DNA from: a virus
Lineage: Duplodnaviria > Caudoviricetes
Virus record (IMG/VR): IMGVR_UViG_3300046171_000014
Span: 1-61,378 of that record
Length of the DNA: 61,378 nucleotides
Reading direction: 5' to 3' (one strand)
The notes beneath the pieces are model-generated. The model worked only from the letters and a program-made list of their open reading frames with translations. It was not told where the DNA came from and did no database searches. Both the position numbers and the translations under genes were made by a program. Every line of letters begins with the position of its first letter. Within the stretch, counting starts at the first letter, position 1. Shown here piece after piece: positions 1 through 61,378 of the stretch.

Positions 1-3000
1 GTTGATGCCAGTTACATAGTTTAGCGCCCCACGGTACGGGCCTTCCCCTAAATATGTACGCACGATGGTGTCTGCATCGTCCATCGGGTCATCTTCATCA
101 TCAGCAAACATGTTAAAGATCAGAGATGCCATGCCATAAAGCGGCATACCCGCGACCCCTGCCAAGACCCCTGCGGAACCGTATATACCTGCAAGTTGAT
201 AGGCGGCTATACGTCTGGCTTCTTTGCTTTGTCCTGTTGTAGCGTCTTTGTACAAACTATGCAGCAGTGACAGCATGGACACGCCATACCGCTTATACAT
301 GAACACTACGCGGCCTAGTGCGTTTTGGCTGATTGTTGGCGCTGCCCCCGCAGCAAGTCCGCCGTTCATCATCTCCGCATCGTTGATGGCTTCTATGGCT
401 GCATCCTTGCGTAGCTGTATATCTTCGGCAGAGTTAAGCTCCACGTTTGGATTTGCTTTTCTAGCTTTTTCTAAAGCTAGTTGGTACGCAGCTATCATAG
501 ATACTTCACGGTTAAAACGCTCGCCGTGAAATAGGAAAAACCCAGAGGCTTTATTAAACTTAGCCCAAAAACCGGTCATGCGGTCGATATCTAGGATCTC
601 ATGGTCCAAAGAACGTCTAAACTGTCCTGTGTCTACACCGGCTTCAATAAGTTCTTTTAAGTCTTGCTGATCCTGCGATAGGTCTTTTCTATCGAAGTCT
701 ATATTCTCAGCAGAGAACGCTGCGGGAACCTCTTGCACCTCTGTTGTAGGGTTTCCGTTATCATCGGTGCCAAACGTCTCGACTTTACGAGTACGCCCAG
801 CGGTGCGTATAAGCCCCCCAGCTTTTTTCATAGCGTTCATAGTAGCGGGGTAAGATTTATATTTACCGCCTAGATACGGCAGGGCAATGAGCGGTATTTG
901 CGACAGGTTTACCAAGCCGCCAGAGACGTTGAAGCCGAGAGTAAAGTTAAACGCAACGCCTGTAGCGGCTCTGGACAGCCCGCTCACCTGCGGAAACGCG
1001 CCTATTTCGTTGAACCTTTGTAGTTGCTCATACACCACGACTTGTCCCGGTGTAGCCGTGTCTTTTACTTCTGCGTTAAACGCCTGTTCAAGCCCAGCCC
1101 GCAGCCGTGAGAACTTACCTTTATATTCCATCTCTACAATCTGCCGCGTTATAGAGCGCGCACGATCTGTTATGGTAGTTATAGCATCAGGGTTGTATCC
1201 CAGCGCACCTTGTGCAATCTCGCCCGCTTTACGCTGTCTAAACGACTGCAAGTAAGATGTCTGCGGCAGTGTGTTCAAGATAAGCTCAGTTACTTCTGCC
1301 CGAAGTGTTTCGTTACCCGCCGCCTGCTCATTAACCTTTGACATAAGTTGGTTCACAAACGCAGTGTCTGGCGCTCTGCGGGTGTAGTGTTGTATATCTA
1401 CTCCTCTTGGGAACACCATACTCTCCGCTATAAGTCGCTCTGCTATTTGCGAATCAGTCAGAGTGTCAGGAAACCCAGCCATACCCTTTGTAGCGGATAT
1501 TTTAGCTTGCCCACCTTCAGAGTTCACATAGTTTTGTATTAACTCAGGCATTAATTTTTTATACGCCCGCGCACGTTGTGCATCGCTTTCATACGCTTCT
1601 GCGTAATACTCAATTCTACCTGTGTTAGGGTCTACCGCTTCAAACTGTATCCAAAAATCCCCTCTACGGTTGAGCGGGAAATACGGGTCGATAGAACCTT
1701 GTTCAGCAAGGCGTTGGAAAAATGAGTTCAGTACCTCATCTCGTGTGGCTGCATCCACTCCAGCATCGTCTAGGCGAGCGCCCAAAGCTCTACGAAGCTC
1801 ATCTTTCTTGGCGCGGAACAAGTTACGTGCAAGCCGATACTGACGCATCCCATCTGCGCCGCCTTTGTTCACTTCTACCACAAGATCTCGTACCCCCTGC
1901 CAACGTGCAAGGCGCTCCGTGCCTTCTCCATACGCTTCTATAGCTTGGAGTTCGTTTAGTTCAGGGTCAACTTCATACAACGTACTCTCGTTAAACAGTC
2001 TATTCAGCGAAGGCGCTAAGTCTTTGTGGGTGTTAGCCCACTTGGCTAACCCATCTGTAATGACTTGTGTTTTAGCTGTTTCTTCTTGCAGCGTACCCGC
2101 AGCTTTGTTCATCGTGTTGTTTATCTGTGGGATTATAGTTTGCATCATGGGCGTAGGGAAATAACGCAACGCTATGTCGTCCATGTAATGCAGGGGTGTG
2201 GCTTTGGTTAGGATGCTTCCCAGCGTCTCGCCTAATACACTCAACCCACTTCGTGTTTTATCTTCCATAAACGCAAGGTACTTTGTAGCGCCTTCGTCGT
2301 TGAAGATAGGGCCGTTACGCAGGGCGCTGTTCATCGCCTTGTTGGCCTGTTTGGGATTGTTGGCAACATTAAATAACACTTCAGCGTTACGATACTGAGG
2401 CGCAGGGGCCAGCAGTGAGCCGATCTGCAACTCTAATTCATCCAATGCAGAGATTGGCTCTTTGTACTCTATCGCGTTGTTCTTGATCTGCACGTTGAAG
2501 ATGGACCGCGCTATACGGGCAATCGCACGTTTTATCTGGCTAAACGCGCTCTCACCTTTGCCCTTAACTTGTAGCTGTGCAAGCTGCTGTTGGAACTTAG
2601 GGTTACTAAATGCTTCGGCTACAAATTCCAGCAGTGAGCTTGATCCGTAGTAGGAAGGCAAACTCTCGCGCACCTCGTTAAATATACGCTCTATAGCCTG
2701 TACAGGAGCCGCGCTGGGATTATTTGCTATGGTCGCTGACGTGGCTGCATGTAGCATTTCATGCAACAACGTGTGCCCGGTAAGCGGGACGTTTGTGTTA
2801 AACACGATTGTATTTGTTTTCGGGTCGAATGCACCGGCAATCCGATCTCCTACATCTGCAAACACCACCCGTGTGTTGCCCGCAACCCGTGCCAATGCTT
2901 TTGCCATAGGCGCAAACTTTGGGTTTGGTGTAGTCTTAGCGTACTGCCGCAACGCATCCCCAAGGTTGTTATCCTCAAGCATGGTCAACGTGGTAGCGTC

Positions 3001-5724
3001 CAAGGGGTAATCCAGCCCGACCACATACTCTATCGGGATTGGCATAAATTCACTAAGGCCGTTTTCGGCGTTGACTAGAACATCATCGTCAAATTCTTTT
3101 CTCAACGCCAATAGTTCGGCATCGGACAATGTTTCCGCGTCTTGTTCTCTGGTTTTTAGCCACCGCTCAAAAGCTTTTACCCTCGCGGCTTCTACCCGAT
3201 CTTGCTTTTTAAACGCCGCTGCGACAACCTCATCATCTGTCCTCTGCTCTCTTGCCACTGCTTTTTTGGCGGCTTGTATTTTTCCAAATTCTTGAGCAAC
3301 GTGAGCAAGCTGCGTAGGTGACAGGGCTTGGCTAGTGCGAGGACGCACTTTTGCCTTGGAGATAGGGTCACGAATGAACGTGTTATTACGCACATATTCT
3401 TCAAACAATGCATTTTCAGTCAATTCGTTTACATCGCTCGGTCGAACAGGCTGATTGCCCAAAGCTACACTTGGGCGCTTCGGGTCTTGCAACGCTTCTT
3501 TACGCGCATCTACGATACGCTGTTTCAGTGCATCTGCTTCCGATACAGGTTGCGCTCCGCTAGTGTCAGGCAGTGTAGGATCATTGCCCTTTTCTTCTGC
3601 AAGGGCCTTTGCTTGATCTCGCTGCGCTGCGCTTCGTACTGCATCGTCTGCGGATTCTATAGCTCTACGGCGTTCCAAAGCCACATCGTCTCTGCGATCT
3701 GTAGCTTCGGGCCTAGTTTCTTTAGGCGTAGCTTTCGCCACATATTCCGCTACTCGCGCCTGTAACTCCGCGTCTTTGGGTTTGTACTTCTTCAACGCAG
3801 CCAGAACATTGTCTCTGTCTGCAAGCACGGCGTCTCTGTCGTTAGCTTCTATAGACTTAGCCAAAGAGTTTTTAGCTATCTGATACGCTGCACTGCCTTT
3901 AGCCACACCTAACTCGTCAAGAGCTTGCATGGTGGGGAGCGCGGCTACTGGCTCTTGCGCTGTTGAGATTGCGCTAGGCTCTAGTTCTGCGGGGGTAGAT
4001 CGGGGCCTTTGTACTGGAGCATAGCGTGTATCGCTCTCTGGATATGGTTTGCCCGTCTCTAAAGTTACTGGATCTGTAGGGTAAAGATAGCCGGGAATTA
4101 ATTGCTTGCCCTTGGCTTTCTGCTCTACTTCTTCAAGCTGCTGCTGGGCAGTTTCTGAAGTCGTTGCTGTTGTAGCAGGTTTAGGAGCGTTGGCCTCAAG
4201 CATCTGTTGAACCGCATCTGGACCGGCATCCAAGAGCATCCGAACTTTTGCATTGGCTGTCATAGGATTTAGCGCGTCTTCTGGTTTTAGAAGCCCCACT
4301 TCAGCAAGGTACTTCGCTGCCGGTAGAGACACTAACGCCGCGCCTCCCGCGTCTTTCTGTTTCTGCGCTTTACTCAAAGTATTTCGGATGCGCTCGTAGT
4401 CTATCGCTTGGCCTGCTTCAAGCTCGGCTTGCAGTCGCGCTGCTTCGCGCTGCTCTGCTTCAAACTCGGCGGCTTCCCTAAACGCTGCATCCTCTGGTTC
4501 TTTGGCTTTGCGCTGCTGCTCTGCTCGCGCCGCTGCCATCTCAAACGCATCGGCTTCAGAAGGTACAACGTCCTCCGCTAATACCTCTTCTTCTTTGGGA
4601 GCTTGGTTCTCAAACTCTTCAACAACCTCTAATGTATCTGACTGCGTTCCATCTCCGTCTCTAAACAGATCAGGAGTTTCGCCACGTTCTCCCACTCCCT
4701 GTTGCTGAGATGCTCCAGTTCCGGTGGGACTTCTAGGAACGTCTCCGGGTTGGGGTTCTCCAACGCCTTGTCCATCACCCGCAAGGCCAGCTCCATCTTC
4801 TTGAGTTCCATCTGGGCCTCCTTCATCTTTTGCGGCGGCTTCCTCTACCAACCTCTGTTCTTCGTCCGTTAGTTTAGGCGGACCTGCGCGGCGATTAGGA
4901 ATTACCAAATCTACCATAAGCTGGATCAGCCCACCTGCACCTGCGCCGTAGCCTGCGGCTTCTAAGTTGCCTTCAGCGAGTAGCTGTGTGGGGTCGTACC
5001 CTTGCTGGATAAGGTTCTGTAATGTGTTGGCCGCGGCTTCCTGTGCGCCCTCTATGCCACCTTGCTCAAACGCTCGCAGGATGCGGTTCCGCACACCGAA
5101 AGGTCTCAAAGCTTTTTGTAGCGGGCCTACAAACGGAATAAGTTCGGTCAGGCCTACACCCGCACCTTTTAGTGCTGCGTCACTGCGTATCGCCTCGTCG
5201 GTGCCTTCGGCTCTCGCACGTTCACTAGCTTCGCCTGCCCCCGCCGCTGTAGCTAAACCTGCCGCTATTGGTAGCCCAATGCCGGGAATGATGGCAGGGG
5301 CGTATGTACCCGCAATAGATCCTACCGCCTCACCAAACTTACCTGTGCGTGTATCTTCTAGCCCAAGATCAGGCTGTAACCCCTGTGTAGCTGCATAGCC
5401 TTGGCGTCTAATAAACTCGCGGGTGGGGTCTTCGTATTCTTCTGGCAGCAATGTAGCCGCACCCAGAGCGCCTGTCTCAAGAAGCCCAAGCCCGCCGCGA
5501 CCTATACCCTTGAAGAACTCGCCAGCTAGGTTGGCTATACCCGCACCCTCACCGGGAGTGGCACTCATGTCATACTTTTCTTCAAAATATTGCGCAAACT
5601 CCGCGTCGTCTTTACGGATTATTGCGTCCATGCGCCGTAAATCATCTACGGTTGGCTCGTCACCTGCAATAGTGAATTCATACTTTTGGCCGCTAAGTTC
5701 GCTTACGCGGGGTATAGTTCCCAT
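1..5724 (-). CDS. Giant virion/ejection polyvalent protein, N-terminal 1908 codons; HExxH metallopeptidase-like and PLxRFG-like domains; continues across the circular junction
   Basis: Not in the ORF track. ATG at 5724 with GGAGAG RBS gives MGTIPRVSELSGQKYEF. The frame is open in all segments I checked and ends exactly at position 1 (RGALNYVTGIN). Motifs HTLLHEMLHAAT (~2740-2775) and DPYFPLNRRGDFW (~1650-1690). Confidence 0.85.
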   Translation of the reverse strand, partial: MGTIPRVSELSGQKYEFTIAGDEPTVDDLRRMDAIIRKDDAEFAQYFEEKYDMSATPGEGAGIANLAGEFFKGIGRGGLGLLETGALGAATLLPEEYEDPTREFIRRQGYAATQGLQPDLGLEDTRTGKFGEAVGSIAGTYAPAIIPGIGLPIAAGLATAAGAGEASERARAEGTDEAIRSDAALKGAGVGLTELIPFVGPLQKALRPFGVRNRILRAFEQGGIEGAQEAAANTLQNLIQQGYDPTQLLAEGNLEAAGYGAGAGGLIQLMVDLVIPNRRAGPPKLTDEEQRLVEEAAAKDEGGPDGTQEDGAGLAGDGQGVGEPQPGDVPRSPTGTGASQQQGVGERGETPDLFRDGDGTQSDTLEVVEEFENQAPKEEEVLAEDVVPSEADAFEMAAARAEQQRKAKEPEDAAFREAAEFEAEQREAARLQAELEAGQAIDYERIRNTLSKAQKQKDAGGAALVSLPAAKYLAEVGLLKPEDALNPMTANAKVRMLLDAGPDAVQQMLEANAPKPATTATTSETAQQQLEEVEQKAKGKQLIPGYLYPTDPVTLETGKPYPESDTRYAPVQRPRSTPAELEPSAISTAQEPVAALPTMQALDELGVAKGSAAYQIAKNSLAKSIEANDRDAVLADRDNVLAALKKYKPKDAELQARVAEYVAKATPKETRPEATDRRDDVALERRRAIESADDAVRSAAQRDQAKALAEEKGNDPTLPDTSGAQPVSEADALKQRIVDARKEALQDPKRPSVALGNQPVRPSDVNELTENALFEEYVRNNTFIRDPISKAKVRPRTSQALSPTQLAHVAQEFGKIQAAKKAVAREQRTDDEVVAAAFKKQDRVEAARVKAFERWLKTREQDAETLSDAELLALRKEFDDDVLVNAENGLSEFMPIPIEYVVGLDYPLDATTLTMLEDNNLGDALRQYAKTTPNPKFAPMAKALARVAGNTRVVFADVGDRIAGAFDPKTNTIVFNTNVPLTGHTLLHEMLHAATSATIANNPSAAPVQAIERIFNEVRESLPSYYGSSSLLEFVAEAFSNPKFQQQLAQLQVKGKGESAFSQIKRAIARIARSIFNVQIKNNAIEYKEPISALDELELQIGSLLAPAPQYRNAEVLFNVANNPKQANKAMNSALRNGPIFNDEGATKYLAFMEDKTRSGLSVLGETLGSILTKATPLHYMDDIALRYFPTPMMQTIIPQINNTMNKAAGTLQEETAKTQVITDGLAKWANTHKDLAPSLNRLFNESTLYEVDPELNELQAIEAYGEGTERLARWQGVRDLVVEVNKGGADGMRQYRLARNLFRAKKDELRRALGARLDDAGVDAATRDEVLNSFFQRLAEQGSIDPYFPLNRRGDFWIQFEAVDPNTGRIEYYAEAYESDAQRARAYKKLMPELIQNYVNSEGGQAKISATKGMAGFPDTLTDSQIAERLIAESMVFPRGVDIQHYTRRAPDTAFVNQLMSKVNEQAAGNETLRAEVTELILNTLPQTSYLQSFRQRKAGEIAQGALGYNPDAITTITDRARSITRQIVEMEYKGKFSRLRAGLEQAFNAEVKDTATPGQVVVYEQLQRFNEIGAFPQVSGLSRAATGVAFNFTLGFNVSGGLVNLSQIPLIALPYLGGKYKSYPATMNAMKKAGGLIRTAGRTRKVETFGTDDNGNPTTEVQEVPAAFSAENIDFDRKDLSQDQQDLKELIEAGVDTGQFRRSLDHEILDIDRMTGFWAKFNKASGFFLFHGERFNREVSMIAAYQLALEKARKANPNVELNSAEDIQLRKDAAIEAINDAEMMNGGLAAGAAPTISQNALGRVVFMYKRYGVSMLSLLHSLYKDATTGQSKEARRIAAYQLAGIYGSAGVLAGVAGMPLYGMASLIFNMFADDEDDPMDDADTIVRTYLGEGPYRGALNYVTGIN

Positions 5725-5735
5725 GAATGGCTCTC

Positions 5736-7949
5736 CTAGGGTAGACTAATTTTTTTAACGTCATCCGTGCCCCCAGCAACGGGACCGATTAGAGATTCCC
5801 CCCGCTCGACTCTTGCTAACCGTTCTTTTATCTCTTCTATTCTTGTAGTTAGTGAATCTCTTACAGCAGGTGCTAAGTTATCCCCTGCGGAATTTAGCAA
5901 AAACTCTTTGTCTCTAAGCTCTTTACTTAATTCTGTAAAAAGAGCGGTTTCAGTTACTTGCGGCCTTGCTCTTCCAGCCATTGACGCAGCCGCTCGTATC
6001 CGTGCAGCTTCTAGCGTAGCGTCTATCTTCGCTTGCGCTAAACCAGCGGTCTTCTCGGCAGCGCGTTGTTTCTGTAGACCCGCCGCTGCTACTCCCGCAC
6101 CCTCACCAAATGCGCCAAGCAGTGTTGGGTTCTTAGACGCTGCCATTGCCGCGCCACCTTGAGCGATAGCCAACCACGCATCTGTACTAAGGCCCTTAGG
6201 TTGCTTAGCGGCATCGTTAATCGCTTTGGTAGAGACAGTTGTTATCCCGCCAGCATCAGGGGTTGTAGGGGTGGTTGTAGGGGTGGTTGTATCTGCTACA
6301 GGCGCAACATCTTGAGGAACGTCAAAGGGATCTTGCCTTGCAACTTCCGCAAGCTCCTGCTCCACCAATATTTGTTTTAGCGGAGGCACCTTTGCTGCAT
6401 TTCTTAGTGCCTCTGCTTGCTCTATGCTGTCTTGAAAAGATTCATAAGCATCTGCAAATGGGTTTGCCCCAGAATCCGTGACAGGTAAAGGGTTGGCTGA
6501 TGCGGCAACTTCTACATTATCTTGACCGCCTATACTCTGTAAGGGAGTTAAAGATGTACTTCTAGTAGGAAGATCCAGCGGATCCTCCCTCGCAATAGCC
6601 GCAAAATTTTCTTTACTCGGAATGAACGCAGGCTTACTAGACGCATCAGACACAGGATCAAAATCACCTGCCAAGACTTCTTGCAGCCCCATAGTGTCGC
6701 CAAATTTTGGGTCAGTGCCAACGTCTACATTAGGCTGGGTCTTTCTAGATGCTTCTAAATTAGCAGCTTCCTCTGCTTGTCTTTGCGCGTTGAGCATGTT
6801 CATCATGCGCGTATCTTCAATGGTAGTGCCGCCCGGTCTACCACTTGTCATTTTTTGCGATTCCATAAATTTAGCGAGCGCCCTGTCTTCTGGAGACCGC
6901 GCTGCGGGCATCGTTGCAATAGCTTCGTCCAACAGCCCCTGCTGCTGCGCTAACTCAAGTATATCTGAATTACCTTCAGCTATAGCCTGTTGCACCTGCT
7001 GCATAGTCAGAGTTATGGGTGTGGTCTTGTCTATATCTATAGCACTCTGTGCAGCGGCGATAGCGCTCTCTAGTTTGTCAGTCCCTGCTGTACTGACCGC
7101 ACTCTCACCTGTGGGTGGAGCTACCATACTTAACACATCTGTTTCTGGTGGGGGTAGTAAAGATTGCGCAGCCCCAAAAGGATCTACCCCGGTGCTAGAA
7201 GTTGCTATTGAGGCAATCCCTTGCCCGTCTAACTCAGGATTAAAGCTAGGTTGCGCGGGAGATGTAACAATAGTAGGCCTCTCGCCCCCCATGCCAAGAC
7301 TAGATGGTACTGCTGGGCGAGTGTCTGTAGCTTCCGTTGAAGTAGGGCTAAACGGTCTAGCTGAACTTAACGTAGACTCAAGAGTGGGAGCTTCTGGAGC
7401 AGCTTCTTGCAATATCTCCGAACCTAAAGGTGCAGCGCTATCTTGTTTTTCTGGCCCTATATTTGCTTCCCGCCTGATAATAGCTGCCGCGCTAGGGTTT
7501 ATTTTTTCTCTTTCTCCACTTGGATACTCTACATATACTTCGCCATCTGGAAACGCATAGTAATTACGCGATCCTAATTTTACGAGCTTACCGCCCTGAC
7601 GCATCCCTACGATACCGCCGCTCGCCATAGGTTGTGGCGCTTGGGTAGCAGTTCGTGGCATCATATCACCCATGCCAGTATTCTGCCCCATGTCAGTCTT
7701 GGGTGCTAATGCTCGTGCTGCGTCTGCTATACCACCTTGCGGCATACCCGCAGCCATGACGACTTCTTCTGCTACGGTCGGTGTATCAGCAGCTTCTCTA
7801 CGAGCGTAGTCGTCCCGCATACGCTTACGCCGTTTTAGCTCAGACGTAATAAATATAGGCGCTATTTGGCCTGTAGGCATCTTCATCTGCTGGATCAACG
7901 CAGCGTCTGGCATATCCTTGAGGGCTTCAGTTTGCTCTAAGATGTTCAT
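5736..7949 (-). CDS. Putative internal virion/ejection protein
   Basis: 737 aa, Ala/Pro/Thr-rich with glycine-rich segments, MASGG/MRQGG motifs; located next to the giant virion protein. Confidence 0.6.
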   Translation of the reverse strand: MNILEQTEALKDMPDAALIQQMKMPTGQIAPIFITSELKRRKRMRDDYARREAADTPTVAEEVVMAAGMPQGGIADAARALAPKTDMGQNTGMGDMMPRTATQAPQPMASGGIVGMRQGGKLVKLGSRNYYAFPDGEVYVEYPSGEREKINPSAAAIIRREANIGPEKQDSAAPLGSEILQEAAPEAPTLESTLSSARPFSPTSTEATDTRPAVPSSLGMGGERPTIVTSPAQPSFNPELDGQGIASIATSSTGVDPFGAAQSLLPPPETDVLSMVAPPTGESAVSTAGTDKLESAIAAAQSAIDIDKTTPITLTMQQVQQAIAEGNSDILELAQQQGLLDEAIATMPAARSPEDRALAKFMESQKMTSGRPGGTTIEDTRMMNMLNAQRQAEEAANLEASRKTQPNVDVGTDPKFGDTMGLQEVLAGDFDPVSDASSKPAFIPSKENFAAIAREDPLDLPTRSTSLTPLQSIGGQDNVEVAASANPLPVTDSGANPFADAYESFQDSIEQAEALRNAAKVPPLKQILVEQELAEVARQDPFDVPQDVAPVADTTTPTTTPTTPDAGGITTVSTKAINDAAKQPKGLSTDAWLAIAQGGAAMAASKNPTLLGAFGEGAGVAAAGLQKQRAAEKTAGLAQAKIDATLEAARIRAAASMAGRARPQVTETALFTELSKELRDKEFLLNSAGDNLAPAVRDSLTTRIEEIKERLARVERGESLIGPVAGGTDDVKKISLP

Positions 7950-9667
7950 CCTGTTAATCCTCTATACAGGCCCAACCCAGATATACCTGCCCCCAAGGCT
8001 TGCTGTATTGGATTATATGCTTGATAGGTAGCCGTGCTGATATCAGGTTGTATAGGAACACCGCTAAGTAAACCAGCAAACCTTTCATACTGACGCATTG
8101 GGTAGTCTTGCTGACGCAAGAAGTCCTGATATGCAAGGTCAAGCCTTGCCTGATCCTCGCCTCTAATGTCACGACCAATGGTCTCAAGTAGCTGGGCACC
8201 CTGTATGTCTGCTGCCCTTGCTCTCTCGCCGTAGTCTACAAGCCCTCTACCAGCCCCTAGAGCGGCCTGATACGCAGCTAGGCCCTGACCCGCACCAAAC
8301 TGTCTTGACGCTTCTCTGGCAGACTGCACCCGCGCCCTCTCAGAGGCCTCTGCTGCCTGTATTCTAGCAGCCTCGTCAAGGCTTATACCCTGAACGCGAG
8401 CAAGCTCCGCAGCTTCAGACGCTTGAACCCTTGCGGCCTCATCCAAACTAATACCCTGTGTGCGAGCAAGCTCTGCTGCCCGTGCATTTTGAACCCTTGC
8501 ATCTTCTGCAACATCAATACCCTGCACACGCGCTCTTTCAGAAGCTTCTGAAGACTGTATTCTAGCTGCCTCGTCCAAGCTAATCCCTTGAGTTCTGGCA
8601 AGTTCAGCCGCCTCTGACCTCTGGACCCTAGCCGCTTCGTCAAGACTAATGCCTTGGGTTCGTGCAAGTTCAGCCGCTCTGGCATTCTGTACTCTGCCAG
8701 CTTCCCCAGCACGACCAGATTCCATTCTGCCGATCTCACTAATATTCAAGCCTTGAGTTCTACCAAGCTCCGCTGCACGGCGAGCATCAACTTCCATCTG
8801 TGCTGCTCTGTCAGATTCAAACGCCTTCATTGCTTGTTGGAACGCAGCCTGACTTCCAGCCGCTTGGATATCGCCAAGTTGTTCCTGCAAGCCCTCTTCT
8901 GCCATGCCTTGCTGTATGGCCTGACGAGATCCACCAAAGGCTCCCGCGCTTATTGCTCCTGCATCTCTTGCTGCTTGGCTCCTGCCAAAGTCTTCACGGG
9001 CCTCACGCTTCTGAACATCCACAACATTCTGCATGTATGGGTCCATGTATTGCTGTATTTCCGATCCACTAAACTGACGGGCTGGATCAAAATCGTATTG
9101 ATCCGCAGTCTGCGCGGAGAACTTAGCTTCTTGGAAATCTGCGAATGGGTCAGCACTGCCAGCCCTAAACCCAGCGTATGGATCTGCTCTACCAGCCTGA
9201 AAACCTGTGTACTCAGTGCCTCTACCCGCTCTGAAATCAGCGAATGGATCTGCGGAACCTGCACGGAAGCCAGCATATGGGTCAGCCCTGCCCGCTTGGA
9301 AACCTGTATATTCGTCAAATGCACCTGTATTGTAGTTAGCTAACCCCTCAAGGCCCGCAATCCCTCTGCGCTGTAGGGCAACTGCATCATCAAGACCCCC
9401 AATAGGTGTTTCAGCAATGCCACGAACCATAGCACGGGATGTATTGATATCACCGTAATCTTCAGATCCTGCTATACGCTCACCACCATACGGCACATAT
9501 GTAGATTCACCCGCAAGATCCCCATAAGCAGGATCATCAGGATAAAATGGTTGTGTAGCTTCCTCAGATCCCTTCAGAAGCCTTTGAAAGTACGGGTCTG
9601 CGTAATCTGGCAGACTTACTGTTCTTGTGGTGCCGCCAGCGGGTGCCTGCTGTGATCCCTTGCCCAT
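7946..9667 (-). CDS. Putative DNA transfer/ejection protein with 11-residue repeats
   Basis: MGKGSQ N-terminus, YMDPYMQNVVD...GAFGGSRQ motif seen in podovirus internal virion proteins, glycine-rich C-terminus, tandem repeats. Confidence 0.65.
   Translation of the reverse strand: MGKGSQQAPAGGTTRTVSLPDYADPYFQRLLKGSEEATQPFYPDDPAYGDLAGESTYVPYGGERIAGSEDYGDINTSRAMVRGIAETPIGGLDDAVALQRRGIAGLEGLANYNTGAFDEYTGFQAGRADPYAGFRAGSADPFADFRAGRGTEYTGFQAGRADPYAGFRAGSADPFADFQEAKFSAQTADQYDFDPARQFSGSEIQQYMDPYMQNVVDVQKREAREDFGRSQAARDAGAISAGAFGGSRQAIQQGMAEEGLQEQLGDIQAAGSQAAFQQAMKAFESDRAAQMEVDARRAAELGRTQGLNISEIGRMESGRAGEAGRVQNARAAELARTQGISLDEAARVQRSEAAELARTQGISLDEAARIQSSEASERARVQGIDVAEDARVQNARAAELARTQGISLDEAARVQASEAAELARVQGISLDEAARIQAAEASERARVQSAREASRQFGAGQGLAAYQAALGAGRGLVDYGERARAADIQGAQLLETIGRDIRGEDQARLDLAYQDFLRQQDYPMRQYERFAGLLSGVPIQPDISTATYQAYNPIQQALGAGISGLGLYRGLTG
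8320..9315 (-). repeat. Coding tandem repeats: 22-aa (ARAAELARTQGISLDEAARVQ-like) and 11/33-aa (EYTGFQAGRAD-PYAGFRAGSAD-PFADF)
   Basis: Visible in the translation of 7946..9667; boundaries approximate. Confidence 0.8.
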
Positions 9668-9668
9668 C

Positions 9669-10085
9669 CTATAACTCCATACGGTATGCTATATATTCTG
9701 GATAAAAACCGTTCCCCCGTAAAGCCCGTATCCAACCTTTTCTACCAAAACCTTCTAGGTGTCGGCAGTCGTTTTTCTTAGCGAACTCAGATATTGTATT
9801 AATAACAAGATCTTTCCATTCGTTTAGCTTACTGCCCCCAACAAAATCAAGCACCATAGACTTCCGCCTTGGGTACGTGGCTATACGTGTGGTTATAGCA
9901 GCGATCATTTTGTCCTCGTCATCTAAAACAACCCAAAGAACGTACACATCAGTCAAAATGCCGTTTAGTATATCTATAAGGTCTATCTTACCCCTAGAAG
10001 TATCCTCAACGCTCTTCTTTAGTAGCTCTTCAACGTCACTCCAAACATGTTTTACAGCCTCTTTAGGAACTGTGCTTACTCTCAC
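9669..10085 (-). CDS. GNAT-like small protein of the virion module
   Basis: 138 aa; YPRRK, FAKKNDCRHLEGFGRKGWIR pattern typical of phage acetyltransferase-like proteins upstream of ejection genes. Confidence 0.55.
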   Translation of the reverse strand: MRVSTVPKEAVKHVWSDVEELLKKSVEDTSRGKIDLIDILNGILTDVYVLWVVLDDEDKMIAAITTRIATYPRRKSMVLDFVGGSKLNEWKDLVINTISEFAKKNDCRHLEGFGRKGWIRALRGNGFYPEYIAYRMEL

Positions 10086-11626
10086 GCAACTGCCACCTTC
10101 TCTTTTAATTTCTTAGGGGCATCCTTACCGGCATCATTAACTTCGTCTAAAAACCCCCCACCAAATGCTTTTTCTATGGCGTCTGTAGAATCTTTCTTGA
10201 TTACAAACTCTCCAGCAGTCAAAAGCACGTCTTGATCACCATCCATTGTGGCTGGCACCATATCATCTTTCCCAGAACCATCGCCGGGACCGTTCACCAT
10301 CCCTTTATTGCCGTCTGCAAACCGCTCGCGAGTCTCGTCAAGCTCCCCAGACTGAACGCTCTCCACAAGATTGCGTAGCTGCTCCTCACCAAATTTAAGT
10401 AAAAACATACCTAAAATTTCTTTAGGGTTATCTGACTCGCCCTTAATAGCAGCCACAGCCTCTTCGATAAGTTCTTTCTCGTTCATCTCTTCTGAGACGA
10501 TGCCACCCTCTGCAAATCCTTGTAGAGTTGCTGGCATAACACCCTGAAGGTCTACAAGTGAGAACGGATCTTCAGGAATGCGATTAAGGTTAGGCAACAT
10601 ATCAATCCCATTGTTGGAGTCAGGCCGCATTGGTCTAGCAAAAGGATCTATGGGCTGTGGTCCAAAATTGGTTTCATATATTGGAAGGCTTGGCAGTTGG
10701 GCTGGGCCAGTAGGCTGCAGAGCATCGCTAAAAAACTGCTGCTGTTGGAATACATTTGGACCAAATCTATTCTTAGCCATCGTCTCAACTTCTTGAATAA
10801 ATGGCTTAACCTTTTCACCAGTAGTTGAGTTAATGCCCTGTGTAAGCGCATTAGCTAATGGATTAAACGCTGGATGCCCATACTGATTTCGTGGGAAAAG
10901 CTGACTAGCATGACCAATACTCAATATCCCACTAGTGCCCAACATCCCGCCGCCACGCATCTTTTTCACTTCTCCACCTTCAGCAAACATATTGCCATAC
11001 ATACCAACAGGGGGCCTATAATTATTTACATAATTGGTGAAGGGAAAATCCTCTTCAGCTTTAGGCTGTGCCATAGGTGGACTGTAACTAATCATAGTTT
11101 CTTCAGCCGTGCTGTCTGGATTTTTCTTGGGCTGATAAGATCTAATGCGAGGCATAGGCGGCGGAATGTCGTAAGTTTTCTTCTCTGGCATTTTCATAGT
11201 GGGTGGATTCAGTGCGCTGCCAACCAATGCAGCAGTGCCCACACCGGGAAGTGTCGCGCCAGCCAAACTACCCTGCAATCCTTTACTGGTAACTCCTTTT
11301 AAGAAAGCATTCCTGCCACCCTCTTTCATGGCAGCATCAATGGCGGCTTTAGTTGCCCCACTGGTAGTGTCTCCGATTGCACCAGACAAAGCCGCGTTGC
11401 CGCCGCCCGTTAAAGCACCCATAGCCTTACCGCCTAAGCCAGCTATTAATCCAGTTTGGATTCCCTTACCTACGTCACCTGTTTCAAGAAATGATCCCAG
11501 ACCAGCGCCTATACCAGCCAGAGTTGGCGCGCCAAAAGCAGCCAACCCAGCGGCGGCAGTTCCAGCAAGCATACCAGACCCAGCTAAAGCAGGTAATCCA
11601 AATCCTAAGAGTAAGGGTAGAGCCAT
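10082..11626 (-). CDS. Putative internal virion protein
   Basis: 514 aa; hydrophobic glycine-rich N-terminus, two FAEGG motifs, C-terminal GPGDGSGKDDMVPA...LTAGEFV motif. Confidence 0.55.
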   Translation of the reverse strand: MALPLLLGFGLPALAGSGMLAGTAAAGLAAFGAPTLAGIGAGLGSFLETGDVGKGIQTGLIAGLGGKAMGALTGGGNAALSGAIGDTTSGATKAAIDAAMKEGGRNAFLKGVTSKGLQGSLAGATLPGVGTAALVGSALNPPTMKMPEKKTYDIPPPMPRIRSYQPKKNPDSTAEETMISYSPPMAQPKAEEDFPFTNYVNNYRPPVGMYGNMFAEGGEVKKMRGGGMLGTSGILSIGHASQLFPRNQYGHPAFNPLANALTQGINSTTGEKVKPFIQEVETMAKNRFGPNVFQQQQFFSDALQPTGPAQLPSLPIYETNFGPQPIDPFARPMRPDSNNGIDMLPNLNRIPEDPFSLVDLQGVMPATLQGFAEGGIVSEEMNEKELIEEAVAAIKGESDNPKEILGMFLLKFGEEQLRNLVESVQSGELDETRERFADGNKGMVNGPGDGSGKDDMVPATMDGDQDVLLTAGEFVIKKDSTDAIEKAFGGGFLDEVNDAGKDAPKKLKEKVAVA

Positions 11627-11666
11627 CTGTTTACCTCAAAGTTTTGTAGAGCATAGCATCTACGAC

Positions 11667-12140
11667 TTAATCCATCAACTCAAAGTGCGGTCCGTCGATA
11701 AAAGGACGCCGCCCCTGCGATCTGCGTAAATCTATATACGCATTCATAGCTTCTTCCATCGTGCCTTCCCACTTACGGATATCCATCGGATATGGCATGT
11801 CTGGTGTGCCCCAAGCAGCGCCCCAGCAAATAGGAACCCCAAGCTGTGTAGCGGCCTCCTTGATTGCATCCGCAAGGTCATCATAGAGCGAGAGTTCCCA
11901 ACTCGCCCTGCCATTTATGAAGGCCATGATATCGAAAGCCTTACCCTCAAGGTGCTTAGACTTCATGGTTTTACTGGCACCCTTGGCAACTAATTCTTTC
12001 TGTTGCTCAATGGTTCTCATCCCTTGCACCACTCCAAAATCGGTCCTCGACAGCGTGATAGCCATTTTAACTACAGATTGTAGTCGCTCATCAATTCCCT
12101 CAAGCCTATCAAGACTGCGTCTGCTAAGTTTAAAGCTCAT
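11667..12140 (-). CDS. Endolysin, M15-family L-alanyl-D-glutamate peptidase
   Basis: Likely start MSFKLSRRS at 12140; motifs GMRT, SKHLEGKAFD and DGPHFEL. Confidence 0.9.
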   Translation of the reverse strand: MSFKLSRRSLDRLEGIDERLQSVVKMAITLSRTDFGVVQGMRTIEQQKELVAKGASKTMKSKHLEGKAFDIMAFINGRASWELSLYDDLADAIKEAATQLGVPICWGAAWGTPDMPYPMDIRKWEGTMEEAMNAYIDLRRSQGRRPFIDGPHFELMD

Positions 12141-12141
12141 A

Positions 12142-12531
12142 TCATTTCCTTTTAAAAAAGGCTTGCGCCCCGCGCACACCAAAACTGGCTGAAATTGCAA
12201 TTCCAAGGCTGTAAAAATACCAGTCGGGAGCTTTTGAGAGTTGTTCAAACCCACGATCAACCCAACCTTCAGCGCCCGGAATGAACGCCAAAATCAAAGG
12301 TATCGACAGGACAATAACGAACCATTCGTCCTTCCAGCTAGACTTGGCACCCTCTGCCATGATGCGCTCCCAGTCGGCAACGCTTGTTTCCTTCGACAAT
12401 AATATCTGGGCTTTCGCCTTCGCCTCAGTAAGTTTTAGCTCCGCAGCGGCAGCGTTCTTATCAGCCTTGCCCTGTAGCCACGATCCAGCAAGGTTTGCTA
12501 TCGGCCCTAGTGCAGCGGTAAAGATGCTCAT
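12142..12531 (-). CDS. Holin (3TM/GTA-holin-like)
   Basis: SSWKDEW motif, hydrophobic helices, basic C-terminus; directly upstream of the endolysin. Confidence 0.75.
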   Translation of the reverse strand: MSIFTAALGPIANLAGSWLQGKADKNAAAAELKLTEAKAKAQILLSKETSVADWERIMAEGAKSSWKDEWFVIVLSIPLILAFIPGAEGWVDRGFEQLSKAPDWYFYSLGIAISASFGVRGAQAFFKRK

Positions 12532-13364
12532 ACACTCTGACCCTGTATCATTGCACGGCCTCGCTCATACTCGTCGTTCATCATCTGCCTACCGCCCAGC
12601 CTGTAATAGTTCTCAGCAGCGTAGCGCATCGCAGGGCTAATGTTAGACCTGTCTGATAGACCCATAATACCTCTCAGTTGCGGTGGCATCTGTGGAGGCG
12701 GTGGGGCTGATGGCGTAGGTTGAGTGCCCCCCGCTGGTGGAAGAATGCCACCTCCTTGCTCTTGCTGCATACGCATACGGTTACGCAAGAACGCATTGTT
12801 AGGGTTAAAGTCTGTTGAATTAGGCGCATTGGGATCTGTAATAGTAGGCGCTGGGCCTCTATCACCAGAACTAACAGACATTTGCCCGTCTGCGCCTCTT
12901 TTAAACCCATACTGCTGACCATCGGCATACTGCTGTTGGGTTAGCCCCGTGCCCATGAAGTCTTGGTCTGCTCTTGATTTAGCAAACGCGGTCCTCTTAT
13001 TGTAAGCGTCAATCATCTCTTGGGTTACGCGGTCATCACCTTCTCCAAAAGGCTCTAATGGCTGTCCAAAAGAAAGAAGATCTCTATAACCTATCCTACG
13101 ATCAAGATTTGCATCTCTGAAGAAATCAGGCTTTGGTCCATAGCTTGCTAGTGTTGTAGGTGCTGGTGAATAATTATCTGTGCGCCCCATAGCAATTTCA
13201 GCTAGGGCTTGATTCCCAGCAGGGGTTGCACCAACATCACTTCGATATTTTTCTGCCGCCGCTCTACCTTGATTACGCTCTATGGTGGCGGCTGTTCTTT
13301 GCTTATAGTCATCTGTCTTTGGCGCAGCGCCAACGCCCATCTTCAGATCATCGAAAAATCCCAT
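12528..13364 (-). CDS. Hypothetical protein
   Basis: 278-aa ORF coupled to its neighbours; Pro/Gln-rich C-terminal half. Confidence 0.6.
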   Translation of the reverse strand: MGFFDDLKMGVGAAPKTDDYKQRTAATIERNQGRAAAEKYRSDVGATPAGNQALAEIAMGRTDNYSPAPTTLASYGPKPDFFRDANLDRRIGYRDLLSFGQPLEPFGEGDDRVTQEMIDAYNKRTAFAKSRADQDFMGTGLTQQQYADGQQYGFKRGADGQMSVSSGDRGPAPTITDPNAPNSTDFNPNNAFLRNRMRMQQEQGGGILPPAGGTQPTPSAPPPPQMPPQLRGIMGLSDRSNISPAMRYAAENYYRLGGRQMMNDEYERGRAMIQGQSV

Positions 13365-13573
13365 TACTTAGACCCCGCTTCTTTGCTCATCCAGATGCCA
13401 AAGCAACCTGTGAGTGCGCCCATGCAGACAGATACCAGACCTGCCGACTGTGTTGTGTGTGACTCTGGTGGCAAGCTCATAAACCAATGCACTGCCTGAT
13501 AGGTCAACACCGTGACAACAAACATCATCAGGCGGGGAAACACCTTCCAGTCATCTATAATATTCTTAGCCAT
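13364..13573 (-). CDS. Small two-TM membrane protein, possibly lysis-associated
   Basis: 69 aa, IDDWKVFPR followed by two hydrophobic helices; GGAG RBS. Confidence 0.65.
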   Translation of the reverse strand: MAKNIIDDWKVFPRLMMFVVTVLTYQAVHWFMSLPPESHTTQSAGLVSVCMGALTGCFGIWMSKEAGSK

Positions 13574-13582
13574 GTCAGTCTC

Positions 13583-13981
13583 CTACGTCGATACCGCTGC
13601 CCGTGTATCAACACGCAGCCAATTAGATCCATCACCAAACGCAACAACAGGGCTACCTGCTGCCCCATCAGAAACGTATATCAATGTGCCAGTCTCAACG
13701 GTTGGTAATGTTGATACTGTATATGTGGGCAGTGGCATACCTAAAGTATTGTTTGCTGCCGTAGCAGACTTGAGCCTAAGAACAGTATTGCTCTCATATA
13801 CGGTGCCAACCTCATCACCAGACAAAGAAGATGCAGGGATCTCAATGAGTATGGGCTTTGCTATGGCGGGGTTTGTAATCTGAGTGGCAAACACAGAGAA
13901 CGCACGAACCACCTCTGCCATATACTGTTGTGTATACTGGGTTGGTGGCACAGGAAAGAATGGTACTGGAGCTATAGACAT
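13583..13981 (-). CDS. Putative tail/virion protein
   Basis: 132 aa; LPTYTVSTLP...GTLIYVSD...AFGDGSNW fibre-type motif. Confidence 0.6.
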   Translation of the reverse strand: MSIAPVPFFPVPPTQYTQQYMAEVVRAFSVFATQITNPAIAKPILIEIPASSLSGDEVGTVYESNTVLRLKSATAANNTLGMPLPTYTVSTLPTVETGTLIYVSDGAAGSPVVAFGDGSNWLRVDTRAAVST

Positions 13982-16177
13982 TATCTTCTCCCGTCAGATC
14001 TTATATCAACGCGGGGGATACCCAACCGCCACAATACATCTGCATCTGTTGACTGAACCTTAAATGTAAAACTACGGCCTCGCAGTCTGGTTTGATACTG
14101 GCTGGTATACTGATCTACAGGCACATTAGATGTCTTTGTAATAGTATCAGTATTGGTTGTTTGGGCGACCTGACCGGGCGCGTTCTTAGCGCTCAAGATA
14201 AAATCTACCGTGGTATTGTCCACGTTGGTATCTCTGAAGTTAAGATCAGGAATTACTCTAGTGACAAAAGAGAATTGGTTTCCGTCAGAAACCCCAAGAT
14301 CACCCGACTCGATAAAGGATGTCATGGCTTCGCCATCTGCTTTTGCCCCTACCTCATGGTTAAACAGATAGTTGTCTGTACCTGTGCCCACAGGAAGCGA
14401 GGATATACCACGATCAAGCCATGCTGTACGGTCCAAAGTGCCTATGTACCAAATGCCTTCTTGATAATTGTAAACTACATACTTGTCATTCTCATCAGAA
14501 CTTGCAGAGGGGTAGAACCACCACACTTCAGAGAACGATATATTTGATCCTGCAACAACCTTGTCCGATTGTGCGGAGTTAAAGTCGTTAAACACATGAT
14601 CACGAACCGTACAAGGCAGACGCTGTACCGCACCGTTGTAAGTGTAAAACTCCGCTGCGCCCATCCAGTATACCGCATCATCTACTGCGACCGCCGCCTT
14701 TGGTGCAGCAATACTTATGTTGCTAGAGATAAGGTTGATACCAAACGTAAACGGTGGTCCGATAAACTGCATTGCGTATATGGCAACGTCAGTAAATACT
14801 AGGATTTGCTGCCTTGTTTCTACAGGCTTGTACGATCTTTGAACCAGAATCAATTCGCAGATCACCCGCTGTATTTGTAGTAGTAGGATACCAATCAATA
14901 GGATTCTCTTGGCTTGAGAACCTAATCAGCATAGGATCTTGCTCTCCATCGCCCTTCGCTGTCGATGAGCTTGCACCCAAACCGTCAGCGCCAAAAGCAA
15001 TAACGTGCCTATCACGATCTGATAAAAGTATTTGCGCCGCCTTCTGGGGCACAGATGTTGGCGTTCCTGTCAACGTAGAAAGCTCTATGCCTCTTGTGGT
15101 CACACCGTTTGTTTTGTCCCAATAGAACACCTGACCGTTACGTTCATTGAAGATAAGGTCTTCGCCAAAGTTATCGTGAGACCAGACCCGCAGGTTTGTT
15201 TCCGCAGTCTGTGTACCCGTGGCAGGGGCCTCACCCCAACCGTTAAAGTTGTCTGCGCTATCTGTGTTGCCCAAAGTAATGAATATGTTTGCACCGTTAC
15301 TATGTGTGGCAGCGCTGGTTCCTTTGGCACCGCGAGCAACGGTCAATGTATCTGTGGCTACAGAGGATACCGTCATAAGTTCGCTGCCCACCAAAACAAC
15401 GTCATTGGTTGCAAAGTTTGAGCCTTGTCCTGTCGCTACGTCTACCCCTGTCTCAGAGTTGTCTAGATCCTCTGCTATAGTAGTTTGGAAAGCACTGTTG
15501 TTCGTACCACCCCAAAGTCCAGCACCCCAACCAGCGCCCTCAACAGAAGAGTTAAGACCTGTACCTATCTGGTAGGTTCCAACCACACTGCTGCCACCAT
15601 TACCTGTGTCGCTGCCATTAGCGTTTACAGCAGTAGCGTTCAGACCACCTGTAACTGTGATACTAGGGATAGTGCTAACAGTACGCGCAGATATTTTGTA
15701 CCCGTTACCGTTTAAAACTTCTGTAATTTGGTACTCTTGGTTCAGTATCGCTGCCGTTATATTGCCGCCTAACGAAACTGCCCCAGAGAAAGTCACAAAA
15801 TCATTTACAACACAGCCGTGGTTCACATCCGTAACCGTGATCACAGGAGAGCCGTTTGTGGCAGCAAAAGTAACATCGCCCGCAGATGTGGTTGATCTGA
15901 TAGGCGTAATGTCGTTATACGCTGTACCTTGCTTGATGTAATACTTTTGCTCTGTCCCTACACCTAGAAACCTTTCGCCGTTAAGGGCGACCCATTCATG
16001 CAACCCACGGCACAACCCAAGAAAAGCATTACCTGAGTTCTTCTCCCAGCCGTTTAACTTTTCTGGATACCCAAATCTAAAGCGAACCTTATCACAATCC
16101 ACCCAGCCGTTCTCCTCAGAGTACGGGGTGATCTCTTTGTTTATGCCAGCTTTAAATCTAAGATCTGTGTACGGCAT
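13981..16177 (-). CDS. Tail tubular/stabilization (nozzle-like) protein, split by one extra base at ~14824
   Basis: ORFs 14789..16177 and 13981..14898 join as KIVQA|VETRQQILVFTD if one base at ~14824 is removed; WVDCDKVRFRFG and EVWWFYPS motifs. Confidence 0.75.
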
Positions 16178-18031
16178 TTAGATTGTTCCATTAGTAATTA
16201 CATCGCCTGTGACAGTCAGGTTGCCAGAACTGTCCAACTTCATAAGACTTGTACTGCCATACTTAATTATAAGGCTTGTACCACTTTTTACTATTTCCCA
16301 AGTAGATCCGCTACCACCTGATATAAAATGACTATCCGCTGTAACAGTATCGTCCTTCAATAGGACGCTATCAATAGTTACACCTGACCCAGAACTCACT
16401 TCCGTAACGGTGTTTGTAAATAACTGATTGCCAGACCCAACATTCAAACTTCCTGTTAATGTGCCGCCACCAGTAGATAGCTTTCCATCTAACTGCGTTT
16501 GAATTGCAGAAGTCACTCCACCTAAGTAACTAAGCTCTGTAGCAGTTATAGAAGAAGCCGCCACCTTTCCGCTTGCATCAGAATAAAGTGATCTCAGTGC
16601 GGTGAGGTTTGAGCTTGTAATGCTACTAGCTGCACCTGTGATAGTGGCTTGCTTACCGTCTATCTGAGTTTGCACAGCGGATGTGACACCATCCAAATAC
16701 CCAAGCTCTGTATCTGTAACGTCGGACACGGCAACCTTACCGCTAGCATTTGATATAACCGCACGACTTGCTGTAAGATCCGCGTCATCAATGGTGGTTG
16801 CGGCTCCTGTAATAGTTGCCTGTTTGCCATCAATTTGTGTCTGGATGGCAGAGGTTACGCCATCAACATAATTAATCTCTGCTGTAGTCGCTGTTACACC
16901 ATCCATAATGTTAAGCTCTGCCGTGGTGGCAGTAAGTCCATCTAGGATATCAAGTTCAGTTGTAGTTACGCCTGATACTGCAATATCCCCATCAGAGTCA
17001 GATATTAAAGCACGACTTGCGGTAAGGTCCGACATACGAACCACGGCCTTGCCGCCCATACCAGAGTGGTTGGAGCAATAGTAGTACAGCACCGCAGGGG
17101 CATCTTGCTCTAGTTTTACTTGCGTGTAAGCACCCGCACTTCCGGGCGTTCCCGCTGTTGTAATCCCTGTTGTAAATGGAGCATTAGGGCTGTTGTTGTC
17201 ATTGGTTGAAAACCGCAATGGGTGACTACTGTTCGAGGCATCTGATTGATCAAAGCGATAAGTGACAGACGGTTTGATTTCAACAGTCTGTTGAGAGGTG
17301 CCATCTATTACGAACTTACCGCCCGCTACTGTAACCGCTACAGTCCCAAGAGGCTGCTTTGCATCAATCTGGGTTTGAATTGCAGACGTAACTCCGTCCA
17401 CATAATTTAGCTCCGTAGCCGTGGCTGTAATGGATGTGCCCGCGATCTGTAGCGTTGTGGCGTTTACCTCGCCAGATGAACCGTAGATCACAGCCTTACT
17501 GTTGGCGATAGTGCCCGCCGCTGAACCGTCCAGCAAGTTTAATTCTGCACCAGAGGTAGTGACGCTAGTGGCACCAACATTAAATGGGCTAGATAAATCC
17601 GTTATGTTCTGTACCGCAGCGGTAAAGTCGGTTACTGCCGCACCAGATCCTGCACCGTCTGCAAGAACAATAGAACCCTTACCAACCTCAATCGTTACAT
17701 TCGCGCCAGATCCTTGAGTAACAATCAAGGCAGCATCTGTGGAGTTCAGGATCATGTATACTCTGGCTTTATCGTTTTGGGCTAAAGTAACCGTACATGT
17801 CCCGCCGGGCGACCCCGTAAACTTTATAGCTTTGTAATGTCCATTTTCCGCAGAGGAAGGCTGGGCAGACAGAGTTAGGGTATATGTTGTTGAACTAAGA
17901 GCGATAGACTCAAAGCCGTTAGCTGCACGATCAAGGATTTGCAAGTTGACGTTTGTACTAGAACCCCATGTACCAGCCTCGTCACCTGTAGTTATTAGTT
18001 TAACGCCGTTTGCGTCTGTATATGTAGCCAT
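16178..18031 (-). CDS. Tail fibre protein with ELNYVDGVTSAIQTQID repeats and a cupredoxin-like insert
   Basis: 617 aa, Thr/Ser-rich repeats; HPLRF...YYYCSNHSGM motif. Confidence 0.75.
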   Translation of the reverse strand: MATYTDANGVKLITTGDEAGTWGSSTNVNLQILDRAANGFESIALSSTTYTLTLSAQPSSAENGHYKAIKFTGSPGGTCTVTLAQNDKARVYMILNSTDAALIVTQGSGANVTIEVGKGSIVLADGAGSGAAVTDFTAAVQNITDLSSPFNVGATSVTTSGAELNLLDGSAAGTIANSKAVIYGSSGEVNATTLQIAGTSITATATELNYVDGVTSAIQTQIDAKQPLGTVAVTVAGGKFVIDGTSQQTVEIKPSVTYRFDQSDASNSSHPLRFSTNDNNSPNAPFTTGITTAGTPGSAGAYTQVKLEQDAPAVLYYYCSNHSGMGGKAVVRMSDLTASRALISDSDGDIAVSGVTTTELDILDGLTATTAELNIMDGVTATTAEINYVDGVTSAIQTQIDGKQATITGAATTIDDADLTASRAVISNASGKVAVSDVTDTELGYLDGVTSAVQTQIDGKQATITGAASSITSSNLTALRSLYSDASGKVAASSITATELSYLGGVTSAIQTQLDGKLSTGGGTLTGSLNVGSGNQLFTNTVTEVSSGSGVTIDSVLLKDDTVTADSHFISGGSGSTWEIVKSGTSLIIKYGSTSLMKLDSSGNLTVTGDVITNGTI

Positions 18032-18085
18032 CTGAGCGCCTATCTAAAAAGTTCAATTGCACTTAATATACGTTTTATTCTGCTT

Positions 18086-19039
18086 CTAAGCAACAAGGGT
18101 CCATTGTGGGTCTTGTGCGGGTGTTACTCTTATCCAATTTGGATCTTGGTCAGGCAGTATTAGACCGTAAACAGCAGCGCCCCCAATGAATACGGTAATT
18201 GAAACGCCTTCTACAGCTTCTCCCAGCTTCAGTGTTGCATCTTGACCCGCAAGTGCGAACACTCCGGTGTCCATGATCTCTGTAACCTTGCGGTTTACGT
18301 CTTGACCCGTCAAAGCAAAAGACCCGTGATCTGCATCCAATTTAAAACCACGGTTTAAATCAACATCCTGACCAGTCAGAACAAAAGATCCTTGGCCTGC
18401 TACAACCCTTCTTTGCAAGGAAAGGCTTAAAGTCTGGCCTGTTAGGGAGAAACTGCCCTGCGTTAAGGCTTCTGTTAAAGCAATAACAAAAGATATATCT
18501 TGTCCTGTAAGCGCAAAACTGCCAGCTTCTAAACTAGCTGATTTTTTAAAGTTTATTGCCTGCCCTGTAAGCGCAAAAGACCCCTGATCTAACGTCTCTG
18601 ATATAGCGCGAGGCGCGTCTTGTCCTGTAAGCGCGAAAGAACCATGAGCGGCATCTAATTTAAGGGCTTTGTTAAAGTCTGCGGTTTGACCTGTAAGATT
18701 AAACCCACCCGCTTCAAATATCTCTCCAACTAAGCCGCTTGCATCTTGTCCTGTAAGCGCGAAAGAACCATGAGCCGCGCTCATATTTACAGATATAACG
18801 GTCCCAACCGCCTGCCCTGTAAGGGCAAAACTACCCGCGCCTGCTAGCAATCCTTTACCCGCAATCACAGAAACATCCTGCCCTGCAAGAGAAAAGCTGC
18901 CGTTGTCTAATGTTTCGCTAATACCAAAATCAATTGTCTGCCCAGAAAGCGCAAAAGAACCGTGGTCTAAGCTAACAACAATAATCTCATGTCCAGAAGA
19001 CGCGAGTGCAGATCCTGCTATGGGGCTGTAACCTAACAT
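18086..19039 (-). CDS. Repeat-rich virion protein (GSFALTGQ repeats)
   Basis: About 12 copies of G[SG]FxL[TSA]GQ at ~17-19-aa spacing. Confidence 0.65.
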   Translation of the reverse strand: MLGYSPIAGSALASSGHEIIVVSLDHGSFALSGQTIDFGISETLDNGSFSLAGQDVSVIAGKGLLAGAGSFALTGQAVGTVISVNMSAAHGSFALTGQDASGLVGEIFEAGGFNLTGQTADFNKALKLDAAHGSFALTGQDAPRAISETLDQGSFALTGQAINFKKSASLEAGSFALTGQDISFVIALTEALTQGSFSLTGQTLSLSLQRRVVAGQGSFVLTGQDVDLNRGFKLDADHGSFALTGQDVNRKVTEIMDTGVFALAGQDATLKLGEAVEGVSITVFIGGAAVYGLILPDQDPNWIRVTPAQDPQWTLVA

Positions 19040-19060
19040 AGCAAGAAACTAACATTGTTT

Positions 19061-20812
19061 TTAGTTTGAGTCACCCTCATATCGACAGGTCCACATGGTC
19101 AAGCTGTACTTCTTTCCCCCACGCAAAGGCAGAACCTTATGTCCATGTGTTACCATAGACGGAAACAAAATGCACTGCCCAACTTTTACATCCTTGTTTG
19201 TAAACTCTTGTCTAGGAAAAACAAGCTCCGCTCCAGCGTAATTATCATTAAGCTTTACACTACCCGTAAACAAAGATGCATCTGTGTGAAGGCCTAATTC
19301 AGTCTGTGTATCCATAGAATAACGCATAGTAAACGCATCACGCAGACCAAGGTAGGCTTCTGGGTGCCAATGCTTCTCGCATATCTTACTAAGCTTATCT
19401 TCCCATTGTTCCGACATCTCGTCCCACAAGCCTAATTCTTTTAGCCGTATTTCTTGCGCTGGAAACTTATCACCATTAAGCTCACCCCACCGACCAAGGC
19501 TCTCTGATGTTTCGATGTATCGCTGGCATTGAGCCTCTGACATAAAGTCCGTCACCAATATTTCTGGAGCAACCTCTTCGTACTCAAGACCCTTATGGTA
19601 TGTGGGAGATAACACCTCTGCTTCTTCTACATACCCAAATTTATCTGCAAGATTTTTAAATCTTACCTTTGCATCATCTCCACCGTTGCCGTGGTAGATA
19701 CATGGGCAGCACATGCCGTTTGATAGTTGACCATTGATAACTTCAACATCGTCATCACATTGAAAAATGTAGCCTTCGTAATCTAAATTAGCAGAAGCCG
19801 TGGATTGCCAGTCAGATGATAAAAATCTTTTTTGCATCCATAGTTGATCATCAGAGTCATTGGGCACTGCCTTATTAAGAAACTCTTTGAGCGTACCCAC
19901 TTTACCTATGTACGCGCCGCTGTTTAAGTACCTATAGATTGTTGACAAAGGAAATTGTGAAGCCATCGTCGCATCGGGCCAACAATTTTTTTCTGCTGCG
20001 AATATGATATCTGCACCCATGTCCTCATATCTCTCTAGGATAGTAGGCAGCGTGTCGTTTATGATAACATCGTAACCATCCACAAATAGCACTACATCCC
20101 CATCGTGCAGAGATTCAAGGTGGTTACGAACAAGGTTAATCTTTTGACCTCCGCCTTGGGCTTCCATTGTGCCGCCTGCCCAGTTTACCTTACGTCCAAG
20201 ATTTAAGTACGTTATCCCGTGCGCTTTTGCAGATTGCTCCAAAGCCCACATTTTACTTTGATCTGTTCCAACTGTCAGTACATGTACCTGCATTGATTCC
20301 CCCTCAATCGTGCTTGGCCTAACTTCTCTGGGTATCTGCTTTACAATCTCTGGTGTAAAGAAAAAGTTCGATTGAACTTTTAGTTTGGCAGGCACCCATT
20401 CATCTACAGGAATGATAGCATCCTTGTAGCCATCTATCAATCTCTTGGCGGTTTCTGGTCTAATAGCGTAAGCATGACAATTATACCAATAGCCAAGAGT
20501 ATTAAGGCGGTATCCCAACCAAACGCTGTCATGCTCTTTCAATAGAGTGTCTACTGCACTTGGGTCAATGCTGTCATAGACTGCATCTTCTTCAAGGATT
20601 ATGCCGTTGCGATTAGAGGCGGCTATCTTTTCCCAAGCTCTAAGGTGGCTAACAGCGCAACCAAACTCTGTAACTAACAGGGGCCTGTCCAGTATTGGAT
20701 CACGCCACTGCGCATCTCTGATGCAGCCCGTCTCTTTCTCTACAGTGTTCCAATCTTTTCCTCGTGCATCATACGCAGATCCATGCAGAGAAATCTGATA
20801 TACTATTGCCAC
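19061..20812 (-). CDS. Fused GT25-like glycosyltransferase, PLOD-type glycosyltransferase and 2OG-Fe(II) lysyl-hydroxylase-like domain
   Basis: EFGCAVSH...ILEEDA...AYAI...PVDEW (GT25); GGGQKINL, LFVDGYD, FAAEKNCWPD, YLNSGAYIG, DDQL, HGNG (PLOD GT); HTDAS...H...K.S (2OG-Fe(II) oxygenase). Confidence 0.85.
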   Translation of the reverse strand: MAIVYQISLHGSAYDARGKDWNTVEKETGCIRDAQWRDPILDRPLLVTEFGCAVSHLRAWEKIAASNRNGIILEEDAVYDSIDPSAVDTLLKEHDSVWLGYRLNTLGYWYNCHAYAIRPETAKRLIDGYKDAIIPVDEWVPAKLKVQSNFFFTPEIVKQIPREVRPSTIEGESMQVHVLTVGTDQSKMWALEQSAKAHGITYLNLGRKVNWAGGTMEAQGGGQKINLVRNHLESLHDGDVVLFVDGYDVIINDTLPTILERYEDMGADIIFAAEKNCWPDATMASQFPLSTIYRYLNSGAYIGKVGTLKEFLNKAVPNDSDDQLWMQKRFLSSDWQSTASANLDYEGYIFQCDDDVEVINGQLSNGMCCPCIYHGNGGDDAKVRFKNLADKFGYVEEAEVLSPTYHKGLEYEEVAPEILVTDFMSEAQCQRYIETSESLGRWGELNGDKFPAQEIRLKELGLWDEMSEQWEDKLSKICEKHWHPEAYLGLRDAFTMRYSMDTQTELGLHTDASLFTGSVKLNDNYAGAELVFPRQEFTNKDVKVGQCILFPSMVTHGHKVLPLRGGKKYSLTMWTCRYEGDSN

Positions 20813-20830
20813 CTTGAGCCTTAAAACTAA

Positions 20831-21454
20831 TTAAAACCCTACGTCTCCCTGAAACCAATACTGTATATTACGAAATCCATTTGTTCTTCCGCTACCTGAG
20901 CGAGTTATCAAGTTTACTGAATCCTCCCACCTTACAACTACGTTGCTTAACACAACACTTGGTTCAAACCAAATATAGGCGCTAAAACCAGAGGTGTTCG
21001 CAGGTATGGTCGCTGTGTATTTATAGAACCCATTAGTTGGGCCTGTTTGAACAGTAACAGTCCCGGCCAAGATGGTTGAGGGGGAAGAAAGATCTGTAGT
21101 TGAAAAAATTTCAACTTTTTTTGAGACTCCCGCACTATTTTCTGCTGCCAGCCATGCATTACTTCCACCAGTTAAACCAAACGAATCTGCATAAATTATA
21201 TTATCTACTGTGTTATCGCCCCAAGTGCTGTAAGCAGTTGTTGTTTCCCAACCTCCCGCCCCAAAGTCAAAAGAAAGATTTGCAAAAAAAAGAATATTCT
21301 TGTTTGACGAACCTGTAGAATAGGGTGGAAGTTCATATTTTGTATAGGTGGACGCATCAAAAATGTTTGATGTAGTAGTCGCATCTAAGCTCGCAACATT
21401 CTGTAACTCTAGGCTGTTATTTATAACAGTGGTGTTTGCAACTTTTATAGCCAT
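20831..21454 (-). CDS. Putative tail-associated protein
   Basis: 207 aa; MAIKVANTTVINNS N-terminus typical of short fibre/tip proteins; AT-rich. Confidence 0.55.
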   Translation of the reverse strand: MAIKVANTTVINNSLELQNVASLDATTTSNIFDASTYTKYELPPYSTGSSNKNILFFANLSFDFGAGGWETTTAYSTWGDNTVDNIIYADSFGLTGGSNAWLAAENSAGVSKKVEIFSTTDLSSPSTILAGTVTVQTGPTNGFYKYTATIPANTSGFSAYIWFEPSVVLSNVVVRWEDSVNLITRSGSGRTNGFRNIQYWFQGDVGF

Positions 21455-21478
21455 CGTCGTGTCCTTTCACTATTAGCT

Positions 21479-22417
21479 TTATAAATTATTCTGGCTTGCT
21501 AGGCCAATCTTACGCTTGTGCCAAAAGTTATTCCTATAACCATCAGTAAAGTTTGACGTTAAAAGATTTTGGTTATTTGCTAGTTCCTTTTCTTCAAGAA
21601 CCTTATGACATTCCGTAAAGCTCTCCCTTTTAATAGGTATAATGTGAACTAGAGGGGTTCCTCTTTTTATATAAAAAGTCCCCCTTTCAGAGCCAGTCCA
21701 AATAAAAGGAAAATTTGGTGGAATTAAATACTCATCAACATCAACCAAAGCCTCAAAGAAACAAATTTTATTTTCGAAATGGTTTGGTGGGTTCTTATAA
21801 TATAAAGAATATCCCTTTGGGCATCTTATAGACCAAGGGGAGTGCAACTTCATTACTTGATCTCCCAGTGGATATTGTGGAAATCCTCCACCTACTTGAG
21901 ATGCCGCATGTCCAGAAACGACCCCCATTAAGTTTTTTTTATCTGGATCATCATTAGAGAAAGCACTATTAAAAGAGCAGTTTATTCCTAACTTTCCTAA
22001 AGAAACGTCTGCAATCTCTTTACCGTTAAAGTTATACCCAATCAGGTCAGTGTAGTTATTTATACTTTCATTGAAAATGTTGCTCAAGCAAACACTATCA
22101 TTAACCAATCCACCAATACCAGAGCTTATCAGGTTAGAGTTACTATCATAAAGCTCTACTTGTGGCTCAACGACTACCTTTAGGTCTGCCCACATAGGTA
22201 TAATATACCCAAGAGACATTGCATCTAAAAATGGAACACACTTTTTGACTGTGGCTGTGCTTAAATCCTTTTTGTCTGAGAATGGCTTTATGTTTTTAAA
22301 CCAACTTGGTAGAAAGTTTATGGATTTGTCTGGCTTATCAATAAGCTCAAACCCTTCCTTTACAAACATTTCTATTTTCAACTCTCTAGGGTTTTTGAAT
22401 AAATTCCTCAAACCCAT
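21479..22417 (-). CDS. Conserved phage hypothetical protein often found near 2OG oxygenases
   Basis: TVKKCVPFLDAMSLGYIIP, PW..R.PKGYS, NFPF and KRGTPLVHIIPIKRE motifs. Confidence 0.65.
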   Translation of the reverse strand: MGLRNLFKNPRELKIEMFVKEGFELIDKPDKSINFLPSWFKNIKPFSDKKDLSTATVKKCVPFLDAMSLGYIIPMWADLKVVVEPQVELYDSNSNLISSGIGGLVNDSVCLSNIFNESINNYTDLIGYNFNGKEIADVSLGKLGINCSFNSAFSNDDPDKKNLMGVVSGHAASQVGGGFPQYPLGDQVMKLHSPWSIRCPKGYSLYYKNPPNHFENKICFFEALVDVDEYLIPPNFPFIWTGSERGTFYIKRGTPLVHIIPIKRESFTECHKVLEEKELANNQNLLTSNFTDGYRNNFWHKRKIGLASQNNL

Positions 22418-22989
22418 TGTGGGCCTTCAAACCAAGCCACAAGCGATCTTCTTACACCCTTTGTAATGGGCTTTACTTTATGTTGAAGATAGCTGGGAAA
22501 AATTAAAACTGTTCCCTTTGCTTTTGAAGCACCCGCCATTGGGCTTTCTGTTTCAGTAAATTCAAAGCCCCCACCCTCATAATCGAAAGGATCTGAAAGC
22601 TGTACGGTTACTGAGAGCTTCCTGTCAAAGCCATCGTTTCTATTCCAATCAATATCATGATGTAATCCATAATGACCGCCTTGATCCGCATGGTATTCTG
22701 TGTATTGGATTTCAGCCTTTTTGTTTACATTAACTTTAAAAGCTGATTGATTTGCCAAGTCTACATAGAAATAAAGCATATCTAAAACCCAAGGCTGATT
22801 GTTTAGCCATGACACCCTACTACTTCTAATAGATGAAACCTGCTCAACATTATCAGGATGCGCAACATCAAAGTCTTTGGTGTTAAAGGTTGTTGCTACA
22901 TCTGTTGGACCTGCGCTTTCAACTATCTTAGTAACAACTTCATCGTCTAAAGCAGCAGTAAACATTTGCCATGAATTTCTTACAATCAC
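22408..22989 (-). CDS. 2OG-Fe(II) oxygenase (PKHD/prolyl-hydroxylase-like)
   Basis: HHD...RKLSVTVQLS...YEGG...FPSYLQHKVKPITKGVRRSLVAW. Confidence 0.9.
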   Translation of the reverse strand: MIVRNSWQMFTAALDDEVVTKIVESAGPTDVATTFNTKDFDVAHPDNVEQVSSIRSSRVSWLNNQPWVLDMLYFYVDLANQSAFKVNVNKKAEIQYTEYHADQGGHYGLHHDIDWNRNDGFDRKLSVTVQLSDPFDYEGGGFEFTETESPMAGASKAKGTVLIFPSYLQHKVKPITKGVRRSLVAWFEGPQWV

Positions 22990-23000
22990 TTTTATACCTT

Positions 23001-23441
23001 TTAGTTGGGTTTATTAGGCCACTCCACACTATGAGGGAATGTTTCTTGCTGCGGAACGTCTAACAAAAGGTTTCTATAATTAGTCCACTCTGCTTGCTTT
23101 TCAGATGTAAGTGCATTCCACCTTAAAGGGTTACTTACTAATGGATCAACATCCGTAATCAAATGTCCGTCTCTTTTATCCCTAATTGTTGAGATTTGTT
23201 CTTCATATAATTGTTGCTCCGCAGAAATACCAGCATAAGGCGCAATATTTGAACCCAGAAGGGTTCTAAGAGCTTCGTTGTCTATTGTGTAGTCATCGTC
23301 ATCAGACTTAACTGTATATTCTATCCATCCATATGTAGGATGATTTATCTCACAATTAAAATCTGTATGATCTTCACTAAGATATACGCCGTTTCTTACT
23401 TCTGTAATAAAGACTCTAGGCATTATGAAATCCTGATCCAT
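23001..23441 (-). CDS. Tail fibre assembly chaperone
   Basis: [16 protein letters not shown] and W..YR..LLDVPQQ..FP..V.WP motifs; follows the fibre gene. True start may be 23423. Confidence 0.75.
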
Positions 23442-24769
23442 AAAGTTTGCTGGTAATAGCCATTATTTGCGTGGTTTATTCCGTGTCCCATACATCTCCA
23501 TGTGCCAGACAAGTTATTTCCCTGACCACAAGGATAAGTTGGAACGGTTAGGTTGTTAGGGCCCCTAACTGAGGTACTCCTTATACCACTACCAGCAAGG
23601 TTGCTTCCAAAGGTTGCTGCGTTTACAGCAGCATTTAGTGCCGCCCATGCGAATGATCCCACAGAGCCAGCGGTATTATTAGCACTACCAGTTGGGCCAG
23701 TTGGGCCTGTTGGGCCTGTGCTTCCTGTCGGACCCTGCGACCCTGTAGGGCCTGTTGGTCCGTTTGGCCCTGTCGGTCCTGTTGGTCCTGTGCTGCCTGT
23801 TTGACCCTTCTGCCCCTTCTGCCCAGTTGGACCCGTGCTTCCTGTCGGACCCTGCGACCCTGTAGGGCCTGTTGGTCCGTTTGGCCCTGTCGGTCCTGTT
23901 GGTCCTGTGCTGCCTGTTTGACCCTTCTGCCCCTTCTGCCCAGTTGGACCCGTGCCGCCTGTCGGACCCGTTGAGCCAGTTGGACCTGTCGGTCCTTGCG
24001 AACCAGTTGGACCCGTGTTGCCTGTCTGCCCTTTTTGGCCCTTCTGGCCTTGAGGGCCTGTCGGACCTGTTGGGCCTGTTGGCCCTGTACCGCCTGTATT
24101 ACCCACCTCGCCCTTCTGACCTTTTTGGCCTGTCGGACCCGTTGGACCAGTTCCCCCTGTAGGGCCAGTAGGCCCTGTAGGGCCTTGTAGTGCTGCATTA
24201 GCAATAGTCTGCTTTTCCCAAGCAGAAGCTGTTACATCGTAGACAGGAATAAGGTCAGAAGAAACCGCGTCTGTGCCCGTAGCAAACCCTGTGAGAGAAG
24301 ATCCCACATTTGCAGTGTCAGTAACGTCAGCATTGGTTTCTATGGTATCTAACTTTGTACCATCCGTTGCGATATCACGCCCGTCAACCGTGCCCGTAAC
24401 TGCCAAGTTACCCGTAACCGTGGCACCAGAAGATGTCGCTGCAACCTTGGTAGACCCTGCATTTTGCAAGATATTTAAGTCACTGGCTACCGCGCTGATA
24501 AAGACAACAGCATTCCCCGCAAGGCTGATGGCATTATCTGAGTTTGAACTCTCTTGCACGGTCCTTGTAAGGGTTGTGCCAGAAGCGGTATATGTACCAG
24601 TACCTATTTCAAAGTTAGAGGTCTCTTCGATGACGTACTGTACTACGTCACCGTTACTAACCCCAGCATCCGCGAAACTCTGAAACCCCGTAGATGCACT
24701 GCCAAGAGTAATTGTACCAGTACCCGTAGTGCTGGTTGTCATCTTGGCTCTGTTGAAGAGCTTCGCCAT
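23423..24769 (-). CDS. Collagen-like tail fibre protein
   Basis: About 55 contiguous Gly-X-Y triplets (GPT, GQK); C-terminal GTWRCMG fibre motif. Confidence 0.85.
23685..24185 (-). repeat. Collagen Gly-X-Y coding repeat with internal near-perfect duplication
   Basis: (GPT)n and GQKGQKGQ blocks; repeated DNA such as tgtcggtcctgttggtcctgtgctgcctgtttgacccttctgcccc at ~23771 and ~23888. Confidence 0.9.
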
Positions 24770-24778
24770 GATACTGCC

Positions 24779-25213
24779 TTATGTTAGTTGGATGACACCG
24801 TTGCTTGGGCTGAAATCTAAGGTGAACGTATCACCGTTGTTCAGCGTCAATGAAGTGCCATAATCATAGTACCCAATGATTGGGTCTGCTGGAGAAGAAA
24901 CCGTATCATCAAAGATATAGATATAACGGAAGGGGCCAACCGTACCAGAAGCAGTAAGCGTAAGATCTGCAACAACCAGCTTATATACACCACTAGACTG
25001 TGATGATGAGCTTGTAGTTAGGTTGCGAGAAGAACAATTACTGTAGCTAATCTGTGTAAGATTACCAACAATACCGTTACCATCTGCGGTTGGGTTACTT
25101 GATTCACTTCCCGGCGCAGTATTGGTTAAGGCTACCGCAAGCTGGTCGCTTGCAAGATCCATGTTGTGGACTGCGTTTACCACAAAATCGTTTACTTTGT
25201 TAAAGCTCGCCAT
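24779..25213 (-). CDS. Virion structural protein
   Basis: 144 aa; GPFRY..IFDDT...IGYYDYG...L..GDTFTLDF family motif. Confidence 0.65.
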   Translation of the reverse strand: MASFNKVNDFVVNAVHNMDLASDQLAVALTNTAPGSESSNPTADGNGIVGNLTQISYSNCSSRNLTTSSSSQSSGVYKLVVADLTLTASGTVGPFRYIYIFDDTVSSPADPIIGYYDYGTSLTLNNGDTFTLDFSPSNGVIQLT

Positions 25214-25227
25214 TTAGATAACTCCTA

Positions 25228-25662
25228 TCATGCTATGCGAATTATAGCAGATGTGGCATCCGCTACGGGGAATTGTATTTCAAAGGTACTATCACTAGCA
25301 ACCCTGTCGCTTCCAAAGTCTAACACAGCAACAGCTTTATTAGAAGCACTTGAGTTATAGATCAGCGCCCCCCTTGCTGTAAAGCTTGCGTCAGTCCATG
25401 AAATATTGTCAAAGTCTACAATAGCCGTTGTTCCAGAGGTCTTTGGAAATGTAGATGTCACTGTCAACGACTTGCCCCCCGCAGTGTATGCCGTTCCAGA
25501 TGTATTGGTTATTTCGTTTGTTGTACTATACACAGTTGTATCCGCACCCAAAGAACCCGCGTTTGAATACAAAGCTATCTTAAACGTATGTGCATCAAAG
25601 TCATGCTCTGCCTTTAGAAGCTCAAGCTTAAAAGACGTACATGTTGCTTGAATTATTGCCAT
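25228..25662 (-). CDS. Virion structural protein
   Basis: SFKLELL, FKIALY, YTAGG, TARGALIYN and VLDFG motifs common in marine phage tail proteins. Confidence 0.7.
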   Translation of the reverse strand: MAIIQATCTSFKLELLKAEHDFDAHTFKIALYSNAGSLGADTTVYSTTNEITNTSGTAYTAGGKSLTVTSTFPKTSGTTAIVDFDNISWTDASFTARGALIYNSSASNKAVAVLDFGSDRVASDSTFEIQFPVADATSAIIRIA

Positions 25663-25672
25663 ACCTTATCTC

Positions 25673-26305
25673 CTACGCGGCAGGTCGCCTGTATGTGTCA
25701 GTCCTCAACTTAGCCCCCAAAGAAGCCATGTTGATAAGGGCTGACGAATATCTTTCGTTATACAATTGAACCATATCGCCTTCGCCCTTCATAAACGTAT
25801 ACGCTTCTATAAGAGATCCGTAAAGCAATGTCGCTTCCGCATTATCGCCAAGCCAAGATGTACCAGAGGTGACAATAGAAGGTGGATCATAGTAGTAATG
25901 CAACTCCAAGTCGTATGCTGCATCAGGCGTAGGGCCAAGCAAGAAGTTGCCATTGCCTGTAGCGGTATCCCCATCAAATATTGCGTAATACTGCGGCAAC
26001 CCCTGCACCGTGGTATCAGGGTAGGCTTCCCGCACAAAGTTCACCTCTTTGTCTAAAAGATAGGTGTACGTTGTGCCATTGATAATAGCTAAAGAGAACG
26101 TGGCTAGAAAGTCATCAGGCCTCGCAACATACTTATTGCCAGCGTTTACATTGCCTGTGACGTTCCTGCGTAGCTCTGGAATAGTGATATCCCTAAAGAT
26201 CCGCTCTTCAGCCTGACGCACAAAGTTAGGAATATTGGTCACAAAGGTACTCTCTGTGTTCTCCGTATAGTCTTTGATCGCTTGCGTCAGTTCTGAATAG
26301 TTCAT
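25673..26305 (-). CDS. Head-tail adaptor / tail tubular protein A-like
   Basis: MNYSEL, QAEERI, G.PQYYA, GPTPD..Y and LLYGSL.EA motifs. Confidence 0.7.
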   Translation of the reverse strand: MNYSELTQAIKDYTENTESTFVTNIPNFVRQAEERIFRDITIPELRRNVTGNVNAGNKYVARPDDFLATFSLAIINGTTYTYLLDKEVNFVREAYPDTTVQGLPQYYAIFDGDTATGNGNFLLGPTPDAAYDLELHYYYDPPSIVTSGTSWLGDNAEATLLYGSLIEAYTFMKGEGDMVQLYNERYSSALINMASLGAKLRTDTYRRPAA

Positions 26306-26317
26306 TTGAACTTTCCC

Positions 26318-26566
26318 TTATGATATTCTAAACTTGCCACCTTGAGTGGCAGCGCCCATGCCACGGCATACCTTGCCGCCACCAGCCAACCCTAGTGCGC
26401 TTTTAATGTCTTGTTTGGGTTCCGCATTGTGATCTCTAGTTCTTCTGCGACCAGATGCTTTTATAATTCTTTTTTCTGTACGCCTTTCTTCAGCCATACG
26501 TTTTTTCTTTGCCGCCTTCTCAAGGTCTTTTGGCCGCGCTTTTGGCTTAACATCTTCAACGCCCAT
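26318..26566 (-). CDS. Small basic protein
   Basis: Likely start MGVEDV at 26566 with GAGG RBS; GGKVCRGMGAATQG motif. Confidence 0.55.
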   Translation of the reverse strand: MGVEDVKPKARPKDLEKAAKKKRMAEERRTEKRIIKASGRRRTRDHNAEPKQDIKSALGLAGGGKVCRGMGAATQGGKFRIS

Positions 26567-27245
26567 TTTGATTCTCCTCTTGATATAAGTTATCAAATAT
26601 TTTGTTGACATCCATAGTATAGTCTAAATCGGATTTTGAATAGTGTATATGTTGAGATGGCTTGAAGTCTGGGGCACCAGCGCCAGTCTCGAACCATGCA
26701 GGGTGAGTAACCCTTACACGATTGTTAGGCAGCGCCACTACGTTACCAGTCCATTCTCCAGCATCTAGAAGCTGCATAACATGACTTTGCTTATGCTGCG
26801 CTGGGTCATCTGCTATCTCACTCTCAGAGTAATCAACAGTAAACATATACTTTGCAGGATACATATTCCCATCTATCTTTGCCAACCAAGGACATGGTGT
26901 TGCCCTGTCCAAGACGTACACAGCGTGGTTGTAGGACGAACAGTCCCAAGGCTGGGCGTTATGCACAGACATGGCAGAAGGCCACTCAGTGAGCGGCTCA
27001 TCGGCTACAAGAGCGGTTATAGGCATTCTCGCCCACATTGCGCCACCGTGTACATTCTCATCTCCTTCTTCATCAGCCTCGCATCCCGTAAAGATAACTT
27101 GAAAGCTCAAGCACCTGTTTGGCATTGTCGTTACCGCTATTGCCATCGCATGTAAGAACTCACCGTGGTATTGTTCATGATTGTGAGTATACTCACGGCG
27201 AACCCAGCACTTGAAGTGCGGTATGTTACTCTGCAAATAAGCCAA
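26556..27245 (-). CDS. Conserved marine phage hypothetical protein
   Basis: 229 aa; GGAMWARMPI, QPWDC, HKQSH and PNNR motifs. Confidence 0.75.
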   Translation of the reverse strand: MAYLQSNIPHFKCWVRREYTHNHEQYHGEFLHAMAIAVTTMPNRCLSFQVIFTGCEADEEGDENVHGGAMWARMPITALVADEPLTEWPSAMSVHNAQPWDCSSYNHAVYVLDRATPCPWLAKIDGNMYPAKYMFTVDYSESEIADDPAQHKQSHVMQLLDAGEWTGNVVALPNNRVRVTHPAWFETGAGAPDFKPSQHIHYSKSDLDYTMDVNKIFDNLYQEENQNGR

Positions 27246-27265
27246 TCTATCCCCCCAAGTTGACT

Positions 27266-27523
27266 TTACTTTTTAGTCTTACCGCCTTTGGCGTAACCCT
27301 TTTTCTTTTTCATCATAGCGCCACCCATTCTCTTTTTGGTAACACCACCTTTTTTCATCTTACCTACGCCGTCAGCAGCAAATGCTGGGACACTCTTCCC
27401 ATTCTTTTTGACCATAGGCATCTTTCCACCTGATTTCATTGCCACAGGTTTTTTCTTTTTCATTGCGCCACCCATCATCTTCTTGGTAACGCCGCCTTTA
27501 GCATAGCCTTTTTTCTTCATCAT
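27266..27523 (-). CDS. Lys/Gly/Met-rich small basic protein
   Basis: 85 aa with repeated YAKGG/MKKGG; AGGAG RBS. Confidence 0.7.
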   Translation of the reverse strand: MMKKKGYAKGGVTKKMMGGAMKKKKPVAMKSGGKMPMVKKNGKSVPAFAADGVGKMKKGGVTKKRMGGAMMKKKKGYAKGGKTKK

Positions 27524-27534
27524 CGCTTCTACTC

Positions 27535-27852
27535 CTAAGTTATGTTGATAGTAACAGTACCAACTTCAGACTGCATAAATTGAAGATCATTCCAAACAGG
27601 ATTAAACCCAAATAAACCGCGACTCTCCTCTAAGGATGTGTCTGGTCTTGGGTTCCTCAGAGACTGAGGATCATTTATCTTAATTCTGCCCAAGAAGTTT
27701 TGTGGCTGATCTGGGTCAACAACATCACGCCCAACCAGAAATCCAGTCTTCACGCCATTGTTAAACTCAGGCACAAGATCTGCCAAAGGGTATCTAAACC
27801 CTGTCTTGTCGCAGTAACCAAAAGCATATTTGCCTCTAGCGTAACTCATCAC
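27535..27852 (-). CDS. Conserved hypothetical head-module protein
   Basis: A.GKYA...CD.TGFRY and DPQSLRNPRPD motifs. Confidence 0.7.
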   Translation of the reverse strand: MMSYARGKYAFGYCDKTGFRYPLADLVPEFNNGVKTGFLVGRDVVDPDQPQNFLGRIKINDPQSLRNPRPDTSLEESRGLFGFNPVWNDLQFMQSEVGTVTINIT

Positions 27853-28526
27853 GCACCCATCATAAATGTGTTGAATGGAACGAACTTAATTGATGCTGTC
27901 TCTTCATCCTCACCAGCAGCTAGCTGGAACTGAAACTCGTACTCTTGCTTTAGGTTAGCCGCCATCTGAGGGTTCTTTTTCATAGCAATGTAATATGCCA
28001 TGCCTGCAACCAAGCAGGGCACGAATCGAGGCGGTACAGAAGATATCGCTGCCCCAACTCCAGATGACAGCCCATCAATACCTTTTAGCCTATGATATGC
28101 TATTTCATAGGTCGTTGTATTATCAGGTACGGGCCAAAGAGTTACTTTTGTTTCCGTTGGGAGCCTTTGGACGTAGATTTGGGTCGGCCTACCTTGCGTG
28201 TTTTTGTTGGTTTGCTGGGCGTAGGTCGAGACACTGACTCTTTCGAGGGAGGTGTCGATTTGGTTTGTGCCCGTTCCGGTGCGGATTTGGTGTTCGATGA
28301 TATCAATTGTATCCGCAGGGAGGGTATACGTTGCCGTACCCGCTGTAACAGCGAGCGTACCCGCTTCAATAGTGAAGAGATTAAGACCACGGTTCTGCCA
28401 CTCCAATGTTAAAAGATTTAGACTTCTTCGTGCGGTTTTAAGGTCGTATCCAGTACGCATCTCAAGGCCAGCCCTTTCAAAAGCTTCCTCAAAAATCTCT
28501 GGCATGTCTGGGGTTACTACAGCCAT
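27849..28526 (-). CDS. Head-to-tail connector-like protein
   Basis: EEAFERAG...GYDL.TARRSLNLL..EWQNRGLNL and GRPTQ...LWPVPD motifs. Confidence 0.7.
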   Translation of the reverse strand: MAVVTPDMPEIFEEAFERAGLEMRTGYDLKTARRSLNLLTLEWQNRGLNLFTIEAGTLAVTAGTATYTLPADTIDIIEHQIRTGTGTNQIDTSLERVSVSTYAQQTNKNTQGRPTQIYVQRLPTETKVTLWPVPDNTTTYEIAYHRLKGIDGLSSGVGAAISSVPPRFVPCLVAGMAYYIAMKKNPQMAANLKQEYEFQFQLAAGEDEETASIKFVPFNTFMMGA

Positions 28527-28789
28527 TATGTCACTACGCTCCTAAACCGTTTGGTTTTCTTTGCAATTTTCTTAGGCTGCTTGGCAACCTGCTTGCCCTT
28601 CTTGGTGGCCTCGCGTTTCTTCTTCGTAGTAGCGGCGTACTCCGCAGAGGTCAAAGACTTGATAGCCTTCTCAGGAAGATATCGCTCGCCTGTAGCCTTG
28701 CTCCCTTGCGTCGATGGCTTGCCAGACTTTGTTCGCCACTTCTGCTTTGTCCAAGACTTCAAGCTCTTCTGTGACTTCTTGAGCGCCAT
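28526..28789 (-). CDS. Small basic protein
   Basis: QKSL..WTKQKWRTKSGK...GERYLP motif. Confidence 0.7.
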   Translation of the reverse strand: MALKKSQKSLKSWTKQKWRTKSGKPSTQGSKATGERYLPEKAIKSLTSAEYAATTKKKREATKKGKQVAKQPKKIAKKTKRFRSVVT

Positions 28790-29082
28790 TAACCTCTATA
28801 GCCCCCACCCGCTTTTTTATAAGCCTTCGCCAACATTTGCGCTTTTCTTGCTGACCATTGCCCCGGTTTGCCGCCTTTTCCACCAGCCTTTATGCGATTA
28901 AATATACGCTTTCTCTTCTCTGGTTGGGTGTAATTGCCAGCTTCATTAACACGACTTTTAGATTTCTTCTTCGTCTTGCCACCTTTGCCAAAACGAATAA
29001 TCTCAAGGTCTTTAGCGTCATCACCTGTAGAGGTTCTGTTACCTGTTAGTTGACTGCCCATCTGGGAACGAGAAATAGCCAT
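28789..29082 (-). CDS. Small basic protein
   Basis: GNYT.P...GG..GQWSARKAQMLA..YK..GGGY motif. Confidence 0.7.
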   Translation of the reverse strand: MAISRSQMGSQLTGNRTSTGDDAKDLEIIRFGKGGKTKKKSKSRVNEAGNYTQPEKRKRIFNRIKAGGKGGKPGQWSARKAQMLAKAYKKAGGGYRG

Positions 29083-29376
29083 TTAACATTTCCACCGTTT
29101 TCTTGCTTGCCTTAACCTACTATTAGGATCTTTTGCTGCTTTGGGGAACTTCTTCATTTGTCCAGCAGAACGGGCGCAGAAAGACTTGCGCCGCTTTGCG
29201 TCCTTGCTCCCCTTCTTAACCTTCCCCGTCACAGCAGTTTTTAACTTGGAGCCGGGGTTGTCCTTGCGATACTTGGCAACACCCTTTTTTGTCATACCCG
29301 CCCCAGACTTTGTGGGACGTTTATGACCACCTTTTATGCTGTGCCCCTTCATGGAGCCTTTCTTTTTCTCAGCCAT
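29083..29376 (-). CDS. Small basic protein
   Basis: NPGSKLK, RRKSFCAR and RKRWKC motifs. Confidence 0.7.
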   Translation of the reverse strand: MAEKKKGSMKGHSIKGGHKRPTKSGAGMTKKGVAKYRKDNPGSKLKTAVTGKVKKGSKDAKRRKSFCARSAGQMKKFPKAAKDPNSRLRQARKRWKC

Positions 29377-29379
29377 CTC

Positions 29380-29667
29380 TTACTCAAGGAGTAAAGTTAT
29401 CACTGAACCAGAGCCTGATAGAGCAGACACATAGGCCCCATTGTCAGCAAGAATACCATCATTAGGGAGAAACACATCGTTCCATCCCGCTGGAAGGGTT
29501 AAATCCAGCAGAGTGGCTCCTGATGCGGAGCCATTCTTAATAGTAAATGCTGTGATGTTAGTGGCATACACCAAGATGCCCTGTATTCGACTCCGTGCGG
29601 GGCCAACAACCCCTGCACTAAATCCTGATGTTGAGACATTAAATGCCCGTATCTCTTGACCAGCCAT
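29380..29667 (-). CDS. Small virion protein
   Basis: 95 aa, beta-rich, downstream of the capsid gene; GGAGG RBS. Confidence 0.6.
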   Translation of the reverse strand: MAGQEIRAFNVSTSGFSAGVVGPARSRIQGILVYATNITAFTIKNGSASGATLLDLTLPAGWNDVFLPNDGILADNGAYVSALSGSGSVITLLLE

Positions 29668-29677
29668 CTAGGCCTCC

Positions 29678-30148
29678 TTACGGCTGAACAGCCGTATTAA
29701 ACGCTTGAGCATACATCACTGTTATAACAACTGATCCCGCATTTGTACCTGCACTTGAGGTCGCAGTTAATTTCAAATCAGATGTACCAGTGTTTTTCCA
29801 TGTAAGTGTACCACCGCCAGAAGCGCCTAACGCCTTAATACCTACAGTAGTTCCAGAAGCAACAGCATTAACAAGGGTCGCTGCACCGCCTACGGTATCA
29901 CCAACACTGATATTCGTCGTAGTGTTAGCAGCCACTTCTAAATCAATGATGATGTCTACGATTTTTGAGTTGGCAGGGATTACCACATTTGTGGCTTCTG
30001 CTGCGACAGCGCCGCCAGAAATATCCATTACATGTTGTTGAGTCATTACAACATAACCTACGTTTGCTATGTCTGACCCAACAGTAGTGCCCGTTGTGTT
30101 GCGGATGTTGCCAGCCCGTATAGGACCAGAAAAAGTAGTAGTACCCAT
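29678..30148 (-). CDS. Capsid decoration/cement-like protein
   Basis: MGTTTFSGP N-terminus and IPANSKIVD motif; follows the major capsid gene. Confidence 0.6.
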   Translation of the reverse strand: MGTTTFSGPIRAGNIRNTTGTTVGSDIANVGYVVMTQQHVMDISGGAVAAEATNVVIPANSKIVDIIIDLEVAANTTTNISVGDTVGGAATLVNAVASGTTVGIKALGASGGGTLTWKNTGTSDLKLTATSSAGTNAGSVVITVMYAQAFNTAVQP

Positions 30149-30224
30149 GTCGATCTCCTGTCTGGGTTAGTCAGACACACCATGTGTCTGTCAGGGATAC
30201 ACATATAGTAATAGATATTTAAAC

Positions 30225-30254
30225 AAAAAGAAAGGGGCAACCGAAGCTGCCCCT
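30225..30254 (-). terminator. Intrinsic terminator after the major capsid gene
   Basis: On the minus strand: AGGGGCAGC-TTCG-GTTGCCCCT followed by TTCTTTTT. Confidence 0.75.
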
Positions 30255-30302
30255 GAGTTATACATGAGGAGAATACATGAAGTACCCACCTTATAGCATA
30301 CT

Positions 30303-31208
30303 TTATGCTCCGCGAGAAGCGTACATTCCCAATGGATCTGATACACCAAAGCTGTAACGCTCACGCGCTTTGTAGCGCACGTTACCAGTGTCAAAGTCAC
30401 CATCCATGCCTGTTTGCATAGCGGTACGGACAAAGTGCTTCATGCCGTTAGGCACATCAGTTGTGATGAAGAAGGCATCATTGTCTGTCAGATAGTGGTT
30501 CACCGCATAACCCTCTGGAATAGATCCGTTTGAGTTAAGTGCGTTGATATCATTATCTGCTGTACCAACACGCAGAGTTGTTTCCAACAAGCGAGTTGCA
30601 ACAAACATTAATGCTGGTGGAATGATTAACTTACGAGGGCGCGCAGCAATCAACAAACCACGTTCATCTGTGAACGCGGCAATATCAATAACAGCTTGCT
30701 CAAGTGAGGTTTCATTCAAGTCAGCATCAGTTGCAGGGCGGTTAGCGTTAGTAGTGCCCTCAACGGTTGGGTGCGCTGTGCTAAACAAAGTAACGCCATC
30801 ACCTGAGTTAAAGGTGGTGAAGCCTGTGTTTAACAAAGAAGCAGCCTTTGTTTGCTTTGTGTATGCCATACCGCGAGCAAGAGCTTTGGTATAACGAGCA
30901 GAAAGCGAATCATACAGATTGTCTTCCATAGCCTCTTCTGTGATAGAAAAGCCCATTGCGACTGTCTCATGATTGTAACGCGCAGTGAATGATTCCTGTG
31001 CGTTGTCATAAGAAATTGAAGCACCTTCTGCTTTCACAGGGGCGGCTCCAAAACCTGATAATTTAACTTCCTCTTCAAAGCTACGCTCTGAAGTTTCAGT
31101 TTCATAGATCTCAGAATGTTCGTCTTCGTACTTTCCGTACTCCAAACCAAACAATGCATTCAGACCCGGTAACAGCTCTTTAAGGAGCTGGGCGCGTGAA
31201 ATAGCCAT
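30303..31208 (-). CDS. Major capsid protein
   Basis: MAISRAQLLKELLPGLNALFG and DFDTGNVRYKARERYSFG; position after the scaffold gene; GGAGG RBS. Confidence 0.9.
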   Translation of the reverse strand: MAISRAQLLKELLPGLNALFGLEYGKYEDEHSEIYETETSERSFEEEVKLSGFGAAPVKAEGASISYDNAQESFTARYNHETVAMGFSITEEAMEDNLYDSLSARYTKALARGMAYTKQTKAASLLNTGFTTFNSGDGVTLFSTAHPTVEGTTNANRPATDADLNETSLEQAVIDIAAFTDERGLLIAARPRKLIIPPALMFVATRLLETTLRVGTADNDINALNSNGSIPEGYAVNHYLTDNDAFFITTDVPNGMKHFVRTAMQTGMDGDFDTGNVRYKARERYSFGVSDPLGMYASRGA

Positions 31209-31220
31209 GATTTAACCTCC

Positions 31221-31832
31221 TTATAAGCCTACGTTATTGGTCATCTGGTGAGCGCCCGGATTGAACTTTACAAGTACATCTGGGAACGCATCAGCAGCAT
31301 CTGACACATGTGAAACAACACGGAACGCCGCTGCGGCAGTCTTCACCGTAGCGTCCAATGCAGATGTAGAGTTACCTGTCGTGGTATTACCAGTTGAGGT
31401 AGACTGCACTGCTGCAAAGAATGTGTTTGTACCGATGATTGTTTGCGCTCCTGTACCATCAAGCTGGGCTTGGAATAGTACATTTGGATCGTCAACAACA
31501 TACGCTTTAATAGCATCACCATTGGAAGTTCCAGTTGGGTAATACTGCGCTTGGACCGTTTGGCCTGAAGAATTTACATACTCACAACCAACGAAAACGC
31601 CAATAGCGCCAACGCCTGTTGTTCCTGAGATGCTGTTAGATGTCAGGTCTGCACCTGAACCAGTTGCGAGTGCGATGTAACCATCAGCCCCAATGATAAC
31701 AACTTGCCCGTAGAACAGGTTTGTTGCTTCTCCAGCGGGGTCAATGAGATACTGATTAGTCGCACCAGCATACGGCATTCCATCTGCGCGGCGCACAGGT
31801 TTTAAGCCGTAGGGAGCTGCTGTAGTAGCCAT
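31221..31832 (-). CDS. Capsid-associated (decoration) protein
   Basis: APYGLKP, GVFVGCEY and AYVVDDP motifs; directly upstream of the major capsid gene. Confidence 0.65.
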   Translation of the reverse strand: MATTAAPYGLKPVRRADGMPYAGATNQYLIDPAGEATNLFYGQVVIIGADGYIALATGSGADLTSNSISGTTGVGAIGVFVGCEYVNSSGQTVQAQYYPTGTSNGDAIKAYVVDDPNVLFQAQLDGTGAQTIIGTNTFFAAVQSTSTGNTTTGNSTSALDATVKTAAAAFRVVSHVSDAADAFPDVLVKFNPGAHQMTNNVGL

Positions 31833-31879
31833 TTTCTCATACTCCTAGAGTTTAAGTTACGACAAGCTCCCCAAAAGGG

Positions 31880-32323
31880 TTACTTGCCAAATGAAGATCG
31901 TGTACTCCGTTCTGGGTTTAGAACGGGCATACGAGGGTCTGATTGTTTCAGATAGGAATTATCAACCGCTTCCATCTGGCTCTGTGCCATGTCTAGCTGC
32001 TTCTCAACCCTAGCCTCAACTTTTTCGATGGCGTTTTGACATAACAATAAGCCACCTACCTCAATGCCGTCTTGAAATCTCGAATCAATATCGGACACGA
32101 TTTGAAGGTTCGGATGATCCTCTTTACGAACAGGTGTCCAACCTTCACGAAATCTGGAAGAAACATTCTTGTTATCCGTAGTACCCAAAGTAGAGGTGCG
32201 AATCCAGCGATAGCTAATGCCAGCGCGAGGTTCGGGGGTCGGTAACATGGTCGGTCTTTCCCATGACACTTTACGTTTGACCGCTTCGCGGTCATCATTA
32301 CTGCGTGAGGTTCTGTTACTCAT
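31880..32323 (-). CDS. Conserved head-module protein
   Basis: YRWIR...REGW...GGLLLC motif. Confidence 0.7.
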   Translation of the reverse strand: MSNRTSRSNDDREAVKRKVSWERPTMLPTPEPRAGISYRWIRTSTLGTTDNKNVSSRFREGWTPVRKEDHPNLQIVSDIDSRFQDGIEVGGLLLCQNAIEKVEARVEKQLDMAQSQMEAVDNSYLKQSDPRMPVLNPERSTRSSFGK

Positions 32324-33273
32324 TTGGATTGATCCTTCAACATTTGCGCCACATATTGCTCATTCGTGAGTCCAAGCCGCTTGGCGAGAGAGGCTTGCGT
32401 CGAGGTTAATCGCACTGTGCGTGGCTTTTTTGTCGATCTTGACGGTGCGGCAACCACGGAACCGGCCTGACGTTGGGGTGCTTCTTCCTCTATTTGCCCA
32501 CCGTCAAACTTATCTGGAAAGGCTTTTTTCATAGCCTTGTCTATTTCATCATAATAAGAATCGCTTCTCGGATCAATCCCTGATTGTACAAGCTTTTGAT
32601 GCACACCATATGCATAGCCTGTCATTTCAGGAGTTTCAGGATTCTCAAACCAAGTATTTTTCTTACCCCACTCAAGGGCTTTTGGATCAGGCTTATCAAC
32701 TTGCGGGGCAGGTTGAGCATACTGTGGCTGTGGCTGTGGCGCGGTTCTAACCTGTGGTTTATAGTTATTTACCCTGTCAGACTCTACCTTCAAGGTCGTT
32801 AGCTGCTCTTGCGCGGCTATTAAAGCGTCAGGATCTCCTGACTCATATGCAGCTTTATACGCAGATTTAGCCTTATCTAACTGCGCTTCGATGCGCCCTT
32901 TAGCCTGCCCAATAAGGGTTTCTTCACCCGCATCAAGGTTTTTTCGTAACTGTTCGTTTTCAGATTTTATCTGTTGAGCATACCGCAGAGCCTCTTCTTG
33001 TAGCCTGTGGGCCTCGAGTTTTTGCCGTTCTTGCTCTTGCGCTTCAAATTTTAGCTTGTTTATGCGCTTTTGAACCCCAACAGAATATTTATCTATCTCA
33101 TCGTCAGAAGGCACTTCTGGCTCTCTATCTTCTGCCAGACGCGGTTTCTCTTCTTCAGGAGTGTCGTCAGACACTTCTATCTCAAACGAATCATCCACAA
33201 CATCTTGTGTTTCAGGTGATTCGTTTTCAAGATCTTGTTCTGTTAGCTCTGGTTTATCTGCCAAACTATTCAT
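32320..33273 (-). CDS. Capsid scaffolding protein
   Basis: Acidic N-terminus, coiled coil, W...N.WF, C-terminal AKRLGL...Y; lies between portal and capsid genes. Confidence 0.7.
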   Translation of the reverse strand: MNSLADKPELTEQDLENESPETQDVVDDSFEIEVSDDTPEEEKPRLAEDREPEVPSDDEIDKYSVGVQKRINKLKFEAQEQERQKLEAHRLQEEALRYAQQIKSENEQLRKNLDAGEETLIGQAKGRIEAQLDKAKSAYKAAYESGDPDALIAAQEQLTTLKVESDRVNNYKPQVRTAPQPQPQYAQPAPQVDKPDPKALEWGKKNTWFENPETPEMTGYAYGVHQKLVQSGIDPRSDSYYDEIDKAMKKAFPDKFDGGQIEEEAPQRQAGSVVAAPSRSTKKPRTVRLTSTQASLAKRLGLTNEQYVAQMLKDQSK

Positions 33274-33638
33274 ACCCGTGTATACCCCCGTGGATCTTCG
33301 ACGACTGCTTCAACAGTGTCATCATTTACAAGACGAAACTCTTTGCCATGTATTTTAAATCTGGTTCCTGAATAAGATCTAAAGATCACAAAATCACCTT
33401 CCTTGCAGTAGGCTCCATTTGGAAATCTATCTTTATCGGAATACGCATCAGGGCCAGTTTTAATTACAAACCCTATAATAGAAGCGGTTTCTTCTGCCTG
33501 CCTAAGTTGGTCAGGCATATACACCCCGCCTTCGGTCTTCTCATTAACCTCAACAGTGCTAATAAGAACTTTGTAGCCTTTTGGTTCTGGTAACTGAGTT
33601 GCTACTTTATCGTCAGTTACTTTTTCATCTTTATACAT
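33270..33638 (-). CDS. groES: Co-chaperonin GroES-like protein
   Basis: P.GYKVLI, EKTEGGVYMP, GPDAY, GDFVIF..YSG and LVNDD motifs; start uncertain (33638 or 33668). Confidence 0.8.
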   Translation of the reverse strand: MYKDEKVTDDKVATQLPEPKGYKVLISTVEVNEKTEGGVYMPDQLRQAEETASIIGFVIKTGPDAYSDKDRFPNGAYCKEGDFVIFRSYSGTRFKIHGKEFRLVNDDTVEAVVEDPRGYTRV

Positions 33639-33725
33639 TGCATATACCTTGCAGTGATTAAGGTTCACAGAAACCTTGCGCGGTCTATCCGCGAAGCCCC
33701 CAATTACGAAATAGAATACTAGAAC

Positions 33726-33914
33726 TTATTGTGCAATAATTCTTTCTTCCAAATCAACTAAATCGGCTTCAATTAGTTTTAAAGCCTCATATCTCCCTAC
33801 AAGACGGCAGTAATCTTCCATAGATTGTGCTTGGCCCCCGGCCAAAAACTGTTCTATCTCCGTCTTGGATTCGGATATGCTACGTTTCATCAACGCAACA
33901 ACCGTGTCATCCAT
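33726..33914 (-). CDS. Small hypothetical protein
   Basis: 62 aa overlapping the portal stop; G......Y...VG...L motif. Confidence 0.65.
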   Translation of the reverse strand: MDDTVVALMKRSISESKTEIEQFLAGGQAQSMEDYCRLVGRYEALKLIEADLVDLEERIIAQ

Positions 33915-36321
33915 CCCCCTTACCTAGCTCCTTTGCTAATTCAACTCCCAGTTTCGCCCCAGCCTGCTGATCTGCACGTTGGGAATTATCAAGATCAGTT
34001 GCCAGCTTAACTCCCAGCTTGGCACCCTCTCTTTGATTAGTGGCTTTAATCTTCTCAGCTTCAAGCTGAAGCTTAGCCGTGTCTAGTTGCATCTTATGCT
34101 GAAGCTCTTGCGCTTTTAGCTGAAGCTCTTGCTGTTGCATCTGTACAACAGGATCTTGTTGTTGCGCTTGAGCCTGCTGCTGAGACACCTCTGCCTGATC
34201 TTTCTTGAGAAGCTTCTCTGCTGCATCCTTAGCCAATCTAGAAATTTCAACCTCAACATCTTCAGGCAATGGCTGATCTTCGCTAGGCATCTCGACCCCC
34301 AGCATCTTTTCCATTTCCCTACGATACTGGAATGCAACATGCTCTGTAATATGTGCCGCCATTGCCTGCTGTATTACTTGAGCAAATGGAGACTGCCCCA
34401 CCATCTGCATAATCTTTGGATCTTGTGCCGCAGCCATATGCACCGCTAGGTGAGCTTCGTGATCTTGATACTTGAACGCTTTGACTGGCTCCTGTTTCAG
34501 GATCATCATGTTCTCAGTTACAGGGTCAGAAGGTTTAATATCTTCAGGTAGCTTGATTAAATCTTCCGCGTCTTGGATGCCAAGAACCTCAAGCATTTGC
34601 CTGTGCAGCTTACCCATGTCGTACAATTGGGGCGCTTGTTGCGCTAGTTGTAACGCGGCTTGATACTGCATAATACGCTGCGCCATAGTAGCGGCGTTGG
34701 GGTCAGATACAGGTATAACGTCTATACGTTTGTCAAAATCAGCCTTCCTGCTAAAGTCTCCGTCAACTTCATACACGTACTCATCAGGCATATAATCGTG
34801 AACAATCTTAGACAAAAGTCGTAACTCTTTTTTCATGGCAGCATGGAGGCGGGCCTGTACACCAGACATTACCTTCATTGAACGCTCCATAAGGGCAAGA
34901 GTTGTGCCCACGGGTGCCTGTGCGTTAGTATCTCCTACTTGGATGTCTGCGACTGAGCCAATTCGGCGTCCCTCTTCGACAATATTTCCAAGTAAAGAGT
35001 ACAGTACGCTTGATGGCTCTTTGTAAGGGATAAACGTAATCGAGTCACGGATGGCACCGCCCGGTACGTCCACATCCCTAAATTCACCCGGCATAAGAGG
35101 AGTGTCGTCCCCCTTAATACGCATACCGCGAGCTTTAAGCCCTGCTGGCAAATTCGACAGTGTGCCAGCATCAACCAACTGACGAAGGATAGAGGTAGCC
35201 GACTTAGCAAGGCCACCAATGAGGTGAATAAGACCCGTTCCATAAAACCCAAGGCCCGGTAGATAACGGTAGTGTACAAAGTGTAGGCGTTTTTTCTTTT
35301 TAGCGTCATCTTCATACCAATTCTTACGGATAGATAATATTTCGCGAGACGATTTATCTATAGTTACTACATAAGGCCGTGCTATTTCATCAGAGTCATC
35401 AAACCCTTCAGGCATATTCATTGTGACGTGCATCTCAAGAATTGTATGCCTATCGTCATTCTCAAGAACCGCGCTTTCACCGTCAAGTTCGTCGTACTTC
35501 TCTTGAATATCTGAAAAATCTGGCGCAGGTGCAGGTAGGTCCACATCCCTATAGAAGCCTGCAACTTGCAGCTCTAATATCTCGTTTTCCGTTTTCTTCA
35601 TAACATGCGTGTAGCGCGGGCATGTCATTAGGTCTGTTGCCCCGTAGGACACAACAAACTCTTCTGAAGGCACAAACACCGCACAGGGTCTATCCATAAG
35701 CGGGTCATAATAGACCTTCTTAAACGCAGACCCAGCTAGGGGAAGTTTAAACAGCATCTGCTCCATCTCGTCGCGGTATTCTGTCATCTCCTCCGTTAAG
35801 AGGTAGTTCATCTCATTCTGCACACGTTCAGCTTGATCAAACTTCTCTGGAGTAAGCTTGCCCATAATTTTGCTTCTCACAGGGCCTGAAGCGGGGAACA
35901 GCTCCCCCATAGCCTGTGCTTGGAACCGCACGACAGCTTCAGTAAGCACGGGGTGAAACACCCCAGACGCACCTGCCCAAGGCTGCTGGCGCTCCTCAAT
36001 CTTCATACCAAGAAGGTCTAAACCTTTTACATAGGCCCTAGCCCAATCAGCACGAGATTCACGATCAGACTCAAAATCACTTACAAGCTCAGATGCCATA
36101 GCCTCAAGGTCTGCTTCGTCTATAGACTCAGCTAGGTTTGAATCGTGGTCTTGCCCCATTAGTTGCTCTGACAAGCCGCCTTCAAAATCAATTATAACCC
36201 CACCATCTTCAGTTTCCATAGAAACAGCTTCAGGGTTTATAACTTCGATAGTAAGTTCTTCTTCCGTAGGATTTGTCTCTATCTCTAAATCAGAAGGAAC
36301 TAAGGGTTTTTCTACAGCCAT
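33907..36321 (-). CDS. Portal protein
   Basis: 804 aa; GSAFKKVYYD, FYG.GL and Gln-rich coiled-coil tail; located between TerL and the head genes. Confidence 0.9.
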   Translation of the reverse strand: MAVEKPLVPSDLEIETNPTEEELTIEVINPEAVSMETEDGGVIIDFEGGLSEQLMGQDHDSNLAESIDEADLEAMASELVSDFESDRESRADWARAYVKGLDLLGMKIEERQQPWAGASGVFHPVLTEAVVRFQAQAMGELFPASGPVRSKIMGKLTPEKFDQAERVQNEMNYLLTEEMTEYRDEMEQMLFKLPLAGSAFKKVYYDPLMDRPCAVFVPSEEFVVSYGATDLMTCPRYTHVMKKTENEILELQVAGFYRDVDLPAPAPDFSDIQEKYDELDGESAVLENDDRHTILEMHVTMNMPEGFDDSDEIARPYVVTIDKSSREILSIRKNWYEDDAKKKKRLHFVHYRYLPGLGFYGTGLIHLIGGLAKSATSILRQLVDAGTLSNLPAGLKARGMRIKGDDTPLMPGEFRDVDVPGGAIRDSITFIPYKEPSSVLYSLLGNIVEEGRRIGSVADIQVGDTNAQAPVGTTLALMERSMKVMSGVQARLHAAMKKELRLLSKIVHDYMPDEYVYEVDGDFSRKADFDKRIDVIPVSDPNAATMAQRIMQYQAALQLAQQAPQLYDMGKLHRQMLEVLGIQDAEDLIKLPEDIKPSDPVTENMMILKQEPVKAFKYQDHEAHLAVHMAAAQDPKIMQMVGQSPFAQVIQQAMAAHITEHVAFQYRREMEKMLGVEMPSEDQPLPEDVEVEISRLAKDAAEKLLKKDQAEVSQQQAQAQQQDPVVQMQQQELQLKAQELQHKMQLDTAKLQLEAEKIKATNQREGAKLGVKLATDLDNSQRADQQAGAKLGVELAKELGKGDG

Positions 36322-36504
36322 GTGCGCTCCATAAGCGTTGCTTGCGGGTAACTTATCATTTTAATGCCCAGCGGTCTAGTGTCGAGGTGGGCAACTTGGG
36401 GGAAGCCGCCACACCTCGACTAGGGTACTGGGAGATGTACCCTATTTACCCTTTATCTCAAGCGGTCTGTTGAAACAAATATTATATTCCTGTATTGAGA
36501 GATC

Positions 36505-36726
36505 ATGGATAACATGCTGATTTGGAACATCGTATTAACTTTTGTGGTTCTACCTATAGGGTGGTGGGCCAATCAAATCGCATCTGAAGTCAAGCGCCTT
36601 AATATTCTTTTGAACATGACAAGAGAGAATTATATAAAGAGGGAAGAACACGCGGGGGAACTTGGGAGAGTTGTTGACCACCTCGTTAGGCTTGAAGGCA
36701 AGATAGACAAACTTGCAGAGAAATAG
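36505..36726 (+). CDS. Small membrane/coiled-coil protein
   Basis: N-terminal TM segment and RLEGKIDKL coiled coil. Confidence 0.65.
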   Translation: MDNMLIWNIVLTFVVLPIGWWANQIASEVKRLNILLNMTRENYIKREEHAGELGRVVDHLVRLEGKIDKLAEK

Positions 36727-36745
36727 GGGGAGATAGGCATGAGAT

Positions 36746-36934
36746 ATGTTTATATGCGCCCTAACAGCGGTATTAGCTAGTCAAAGCCCCACTATCGGGC
36801 TGCATCAGACCTGTGAATACAGGTGCCCTAGAGAAGTTTCACAATTTTATTATCAGTACCCAGCTAAGGTAAGGGTTCCTTGGAAGCACTTTTGCCCGCC
36901 GTACATTGTTGTTGGTAGGGGAAGAAGAACATGA
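36746..36934 (+). CDS. Small Cys-containing protein
   Basis: 62 aa with CEYRC and CP; overlaps the next start (ATGA). Confidence 0.5.
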   Translation: MFICALTAVLASQSPTIGLHQTCEYRCPREVSQFYYQYPAKVRVPWKHFCPPYIVVGRGRRT

Positions 36935-37374
36935 TTGATCCATTTACAGCGCTTGCCGCTGTGAAATCTGCCGTATCCGCAGGCAAGGAATTGGTAAATG
37001 TCACCAAGCAGATTGGTGAGTTTTTTGATGGGGTGGATGATTTACGCGCTGCCCATGAAAGAAAGAAAAACAGCTTGTTCTCAGGGTCGGATGAAAATGC
37101 GATGGAGACATTTGTGAATTTACAAAGGGCCAAAGATGCGGAGGAAGAGCTTCGTCAGATTGTCATTGCAACCAGAGGTTTTAGCGCATGGGGTGAATTG
37201 CAAGCTATACGGGTGCAAGCAAGAAAGGACCGCAAGGCCAAGATTGAGGCAGAGAAGAAACGCAAAGCTAAGCTAATTGAGAGGATTGTTATTTATGGCG
37301 GGGCTACAATTATCGTTTCTATAATGATAGGCATCACTGTTGTAATAATCCTAGCGAAACAAGGAAGGCTGTAA
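36931..37374 (+). CDS. Membrane-anchored coiled-coil protein
   Basis: MIDPFTALA N-terminus and C-terminal TM segment. Confidence 0.7.
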   Translation: MIDPFTALAAVKSAVSAGKELVNVTKQIGEFFDGVDDLRAAHERKKNSLFSGSDENAMETFVNLQRAKDAEEELRQIVIATRGFSAWGELQAIRVQARKDRKAKIEAEKKRKAKLIERIVIYGGATIIVSIMIGITVVIILAKQGRL

Positions 37375-37628
37375 TGGCTGACGGGTTAAGCGGCATAGGC
37401 AACGCGCCGTTTAATGTGGGATCTGATATCCATCAGCAAACCCAAAGCCGTGAACGTATAGAAGCTCATCTGAAAGAACAGATGGTTGAGAAAAAACACA
37501 GGGCTAACCACAGTCACCTAGAAGCGTTGGCAAAACAAAGGTTTGACTTGGGAGAAACTTATGATCGCTTTGGTCGCAAAACTAATGCAGATCGACCCCA
37601 AGGAACTAAGATAAACATAGAGGTTTAG
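37374..37628 (+). CDS. Hypothetical protein
   Basis: 84 aa, translationally coupled (TAATG); YDRFG motif. Confidence 0.6.
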   Translation: MADGLSGIGNAPFNVGSDIHQQTQSRERIEAHLKEQMVEKKHRANHSHLEALAKQRFDLGETYDRFGRKTNADRPQGTKINIEV

Positions 37629-39191
37629 TAGTATTCTACAGGTCTACGGTATGTAGGCTCATCATCCCACTCATCTGTGGGTAATCTGATGAACCCACCC
37701 TGCCTAAATCGCAATAACGCCATGACCGTAGAGTCAACAAGGTCATCGTTAGACATAAACGGGAACCCTGCCACCTCTTCTATGACCTCCTCGGCCCAAC
37801 GCTTAGCTGGTGCCCACACAAACCCGCTGGCTATGATGTCTGATACACTATTAAGGCGAGCCATCTTGTCCCCAGTACCCCTATGAGGTGTATATTCTTG
37901 TACTGGGAGGCCCATACGGCGTAATTCTTGGTACAAAGCTACGCCAGAGGACTTTTTCTCCACAATAAACGAGTCTGGCTCCCAACCTTTGTACTCTTCA
38001 AGCGCCAGACCCTTCAATTCTGGAAATTCTAAGCGTTCTTTGATGCTATTTAGCAAAATTATGTGGTGTGCGTTCTCTTCTTCGTTAAAAAACACACCCC
38101 AAGTCGTCAGCGCGGTGTAATCGGCGCGATTATTCTTCTCTGCGGCAGCATCAAGCGACATAATTATATATTCACAGTGGGGTGGGTCGTCTTTTGTCCA
38201 TATTTGCCACCATTCCCGCTTAACAATCGACGCTTCTTCAGCTGTCGGCTGCTGCTGATACTGCGAGTTCCACTGAAATGTAGGCATCGACGCCTTTGTG
38301 CGCAGCAATGCGGTCAAATCAAAGAACTCAGGCCATAACGGCTTCTGTATCGGCTTACCGTCAGAGTCCTCGCTGTCCAAAATAGCGGGAAACTCCACGA
38401 TTTCGTACTGGTCTGACTCTGGATTCTTGACCATATCTGTCGTCACACGCCCCGTGAGGTCGTCCATGTGCCAACGAGTCTGAATTATTGCAACCCTACC
38501 GCCCGGCATAAGGCGAGTACGGGCACCGAAGGTGAACCACTCGTATGCTTTTTCAAACACAGAGAAGTTTCCGTTAATAACATCCTGCTCAGAATGAGGA
38601 TCATCAACAAGCAGAAGATCAGCGCCACGTCCCGCAAGTGCAGACCCAATACCACACGCATAATATTCTCCTCCAAAGTTTGTATTCCACCGCCCCGCAG
38701 ACTTACTGTCCACCGCCAACGACACCTGCGGAAATATTTCTTTGTAGTCGTCTACCGATATCAAGTTTCTAACCTTACGCCCAAAGTCCACAGCAGAGGT
38801 CGGTAGTGTGAGACACCATCATAACCTTCTTGCCGGGGTTACGCCCCAAGAACCACGCAGGGAAAAAGATACTCACAAGCTGCGATTTACCGTGTCGCGG
38901 TGGGATATTGACACATATACGGTCTTTATCACCCTGCTCAATGTCCATCAGCATATCTGCAAGGATGCGGTGGTGCTTGCCAACCTTATAATCTGGCTGC
39001 ATCCGTTTACAAAACTCTATGAGGTCATCTTTGGCATTGTCGTTACGCTGCCTGTTCGCCAGCTCATCGACCATCTTATCAATCTCTGCGACCTCTTCAG
39101 GACTAAACTGGTCAAGGTTGTCCAGCATAGTCTGTATATCTTCTGGAGAGAAGTCTAAGTCTTTCGCAACAGTGGTAAGATCTTTAGGCAT
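37625..39191 (-). CDS. terL: Terminase large subunit, split by one extra base at ~38795
   Basis: Walker A NIPPRHGKS, Walker B LLLVDDPH, QTRWH, nuclease SLDAA/VEKK/DDLVDS. The two ORFs join as SHTTDL|AVDFGRKVRN. Start MPKDL at 39191. Confidence 0.9.
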
Positions 39192-39780
39192 CGGGAGGCC
39201 CCAGTGTATCATCCAACGATATGACCGGGGCCTCCACGACTACTGCGTCCTCTACATCAGAATCGGCTGGGTCTATAAGTTTAGCCAGTTTCCCACGTAG
39301 TTTCTCTTTGATGTCGTCTGTAGTTTGATGTGTTATTGTAACTTCAGACTTCTCTGCAAACAACCCCACATCGCTAATCTTACCAAGCAGCTCCAAGGCA
39401 CGTATACGCACCCGTGGGTCGGGGTTCTCTGTCTCCTCAATCAGTTTGTTTGTGACGAGGTGCCTCACCTGCGTAGCGCTCTCTACAACAGAATGCCCAA
39501 AATCTTTTAGGATCTTATCTGTCAGTAGGAGGGTAGCGGGTGGGGTGCGTGATATATTTTTAAGCGTAGCCTTCTTTGAAGTACGCACAGGATCGGCAGC
39601 ATATGCCATACTGATCTCCGAAGCGTTATCCCTGTCCTCTGCGGTTATGTCTATCTCTAACCCGTGGGCATGTAGATGTTTAGCGGTCTCGGCAGCAGCT
39701 TCAGCTTTGCCTGTGAGGTCTTTTGGCGGGGGCACGTCTTTGATTGGCACACCCCGTTCTGGTGTTATTTGTAATGCCAT
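39184..39780 (-). CDS. Terminase small subunit-like protein
   Basis: RIRALELLGK..DVGLF.EK motif; directly upstream of and overlapping TerL. Confidence 0.7.
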   Translation of the reverse strand: MALQITPERGVPIKDVPPPKDLTGKAEAAAETAKHLHAHGLEIDITAEDRDNASEISMAYAADPVRTSKKATLKNISRTPPATLLLTDKILKDFGHSVVESATQVRHLVTNKLIEETENPDPRVRIRALELLGKISDVGLFAEKSEVTITHQTTDDIKEKLRGKLAKLIDPADSDVEDAVVVEAPVISLDDTLGPPDA

Positions 39781-40007
39781 ATGTAGTATTTAGACGAATA
39801 TTATAATTATTTCAATCTCCCCGCGCCGAATGTGGTTACTGGGTATAACGGTAGGGTGGGGGTGGGGTTTAGCCGATTTCGTAGAAACTCAAAATATTTG
39901 TGCAGATTAGTATGTATAAGTAGATATGCGTGACGCGCTGTAGAGGGGGGTCGGGGGTAGGTGGGGGTTAGCTAGGCGACTAACTGCTGCCATTTACTGC
40001 CATTTGC

Positions 40008-40035
40008 TTGCGTTTGCCGGTGTTTTCCGTATAAT
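40008..40035 (+). promoter_or_regulatory. Putative sigma70 promoter
   Basis: TTGCGT-16 nt-TATAAT upstream of the ORF at 40114. Confidence 0.45.
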
Positions 40036-40113
40036 GGTTGCCATAGACAAGAGCGGTTCTTGTCTAATCAACGTTAGCCAAGCGGCTAACACATTCCTTG
40101 AAAGGGAAACATT

Positions 40114-40689
40114 ATGACTGATCTATCTGTAAACAAGAAAGCAATTGAAGCGGCAACAGCGGTTGAAGCGGCCAACGCAAATTCCATCGCGGCGCAAGCG
40201 TCACGGGCTGAGGCCTCGGCGCTGTTCTTTGCACCGGCCGCTAAGCTCGGCGCTGATTTTACAATGCTCGCCAAACCTACGGGTGACGACGCAAAGAATA
40301 ATATCTGGGTTGCCACGCGGCAATGGGCTTACGATGTGTGCGCAACAGTGATGGCAGGCGAAGCCGGTCTAGCGTTCTTGAATGATGCCACCACGACCGG
40401 TAAGGCTGAGATGGCGATCACGCAAGGCAAAATGAAGGGCCAGACGCGGGATAAGAAATATATCCAGCAACAGGTCGGCAAGCTTATCGGTTTGATCAAA
40501 GCGGATCTTAAAAAGGCTGATGACAAGCCAAGCGATGGCGCAAGCGATGCTGTCGAGCGTACTGACTGTGACAGGTTCTTGGATGCCATCGCCAAGGCTG
40601 CGAAACAATGCAGCAAGGCCAAGCCTGACGATTCGATCCCGACAGAATATGTCGAAGCGTTCAATGAAATGATGGCGAAACTCAAGTAA
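40114..40689 (+). CDS. Hypothetical early protein
   Basis: 191 aa, Ala-rich, with coding-like composition; first gene of the plus-strand arm. Confidence 0.7.
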   Translation: MTDLSVNKKAIEAATAVEAANANSIAAQASRAEASALFFAPAAKLGADFTMLAKPTGDDAKNNIWVATRQWAYDVCATVMAGEAGLAFLNDATTTGKAEMAITQGKMKGQTRDKKYIQQQVGKLIGLIKADLKKADDKPSDGASDAVERTDCDRFLDAIAKAAKQCSKAKPDDSIPTEYVEAFNEMMAKLK

Positions 40690-40697
40690 CCATCAAC

Positions 40698-40720
40698 GGT
40701 GCCAGCCAATGGCTGGCACC
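40698..40720. other. Perfect 10-bp hairpin after the 40114 ORF
   Basis: GGTGCCAGCC-AAT-GGCTGGCACC. Confidence 0.7.
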
Positions 40721-40747
40721 ACTAACACTCACAAGAAAGAAAATGAT

Positions 40748-40873
40748 ATGAGTTTAATATCTGACATAATACGAAAACAAATTACTGCATGGGGTTTTGC
40801 TTATACGTTTTGGTTTTATGTTTCCACATTTGCTGCTGTAACTTTATGCACGATGGCAATACTTTTTATCTGA
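40748..40873 (+). CDS. Possible 41-aa membrane peptide
   Basis: MSLISDIIRKQITAWGFAYTFWFYVSTFAAVTLCTMAILFI, lying between a hairpin and a terminator; below the track cutoff. Confidence 0.4.
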   Translation: MSLISDIIRKQITAWGFAYTFWFYVSTFAAVTLCTMAILFI

Positions 40874-40879
40874 TCCCAC

Positions 40880-40910
40880 GCCCTGACTGGAAACGGTCGG
40901 GGCTTTTTTT
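40880..40910 (+). terminator. Intrinsic terminator
   Basis: GCCCTGACTG-GAAA-CGGTCGGGGC followed by a T run. Confidence 0.8.
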
Positions 40911-40952
40911 GTGCCCCGCGACACCAGTTATTTGATACCAGTTTTGTGTATT

Positions 40953-41109
40953 AGCGGTGAGCGGTGAGCGACACAGGGCGAGCTGTCGCCACGCAATGTT
41001 GTACGTGATCCCTTTGGACCTGTTGGCCCTGTTTGTGTTTGTAGTTAGCTGCACGGCTAACTCTATCTGGGCGATGCCAGTTATTTTATGAGCGGTGAGC
41101 GGTGAGCGA
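40953..41109. repeat. 19-bp direct repeat AGCGGTGAGCGGTGAGCGA, two copies
   Basis: Exact copies at 40953-40971 and 41091-41109, each preceded by CCAGTT-containing sequence. Confidence 0.85.
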
Positions 41110-41115
41110 TTTGCA

Positions 41116-41495
41116 TAAGTCATTGAAAACAAAGTAATGTTCCCAATGTTCCAAAATGGTTTTTAAGAATGGAACAATTAACCTATTGATTTTAAAGCAA
41201 TGTTCCTAATGTTCCAAATGTTCCGTTAAATATTACTACACTTCCATGTGACCCTTCCCTCCCCTTATGCAGCATATTCCATCCAACATCATTATACCCC
41301 TGTAGTACCCTAAAATCGCGGAACATTGGAACATTGCTTTAATAACAAAGACTTACAACGGAACATTACCCATTTTGCTACGGAACATTAGGAACATTAC
41401 TTTGTTTTCAATAAGTTAGCCCATCAGCTAACCCCAACCCCACATACCACGCTACTCACGTCTACACACAGTTACTCACACAATAACGGAACATT
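41116..41495. repeat. Nested inverted repeats built from AATGTTCC/GGAACATT iterons with IHF-like sites; candidate origin
   Basis: AATGTTCC at 41136, 41145, 41199, 41208, 41217; GGAACATT at 41320, 41328, 41360, 41382, 41391, 41488. 41122-41152 pairs with 41382-41412 (1 mismatch). Confidence 0.85.
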
Positions 41496-41532
41496 ACTCA
41501 TAAAAATACATTTACTCACAACAAGATAAGTA

Positions 41533-41561
41533 TTGACACGTTTACTTATATATGCTATATT
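41533..41561 (+). promoter_or_regulatory. Strong sigma70-type early promoter
   Basis: TTGACA-17 nt-TATATT with an extended -10 TG. Confidence 0.75.
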
Positions 41562-41595
41562 TGTGGTACGTTCACTTTTGCAACGAGGATCAGTC

Positions 41596-41826
41596 ATGTC
41601 TTACAACACCGAAACAGTTAGCCGGTCAGCTAACGGCCTAACACGCGATGAGGCGCAAGCCATCGAAGAATATCTTTTCCAAACCCACGGCTTTGGGGTG
41701 CGCGTCATGCCAACCAAAGCTCGCGCTCTTGTCGAGCGTATGCCCGCAACCTACGACCCCGCGCCATCCTATCGCGCAATCAACAAGCGTGACATTCACG
41801 CCCGCAAGCGTTGGGGTGACGAGTGA
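41596..41826 (+). CDS. Hypothetical protein
   Basis: Likely start MSYNTE at 41596 with GAGG RBS. Confidence 0.6.
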   Translation: MSYNTETVSRSANGLTRDEAQAIEEYLFQTHGFGVRVMPTKARALVERMPATYDPAPSYRAINKRDIHARKRWGDE

Positions 41827-42062
41827 TGGCTGCGTTTACAATGGATGGTATTCAGATGCTGACCTGCCGCTCATGCGGCGAGGACACGTTACACCCCGAG
41901 CGTTACAACATCGGGTATAATTACTGCATGGACTGCGGAGACTTCCGCGCCCGTGAAGAACGCGCAGGTTGGTGCATCGCACCTATCGCGCACAAGCAAG
42001 GGGCAACCCTTGTGACAAACCGCAACGACCTCAAAGGTCTCAATAAATATGTTGGAGAATAA
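41823..42062 (+). CDS. Small zinc-finger protein
   Basis: CRSC...CMDC...HKQG. Confidence 0.7.
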   Translation: MMAAFTMDGIQMLTCRSCGEDTLHPERYNIGYNYCMDCGDFRAREERAGWCIAPIAHKQGATLVTNRNDLKGLNKYVGE

Positions 42063-42064
42063 CT

Positions 42065-43078
42065 ATGAATATGATGGGTAATATGGGCGAAGGTAAGTCC
42101 AGTTTGTTTGATGGTATGGACAACGTGGTGGAAGTTAGCCACACAGCTAACACTCCCAACGCAGATGACATTGTTTCGATTTCATCCGCCGCGCTGTTGG
42201 TCAGTATGACCATATCAAACTGGGCAGGCCGCAAGCTAGATCGCAAAGCGTCTGCCGAAGTATCGGACGCTAACGCCGCCGAGCGCGGTATGGCTAACGT
42301 CAACAAAAAGCTATTGGGTAACAACGAGTACCTAAAAGCAATACAGACGCACGTATCTGCGGCGCGTGATATGCACACACGCATGACGATGCCTTGGGGT
42401 AAGACTGGTTGGCAGCTATGCCCGACCGCGCAGTATTTCAAATACACCGAAGCAATGACGGGTATGCAGAACAAGTTCTATGAGTTGGTTCAAGAGTTCT
42501 TGGATAACTACGAGCAAGCTGTCGAGGATGCGCACTTGTTCTTGGGTGATCTTGCAAACCCTGACGACTATCCAAGCCTAGAGAAGTTGTCACGCAAGTT
42601 CTCATTCACGCTCGACGAAATGCCGCTACCTACCTCTGGCGACTTCCGCTTGGACATCGCCAACGAAGGGATTAGCCAGTTGGCTAACAAGTACGAGAAG
42701 TTCTACACCACGCAGTTCGAGACCGCGATGGGTGACATATGGAAGCGTACCTATGACGCGCTGTCTAACATGTCGGAGCGTCTCGACTACGAGACCGATA
42801 TCGTAGAGTACGTGGACGATGCGGGGCGTACCAAGCGCCGTAAGATCGGGGCCAAAACATTCCGCGATACGTTGGTGTCCAACGTGACCGAGATGATCGG
42901 ACTACTCAAAGTTAGCAACGTGGCTAACTCACCTCACATGACTGCTATGGCTGAACGTCTGGAAGATGCGATGCTAGGAGTCACACCCGCTGCCCTGCGT
43001 GACGACGAGTCGCTGCGCAAGCAGACAAAAGCCGAAGTAGATGCAGCCATCGCTGCGCTGCCAACACTAGACATATAA
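42065..43078 (+). CDS. DUF3150-like helical protein of the AAA/VWA module
   Basis: 337 aa; W.GRK.D, T.PW and DYPS motifs; upstream of the AAA ATPase. Confidence 0.6.
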   Translation: MNMMGNMGEGKSSLFDGMDNVVEVSHTANTPNADDIVSISSAALLVSMTISNWAGRKLDRKASAEVSDANAAERGMANVNKKLLGNNEYLKAIQTHVSAARDMHTRMTMPWGKTGWQLCPTAQYFKYTEAMTGMQNKFYELVQEFLDNYEQAVEDAHLFLGDLANPDDYPSLEKLSRKFSFTLDEMPLPTSGDFRLDIANEGISQLANKYEKFYTTQFETAMGDIWKRTYDALSNMSERLDYETDIVEYVDDAGRTKRRKIGAKTFRDTLVSNVTEMIGLLKVSNVANSPHMTAMAERLEDAMLGVTPAALRDDESLRKQTKAEVDAAIAALPTLDI

Positions 43079-43096
43079 ACAGATTGGAGAAACCTC

Positions 43097-44203
43097 ATGT
43101 CAACTAACACAATGTATGCACTGAGCATCGAAGAAATCGCTAACGCCATTGCAGTTCAAGTTCCTCTGCCACCAGAGGACAAGACAACCATCATCGTCGA
43201 GGGCGAGATGGGCAGCGGCAAGTCATCAATCCTCAAGGTATTGGCCGAGGATCTGCCTGACCACAAGGCGATCTATTTCGACTGCACGACCAAGGCCGAT
43301 GCGGGCGACCTGATGTTGCCAAAGTTCAAGGATTTGGAAGGCAACGACTATGTTAGCTTTGCGACTAACGAGGAGCTTGGTATGCACCTCAAGGATACGC
43401 CGCTCATTATTATGATCGACGAGGCAGGCAAGAACCGCGCTATCCAGAACCCGCTCAACCGTTTGTTCCAAGAGCGAATGATCGGTATGCATGAGCTACA
43501 CCCAGAGAGCGTTGTCTTTGCGACGACTAACCTTGGGTTCGAGAATGTGGGCGACACGTTCCTGCCGCATACTTGCAACCGCGTGACATTCGTGCGGATG
43601 CGCAAGCCGAATGCGATAGAGTGGATCGAATGGGGTATCAACCACAAGCTAGATCACGTCACGCTTGCATGGGTCAAGGACAACCCGCAGGTGTTGGCAT
43701 CGTCTGACGATGTGAAAGACCCCGAGGATAACGTCTACATCAACCACCCCAAAGCCAACGGGCGTCGATCATTCTGCACAGCGAGGTCTCTGCACAAGGC
43801 GTCAAACTACATGAAGATGCGCGACAAGCTCAACGACAAGTCTCTGACCGCGTTGCTCATTGGTACGATTGGTATGCGTGGCGGCATGGATCTGATGGCT
43901 CACCTCAAGTTAGCCGATCAGCTACCTAGTTTGGAGTCGATCAAGTCCGATCCCAAAAACGCCAAGGTTCCGACCACAGCGGCAGGTATCTGTATGGTGG
44001 TCTATCGGACACTGGCAGCTATCGAGCAAGACTGGCTCAACTCTTGGATGGACTACATGGCGCGGCTAGATGCCGAGGCGCAAGGTATGTTTGCCAATGG
44101 TGTCCGTGCGCCAAGATACAGCAAGCAGGCGATGGTCATGCAGAACCGCAAGTTCACGCAGTGGGCAGCGGATAACTCGCATATGTTTTCATCAGATCAA
44201 TAA
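43097..44203 (+). CDS. MoxR/AAA+ ATPase
   Basis: Walker A GEMGSGKS, Walker B IIMIDE, sensor ATTN. Confidence 0.85.
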   Translation: MSTNTMYALSIEEIANAIAVQVPLPPEDKTTIIVEGEMGSGKSSILKVLAEDLPDHKAIYFDCTTKADAGDLMLPKFKDLEGNDYVSFATNEELGMHLKDTPLIIMIDEAGKNRAIQNPLNRLFQERMIGMHELHPESVVFATTNLGFENVGDTFLPHTCNRVTFVRMRKPNAIEWIEWGINHKLDHVTLAWVKDNPQVLASSDDVKDPEDNVYINHPKANGRRSFCTARSLHKASNYMKMRDKLNDKSLTALLIGTIGMRGGMDLMAHLKLADQLPSLESIKSDPKNAKVPTTAAGICMVVYRTLAAIEQDWLNSWMDYMARLDAEAQGMFANGVRAPRYSKQAMVMQNRKFTQWAADNSHMFSSDQ

Positions 44204-44214
44204 GGAGGATAAGA

Positions 44215-45435
44215 ATGTTACAGTTAGGCGGTAAGCTAACCGAGGAGCAGCGGCTCGAAAAAGCCGTTGTTCAAATCATGCACAAACAACCTGCCATTGG
44301 CGGGTTGGTTATGTTGGGCAAGCGTGTTGTATGTGACAAGACACGCACGGCATGTACCGATGGGCGTGACGAGTGGTATGGACGTGAGTTTGTACGTAAC
44401 CTGAACGACAAGCAGCTACGCTTCCTCGTTCTGCATGAGATGTATCACAAGATGTATCGCCACTTGATTACGTGGCGGCATCTCTGGAAGAAGTGTTCCG
44501 ACACAGCCAACCGTGCGATGGACTATGAAATCAACATCAAGATACTCGACGAGTATGGAGAGTTCGTGGAGTGGATCCCAAATGGCTGTCTCAATCAAGC
44601 CTATCGTGGTTGGGGCACAGCTAAAATCTTTGACGACATCTACGAGAAGCGCAAAGAACGCGAAGGCGGTGAAAGCGGTGACGGTGAAGGCGGCGGTGGC
44701 GATGGTGGCGGCGATGGTGACGGTGAACCATTCGACGATCACGATTGGGAAAGTGCTAAGGAGATGACCGAGGAGGAGAAGCGCGAGCTAGAGCGTGAGA
44801 TCGACGAGGCAATCCGTCAAGGCAATATCGTGGCAGGCAAAACCGGAAGCGGTGGCAGTCGTGACATGGAGGAGTTGTTGCAGCCCAAGGTAGATTGGAA
44901 AGAACCGTTCCGCGAGTTCTTCATGGCTACCTGTGCGGGTAACGACAATTCGACGTGGCGCAAGCCCAAGCGTAGGTTCATTGCGCAAAACGTGTATCTG
45001 CCATCGACGTTCAGCGAGACCATTGGCGAGTTGATACTTGGCATCGACACGTCAGGCTCGACATTCGCGCCGGGAGTGTTGCCTGCGTTTATGACCGAGA
45101 CAAAATCCATCTGCGATATGCTACGCCCCGAGCGGGTTCGCATCTTGTATTGGGACACAGCGATCTGTCGTGCTGAAGTGTACGAGCAGTACGAGTTGGA
45201 CAACATGATAAACACCACGCAGCCCGAAGGCGGTGGCGGCACGGACGTTAGCTGTGTGGCTAACTACATCACAGAGCATAAGCTCGACCCGCAAGCTATC
45301 GTGTTGCTGACCGATGGGTATCTATTCGGAGGCTGGGGCAACTGGCATCATCCGACCCTGTGGTGCGTGTTGGACAATGCGAATGCGCGTCCGACCAACG
45401 GCAAAACAATTCACATCAAATCGGAGGACATGTGA
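44215..45435 (+). CDS. Metallopeptidase-like (HExxH) plus VWA domain protein (DUF2201-like)
   Basis: TACTDG, LHEMYH, MIDAS motif IDTSGS, GGGGTD, LTDG. Confidence 0.85.
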   Translation: MLQLGGKLTEEQRLEKAVVQIMHKQPAIGGLVMLGKRVVCDKTRTACTDGRDEWYGREFVRNLNDKQLRFLVLHEMYHKMYRHLITWRHLWKKCSDTANRAMDYEINIKILDEYGEFVEWIPNGCLNQAYRGWGTAKIFDDIYEKRKEREGGESGDGEGGGGDGGGDGDGEPFDDHDWESAKEMTEEEKRELEREIDEAIRQGNIVAGKTGSGGSRDMEELLQPKVDWKEPFREFFMATCAGNDNSTWRKPKRRFIAQNVYLPSTFSETIGELILGIDTSGSTFAPGVLPAFMTETKSICDMLRPERVRILYWDTAICRAEVYEQYELDNMINTTQPEGGGGTDVSCVANYITEHKLDPQAIVLLTDGYLFGGWGNWHHPTLWCVLDNANARPTNGKTIHIKSEDM

Positions 45436-45551
45436 TGGAAGATGACGACTTAACAGATATGGTTTTTAAATACCTACAAGACATGGCGGATCGCGGTGAT
45501 GAAGCCGCGAAGCGTCTGTTGGATATGTTGCGGGAGGAACCAGATGAGTAA
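45435..45551 (+). CDS. Small acidic hypothetical protein
   Basis: MEDDDLTD..., coupled to the previous stop; GGAGG RBS. Confidence 0.45.
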   Translation: MEDDDLTDMVFKYLQDMADRGDEAAKRLLDMLREEPDE

Positions 45552-45729
45552 TATTTTTGTAGATAACCCGTTCATCCGCTGCCCCGAATGTAAAGGCGTG
45601 GGTAAAGAAATAGCTGAGCGCAACGTGATGATGAGTAACGATAATCCATACGGTTACATAGAGGAGTATGAGCGTGATTGTCGTAACTGCGATGGGCTTG
45701 GCGAAATCGAAAGGGATTATGATGATTGA
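45544..45729 (+). CDS. DnaJ-type zinc-finger small protein
   Basis: CPECKGVG...CRNCDGLG. Confidence 0.7.
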   Translation: MSNIFVDNPFIRCPECKGVGKEIAERNVMMSNDNPYGYIEEYERDCRNCDGLGEIERDYDD

Positions 45730-45964
45730 ATTTTTTACAGCTTTGATCTTGCACTACGAGTTGCAGGGCAAAGAAGTCGAGGCAGTGGTGTGGTTTGAAA
45801 CCGAAGCCGACTGCCAAGCGGTGATGCAGAATGATATTGCAGCACCATTGTACGACGAGTTGTATGACTTGTACGGCAATAACCTAATGATGTTCTGCGA
45901 AGTATCGGAGGGCGTCTCAAATATAATCAGGCCGACAGCACGGCCAACACAGGAGAATAACTAA
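45719..45964 (+). CDS. Hypothetical protein
   Basis: MIEFFTALIL...RPTARP. Confidence 0.55.
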   Translation: MMIEFFTALILHYELQGKEVEAVVWFETEADCQAVMQNDIAAPLYDELYDLYGNNLMMFCEVSEGVSNIIRPTARPTQENN

Positions 45965-46962
45965 TGGCACTTACATACTCAGCATTCCAAACTTTTGCAG
46001 AGGTAGAGCATCACTACAATGCTATCAAACCTTTGATATCGAAATGTCACACTAAAGCAGAGGATGTTCGACCTATCGGAGATCGTAAACGTAAGTGGGA
46101 GCGTATCGTTAAACTCAGCGATTACTGCTATGCGCTTCTTGACGGATATTGCTTTGGCGACCCCGTGTTTAAAACGTGGGGCACTGACAGAACCGTTACC
46201 AAAGCGGATACCGAATTTTACGCTGCTGTCGTGTGGCGCAAGCATCGTGACGGAACCACAAGCGTTAAGATACGCAATGGCACGGGGCCGTGGAACCATG
46301 TCAGTAGGTATTCGTTCCTAACACGCCACGTACCGAGAGGTATGTACTTCCTAGTGTACAACGGGAAGCAAGCTATAAACCTGACCAGTAATTACGGAGA
46401 TCACGATAGACATTTCCTAGCCAAAGGTAAAACCGTGCCAAAAGAGGTGAACCCCCATTGGAAGAAGTGGACTAATCGTAAAGACAACACGGCGTTAGCC
46501 TTCAAGCTAACTCCTGACGGGAAGTGGCTGCGTGATCCAGAAACAGGCGAGGATCTGCCGATACCGCCGCGTGTCAACAAGGCGCTGAAAGCCAAGTTCA
46601 AGGAACCGCTGAGAGAGTTCTTTGAGTGGGGCATGACAATCGCAAACATGCTGCCGCTTACGGATAACGACTACATCCGAAAGATGCGCACCGAGGCGTA
46701 TGACTATTATTCAGAAACAGAGGGCACAGGGTTCATACGATCTAGAGATACCTACAACGTGAAGAATTGTAGGAGTATCATTACAGACCCCGAACATCCG
46801 CTGCGCCTACCTCTGTTTGTAGAGTTCGCGGAAACCACAGCCGATGGGTGGTGGCAACATGCCTCTTACAAAGTGCAACAAGTAGAGACGAAGGAGGATC
46901 TGTCAGCAGTACGAAACAAATACAATAACTGGGTGAACAAGCACCTTGGTTTCAAATCATAA
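45964..46962 (+). CDS. Hypothetical protein
   Basis: 332-aa ORF with GGAG RBS. Confidence 0.75.
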   Translation: MALTYSAFQTFAEVEHHYNAIKPLISKCHTKAEDVRPIGDRKRKWERIVKLSDYCYALLDGYCFGDPVFKTWGTDRTVTKADTEFYAAVVWRKHRDGTTSVKIRNGTGPWNHVSRYSFLTRHVPRGMYFLVYNGKQAINLTSNYGDHDRHFLAKGKTVPKEVNPHWKKWTNRKDNTALAFKLTPDGKWLRDPETGEDLPIPPRVNKALKAKFKEPLREFFEWGMTIANMLPLTDNDYIRKMRTEAYDYYSETEGTGFIRSRDTYNVKNCRSIITDPEHPLRLPLFVEFAETTADGWWQHASYKVQQVETKEDLSAVRNKYNNWVNKHLGFKS

Positions 46963-46976
46963 TATAAAAATGGAGA

Positions 46977-47846
46977 ATGACTATGGGATACAATCCTTAC
47001 TTAACGTCAGAAGCGATGCAACAGACAGAGAACAATAGCTACGTGGGTAATGAGGTAGCTAGGTTCGCAGATGCTGTGGCCGCTGCACTAAAAGCAAAGT
47101 GGAGCTACAAGCGTAGGAACAGCGTTTGGATCTATCGTGAGAACGAGATTTATGCGCTAGGTTTTGTGGGTTACGGTGACTTCACCGAAAAAGCCAACGG
47201 AGATGCTGCGTACATTGTTCACAGTCGCAACATCGAAAACTGTAGGTACAACGACTACAACGCGCAGCATTACATGGCATTTGCCAAGCATTTTGAGAAA
47301 GGCCTATCTAATGCTACCCGCCACCTGCGCACCATACCGTGTCACGTAGCTGTGGAACGAGAGCTTAGAAACCTACGTAGACAGATGCGAGACATAGACG
47401 ACTACAGTTCGCGGAAGGTTAGGCAGTTGGCTAACGATGTCACCGATGGGCTAGGTCGTGGTAAAAGCTCGCCCTTGGAGCGAGAGCTTAAAAACCTTGT
47501 GAACACGGGGCATACATGGCTTGATGCAAACTTTGGTGAACAAGTCAAAACGTTCCTTAACTACAGTGGCGAGGACACGTCCTCCGGTGAGAGTATGTTT
47601 GATGTCGTGTATATCAACATCTCGCCACGCGGTACGCAGTCGGTCAACGTGTACACTAACATGGATGGTAAAGAGTGGAATTGGGAGCCAGATCCGAGCA
47701 ATCATTACGGGTGCGATGTGGATCAGCTAGACGAAGAGCTTAAACGTAAGGTGTCCACATTGCAGATGGTTGAGCAAGGTACGTTTGTTCCGAATGTTGG
47801 CTTTCATGCTCTCACAGGGAGACTGTTCTATGTCGCTCAATCCTAA
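46977..47846 (+). CDS. Hypothetical protein
   Basis: 289-aa ORF with GGAG RBS. Confidence 0.75.
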   Translation: MTMGYNPYLTSEAMQQTENNSYVGNEVARFADAVAAALKAKWSYKRRNSVWIYRENEIYALGFVGYGDFTEKANGDAAYIVHSRNIENCRYNDYNAQHYMAFAKHFEKGLSNATRHLRTIPCHVAVERELRNLRRQMRDIDDYSSRKVRQLANDVTDGLGRGKSSPLERELKNLVNTGHTWLDANFGEQVKTFLNYSGEDTSSGESMFDVVYINISPRGTQSVNVYTNMDGKEWNWEPDPSNHYGCDVDQLDEELKRKVSTLQMVEQGTFVPNVGFHALTGRLFYVAQS

Positions 47847-48210
47847 AATTATAAATCTTGACACCCCCCTTGACGAGACGGTATATCGCATTTACATACA
47901 ACCTTCATCGTTTGCTGTCGATGTAACGTGTTTAGGCACAGAGTGTTACGAGGTAGGGAACTTTGGTAAGTATGTAAGTGATTTGCCAGATTGGGTACAG
48001 GGGAAACTAGCAGTGCTTATGATGATGGGGGAAGATGACTACGGGCACATAATTGAAGGCGTAGGCTTTCGCAAAGACCGTCATGTTTTCTACGTTAGCC
48101 ATGAGGCTAACCCTGTCAGTAGAGACAAGTTGGAAATGTTGGCGTTTTCTGTGTGTCTTAAAATTCCCTTGGAGTGTACGCGCCCTTTAGAAGGAGTTGT
48201 AGATGGGTGA
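47830..48210 (+). CDS. Hypothetical protein
   Basis: LPDWVQGKLAVL...IEGVG.R motif, resembling the C-terminus of the preceding ORF. Confidence 0.6.
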   Translation: MSLNPKIINLDTPLDETVYRIYIQPSSFAVDVTCLGTECYEVGNFGKYVSDLPDWVQGKLAVLMMMGEDDYGHIIEGVGFRKDRHVFYVSHEANPVSRDKLEMLAFSVCLKIPLECTRPLEGVVDG

Positions 48211-48391
48211 CACAGAATTAAGCATGTTCCAGCAAGCACAGTTGCGTTGGCTCAAGCGACAGGTAGACAACCTGCAAGAAGAACAATGGCGCAATGATGC
48301 GAGGCCCCGTGTAAAGCAAGAACTCTTTGCAGCTCGTGAGGAGTTGGATACTTACGTGAAGAACCTTCGCAACGCAGGGGTGAAGATATGA
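48203..48391 (+). CDS. Small hypothetical protein
   Basis: 62 aa, helical; GGAG RBS. Confidence 0.6.
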   Translation: MGDTELSMFQQAQLRWLKRQVDNLQEEQWRNDARPRVKQELFAAREELDTYVKNLRNAGVKI

Positions 48392-48711
48392 CACCGGAAG
48401 CGAAGGTAAAGAAGAAGGTAGTACGCATTCTGAAAGATGCGGGTGCGTATTACTTCTACCCTGTGACGAGTGGGTACGGGCGCAGTGGTGTGCCTGATGT
48501 AGTTGCATGTCTGGAGGGTTACTTCCTTGGCATCGAATGTAAGGCGGGGAAGAACAAGCCGACCCCGCTACAACAGAAAAACTTGGACGATATAGACACA
48601 GCAGGAGGTATAGCACTGATTATTAACGAGGATAATCTGGACTTATTACAGTCCATAATACTGGGCATCAAAGTAGATGTCACGATAACAAAAAACTCAA
48701 ATGGAGAATAG
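48388..48711 (+). CDS. VRR-NUC domain nuclease (Holliday-junction resolvase-like)
   Basis: E..VK, GVPD, IECKA, PTPLQ and GG motifs. Confidence 0.85.
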   Translation: MTPEAKVKKKVVRILKDAGAYYFYPVTSGYGRSGVPDVVACLEGYFLGIECKAGKNKPTPLQQKNLDDIDTAGGIALIINEDNLDLLQSIILGIKVDVTITKNSNGE

Positions 48712-48720
48712 ATAGCCGCT

Positions 48721-49272
48721 ATGGATATCACACAAGAACAACTGAAAAAACTTTTTGGCGAAATAAAAGAAGTCGTTATGATTATGGAGCGTGTTCCGCA
48801 TAACGCAGGGGGCGCAGGGTTTGCTGTCACCACCGAGGGTGAAAGCTGCTTTGTCGGCAGGAATTATATCGAAAACAATAACCTGCAAGAAGGCGATTTC
48901 TTTACAGCGCGGGTGGCCCCTAACCAAAACAACCACAAGACAAACACTCCCTATAAGGTAGTGGGTAAGGTTGCGGTGCTAGACGGGCTAGATCCGTTTG
49001 ATGAAACACCTTCACCGAGGGTGCAGCAAGCTACGCTAGAGGACCGCATTACGGCTCTTATGCGTGACGAAGAACACTCATATCCGCACAGGGTTGGGGA
49101 GTTAGCCAGTAAGCTAACTTCTGACACCGCAGCAGTTCAGCTTGCGTTACAGCGTATGCACACTGCGGGTGAGATATGGGAAGCAAAGATAGAACGTAAG
49201 GGTACGCAAACAAAAGCGTCTTACGTTTTGTGGGCGCTCGACGACGAGTGGTTTGCACTTGACTACGAGTAA
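48721..49272 (+). CDS. Hypothetical protein, possibly OB-like plus winged-helix
   Basis: GFAV...GE.CFV N-terminus; ELASKL...VQLALQRM...GEI HTH-like C-terminus. Confidence 0.55.
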   Translation: MDITQEQLKKLFGEIKEVVMIMERVPHNAGGAGFAVTTEGESCFVGRNYIENNNLQEGDFFTARVAPNQNNHKTNTPYKVVGKVAVLDGLDPFDETPSPRVQQATLEDRITALMRDEEHSYPHRVGELASKLTSDTAAVQLALQRMHTAGEIWEAKIERKGTQTKASYVLWALDDEWFALDYE

Positions 49273-49399
49273 TACGGATCGGGGGTGCGGCTTGTACGGT
49301 CGCACCCTTGAAGAGTTCATTCACGCCATGCACGGCTTGGATGTTGTTTGGAAACCGAAGAAGAGTGGCGAAGAGCCACCGTTTTAAAGGAGAATAACT

Positions 49400-50167
49400 A
49401 TGCCTGCGAAGAAAACCACTGCGGTAGCAGAAACTTTAATAGTCCACACCGTAAAACAAGGTGTGATAAAACTGCGTATGATCGGTCAAACGCCGATGTA
49501 CTTTAACAGCATGAGCAGTAAGGCTATGCGCGACTTGCTTATCGGCGGGGGAAAGAAAACCGCTGCGGAGAAGCAAGACATTAAACACAATCCAGAACAA
49601 GAGTTTCGGGAAAGTGTGTACACTAAACCAAAGGGCGACACGTTGCTATGCTTCCCTGCGGCGGGTGTAAAAGGTTCGATGGTTACATCAGCGTTAGAAA
49701 CAGCGGGGATCAAAAGCACAAACGTAAAACGCTTGGTGTTCTTACCCGAAAGCCAAATACAGATTTGGGGTAAGCCGTACCTTAAAATGGATATCGTGCG
49801 GTCTGCCGATATAAACAAAACTCCAGATGTGCGTACCAGAGCATACCTACCAAACTGGTGTTCAGAAATAACGATTAAATATGTGACGCCTACGCTGAAC
49901 GCCAACGGCATTGTATCGCTGTTGACAAACGCAGGGCTAATCGTAGGGCTAGGAGACTTTCGCCAAGAGAAAGGGCGTGGGTCATACGGCACGTTCTCTG
50001 TAACAAGCGCGGAAGATATGGGTGAACACCAAGAGGCTTGGGATGAAATCACGAAAGAAGCGCGTGAAGTCCAAGAGTTAGCTATGGAATACCCCGAATG
50101 CGCTGACGAGCAAACGGCAGAGCTTATGAGACTTATGCAAGAAGAGCGGTTGCGTCGAGCAGCCTAA
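49400..50167 (+). CDS. Stand-alone RAMP/Cas7-like RNA-binding protein
   Basis: RAMP-like motifs in the expected order: IKLRMIGQTPM (first strand ending TP), FPAAGVKGSM (compare iPgsslKGa), C-terminal Gly-rich loop GLGDFRQEKGRGSYGTFSV. AGGAG RBS. Confidence 0.7.
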   Translation: MPAKKTTAVAETLIVHTVKQGVIKLRMIGQTPMYFNSMSSKAMRDLLIGGGKKTAAEKQDIKHNPEQEFRESVYTKPKGDTLLCFPAAGVKGSMVTSALETAGIKSTNVKRLVFLPESQIQIWGKPYLKMDIVRSADINKTPDVRTRAYLPNWCSEITIKYVTPTLNANGIVSLLTNAGLIVGLGDFRQEKGRGSYGTFSVTSAEDMGEHQEAWDEITKEAREVQELAMEYPECADEQTAELMRLMQEERLRRAA

Positions 50168-50175
50168 ACGAAGAG

Positions 50176-50191
50176 GGGCGGTTCGCCGCCC
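50176..50191 (+). other. UUCG-tetraloop hairpin at the 5' side of the array
   Basis: GGGCGG-TTCG-CCGCCC, starting 9 nt after the RAMP-like stop codon. Confidence 0.75.
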
Positions 50192-50210
50192 TAATTCACG
50201 GATAAGGTAT

Positions 50211-50558
50211 GGCGGTTCAGGCGGGGCGGGGTCTGTTAGGTTACGGCGGGGTCCGGTATGTTAGGGCGAGGCGGTTTAGGCGTGTTGTGGTGAGGTATGG
50301 CGCGGCGCGGCCAGTCGAGGCGGTCGAGGTGTGTTCGGGTAAGGCGTGGATTGGTACGGCGAGGTTAGGCGGTCGAGGTGTGTTGAGGTCTGGCGAGGCG
50401 TAGCGTGGCGAGGCGGTTCAGGTATGTTGGGGTCTGGTAAGTTGGGTTACGGCATATCAAGGCATGGCGGTCTAGGTGTGTTCCGGTGTGGCGAGGCGTA
50501 GCGTGGCGTGGCGGTTTAGGCGTGTTGTGGTTTGGCGTAGCGTGGCGCGGTGTGGTTA
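50211..50558 (+). ncRNA. Non-coding array of 7 units: GGCGGTYNA delimiter plus 7-10 GGY-NN pentamers; candidate guide-RNA array
   Basis: Units start at 50211, 50270, 50319, 50368, 50412, 50466 and 50510, with lengths 59, 49, 49, 44, 54, 44, 49 (all 9+5n). The repeat structure is seen directly; RNA function is inferred. Confidence 0.75.
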
Positions 50559-50578
50559 GCCGACTGACTAACAAAAAC

Positions 50579-50603
50579 AAAGCAGGCTGTGATGGCCTGC
50601 TTT
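50579..50603 (+). terminator. Hairpin (terminator or processing site) at the 3' side of the array
   Basis: AAAGCAGGC-TGTGATG-GCCTGCTTT. Confidence 0.65.
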
Positions 50604-50631
50604 ACAAACAAAAACTATGGAGAATAAACTT

Positions 50632-51135
50632 ATGTCTAAGTTTTCTAAAAAGACTAAGCAGCGTATCATAGATGATTACCTGCAAACTACCGGCGCAAAT
50701 ATGTTTGTGCCTTCAGAGTTCGTCGATTGGTTAGCAGGCGAGCCAGAGCATGAAGCGTACCAAGCGTTTTATGGGATTGACGATGCGGAAGCCGCGAGGC
50801 AGCATCGTATACAGTTGGCGCGGCAGATGGCGTCAGGGCTACGCATCGTGGCAAAAACGGAGACAGTAGAAAGTTCTGTTGTGTCCATAAAGGTGACAGA
50901 ATACCCCGCGTATATTTCACCTGTGTCAAAGCGGCGTGAGGGCGGGGGGTACGAACCTTTTGACCCTACCGATGAAGTTGCACAAGCTGAGCTACGCAGA
51001 CAAGCCGGTGTAAGTTTGGCGGCGTGGCTTGAAAGGTTTCGCGGTGCAGCGGAAAATTATGGAGTTGATGTAACTCCAGTTGAAGAAATCGTGCGCGTGT
51101 TGCGTGACGACAAAGATAAAGCAGTAGGAGAATAA
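50632..51135 (+). CDS. Accessory protein downstream of the RAMP-like gene and array
   Basis: Likely start MSKFSKK with GGAG RBS; H....F...DDAEAARQHR..LAR motif. Confidence 0.7.
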   Translation: MSKFSKKTKQRIIDDYLQTTGANMFVPSEFVDWLAGEPEHEAYQAFYGIDDAEAARQHRIQLARQMASGLRIVAKTETVESSVVSIKVTEYPAYISPVSKRREGGGYEPFDPTDEVAQAELRRQAGVSLAAWLERFRGAAENYGVDVTPVEEIVRVLRDDKDKAVGE

Positions 51136-51137
51136 CT

Positions 51138-51581
51138 ATGAGTGTAATTGGTAAAAAAGCAGAAAAAGTTTGGGCGTATCTTGTGAAGCACCCAAAGGCC
51201 TCTAGTGCAAAAGTTGCTAAAGCGTGTGGCTGCTCGCCATCGTATGTACATCTGCTAAAGAAAAAGATCGGCACACCGAAAGAGGTGTTGGAAGAAGTAA
51301 ATCTAACCGTGACACGCGCTGACGTCCTCGACACAGCTAAAGACTATGTGACGAAAGATCGTGCTGCGGAGCATGGTGACATGGAGACTAACTTCAGCAC
51401 CATAGCGCAATACTGGTCTGTGCATCTGGACGCGCAAATAACCCCGACAGATGTTGCGGTTATGATGAACCTGCTCAAGGTTGCGCGAATAAAGTCTAAC
51501 CCAAAGTCTAAAGATAATTGGGTCGATGGTGCAGGGTACATGGCTTGCGGCGGAGAGATTGCCAGTGCCTTACGTGCGTAA
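51138..51581 (+). CDS. HTH plus DUF6378-like protein
   Basis: VAKACGCSPSYV HTH; DR...HG...NF..IA..WS...DVA.MM..LK.AR...DNWVD.AGY.AC. Confidence 0.8.
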   Translation: MSVIGKKAEKVWAYLVKHPKASSAKVAKACGCSPSYVHLLKKKIGTPKEVLEEVNLTVTRADVLDTAKDYVTKDRAAEHGDMETNFSTIAQYWSVHLDAQITPTDVAVMMNLLKVARIKSNPKSKDNWVDGAGYMACGGEIASALRA

Positions 51582-51756
51582 GCCTAGTAAGTCCAAGAAA
51601 GCAAAGATTGGGGCGGGCGTTTATGACGCTCGCTTCAACGACAAAAAAGTAACGCTACCCAAAGCACCGTGGGAGGACGACGAAGATGGATATAGTGACG
51701 TTGGATTTCGAGACGTACTACGACAAGGAGTACAGCCTGTCGAAGATGACGACTGA
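51565..51756 (+). CDS. Possible small protein
   Basis: GTG start, basic N-terminus, VTLPKAPW; overlaps the polymerase gene. Confidence 0.35.
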   Translation: MPYVRKPSKSKKAKIGAGVYDARFNDKKVTLPKAPWEDDEDGYSDVGFRDVLRQGVQPVEDDD

Positions 51757-53530
51757 AGAATATATCCGCGATGATAGATTTGAGATTATTGGGCTAGCTG
51801 TAAAAAAGAACGATAAGCCAACACGTTGGCTACAAGGTGAGGAACTCACTACACGTTTCTTATCACACGTAGACCTCTCGTCCTGCGCTATACTTTGCCA
51901 TAACACCGCGTTTGATGGGGCGATACTAGGGTGGCGATTTGGTGTGAAGCCGAAACTGTGGCTTGATACAATGTGCATGGCCCGTGCGTTACATGGCACG
52001 GAGAAGAGTGTGAGCCTAAAGGCTGTGTCTGAACGCTACGGCGTTGGGGCCAAGGGTGATGAAGTTACCCGAGCGTTAGCCAAGCGGCTAACTGATTTTA
52101 GCGAAGAAGAAATTGCAAAGTATGCAGAGTATTCCCGCAACGATGTGGACCTGACATACGAGATTTTTAAGTTGATGTTTAGCGGAATAGTTGGAAACCA
52201 GTTCCCACAACAAGAGTTACAGCTAATAGATCGCACGTTGCGGATGTTTATCGAGCCTACGCTTGACCTAGATTTGTTCTTGTTGGAGCAACATCTGGAA
52301 GAAGTGCGTGAACGCAAGGACAAGCTGCTACGCGATGCGAACATAACCGACAAAAAAGATTTGATGTCCAACAATAAGTTTGCGGAGCTTCTTATAAGTC
52401 TTGGCGTTGAGCCGCCGAGGAAGATTAGCCCGACGACAGGTAAAGAAACATTTGCCTTTGCTAAGTCTGACGAGGCGTTCAAAGCGTTGCTAGAACATGA
52501 CGACGATAAAGTGCAGTCGTTAGTCTCTGCACGTTTGGGTACTAAAAGCACCTTAGAAGAAACACGTACCGAGAGGTTCATATCCATTGGTAAACGTGGA
52601 CTTCTTCCGGTTCCGATTAGATATTACGCAGCGCATACAGGTCGGTGGGGTGGACAGGACAAGATCAACCTGCAAAATCTTCCGAGTCGAGGGCTGAACG
52701 CGAAGAAACTCAAGAGCAGTATTATAGCGCCCGAAGGCCATACACTCATAGATGCAGACAGCGCACAGATCGAAGCTAGAGTTCTGGCGTGGCTTGCAGG
52801 GCAAAATGATTTAGTTAGCCAGTTCGCTAACGGCGAAGATGTGTACATAAAAATGGCCGCTCGTATATACGGCTGCGAAGAAGAGAGCGTTACGAAAGAT
52901 CAACGCTTTGTAGGTAAGACTACTATTCTTGGTGCAGGGTACGGCATGGGGGGCGTAAAGTTCCAAGCTCAGTTAAAAAACTTTGGCTTTGAGATACCCG
53001 TCGGAGAGGCTAAGCGGATCATAAGTATCTACCGCAGTATCAACCACAGCATAGATAGGCTGTGGAAGGACGCGCAGTTTACTCTGGAACAGATGACACA
53101 CAACGGTCCAGTTCGATTTGGTCGTAGGGGCGTTCTAAAAGTTCTACCAAAAGAGAACGCCATCCAGTTGCCATCGGGTCTTTGCATACACTACGAGGAC
53201 TTGAAGTATGAAATGACCGAAGAAGGGTCACATGAATACAGATACAAAGTACGGCGGGGCCGAAACAGAATTTACGGCGGTAAGATGGTGGAGAACGTGT
53301 GCCAAGCCATAGCTCGTTGTATCATTGGCGAGCAGTTGCTAAGTATATCCGAAAGATATAAAGTTGTCCTTACCGTACATGACTCGATTGTTTGCTGTGT
53401 GAAGGATGAAGAAGTTCCCGAAGCGCAAGCGTATGTAGAAGAATGTATGCGCAAGACACCAGATTGGGCCGCAGGCCTACCTATAGACTGCGAGAGCGGT
53501 ACAGGTAAATCGTATGGGGAATGTGAATGA
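51686..53530 (+). CDS. polA: DNA polymerase family A (3'-5' exonuclease plus polymerase)
   Basis: LDFETY, CHNTAFD, YSRNDV, TGRWGG..NLQN, DSAQIEAR, KTTILGAGYG and VHDS motifs. Confidence 0.95.
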   Translation: MDIVTLDFETYYDKEYSLSKMTTEEYIRDDRFEIIGLAVKKNDKPTRWLQGEELTTRFLSHVDLSSCAILCHNTAFDGAILGWRFGVKPKLWLDTMCMARALHGTEKSVSLKAVSERYGVGAKGDEVTRALAKRLTDFSEEEIAKYAEYSRNDVDLTYEIFKLMFSGIVGNQFPQQELQLIDRTLRMFIEPTLDLDLFLLEQHLEEVRERKDKLLRDANITDKKDLMSNNKFAELLISLGVEPPRKISPTTGKETFAFAKSDEAFKALLEHDDDKVQSLVSARLGTKSTLEETRTERFISIGKRGLLPVPIRYYAAHTGRWGGQDKINLQNLPSRGLNAKKLKSSIIAPEGHTLIDADSAQIEARVLAWLAGQNDLVSQFANGEDVYIKMAARIYGCEEESVTKDQRFVGKTTILGAGYGMGGVKFQAQLKNFGFEIPVGEAKRIISIYRSINHSIDRLWKDAQFTLEQMTHNGPVRFGRRGVLKVLPKENAIQLPSGLCIHYEDLKYEMTEEGSHEYRYKVRRGRNRIYGGKMVENVCQAIARCIIGEQLLSISERYKVVLTVHDSIVCCVKDEEVPEAQAYVEECMRKTPDWAAGLPIDCESGTGKSYGECE

Positions 53531-54201
53531 GTAAAGCAGCGCCGTGGTCGTTCAGTCGGATCAAAGCATTCGAGCAATGCCCCAAGCAGTTCTACCATGA
53601 GAAGGTGCTGAAGCAGTATCCGTTCATACAGACGGACGCTATGATCTACGGCAACCAATTCCATAAAGCCTGCGAAGACTACATCGGTAAGGGCGAGCCG
53701 CTCCCCGAGAGGTTTATGTATATTAAAGACGCTTTGGACAAACTGAACCAACGTGAAGGCGTAAAGATATGTGAGCAGCGGTTAGGAGTAACGGCTAACT
53801 TGGAACCATGCACCTTTGGCGCTAGGAACGTATGGTTTCGTGGTATTGTGGACCTTGCCATCCTTGACGAAGATAGCGGTATCGGTTGGATCATCGACTA
53901 CAAAACTGGCAAGTCTGCAAAGTACGCAGACAAAGGGCAGCTAGAGTTGATGGCGTTGGCGATCTTTGCGCACTACCCCAAGATAACAAGCATACGCGCA
54001 GGGCTACTGTTCGTGGTGGCGAACAAACTCGTAAAAGAAACGTATGAAGTTGCGGATAGAGCTAATCTTTGGGAGAAATGGTCTTCAAACTATGCTACAA
54101 TGGAGAAGGCGTTTGAAGCAGATGTGTGGAACCCCCGCCCCTCTGGATTATGCAAGCGTCATTGCCCTGTAACCGAATGCGCCCACAACGGGAGTAACTG
54201 A
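53527..54201 (+). CDS. PD-(D/E)XK (Cas4/RecB-like) exonuclease
   Basis: WSFS...CP, G..FH, RG.VD, IIDYKTGK, QL and C...CP...C motifs. Confidence 0.85.
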   Translation: MSKAAPWSFSRIKAFEQCPKQFYHEKVLKQYPFIQTDAMIYGNQFHKACEDYIGKGEPLPERFMYIKDALDKLNQREGVKICEQRLGVTANLEPCTFGARNVWFRGIVDLAILDEDSGIGWIIDYKTGKSAKYADKGQLELMALAIFAHYPKITSIRAGLLFVVANKLVKETYEVADRANLWEKWSSNYATMEKAFEADVWNPRPSGLCKRHCPVTECAHNGSN

Positions 54202-54488
54202 TGCCCTATAAAAACAAACCCCGCCCGTACAAAAAAGAGTACAAGCAGCAGAAAGAACGCGAAGAGCATAGCGACCGCATGGAGCGGCAACGTGCGCGGC
54301 GTAAGATGGATAAGACTGGCAAGGATGCCAACAAGAACGGCAAAGCCGACAAGCGCGAGGGTAAAGATATCGCGCACAAGAAACCGCTCAGCAAGGGTGG
54401 CAAAAATAAAGACGGTGTAAAAGTACAAAGCCGCAAGAAAAATAGAGCCGCTGGCGGTGCGTTAAGCCGCGGAAAGCGCAAGAAGTAA
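54201..54488 (+). CDS. Basic HNH-like protein
   Basis: GKDIAHKKPLSKGG.N...NR degenerate HNH motif. Confidence 0.6.
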   Translation: MPYKNKPRPYKKEYKQQKEREEHSDRMERQRARRKMDKTGKDANKNGKADKREGKDIAHKKPLSKGGKNKDGVKVQSRKKNRAAGGALSRGKRKK

Positions 54489-54500
54489 TTGGAGAATAAC

Positions 54501-56036
54501 ATGCAGATTGTACAGGATAAAGCCATCCTGCTTACACTGCCTAACCCAAAGCAAATCACAACAGTGATTGCGAAGAGTAAGGAGTTGTCGATGAATGAAG
54601 TCGTCGTGAATTGGGGTATCGACGAGGCCCACAAGTTGAAAGCATTGAATATAAAGGTGCCTTCACCGATTGAGAAACGCTATTCGTGGGTGGGTAAGTA
54701 CAAGCCTTATCAACATCAGAAAGACACGGCGGCGTTTCTTACCATGAACAAGCGAGGCTTCTGCTTCAATGAGCAGGGCACAGGCAAAACAGCCAGTGCG
54801 ATATGGGCCGCAGACTTCTTGATGAAGCAAGGTATCATACGTCGAGTCCTTGTCGTGTGCCCTCTATCTATCATGGACAGCGCATGGCGTGAGGATTTGT
54901 TTAGTTTTGCTATGCATCGCACCGTGGACGTTGCGCATGGCGCGAAAGAGAAACGCAAAAAGATAATAAACAGCGGGGCCGATTTCGTCATTATAAACTA
55001 TGACGGTGTTGAGGTTGTGGCAGATGCTATCGCCAAGGGTGGGTTTGACCTAATCATCATAGACGAGGCAACGCACTACAAGAACGCGCAGACCAAGCGG
55101 TGGAAAACGCTCAAGAAGCTTGTCAAAGATGATACATGGCTATGGCTTATGACAGGTACTCCTGCTGCGCAGTCGCCGCTAGATGCCTACGGCCTTGCCA
55201 AGCTAGTGAACCCACAGAGCGTACCTAGTTTCTTTAGCTCGTTCCGCGATCAGATTATGGTAAAGGTTACTCAGTTTAAATGGATGCCGAAAGAGAATGC
55301 CAAGAGTACGGTATTCCGTGCGCTTCAACCTGCGATACGCTTCACCAAAGAAGAGTGTTTGGACCTGCCTGACATGGTGTACACTAAACGCAGGGTAGAG
55401 ATGACCAAACAGCAGCAGACATTCTACGACCTGCTGCGCAAGCGTATGGTCATGCAAGTTGCCGGTGAGAGTGTAACAGCGGTGAACGCTGCGGTGAACC
55501 TAAACAAACTGCTACAGATATCGGCAGGAGCTATATACACCGACGAAGGTGATACGGTGCAGTTCGATATCTCCAACAGGTACAAGGTGCTGAAAGAGGT
55601 GATAGACGAATGCTCGCAAAAAGTGCTTGTGTTTGTACCGTTCCGACACACCATAGACTTGTTAGCCGGTAAGCTAACTAAAGACGGCATAACGTCCGCT
55701 ATCATACGAGGAGATGTAGCTGCGCATAAACGCACTGAGATATTCTCGCAGTTCCAAAGCGAGAAAGACCCCAAGGTCTTGCTTATACAACCCCAAGCCG
55801 CAGCACACGGGGTTACACTTACAGCAGCAAATACTGTTGTGTGGTGGGGGCCGACACCCTCGTTGGAAACTTACGCACAAGCAAATGCTAGGGTTCACAG
55901 ATCGGGGCAGAAGCATAAATGCACAGTGATACAGCTTGCGGGTTCGTTTGTTGAGAACCGTATATACAGGCTGTTGGACGACAAGATAAGTACGCACACA
56001 GAGATTATTGATTTGTATAAAGAAGTGCTTGACTAG
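54501..56036 (+). CDS. SNF2-family helicase
   Basis: EQGTGKT, IIIDEA, MTGTP, HGVTLT and QANARVHRSGQ motifs. Confidence 0.9.
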   Translation: MQIVQDKAILLTLPNPKQITTVIAKSKELSMNEVVVNWGIDEAHKLKALNIKVPSPIEKRYSWVGKYKPYQHQKDTAAFLTMNKRGFCFNEQGTGKTASAIWAADFLMKQGIIRRVLVVCPLSIMDSAWREDLFSFAMHRTVDVAHGAKEKRKKIINSGADFVIINYDGVEVVADAIAKGGFDLIIIDEATHYKNAQTKRWKTLKKLVKDDTWLWLMTGTPAAQSPLDAYGLAKLVNPQSVPSFFSSFRDQIMVKVTQFKWMPKENAKSTVFRALQPAIRFTKEECLDLPDMVYTKRRVEMTKQQQTFYDLLRKRMVMQVAGESVTAVNAAVNLNKLLQISAGAIYTDEGDTVQFDISNRYKVLKEVIDECSQKVLVFVPFRHTIDLLAGKLTKDGITSAIIRGDVAAHKRTEIFSQFQSEKDPKVLLIQPQAAAHGVTLTAANTVVWWGPTPSLETYAQANARVHRSGQKHKCTVIQLAGSFVENRIYRLLDDKISTHTEIIDLYKEVLD

Positions 56037-56085
56037 CTTATGTTTACTAACTATATGCCATGTATAACTAAGTTTGGAGAGTTTT

Positions 56086-56475
56086 ATGCAAGTTCCTGTA
56101 GAGAAGCTTACGAAAGCGTACATTAAGATACGCGAAAAACGTGCGGAGTTGTCGGCTAACTTCAAAGATGAAGACGCAAAGCTCGCTGATAAGATGAATA
56201 CTATCAAGCGCGCATTGTTAGATCATTGCGAAGAACATAGCGTAGAGAGTGTTAGGACAACGGAAGGGTTGTTCTACCGAACCGTTAAGCAGCGGTATTG
56301 GACAAATGACTGGGAGCAGATGCACCACTTTATTATGGAGCATCAGGTGCCAGAGTTGTTGGAGAAGCGGCTTAACCAAACCCACATGCGGCAGTTTTTA
56401 GAGGAGCATCCTGATGTGCTACCTAAAGGGCTTAATGTGGATAGCGAGTATGCAATTTCAGTGAGGAAAAAATGA
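56086..56475 (+). CDS. Conserved phage replication-region protein
   Basis: YIKIR, SVRT..G, DW and LLEKR motifs. Confidence 0.7.
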   Translation: MQVPVEKLTKAYIKIREKRAELSANFKDEDAKLADKMNTIKRALLDHCEEHSVESVRTTEGLFYRTVKQRYWTNDWEQMHHFIMEHQVPELLEKRLNQTHMRQFLEEHPDVLPKGLNVDSEYAISVRKK

Positions 56476-56687
56476 CGGATACCGTTTATTCTGATGTTAA
56501 TAAAACCGCCGAGTATTTTGGCGTATCAATTCATACCATTAGAAAATGGGTGAAGGAGGGTCACATACCGCGTGACCATTACATTCGGGGCGGTACAACA
56601 TACCGCTATAACATTCCTGCCATCGAAAAAGTGTTGACAGGAGAGGGGAAAGCCCAACAAATGGAACTCCCATTAAAAACAAAATAA
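56472..56687 (+). CDS. Excisionase/MerR-like HTH DNA-binding protein
   Basis: AEYFGVSIHTIRKWV..G.IP...G..YRY. Confidence 0.8.
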   Translation: MTDTVYSDVNKTAEYFGVSIHTIRKWVKEGHIPRDHYIRGGTTYRYNIPAIEKVLTGEGKAQQMELPLKTK

Positions 56688-56697
56688 GGAGAACACG

Positions 56698-57567
56698 ATG
56701 TCGGATATGGCGTTGTTTGAGGGAAACTCCCTCGTAAGTAGTGATTTGTTTAAGTCTTTGCAGGATGTAGATGACAACCTTGCAGGGGGCAGCGGTGGGT
56801 CTGGTCCTCGCCGCATAAGTATTCGTGGTGGCCGCTTCCGTGAGATGGTTGGCGGTGAGCAGGTCAATGTAAAGAGTGACGGGTTTATAAACGTAGTGAT
56901 AGTAAACGCTGCGAAGATTTCTCGTACATATTATGCGGGTCAGTATGACCCCGAAAATCCATCTGGCCCGTCTTGTTGGTCGCCAGACACACAGGCCCCT
57001 GATCCAAGTGTTCCAGCGGATACGCGCCAAGCATCGAAGTGCATGGACTGCCCGCAGAACATTAAAGGGTCGGGACAGGGGGAAAGTCGTGCCTGTAGGT
57101 TTGGTCAGCGTATTGCTGTCGCCCTAGAGGGTCAGATGGACACTGTGTATCAATTCCAACTCCCTGCTACTTCTATATTTGGAGATGCCAAAGATGGTAA
57201 GATGGGTATGCAGGCTTACGCCAAGTATCTACGCGCACACAAGACGCCTTCTATAGCTGTGGTAACGCAGATATATTTTGATGAAAGCAGCGCGACACCG
57301 AAACTGTACTTTAAGCCGGTACGCCCGTTGACAGAAGAAGAACTGCAAGAAGCGGTGAAGCTCAAAGATACGGACGAAGCACACCGTGCTATCACTATGA
57401 CTGTGGCTCAAACAGACAAAGTACAAGCCGCAGAAACTCCATTGGCAGATGATGAAATCAGCATTGATGACATTCCTGCACCGGAACCCAAGAAGGTCAG
57501 CAAGAAGGCGGCGGCTGCTCCCGCACCTGCGACAGACTTAGGGTCGATCTTAGACGAGTGGGACTAA
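56698..57567 (+). CDS. Putative single-stranded DNA-binding protein
   Basis: RISIRGG.F, C..CPQN..GS...RAC and acidic tail ending EWD. Confidence 0.7.
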   Translation: MSDMALFEGNSLVSSDLFKSLQDVDDNLAGGSGGSGPRRISIRGGRFREMVGGEQVNVKSDGFINVVIVNAAKISRTYYAGQYDPENPSGPSCWSPDTQAPDPSVPADTRQASKCMDCPQNIKGSGQGESRACRFGQRIAVALEGQMDTVYQFQLPATSIFGDAKDGKMGMQAYAKYLRAHKTPSIAVVTQIYFDESSATPKLYFKPVRPLTEEELQEAVKLKDTDEAHRAITMTVAQTDKVQAAETPLADDEISIDDIPAPEPKKVSKKAAAAPAPATDLGSILDEWD

Positions 57568-57581
57568 TCGTCTAGGGTCAT

Positions 57582-57615
57582 GTCGTGGCGGGGTAGGTCC
57601 AATCCCCGCCACGAC
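57582..57615. other. 12-bp perfect stem-loop just upstream of the primase RBS
   Basis: GTCGTGGCGGGG-10 nt-CCCCGCCACGAC. Confidence 0.7.
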
Positions 57616-57635
57616 CTTAAATGGAGAGCAGCATA

Positions 57636-60458
57636 ATGAAAACAATAGAATTTTTACGCTCTGTGCTAGGAGATGGTGGGTGTTACTGCGTATTTGCAGC
57701 AAATGCAGCTACTGATAAACGGGTACAGAAGTTTTACGATAGCCTAGAAGCTGTTGCCAAAGCCGCAGATCATTTCGATGCAGACGGTTTTGATGTGTAT
57801 TTTGGGTTGGGTACACTGCGAGAAGCGGGTAGCCGCAAGAAAGAGAACGTAGTGTCTCTTAAATCTTTGTTCTTAGATTTAGATTGTGGCCCAAGCAAAG
57901 AGTATCCTGATCAGCAGCAAGCGGTGCAAGCTCTACGAAAGTTTGTAGGGGAGCTAAACTTACCTAAGCCAATGTTAATAAACTCAGGGCGAGGAGTACA
58001 TGTGTACTGGCCCCTGACAAAACCTGCGCCGTTAGCCGAGTGGCTAACTGTTGCGGAACGGCTAAAGAAAGTTTGTGCAGAACGTGGGCTGTTGGCAGAC
58101 CCTGCTGTAACCGCAGACGCGGCTCGCATATTGCGCCCGCCTAACACTCATAACTACAAAGATAGCCCCCCGCTACCAGTAGAGCGCATAGGTGTGACGG
58201 AACCCGTGCCTGCGGAGCTTTCGGCGTTTATGCAGTTGTTAGGAGCGGAGTTAAAACCCGTAAACACGCAGATAGATTTAGGGCCAGACGCACTGCAAGA
58301 AGCTTTGGCTGCAAACAAAGAGAGCGTGTTCAAGTCCATCGTGTCTAAGACTTTGAACGGTCGAGGCTGTGCGCAGCTAAAGAACGTGTGGGAGAACCAG
58401 AACACCATCAGCGAGCCGCTATGGCGAGCGGGGTTGTCTATCGCAAAGTTCTGCAAGGACGCTGCCGTTGCAGCGGTAAAGATATCCGAGCAGCACCAAG
58501 GGTACGACCACGACGAGATGCAGCGCAAGTTGTCTGAGATTAAAGGCCCGTACACATGCCAGAAGTTTGACGAGCTTAATCCCAATGTGTGTGGCGAGTG
58601 CCCGTTCAAAGGCAAGATAAAGTCTCCGATAACGCTAGGGCAGAAGATAAAAGAAGCGAGCGGCCCCGTAGAAGTCAAAGCCAAGAGCATGTTGGGTGGC
58701 CCTGTAGAGAAAACTTTTAGTATACCTGTGTTACCCCGTCCGTACTTTAGGGGTGAGACAGGCGGGGTATATCTACGCACCGTAAATAAAGAGGGCGACC
58801 CCGAAGAAATTGTTGTGTACCAGAACGATCTGTACGTTACACGACGACTACGTGATGCAGAGTTGGGTGAGGTAATCGCGTTCTGCCTGCATCTCCCAAG
58901 GGATGGGGTGCGAGAGTTTACCGTGCCACTAACATCCGTAACTTCCCGCGATGAATTCCGCAAAAATATGTCCATGCACGGCGTAGCTGTGTTTGGCATA
59001 AAACCATTGGAGGCATTGATGGCATATACACAGCGGTGGATTGAAGAATTGCAAGCAACAAATACAGCAGATGAAGCGCACCGGCAATTTGGTTGGGTGG
59101 ACGATGATATTATGGAAGAGTTTGTTCTGGGGGATAAACTCATTACCGGCAACGATATTCGGTACAACCCACCCTCTTCAAAAACTGGGGGTATGCTAGA
59201 AGCGTTTATAGAGCGTGGGGAGAAAGACGCTATCGTGTCGAACCTAGAGTTCTACAACCGCCCTGATTGGGAGATGCACCAGTTTATTATTGGCATGAGC
59301 TACGGCACCGTGCTTATGCCGTTCACAGGTATAAACAGCCTTGGGGTGCATCTCGTTAGCCAGACGGGTTTTGGTAAGACAACAACCTCGAAAGCCGCGC
59401 TATCTATATGGGGCGATCCCGAGTTGTTAATATTGCAGAAGAACGATACGCAAAACTCTCGCATGAACCGTGGGGAGTTGTATCACAACCTGCTGCTTGT
59501 CTCTGACGAGATGACAAATCTTAACACGTTGCAGATGTCAGAATATGCCTATGCCCTGTCGGGCGGCAGGCAGAAAAATCGGCTTGCGCAAAGCGGCAAC
59601 ACGGAACGTGCGCGTGGTAAACCGTGGCGATTACTAGCCCTGAGTTCTGCTAACACCAGTGCGTGGGATATATTGTCCAGAGAAAAAGCCGAGCCGAAAG
59701 CAGAGATGCAACGGTTACTAGAGTTAAAGGTGCCGCAGAAGCTTGTAGACCCGAAACTAAAGCGTCACGCTGACGAGTTACTAAAAGCCATAGAACGTAA
59801 CTACGGTTGGCTCGCGGTGGAGTATGTGCAGTGGGTCATAAACAACAGAGAGAACGCAGAGGCACTTGTGCTTGACGCACAGAGGCGAATAGATGCGGCG
59901 GCTGGGTTAGCCTCAGAAAATCGCTTCTGGTCTGCGGGATGTGCTACAGTGATCGCGGGTCTAATTATTGCCAAGCAATTAGGGCACGTAAACTATGATG
60001 TCAAAGCTGTGTTCGATTGGCTTGTGACCGAGCTACGGGAGCGCAAAGCCTTCGTCGATGATGTGGGTTCTTCTGTGCAGGAGACTTTGAGTAACTACAT
60101 CGCAGAGCATTATAACAATGTGTTGATGATCGACAGCAACGAAGACTTGCGCGGTGCAGGTGAGAACGAGAACGGACTAGATGATCTTGTGCGCCCCGAA
60201 GCAGTGCCGAGAGGTCAGCTTGTAGCGCGGTATGAACCCGACACAAGCAAGTTGTTCTTGTTGCCAAAGCCCTTGAAAGAGTGGAGCGCCGACCATCAGC
60301 TTAACTATACCTCGCTTACAAACGAGCTACGGGATAAGTTGGGGGCCAAACGCACCAAGATGCGTATCACTAAAGGCACTAAACTAAACATGCCAGCAGT
60401 GTGGGTTCTTGAGCTAACATTTAAAATGGATATAGTAGATGAAGGTAGCGAAGATTGA
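57636..60458 (+). CDS. Primase-helicase (primase-polymerase-like N-terminus plus DUF927 P-loop domain)
   Basis: LDLDCG, SGRGVHVYW, RILRPP, Cys cluster C..F...C..C, Walker A QTGFGKT, DE. Confidence 0.85.
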   Translation: MKTIEFLRSVLGDGGCYCVFAANAATDKRVQKFYDSLEAVAKAADHFDADGFDVYFGLGTLREAGSRKKENVVSLKSLFLDLDCGPSKEYPDQQQAVQALRKFVGELNLPKPMLINSGRGVHVYWPLTKPAPLAEWLTVAERLKKVCAERGLLADPAVTADAARILRPPNTHNYKDSPPLPVERIGVTEPVPAELSAFMQLLGAELKPVNTQIDLGPDALQEALAANKESVFKSIVSKTLNGRGCAQLKNVWENQNTISEPLWRAGLSIAKFCKDAAVAAVKISEQHQGYDHDEMQRKLSEIKGPYTCQKFDELNPNVCGECPFKGKIKSPITLGQKIKEASGPVEVKAKSMLGGPVEKTFSIPVLPRPYFRGETGGVYLRTVNKEGDPEEIVVYQNDLYVTRRLRDAELGEVIAFCLHLPRDGVREFTVPLTSVTSRDEFRKNMSMHGVAVFGIKPLEALMAYTQRWIEELQATNTADEAHRQFGWVDDDIMEEFVLGDKLITGNDIRYNPPSSKTGGMLEAFIERGEKDAIVSNLEFYNRPDWEMHQFIIGMSYGTVLMPFTGINSLGVHLVSQTGFGKTTTSKAALSIWGDPELLILQKNDTQNSRMNRGELYHNLLLVSDEMTNLNTLQMSEYAYALSGGRQKNRLAQSGNTERARGKPWRLLALSSANTSAWDILSREKAEPKAEMQRLLELKVPQKLVDPKLKRHADELLKAIERNYGWLAVEYVQWVINNRENAEALVLDAQRRIDAAAGLASENRFWSAGCATVIAGLIIAKQLGHVNYDVKAVFDWLVTELRERKAFVDDVGSSVQETLSNYIAEHYNNVLMIDSNEDLRGAGENENGLDDLVRPEAVPRGQLVARYEPDTSKLFLLPKPLKEWSADHQLNYTSLTNELRDKLGAKRTKMRITKGTKLNMPAVWVLELTFKMDIVDEGSED

Positions 60459-60660
60459 TGATCTCAACCCTGACGGTTTAAAGATTACCGTAGATTGGGA
60501 GAGTATGGACGTTGGGATGTCGTTCTTTCTGCCCTGCATAGATATCGACAAAGCTAAAAAGCAGGTCAAATCTGTTGCAAAAATGAAAGATTTTGGCGTT
60601 GAGATACGAATTGTTATAGAAGATAAAAAATTAGGTTTACGGGTATGGAGAACTGTGTGA
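60439..60660 (+). CDS. Small hypothetical protein
   Basis: W..MDVG.SFF.P...G.RVWR motif. Confidence 0.7.
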   Translation: MKVAKIDDLNPDGLKITVDWESMDVGMSFFLPCIDIDKAKKQVKSVAKMKDFGVEIRIVIEDKKLGLRVWRTV

Positions 60661-60706
60661 TATACTTCGCCTGACAACTCACACTACAGGTTGTTCTCCA
60701 TTTACT

Positions 60707-60735
60707 GGCCTCCACTATATGTGGGGGCCTTTTTT
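60707..60735 (+). terminator. Terminator between the converging genome arms
   Basis: GGCCTCCAC-TATAT-GTGGGGGCC followed by a T run. Confidence 0.7.
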
Positions 60736-61378
60736 ACATAAACAGAGACGAGTTTTTATCGAACTGCTGTGCATACAGCATATACTCGTCACGGCGTTTC
60801 GGGCTGAACGTAACCCCATGATACCGAGACTGCTTGCCAGAGATACGGGTCTTACGTGATCGCCGTATAGTCTCTGCTGTAATCGGATCGTTGGGATGTT
60901 CCTGATTATACTTGGCGATCTTACGCAGCACCGACGAGTTATCTGCACCGTCAAAGTAGTTGCGGAAGTACATGTCCAACAACTTCTTCTTACGACGAGA
61001 AGTCGCACGGTCTGCGCCTTTCAGCACCGCGTTCTCTTCAAGCTGCCTAGAATACTCTGCGGGTGCGAAGCCTAAAGTCTGCAACCCAACATGCGCAGGG
61101 TGTAGATCCTCAATGATCTTGTCACCGCCAACAGTCTGTACGCCTTCGGTAGCGTATCGCACCGCCTTCATACCGTTCTTGATTGCTGCTGGAGACATAG
61201 CCTCAAAGCCCCGATAGAACTCACCCTCACCGAATAGTTTAAACCCACGCTCCGTTTGCGCAAAGATACCGACCAGCGGCCCACCACCATACTCTAGCGC
61301 TTGGTACAGCAGCGGTGTATCACTTCGTATAAATGTGTCTCTAAACAGAAGCTCGCCTAGCCCAACACGGCTGGCGAA
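60734..61378 (-). CDS. C-terminal 214 aa of the giant polyvalent protein, joining 1..5724
   Basis: The frame is open from 61378 (FASRVGLGELLFRD) through the 154-aa track ORF to the stop at 60734, and is in frame with the 5724..1 segment. Confidence 0.85.
   Translation of the reverse strand, partial: FASRVGLGELLFRDTFIRSDTPLLYQALEYGGGPLVGIFAQTERGFKLFGEGEFYRGFEAMSPAAIKNGMKAVRYATEGVQTVGGDKIIEDLHPAHVGLQTLGFAPAEYSRQLEENAVLKGADRATSRRKKKLLDMYFRNYFDGADNSSVLRKIAKYNQEHPNDPITAETIRRSRKTRISGKQSRYHGVTFSPKRRDEYMLYAQQFDKNSSLFM

Follow-up and report, generated by a model that had tools for sequence, protein, structure and literature searches.

The window analysed here is the whole 61,378-nucleotide stretch of an IMG/VR virus record (IMGVR_UViG_3300046171_000014), which is estimated to be 99% complete and in which portal, terminase, capsid and tail genes were found. 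The host of the phage is probably a marine alphaproteobacterium. The locus of interest consists of a gene for a 255-aa protein, a hairpin with a UUCG tetraloop, a 348-nt modular array, a second hairpin and a gene for a 167-aa protein (Table 1). An earlier reading of this DNA, made from the sequence only (the sequence-only reading), had described these elements, with three ordered RAMP motifs in the longer protein, and all are present. The names used here follow VIPR (Viral Interference Programmable Repeat), a CRISPR-like system in which RNA guides direct the silencing of DNA, first described in 2026 (10.64898/2026.04.26.720920 = PMC13142463; companions 10.64898/2026.04.26.720927 and 10.64898/2026.10.15.759431). 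The locus is situated between a Holliday-junction-resolvase-like gene (48388..48711) and a DNA polymerase gene (51686..53530), with helicase and primase genes also nearby.

Table 1. Features of the putative VIPR locus, with positions in the window
Feature	Position	Strand	Details
vipr	49400..50167	+	255-aa Cas7-like RAMP ORF
Hairpin 1	50175..50192	+	UUCG tetraloop, between vipr and array; 7 bp, -16.9 kcal/mol, z -2.45
vrRNA array	50211..50558	+	348 nt, 5-nt units, 7 modules
vrRNA module 1	50211..50269	+	GGCG + 11 pentamers
vrRNA module 2	50270..50318	+	GGCG + 9 pentamers
vrRNA module 3	50319..50367	+	GGCG + 9 pentamers
vrRNA module 4	50368..50411	+	GGCG + 8 pentamers
vrRNA module 5	50412..50465	+	GGCG + 10 pentamers; serine recombinase match
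vrRNA module 6	50466..50509	+	GGCG + 8 pentamers
vrRNA module 7 (last)	50510..50558	+	GGCG + 9 pentamers; followed by trailer conserved in close relatives
Small hairpin	50555..50572		5 bp
Hairpin 2	50579..50603	+	10 bp, array end; z -4.42
Candidate vap	50632..51135	+	167 aa

The region 44000..56000 had no DNA match in the phage GenBank collection, and the protein matches found there were only hypothetical proteins, 25-30% identical, from five Gordonia phage records and one Pseudomonas phage. No Rfam family was detected over 49000..51500 at E <= 1. The absence of cas1, cas2, cas3, cas10 and a repeat-spacer CRISPR, also remarked upon in the sequence-only reading, was corroborated: PADLOC identified none of these genes among the 80 ORFs, and a repeat search found no CRISPR-like repeat family. 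Thus, the repeat-spacer array, cas1/cas2 and effector genes that make up class 1 CRISPR-Cas loci were not found at this one.

The array and its modules

The array is distinguished by its periodicity. The frequency of identical letters is 0.49 at a lag of 5 nt versus approximately 0.28 at neighbouring lags, and elsewhere in the 61-kb window 5-periodicity does not persist beyond about 160 nt. Seven modules can be recognized, each with a 4-nt GGCG unit followed by 8-11 pentamers of the form G(G/T)YNN. Among 208 unique modules, positions 1, 2 and 3 of the unit carry about 1.5-1.9, 0.6-1.1 and 0.7-1.0 bits, respectively, while the internal NN positions carry 0-0.2 bits. The number of units per module in that set ranges from 6 to 16, with a mode of 8-10; published vrRNAs are reported to contain 9-16 repeats each (10.64898/2026.04.26.720920).

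The modules abut one another and have no 3' tails. Structure is confined to the hairpins at the ends of the array, and single modules fold no better than their shuffled versions (z -1.06 and -0.07). The leader containing hairpin 1 is conserved in close relatives (loci L002-L011). None of 200 shuffled sequences folded as well as hairpin 2, which is flanked by an A-run upstream and by TTT downstream and may serve to terminate transcription or to stabilise the 3' end; a terminator scan flagged it on the minus strand only.

It is apparent that the array accompanies the gene. A 5-nt array adjoins vipr in all 72 relatives with enough flanking DNA: a long 5-periodic stretch was observed at every one of the 44 viral loci and at 28 of the 31 genome loci, and on the three remaining genome contigs the sequence stops no more than about 290 nt from vipr. 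In distant relatives the gene order is vipr-vap-array. Phages whose Vipr proteins are 98-100% identical have the leader and trailer in common, yet contain 5-10 different modules. In contigs assembled from sequencing runs, the differences from the window likewise consist of whole modules, and the joints lie at module junctions. The locus is covered as well by contigs from the RNA libraries of two studies, which are assembled sequences from a type of library that may include DNA; RNA-library contigs lacking exactly module 1 join position 50210 to position 50270. As judged from these sequence comparisons, the array is turned over by whole modules among near-identical phages.

The best-characterized relative for comparison is the VIPR locus of the Escherichia phage SUSP1 (NC_028808.2), the exemplar of type II. 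There, too, the guides consist of GGY-like triplets with hypervariable NN, and the locus comprises two genes, one of them an accessory gene, without a nuclease. In SUSP1, however, four separate vrRNAs of approximately 100 nt are present, every one preceded by a sequence of its own and ending in a pseudoknot tail, whereas the seven guides of the present locus are tail-less and abut one another in a single array, with vipr on one side and the accessory gene on the other; the second letter of the unit here is G or T. The features of VIPR type II (the SUSP1/P. fulva clade), namely vap1 and discrete tailed vrRNAs, are therefore not those of this locus. In the published description, the conserved 3' vrRNA tail defines type II rather than all VIPR, and staggered arrays are described as tail-less (10.64898/2026.04.26.720920). 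The 4-nt GGCG unit fits the 'staggered vrRNA arrays' of Fig. S18 in that report, a likeness judged by the figure legend, and here too there are two pentamer registers with a one-base offset. The confirmation by sRNA-seq given in its main text concerns ribozyme-interspersed and single-vrRNA architectures, and staggered arrays are not mentioned in that text (10.64898/2026.04.26.720920).

The Vipr and accessory proteins

Three motifs occur in order in the 255-aa protein: IGQTP (T31 P32), FPAAGVKG (P86..K91 G92) and GLGDFRQEKGRGSYGTF (G183..F199). In an alignment of 27 relatives, the invariant residues include P32, F85, P86, G89, K91, G183, G185, D186, R188, G192 and G197. The best match of the Vipr profile among PDB chains was 36pp, 'SUSP1 Vipr protein' (E 3.3e-4), and hhalign of the profile with the SUSP1 ORF (L045:28474-29061) gave a probability of 95.8% and an E value of 7.6e-9 over 52 C-terminal columns. 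In the hhalign alignment, SUSP1 residues R138, D177, W178 and R179, which are reported to contact GGY (10.64898/2026.04.26.720927), correspond to R147, D186, F187 and R188 in the thumb and G-loop; the thumb arginine and the D-aromatic-R of the G-loop thus have conserved equivalents here, with R147, D186 and R188 invariant among the 27 relatives. As the alignment does not extend to the N-terminal half, it gives no equivalents for SUSP1 H17, K33, R39 and K82. SUSP1 Vipr is likewise a small, stand-alone phage RAMP protein, but is 195 aa in length versus 255 aa here; the additional region, about 50 aa in length, is helical and lies at the C-terminus (approximately residues 205-255).

The AF2 model of Vipr has a pLDDT of 67.7 and a pTM of 0.66, with helix-1 and the G-loop below 50. 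When the model was compared with solved structures using Foldseek, nearly all of the 50 matches listed were CRISPR effector complexes with Csm3/Cas7/gRAMP-type subunits (best E 9.8e-4, probability 0.97). The VIA structure comparison gave Z scores of 5.0-5.6, a range that the tool itself calls common, over 124-152 aligned residues (about 145). The closest solved folds are those of the class 1 CRISPR-Cas Cas7 family (Csm3, Cmr4 and type VII Cas7), which match residues ~17-206, have 8-16% sequence identity to Vipr and share with it the RRM core, thumb and glycine-rich loop. The predicted assignment of Vipr to the RAMP fold is moderately, rather than strongly, supported, because confidence in the model is low at helix-1 and the G-loop. 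PHROG 4652, of unknown function, matches Vipr (2.9e-11); no match was obtained with Pfam, NCBIfam or PADLOC, including the Cas7 models of Pfam and PADLOC. Homologues of Vipr form approximately 1110 protein clusters at E <= 0.001, many of them from ocean surveys.

The 167-aa gene is a candidate vap (VIPR accessory gene). Its start is the ATG at 50632 rather than at 50617, with GGAG 9 nt upstream and an equivalent Met in relatives. Of the 44 viral loci, 42 have a homologue beside vipr and the array, and on the remaining two the contig ends inside the array; among the 31 genome loci, tblastn detected homologues in 20. The protein is mostly helical, with an invariant GGGY..FD motif. Searches for known relatives were unproductive: no match was found in Pfam, NCBIfam or PADLOC, and none that was significant among PDB sequences (best E 0.46). 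In structure searches, the best Foldseek E value was 0.84, and a wide VIA search gave a best Z of 4.2, to small helical DNA-binding domains and below the meaningful level; in the ESM Atlas, only unnamed clusters were found. The 167-aa protein shows no sequence similarity to SUSP1 Vap1, taken from its position to be the product of the ORF that follows vipr in SUSP1 (hhalign probability 0.14%). A predicted complex of Vipr with the accessory protein received a score of 0.00, a value that speaks neither for nor against their association.

The predicted target of guide 5

Public collections were scanned for targets of guides 1, 2, 3 and 5, and a smaller set of DNA, which included the phage genome and related loci, for those of guides 4, 6 and 7; a convincing target was found for one of the seven guides in the array. 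The NN letters of guide 5, read with a skip of one base between dinucleotides, match codons for HIGLKGTMN in genes for large serine recombinases, in which HIGLKGTM is an invariant motif. The full 10-unit pattern had no match in viral contigs, since its last unit mismatches the target; with that unit dropped, the remaining nine units (18 of 18 letters) matched exactly in 16 viral contigs, compared with none for the reversed pattern. All 16 matches are in frame at LHIGLKGTMNA, with the skipped base at the third codon position. No exact match was obtained when skips of 0, 2 or 3 bases were used. In 401 Rhodobacteraceae-family genomes, 21 matches with two or fewer mismatches were found in 19 genomes versus one control match. 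The predicted target of guide 5 thus follows the one-base-skip rule with the wobble position skipped, a result that applies to this guide only.

The 33 target ORFs encode Resolvase (32), Recombinase (31) and Zn_ribbon_recom (30) domains. The recombinases matched by guide 5 are 37-70% identical to the reference sequence of the alignment. The matches are homologous copies of one motif and so represent few independent events. Shorter copies of guide 5 were found in loci L025, L027 and L038, and the Vipr proteins of the phages that keep them are only ~78-81% identical. In loci L023 and L024, a different guide, shifted by four codons, matches the same recombinase site. Judged by its sequence matches, guide 5 appears to be directed against the enzyme with which rival mobile elements integrate. 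The natural target of SUSP1 VIPR is likewise read with a one-base skip on the wobble base. That system is reported to silence the excision recombinase of a satellite (10.64898/2026.10.15.759431), and the class of target, a mobile-element recombinase, parallels that predicted for guide 5.

The other scans yielded no convincing target. Guide 1 had a single match with two mismatches in 151 genomes, roughly the number expected by chance. Guides 2 and 3, with 16 fixed letters each, had 6 and 28 exact matches in viral contigs, in unrelated genes and with no convergence. When 208 guides were compared with the genome of the present phage, with its array masked, neither the length of the skip (0-3 bases) nor shuffling of the guides altered the distribution of mismatches. 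Longer guides (at least 7 units after the last was dropped) likewise matched the non-array DNA of 75 related loci no better than shuffles did, and a 16-letter hash search against target loci returned GC-rich chance matches and nothing beyond the recombinase key.

Interpretation and alternative explanations

On the sequence evidence, the locus is interpreted as a VIPR system in a complete 61-kb marine phage, probably lytic, consisting of vipr, a staggered array of seven vrRNA guides and an accessory gene; we place the probability of this reading at about 0.88. The class of system was already in print (10.64898/2026.04.26.720920), so the novelty that the sequence-only reading had attached to it is not sustained: the locus is an additional member of VIPR, and the predicted target of guide 5 is the new part. 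In other respects that reading has fared well. Its suspected likeness to VIPR agrees with the homology to SUSP1 Vipr, the unit pattern and the code-obeying target; the RAMP fold that it expected is moderately supported by the predicted model, and the pentamer arrays that it expected beside homologues were found. Its proposals that the RAMP protein polymerises on an RNA of such units, that GGY is held while NN is presented as a non-contiguous guide, and that competitor DNA is silenced without a nuclease, coincide with the published VIPR mechanism and are consistent with the conserved GGY-contacting residues and with the one-base-skip match of guide 5 to serine recombinases.

From that published mechanism, we infer that transcription of the array accompanies or follows that of vipr. 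Each 5-nt unit would be bound by one Vipr protomer, which would sequester G-(G/T)-Y and present the two variable letters, and the Vipr filament would pair with double-stranded DNA bearing the same dinucleotides one skipped base apart, with transcription being blocked as a result. By displacing the register of the pentamers one base, each 4-nt GGCG would mark the boundary of consecutive guides. Proteins of the Cas7 family act in a similar manner: they oligomerise on a guide RNA and flip bases at regular intervals. Their step is 6 nt, compared with 5 nt for VIPR, in which the target is read with gaps, two bases out of three. In a Rhodobacteraceae-like host, the phage may in this way act against integrative elements that are resident or in competition with it, such as temperate phages, satellites and ICE-like islands, by silencing their integrase or excision recombinase, in parallel with the SUSP1 case.

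The role of guide 5 is the part of this scheme most exposed to doubt, as the locus could be a genuine VIPR system whose match to the recombinases is a coincidence arising from a common conserved peptide motif, with its real targets unsampled. That every match is a copy of one homologous motif, that one guide in seven has a target and that its tenth unit is mismatched all lean this way, as does the calculated expectation of ~0.04 chance events for 18 fixed letters in 401 genomes, which, though small, is not negligible given seven guides and several databases. We nevertheless regard coincidence as unlikely in view of the reversed-pattern controls (0 vs 16 and 1 vs 21), the failure of the other skips tried (0, 2 or 3 bases) and the fact that all 16 matches place the skip at the third codon position. 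The independent guide of L023/L024 on the same site, the retention of shorter versions at ~78-81% Vipr identity and the parallel with the satellite excision recombinase silenced by SUSP1 VIPR, as reported (10.64898/2026.10.15.759431), also argue against it.

The situation of the locus amid replication and recombination genes, together with the reliance on inference for transcription of the array, would suit an array that functions as DNA rather than as a guide RNA, for example as iterons of a replication origin, as a hotspot for recombination or as a G-rich tract that forms structures, with the RAMP-like protein having another nucleic-acid role. This is very improbable when it is considered that three fixed and two free letters reproduce the published vrRNA code, that the GGY-binding residues of SUSP1 are conserved, that array and gene remain together in spite of changes in gene order and that one guide has a predicted target obeying the code. 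Hardly credible is a degenerate or miniature class 1 CRISPR-Cas remnant comprising a solo Cas7 and a decayed array: Csm3 and Cas7 are indeed the closest solved folds, but the Cas7 models of Pfam and PADLOC miss Vipr, the cas genes sought are absent among the 80 ORFs, as is a repeat-spacer array, the period is 5 nt and not ~60-70, and the ~1110 homologues have the same minimal locus in all cases examined.

If the locus is accepted as VIPR, a more specific proposal can be offered tentatively, at somewhat less than even odds. It is that, in a widespread clade of marine phages with probably alphaproteobacterial hosts, tail-less staggered arrays swap whole guide cassettes at 4-nt junctions, and that at least one conserved cassette recognises a peptide motif, by reading codon positions 1-2 only of HIGLKGTM, and could thereby silence an entire family of diverged large serine recombinases. 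Were this true, a single guide would let a lytic phage immobilise many resident elements (prophages, satellites and ICE-like islands), and the 167-aa partner would represent an accessory family without a known fold.

The biology of VIPR has so far been worked out in a single phage of E. coli and a single prophage of Pseudomonas. The present analysis adds a large marine clade and a clean natural example of a staggered array, in which cassette turnover is visible between near-identical phages. It also provides a concrete predicted target, a catalytic-domain motif of large serine recombinases, which suggests that silencing of the integration or excision enzyme of rivals recurs as a VIPR strategy.

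Organization of the VIPR locus and its array

The window comprises an entire virus record from IMG/VR (61,378 bp), with an estimated completeness of 99%. The minus strand encodes portal, terminase, capsid and tail proteins; the plus strand bears a replication module, within which the VIPR (Viral Interference Programmable Repeat) locus is situated. The sequence-only reading had described a 255-aa ORF, a UUCG hairpin, an array, a second hairpin and a 167-aa ORF. That description was right throughout, because every listed part is present and no second long 5-periodic stretch occurs in the window.

Features of the VIPR locus in the window
Feature	Coordinates	Strand	Remarks
vipr ORF, 255 aa	49400..50167	+	first in locus order
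hairpin, 7 bp, UUCG loop	50175..50192	+	between vipr and array
G-rich non-coding array	50211..50558	+	strongly 5-periodic
hairpin, 10 bp	50579..50603	+	3' of array
accessory ORF, 167 aa	50632..51135	+	last in locus order

The same letter recurs at a lag of 5 at 49% of array positions, versus about 28% at other lags. Seven modules make up the array, each consisting of a 4-nt GGCG and then 8-11 G-(G/T)-Y-N-N pentamers. Module statistics cover 335 modules bounded by two junctions, 208 of them unique, from 44 related viral loci and the window itself. For the unique modules, the information at unit positions 1, 2 and 3 was about 1.5-1.9, 0.6-1.1 and 0.7-1.0 bits, and that at positions 4 and 5 of internal units was 0-0.2 bits; the final unit before the junction is partly constrained at those two positions (0.22 and 0.54 bits). 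The number of units per module ranged from 6 to 16, with 8-10 being commonest. Single modules folded no better than shuffled sequence, as expected for guide regions.

Phages with 98-100% identical Vipr have the leader (including the hairpin) and trailer in common, with 5-10 modules of differing content, and certain modules reappear at other array places among near-identical phages. Compared with the window, contigs of four RNA-library runs (two studies) vary by entire modules, with joints from 50210 to 50270, 50216 to 50319 and 50216 to 50412, and a 186-letter insertion at 50397/50403.

VIPR is described in three 2026 preprints (10.64898/2026.04.26.720920, 10.64898/2026.04.26.720927, 10.64898/2026.10.15.759431), with further passages in 10.64898/2026.10.21.760802. 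According to 10.64898/2026.04.26.720920 and its companions, Vipr is a minimal RAMP, and the guide RNA (vrRNA) consists of 9-16 YNNGG repeats, with one protomer per repeat. Pairing with DNA is through the NN letters, each third base being passed over, and transcription is silenced on binding. The preprints define seven types and six classes of accessory gene (vap). The legend of Fig. S18 in 10.64898/2026.04.26.720920 refers to 'staggered vrRNA arrays', in which vrRNAs derive from positions overlapping by 1 nt and, by comparison with that legend, the 4-nt unit between pentamer runs here amounts to the same overlap. The locus at 49400..51135 is a genuine VIPR system whose seven guides form a staggered array, and it adds a member to a kind of system already published.

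Other features of the window were also recorded. The tail-fibre gene (ORF 23423..24769, minus strand) contains, at 23690..24190, a long run of 9-nt repeats (Gly-X-Y, collagen-like) with 117-nt super-repeats. The terminase large subunit ORF (37625..38509, minus strand) is just 294 aa and matches only the C-terminal part of its PHROG profile (441-708 of 760); the gene may be split, with the ATPase part in a separate upstream ORF (38775..39780, minus strand). A Cas4-like PD-(D/E)XK exonuclease (53527..54201, plus strand; PADLOC Cas4, 7.5e-8; PHROG exonuclease) beside the DNA polymerase is an ordinary phage replication nuclease outside the VIPR locus. Two 2OG-Fe(II) oxygenase-domain proteins (19061..20293 and 22408..22965, both minus strand) lie in the structural gene block, and a 154-aa ORF (60734..61198, minus strand) matches the very C-terminal end of the giant DarB-like antirestriction proteins (PHROG 10089, positions 4492-4635 of 4647).

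The Vipr protein and its linkage to array and accessory gene

No Pfam, NCBIfam or PADLOC match was obtained for the 255-aa protein, and its sole PHROGs match was a family without assigned function. At E <= 0.001, 1110 relatives were retrieved from 5.8 billion proteins, many of them from marine surveys. When PDB chain sequences were compared with a profile of 27 relatives, the top score was the 'SUSP1 Vipr protein' (36pp; E 3.3e-4); the single Vipr sequence gave an E value of only 0.52. In the genome of Escherichia phage SUSP1 (NC_028808.2, the accession appearing in 10.64898/2026.10.15.759431), a 195-aa ORF was assigned as vipr by locus layout, and hhalign matched the profile to it over 52 columns (probability 95.8%, E 7.6e-9). 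The GGY-gripping residues of SUSP1 Vipr seen by cryo-EM, as given in 10.64898/2026.04.26.720927, are R138, D177, W178 and R179; within the 52 columns these pair with R147, D186, F187 and R188, of which R147, D186 and R188 are invariant across the family alignment.

The AlphaFold model of Vipr is of moderate quality (pLDDT 67.7, pTM 0.66). The RAMP character proposed from sequence was supported by a Foldseek search with the model of 49400..50167, in which nearly all listed rows were effector complexes of CRISPR systems containing Csm3/Cas7/gRAMP-type subunits (best E 9.8e-4). The VIA aligner gave Z scores of 5.0-5.6 over about 145 residues, a level that VIA itself rates as middling. Residues about 205-255 form three confidently predicted helices, which the shorter SUSP1 protein could not accommodate. 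The accessory protein had no recognisable fold in structure comparisons of its predicted model, and it is dissimilar to the SUSP1 ORF taken as Vap1 (hhalign probability 0.14%).

The expectation that homologues would have adjacent 5-nt arrays was borne out. A long 5-periodic stretch adjoins vipr in 44/44 viral loci. Among 31 bacterial loci drawn from genomes and MAGs (Alphaproteobacteria for the most part; Vipr identity 35-72%), 28 have such a stretch, and the remaining three contigs stop no more than about 290 nt from vipr. Homologues of the 167-aa gene were found in 42/44 viral loci, the two exceptions being contigs that end inside the array, and, by tblastn, in 20/31 genome loci. Distant relatives have the accessory gene between vipr and the array, and their junction unit is GGCA. 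As array and accessory gene are kept beside vipr despite this reordering, the three parts remain linked irrespective of order. Two Vipr homologues about 34 kb apart occur on one contig of a Sphingobium MAG (JAMHVU010000035.1; loci L052 and L053), and each is accompanied by a separate array and accessory gene.

A predicted target of guide 5

Matches for guides 1-3 were not above chance in genome and viral contig searches, and the guides had no more matches than shuffled guides in the phage's own genome and relatives' loci. Guide 6 matches at 13/14 letters within the accessory gene of a 46%-identical VIPR clade (L040, about position 932); this is probably chance, because shuffled guides attain the same level.

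Guide 5 (50412..50465) was read as NN-x-NN-x for target searches. In three genomes reached via related loci, four 3-mismatch matches were found, all in one genome, and the one inspected lies inside a large serine recombinase ORF. Among 401 genomes from the same family as the Aliishimia MAG, 21 matches at <=2 mismatches occurred in 19 genomes, versus 1 for a reversed control, and CAY ATY GGN CTN AAR GGN ACN ATG was read in 18/21. Without its last unit (18 letters), guide 5 had 16 exact matches in IMG/VR contigs; the reversed pattern had none there. In 16/16 viral matches the in-frame site is LHIGLKGTMNA, in open frames of 502-661 aa, and the skip falls on codon position 3. Guide 5 reads in the same sense as the coding strand of the recombinase gene and would therefore pair with DNA of the template strand, not with mRNA.

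The target ORFs carry Resolvase (32/33), Recombinase (31/33) and Zn_ribbon_recom (30/33) domains, and are only 37-70% identical to the reference sequence of their alignment. A contig end lies within about 2.4 kb of 10/16 viral matches, as is often so for prophage integrases, and the genomic targets have tyrosine integrases, IS elements and a type IV secretion coupling protein among their neighbours. One Rhodobacteraceae-family genome (L105, 14398..18609) has the targeted serine recombinase clustered with three tyrosine integrases, directly beside Cas9 and Cas1.

Guide 5 occurs in 8/45 arrays, with a shifted guide in two more. Shorter versions are kept in three related viral loci (L025, L027, L038), and two others (L023, L024) have a different guide that matches the same recombinase site four codons downstream. 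No exact match resulted from skips of 0, 2 or 3 bases. The matches to recombinase genes constitute the sole fresh lead from the locus, and point to a predicted natural target of guide 5 in rival integrative elements, namely their large serine recombinases.
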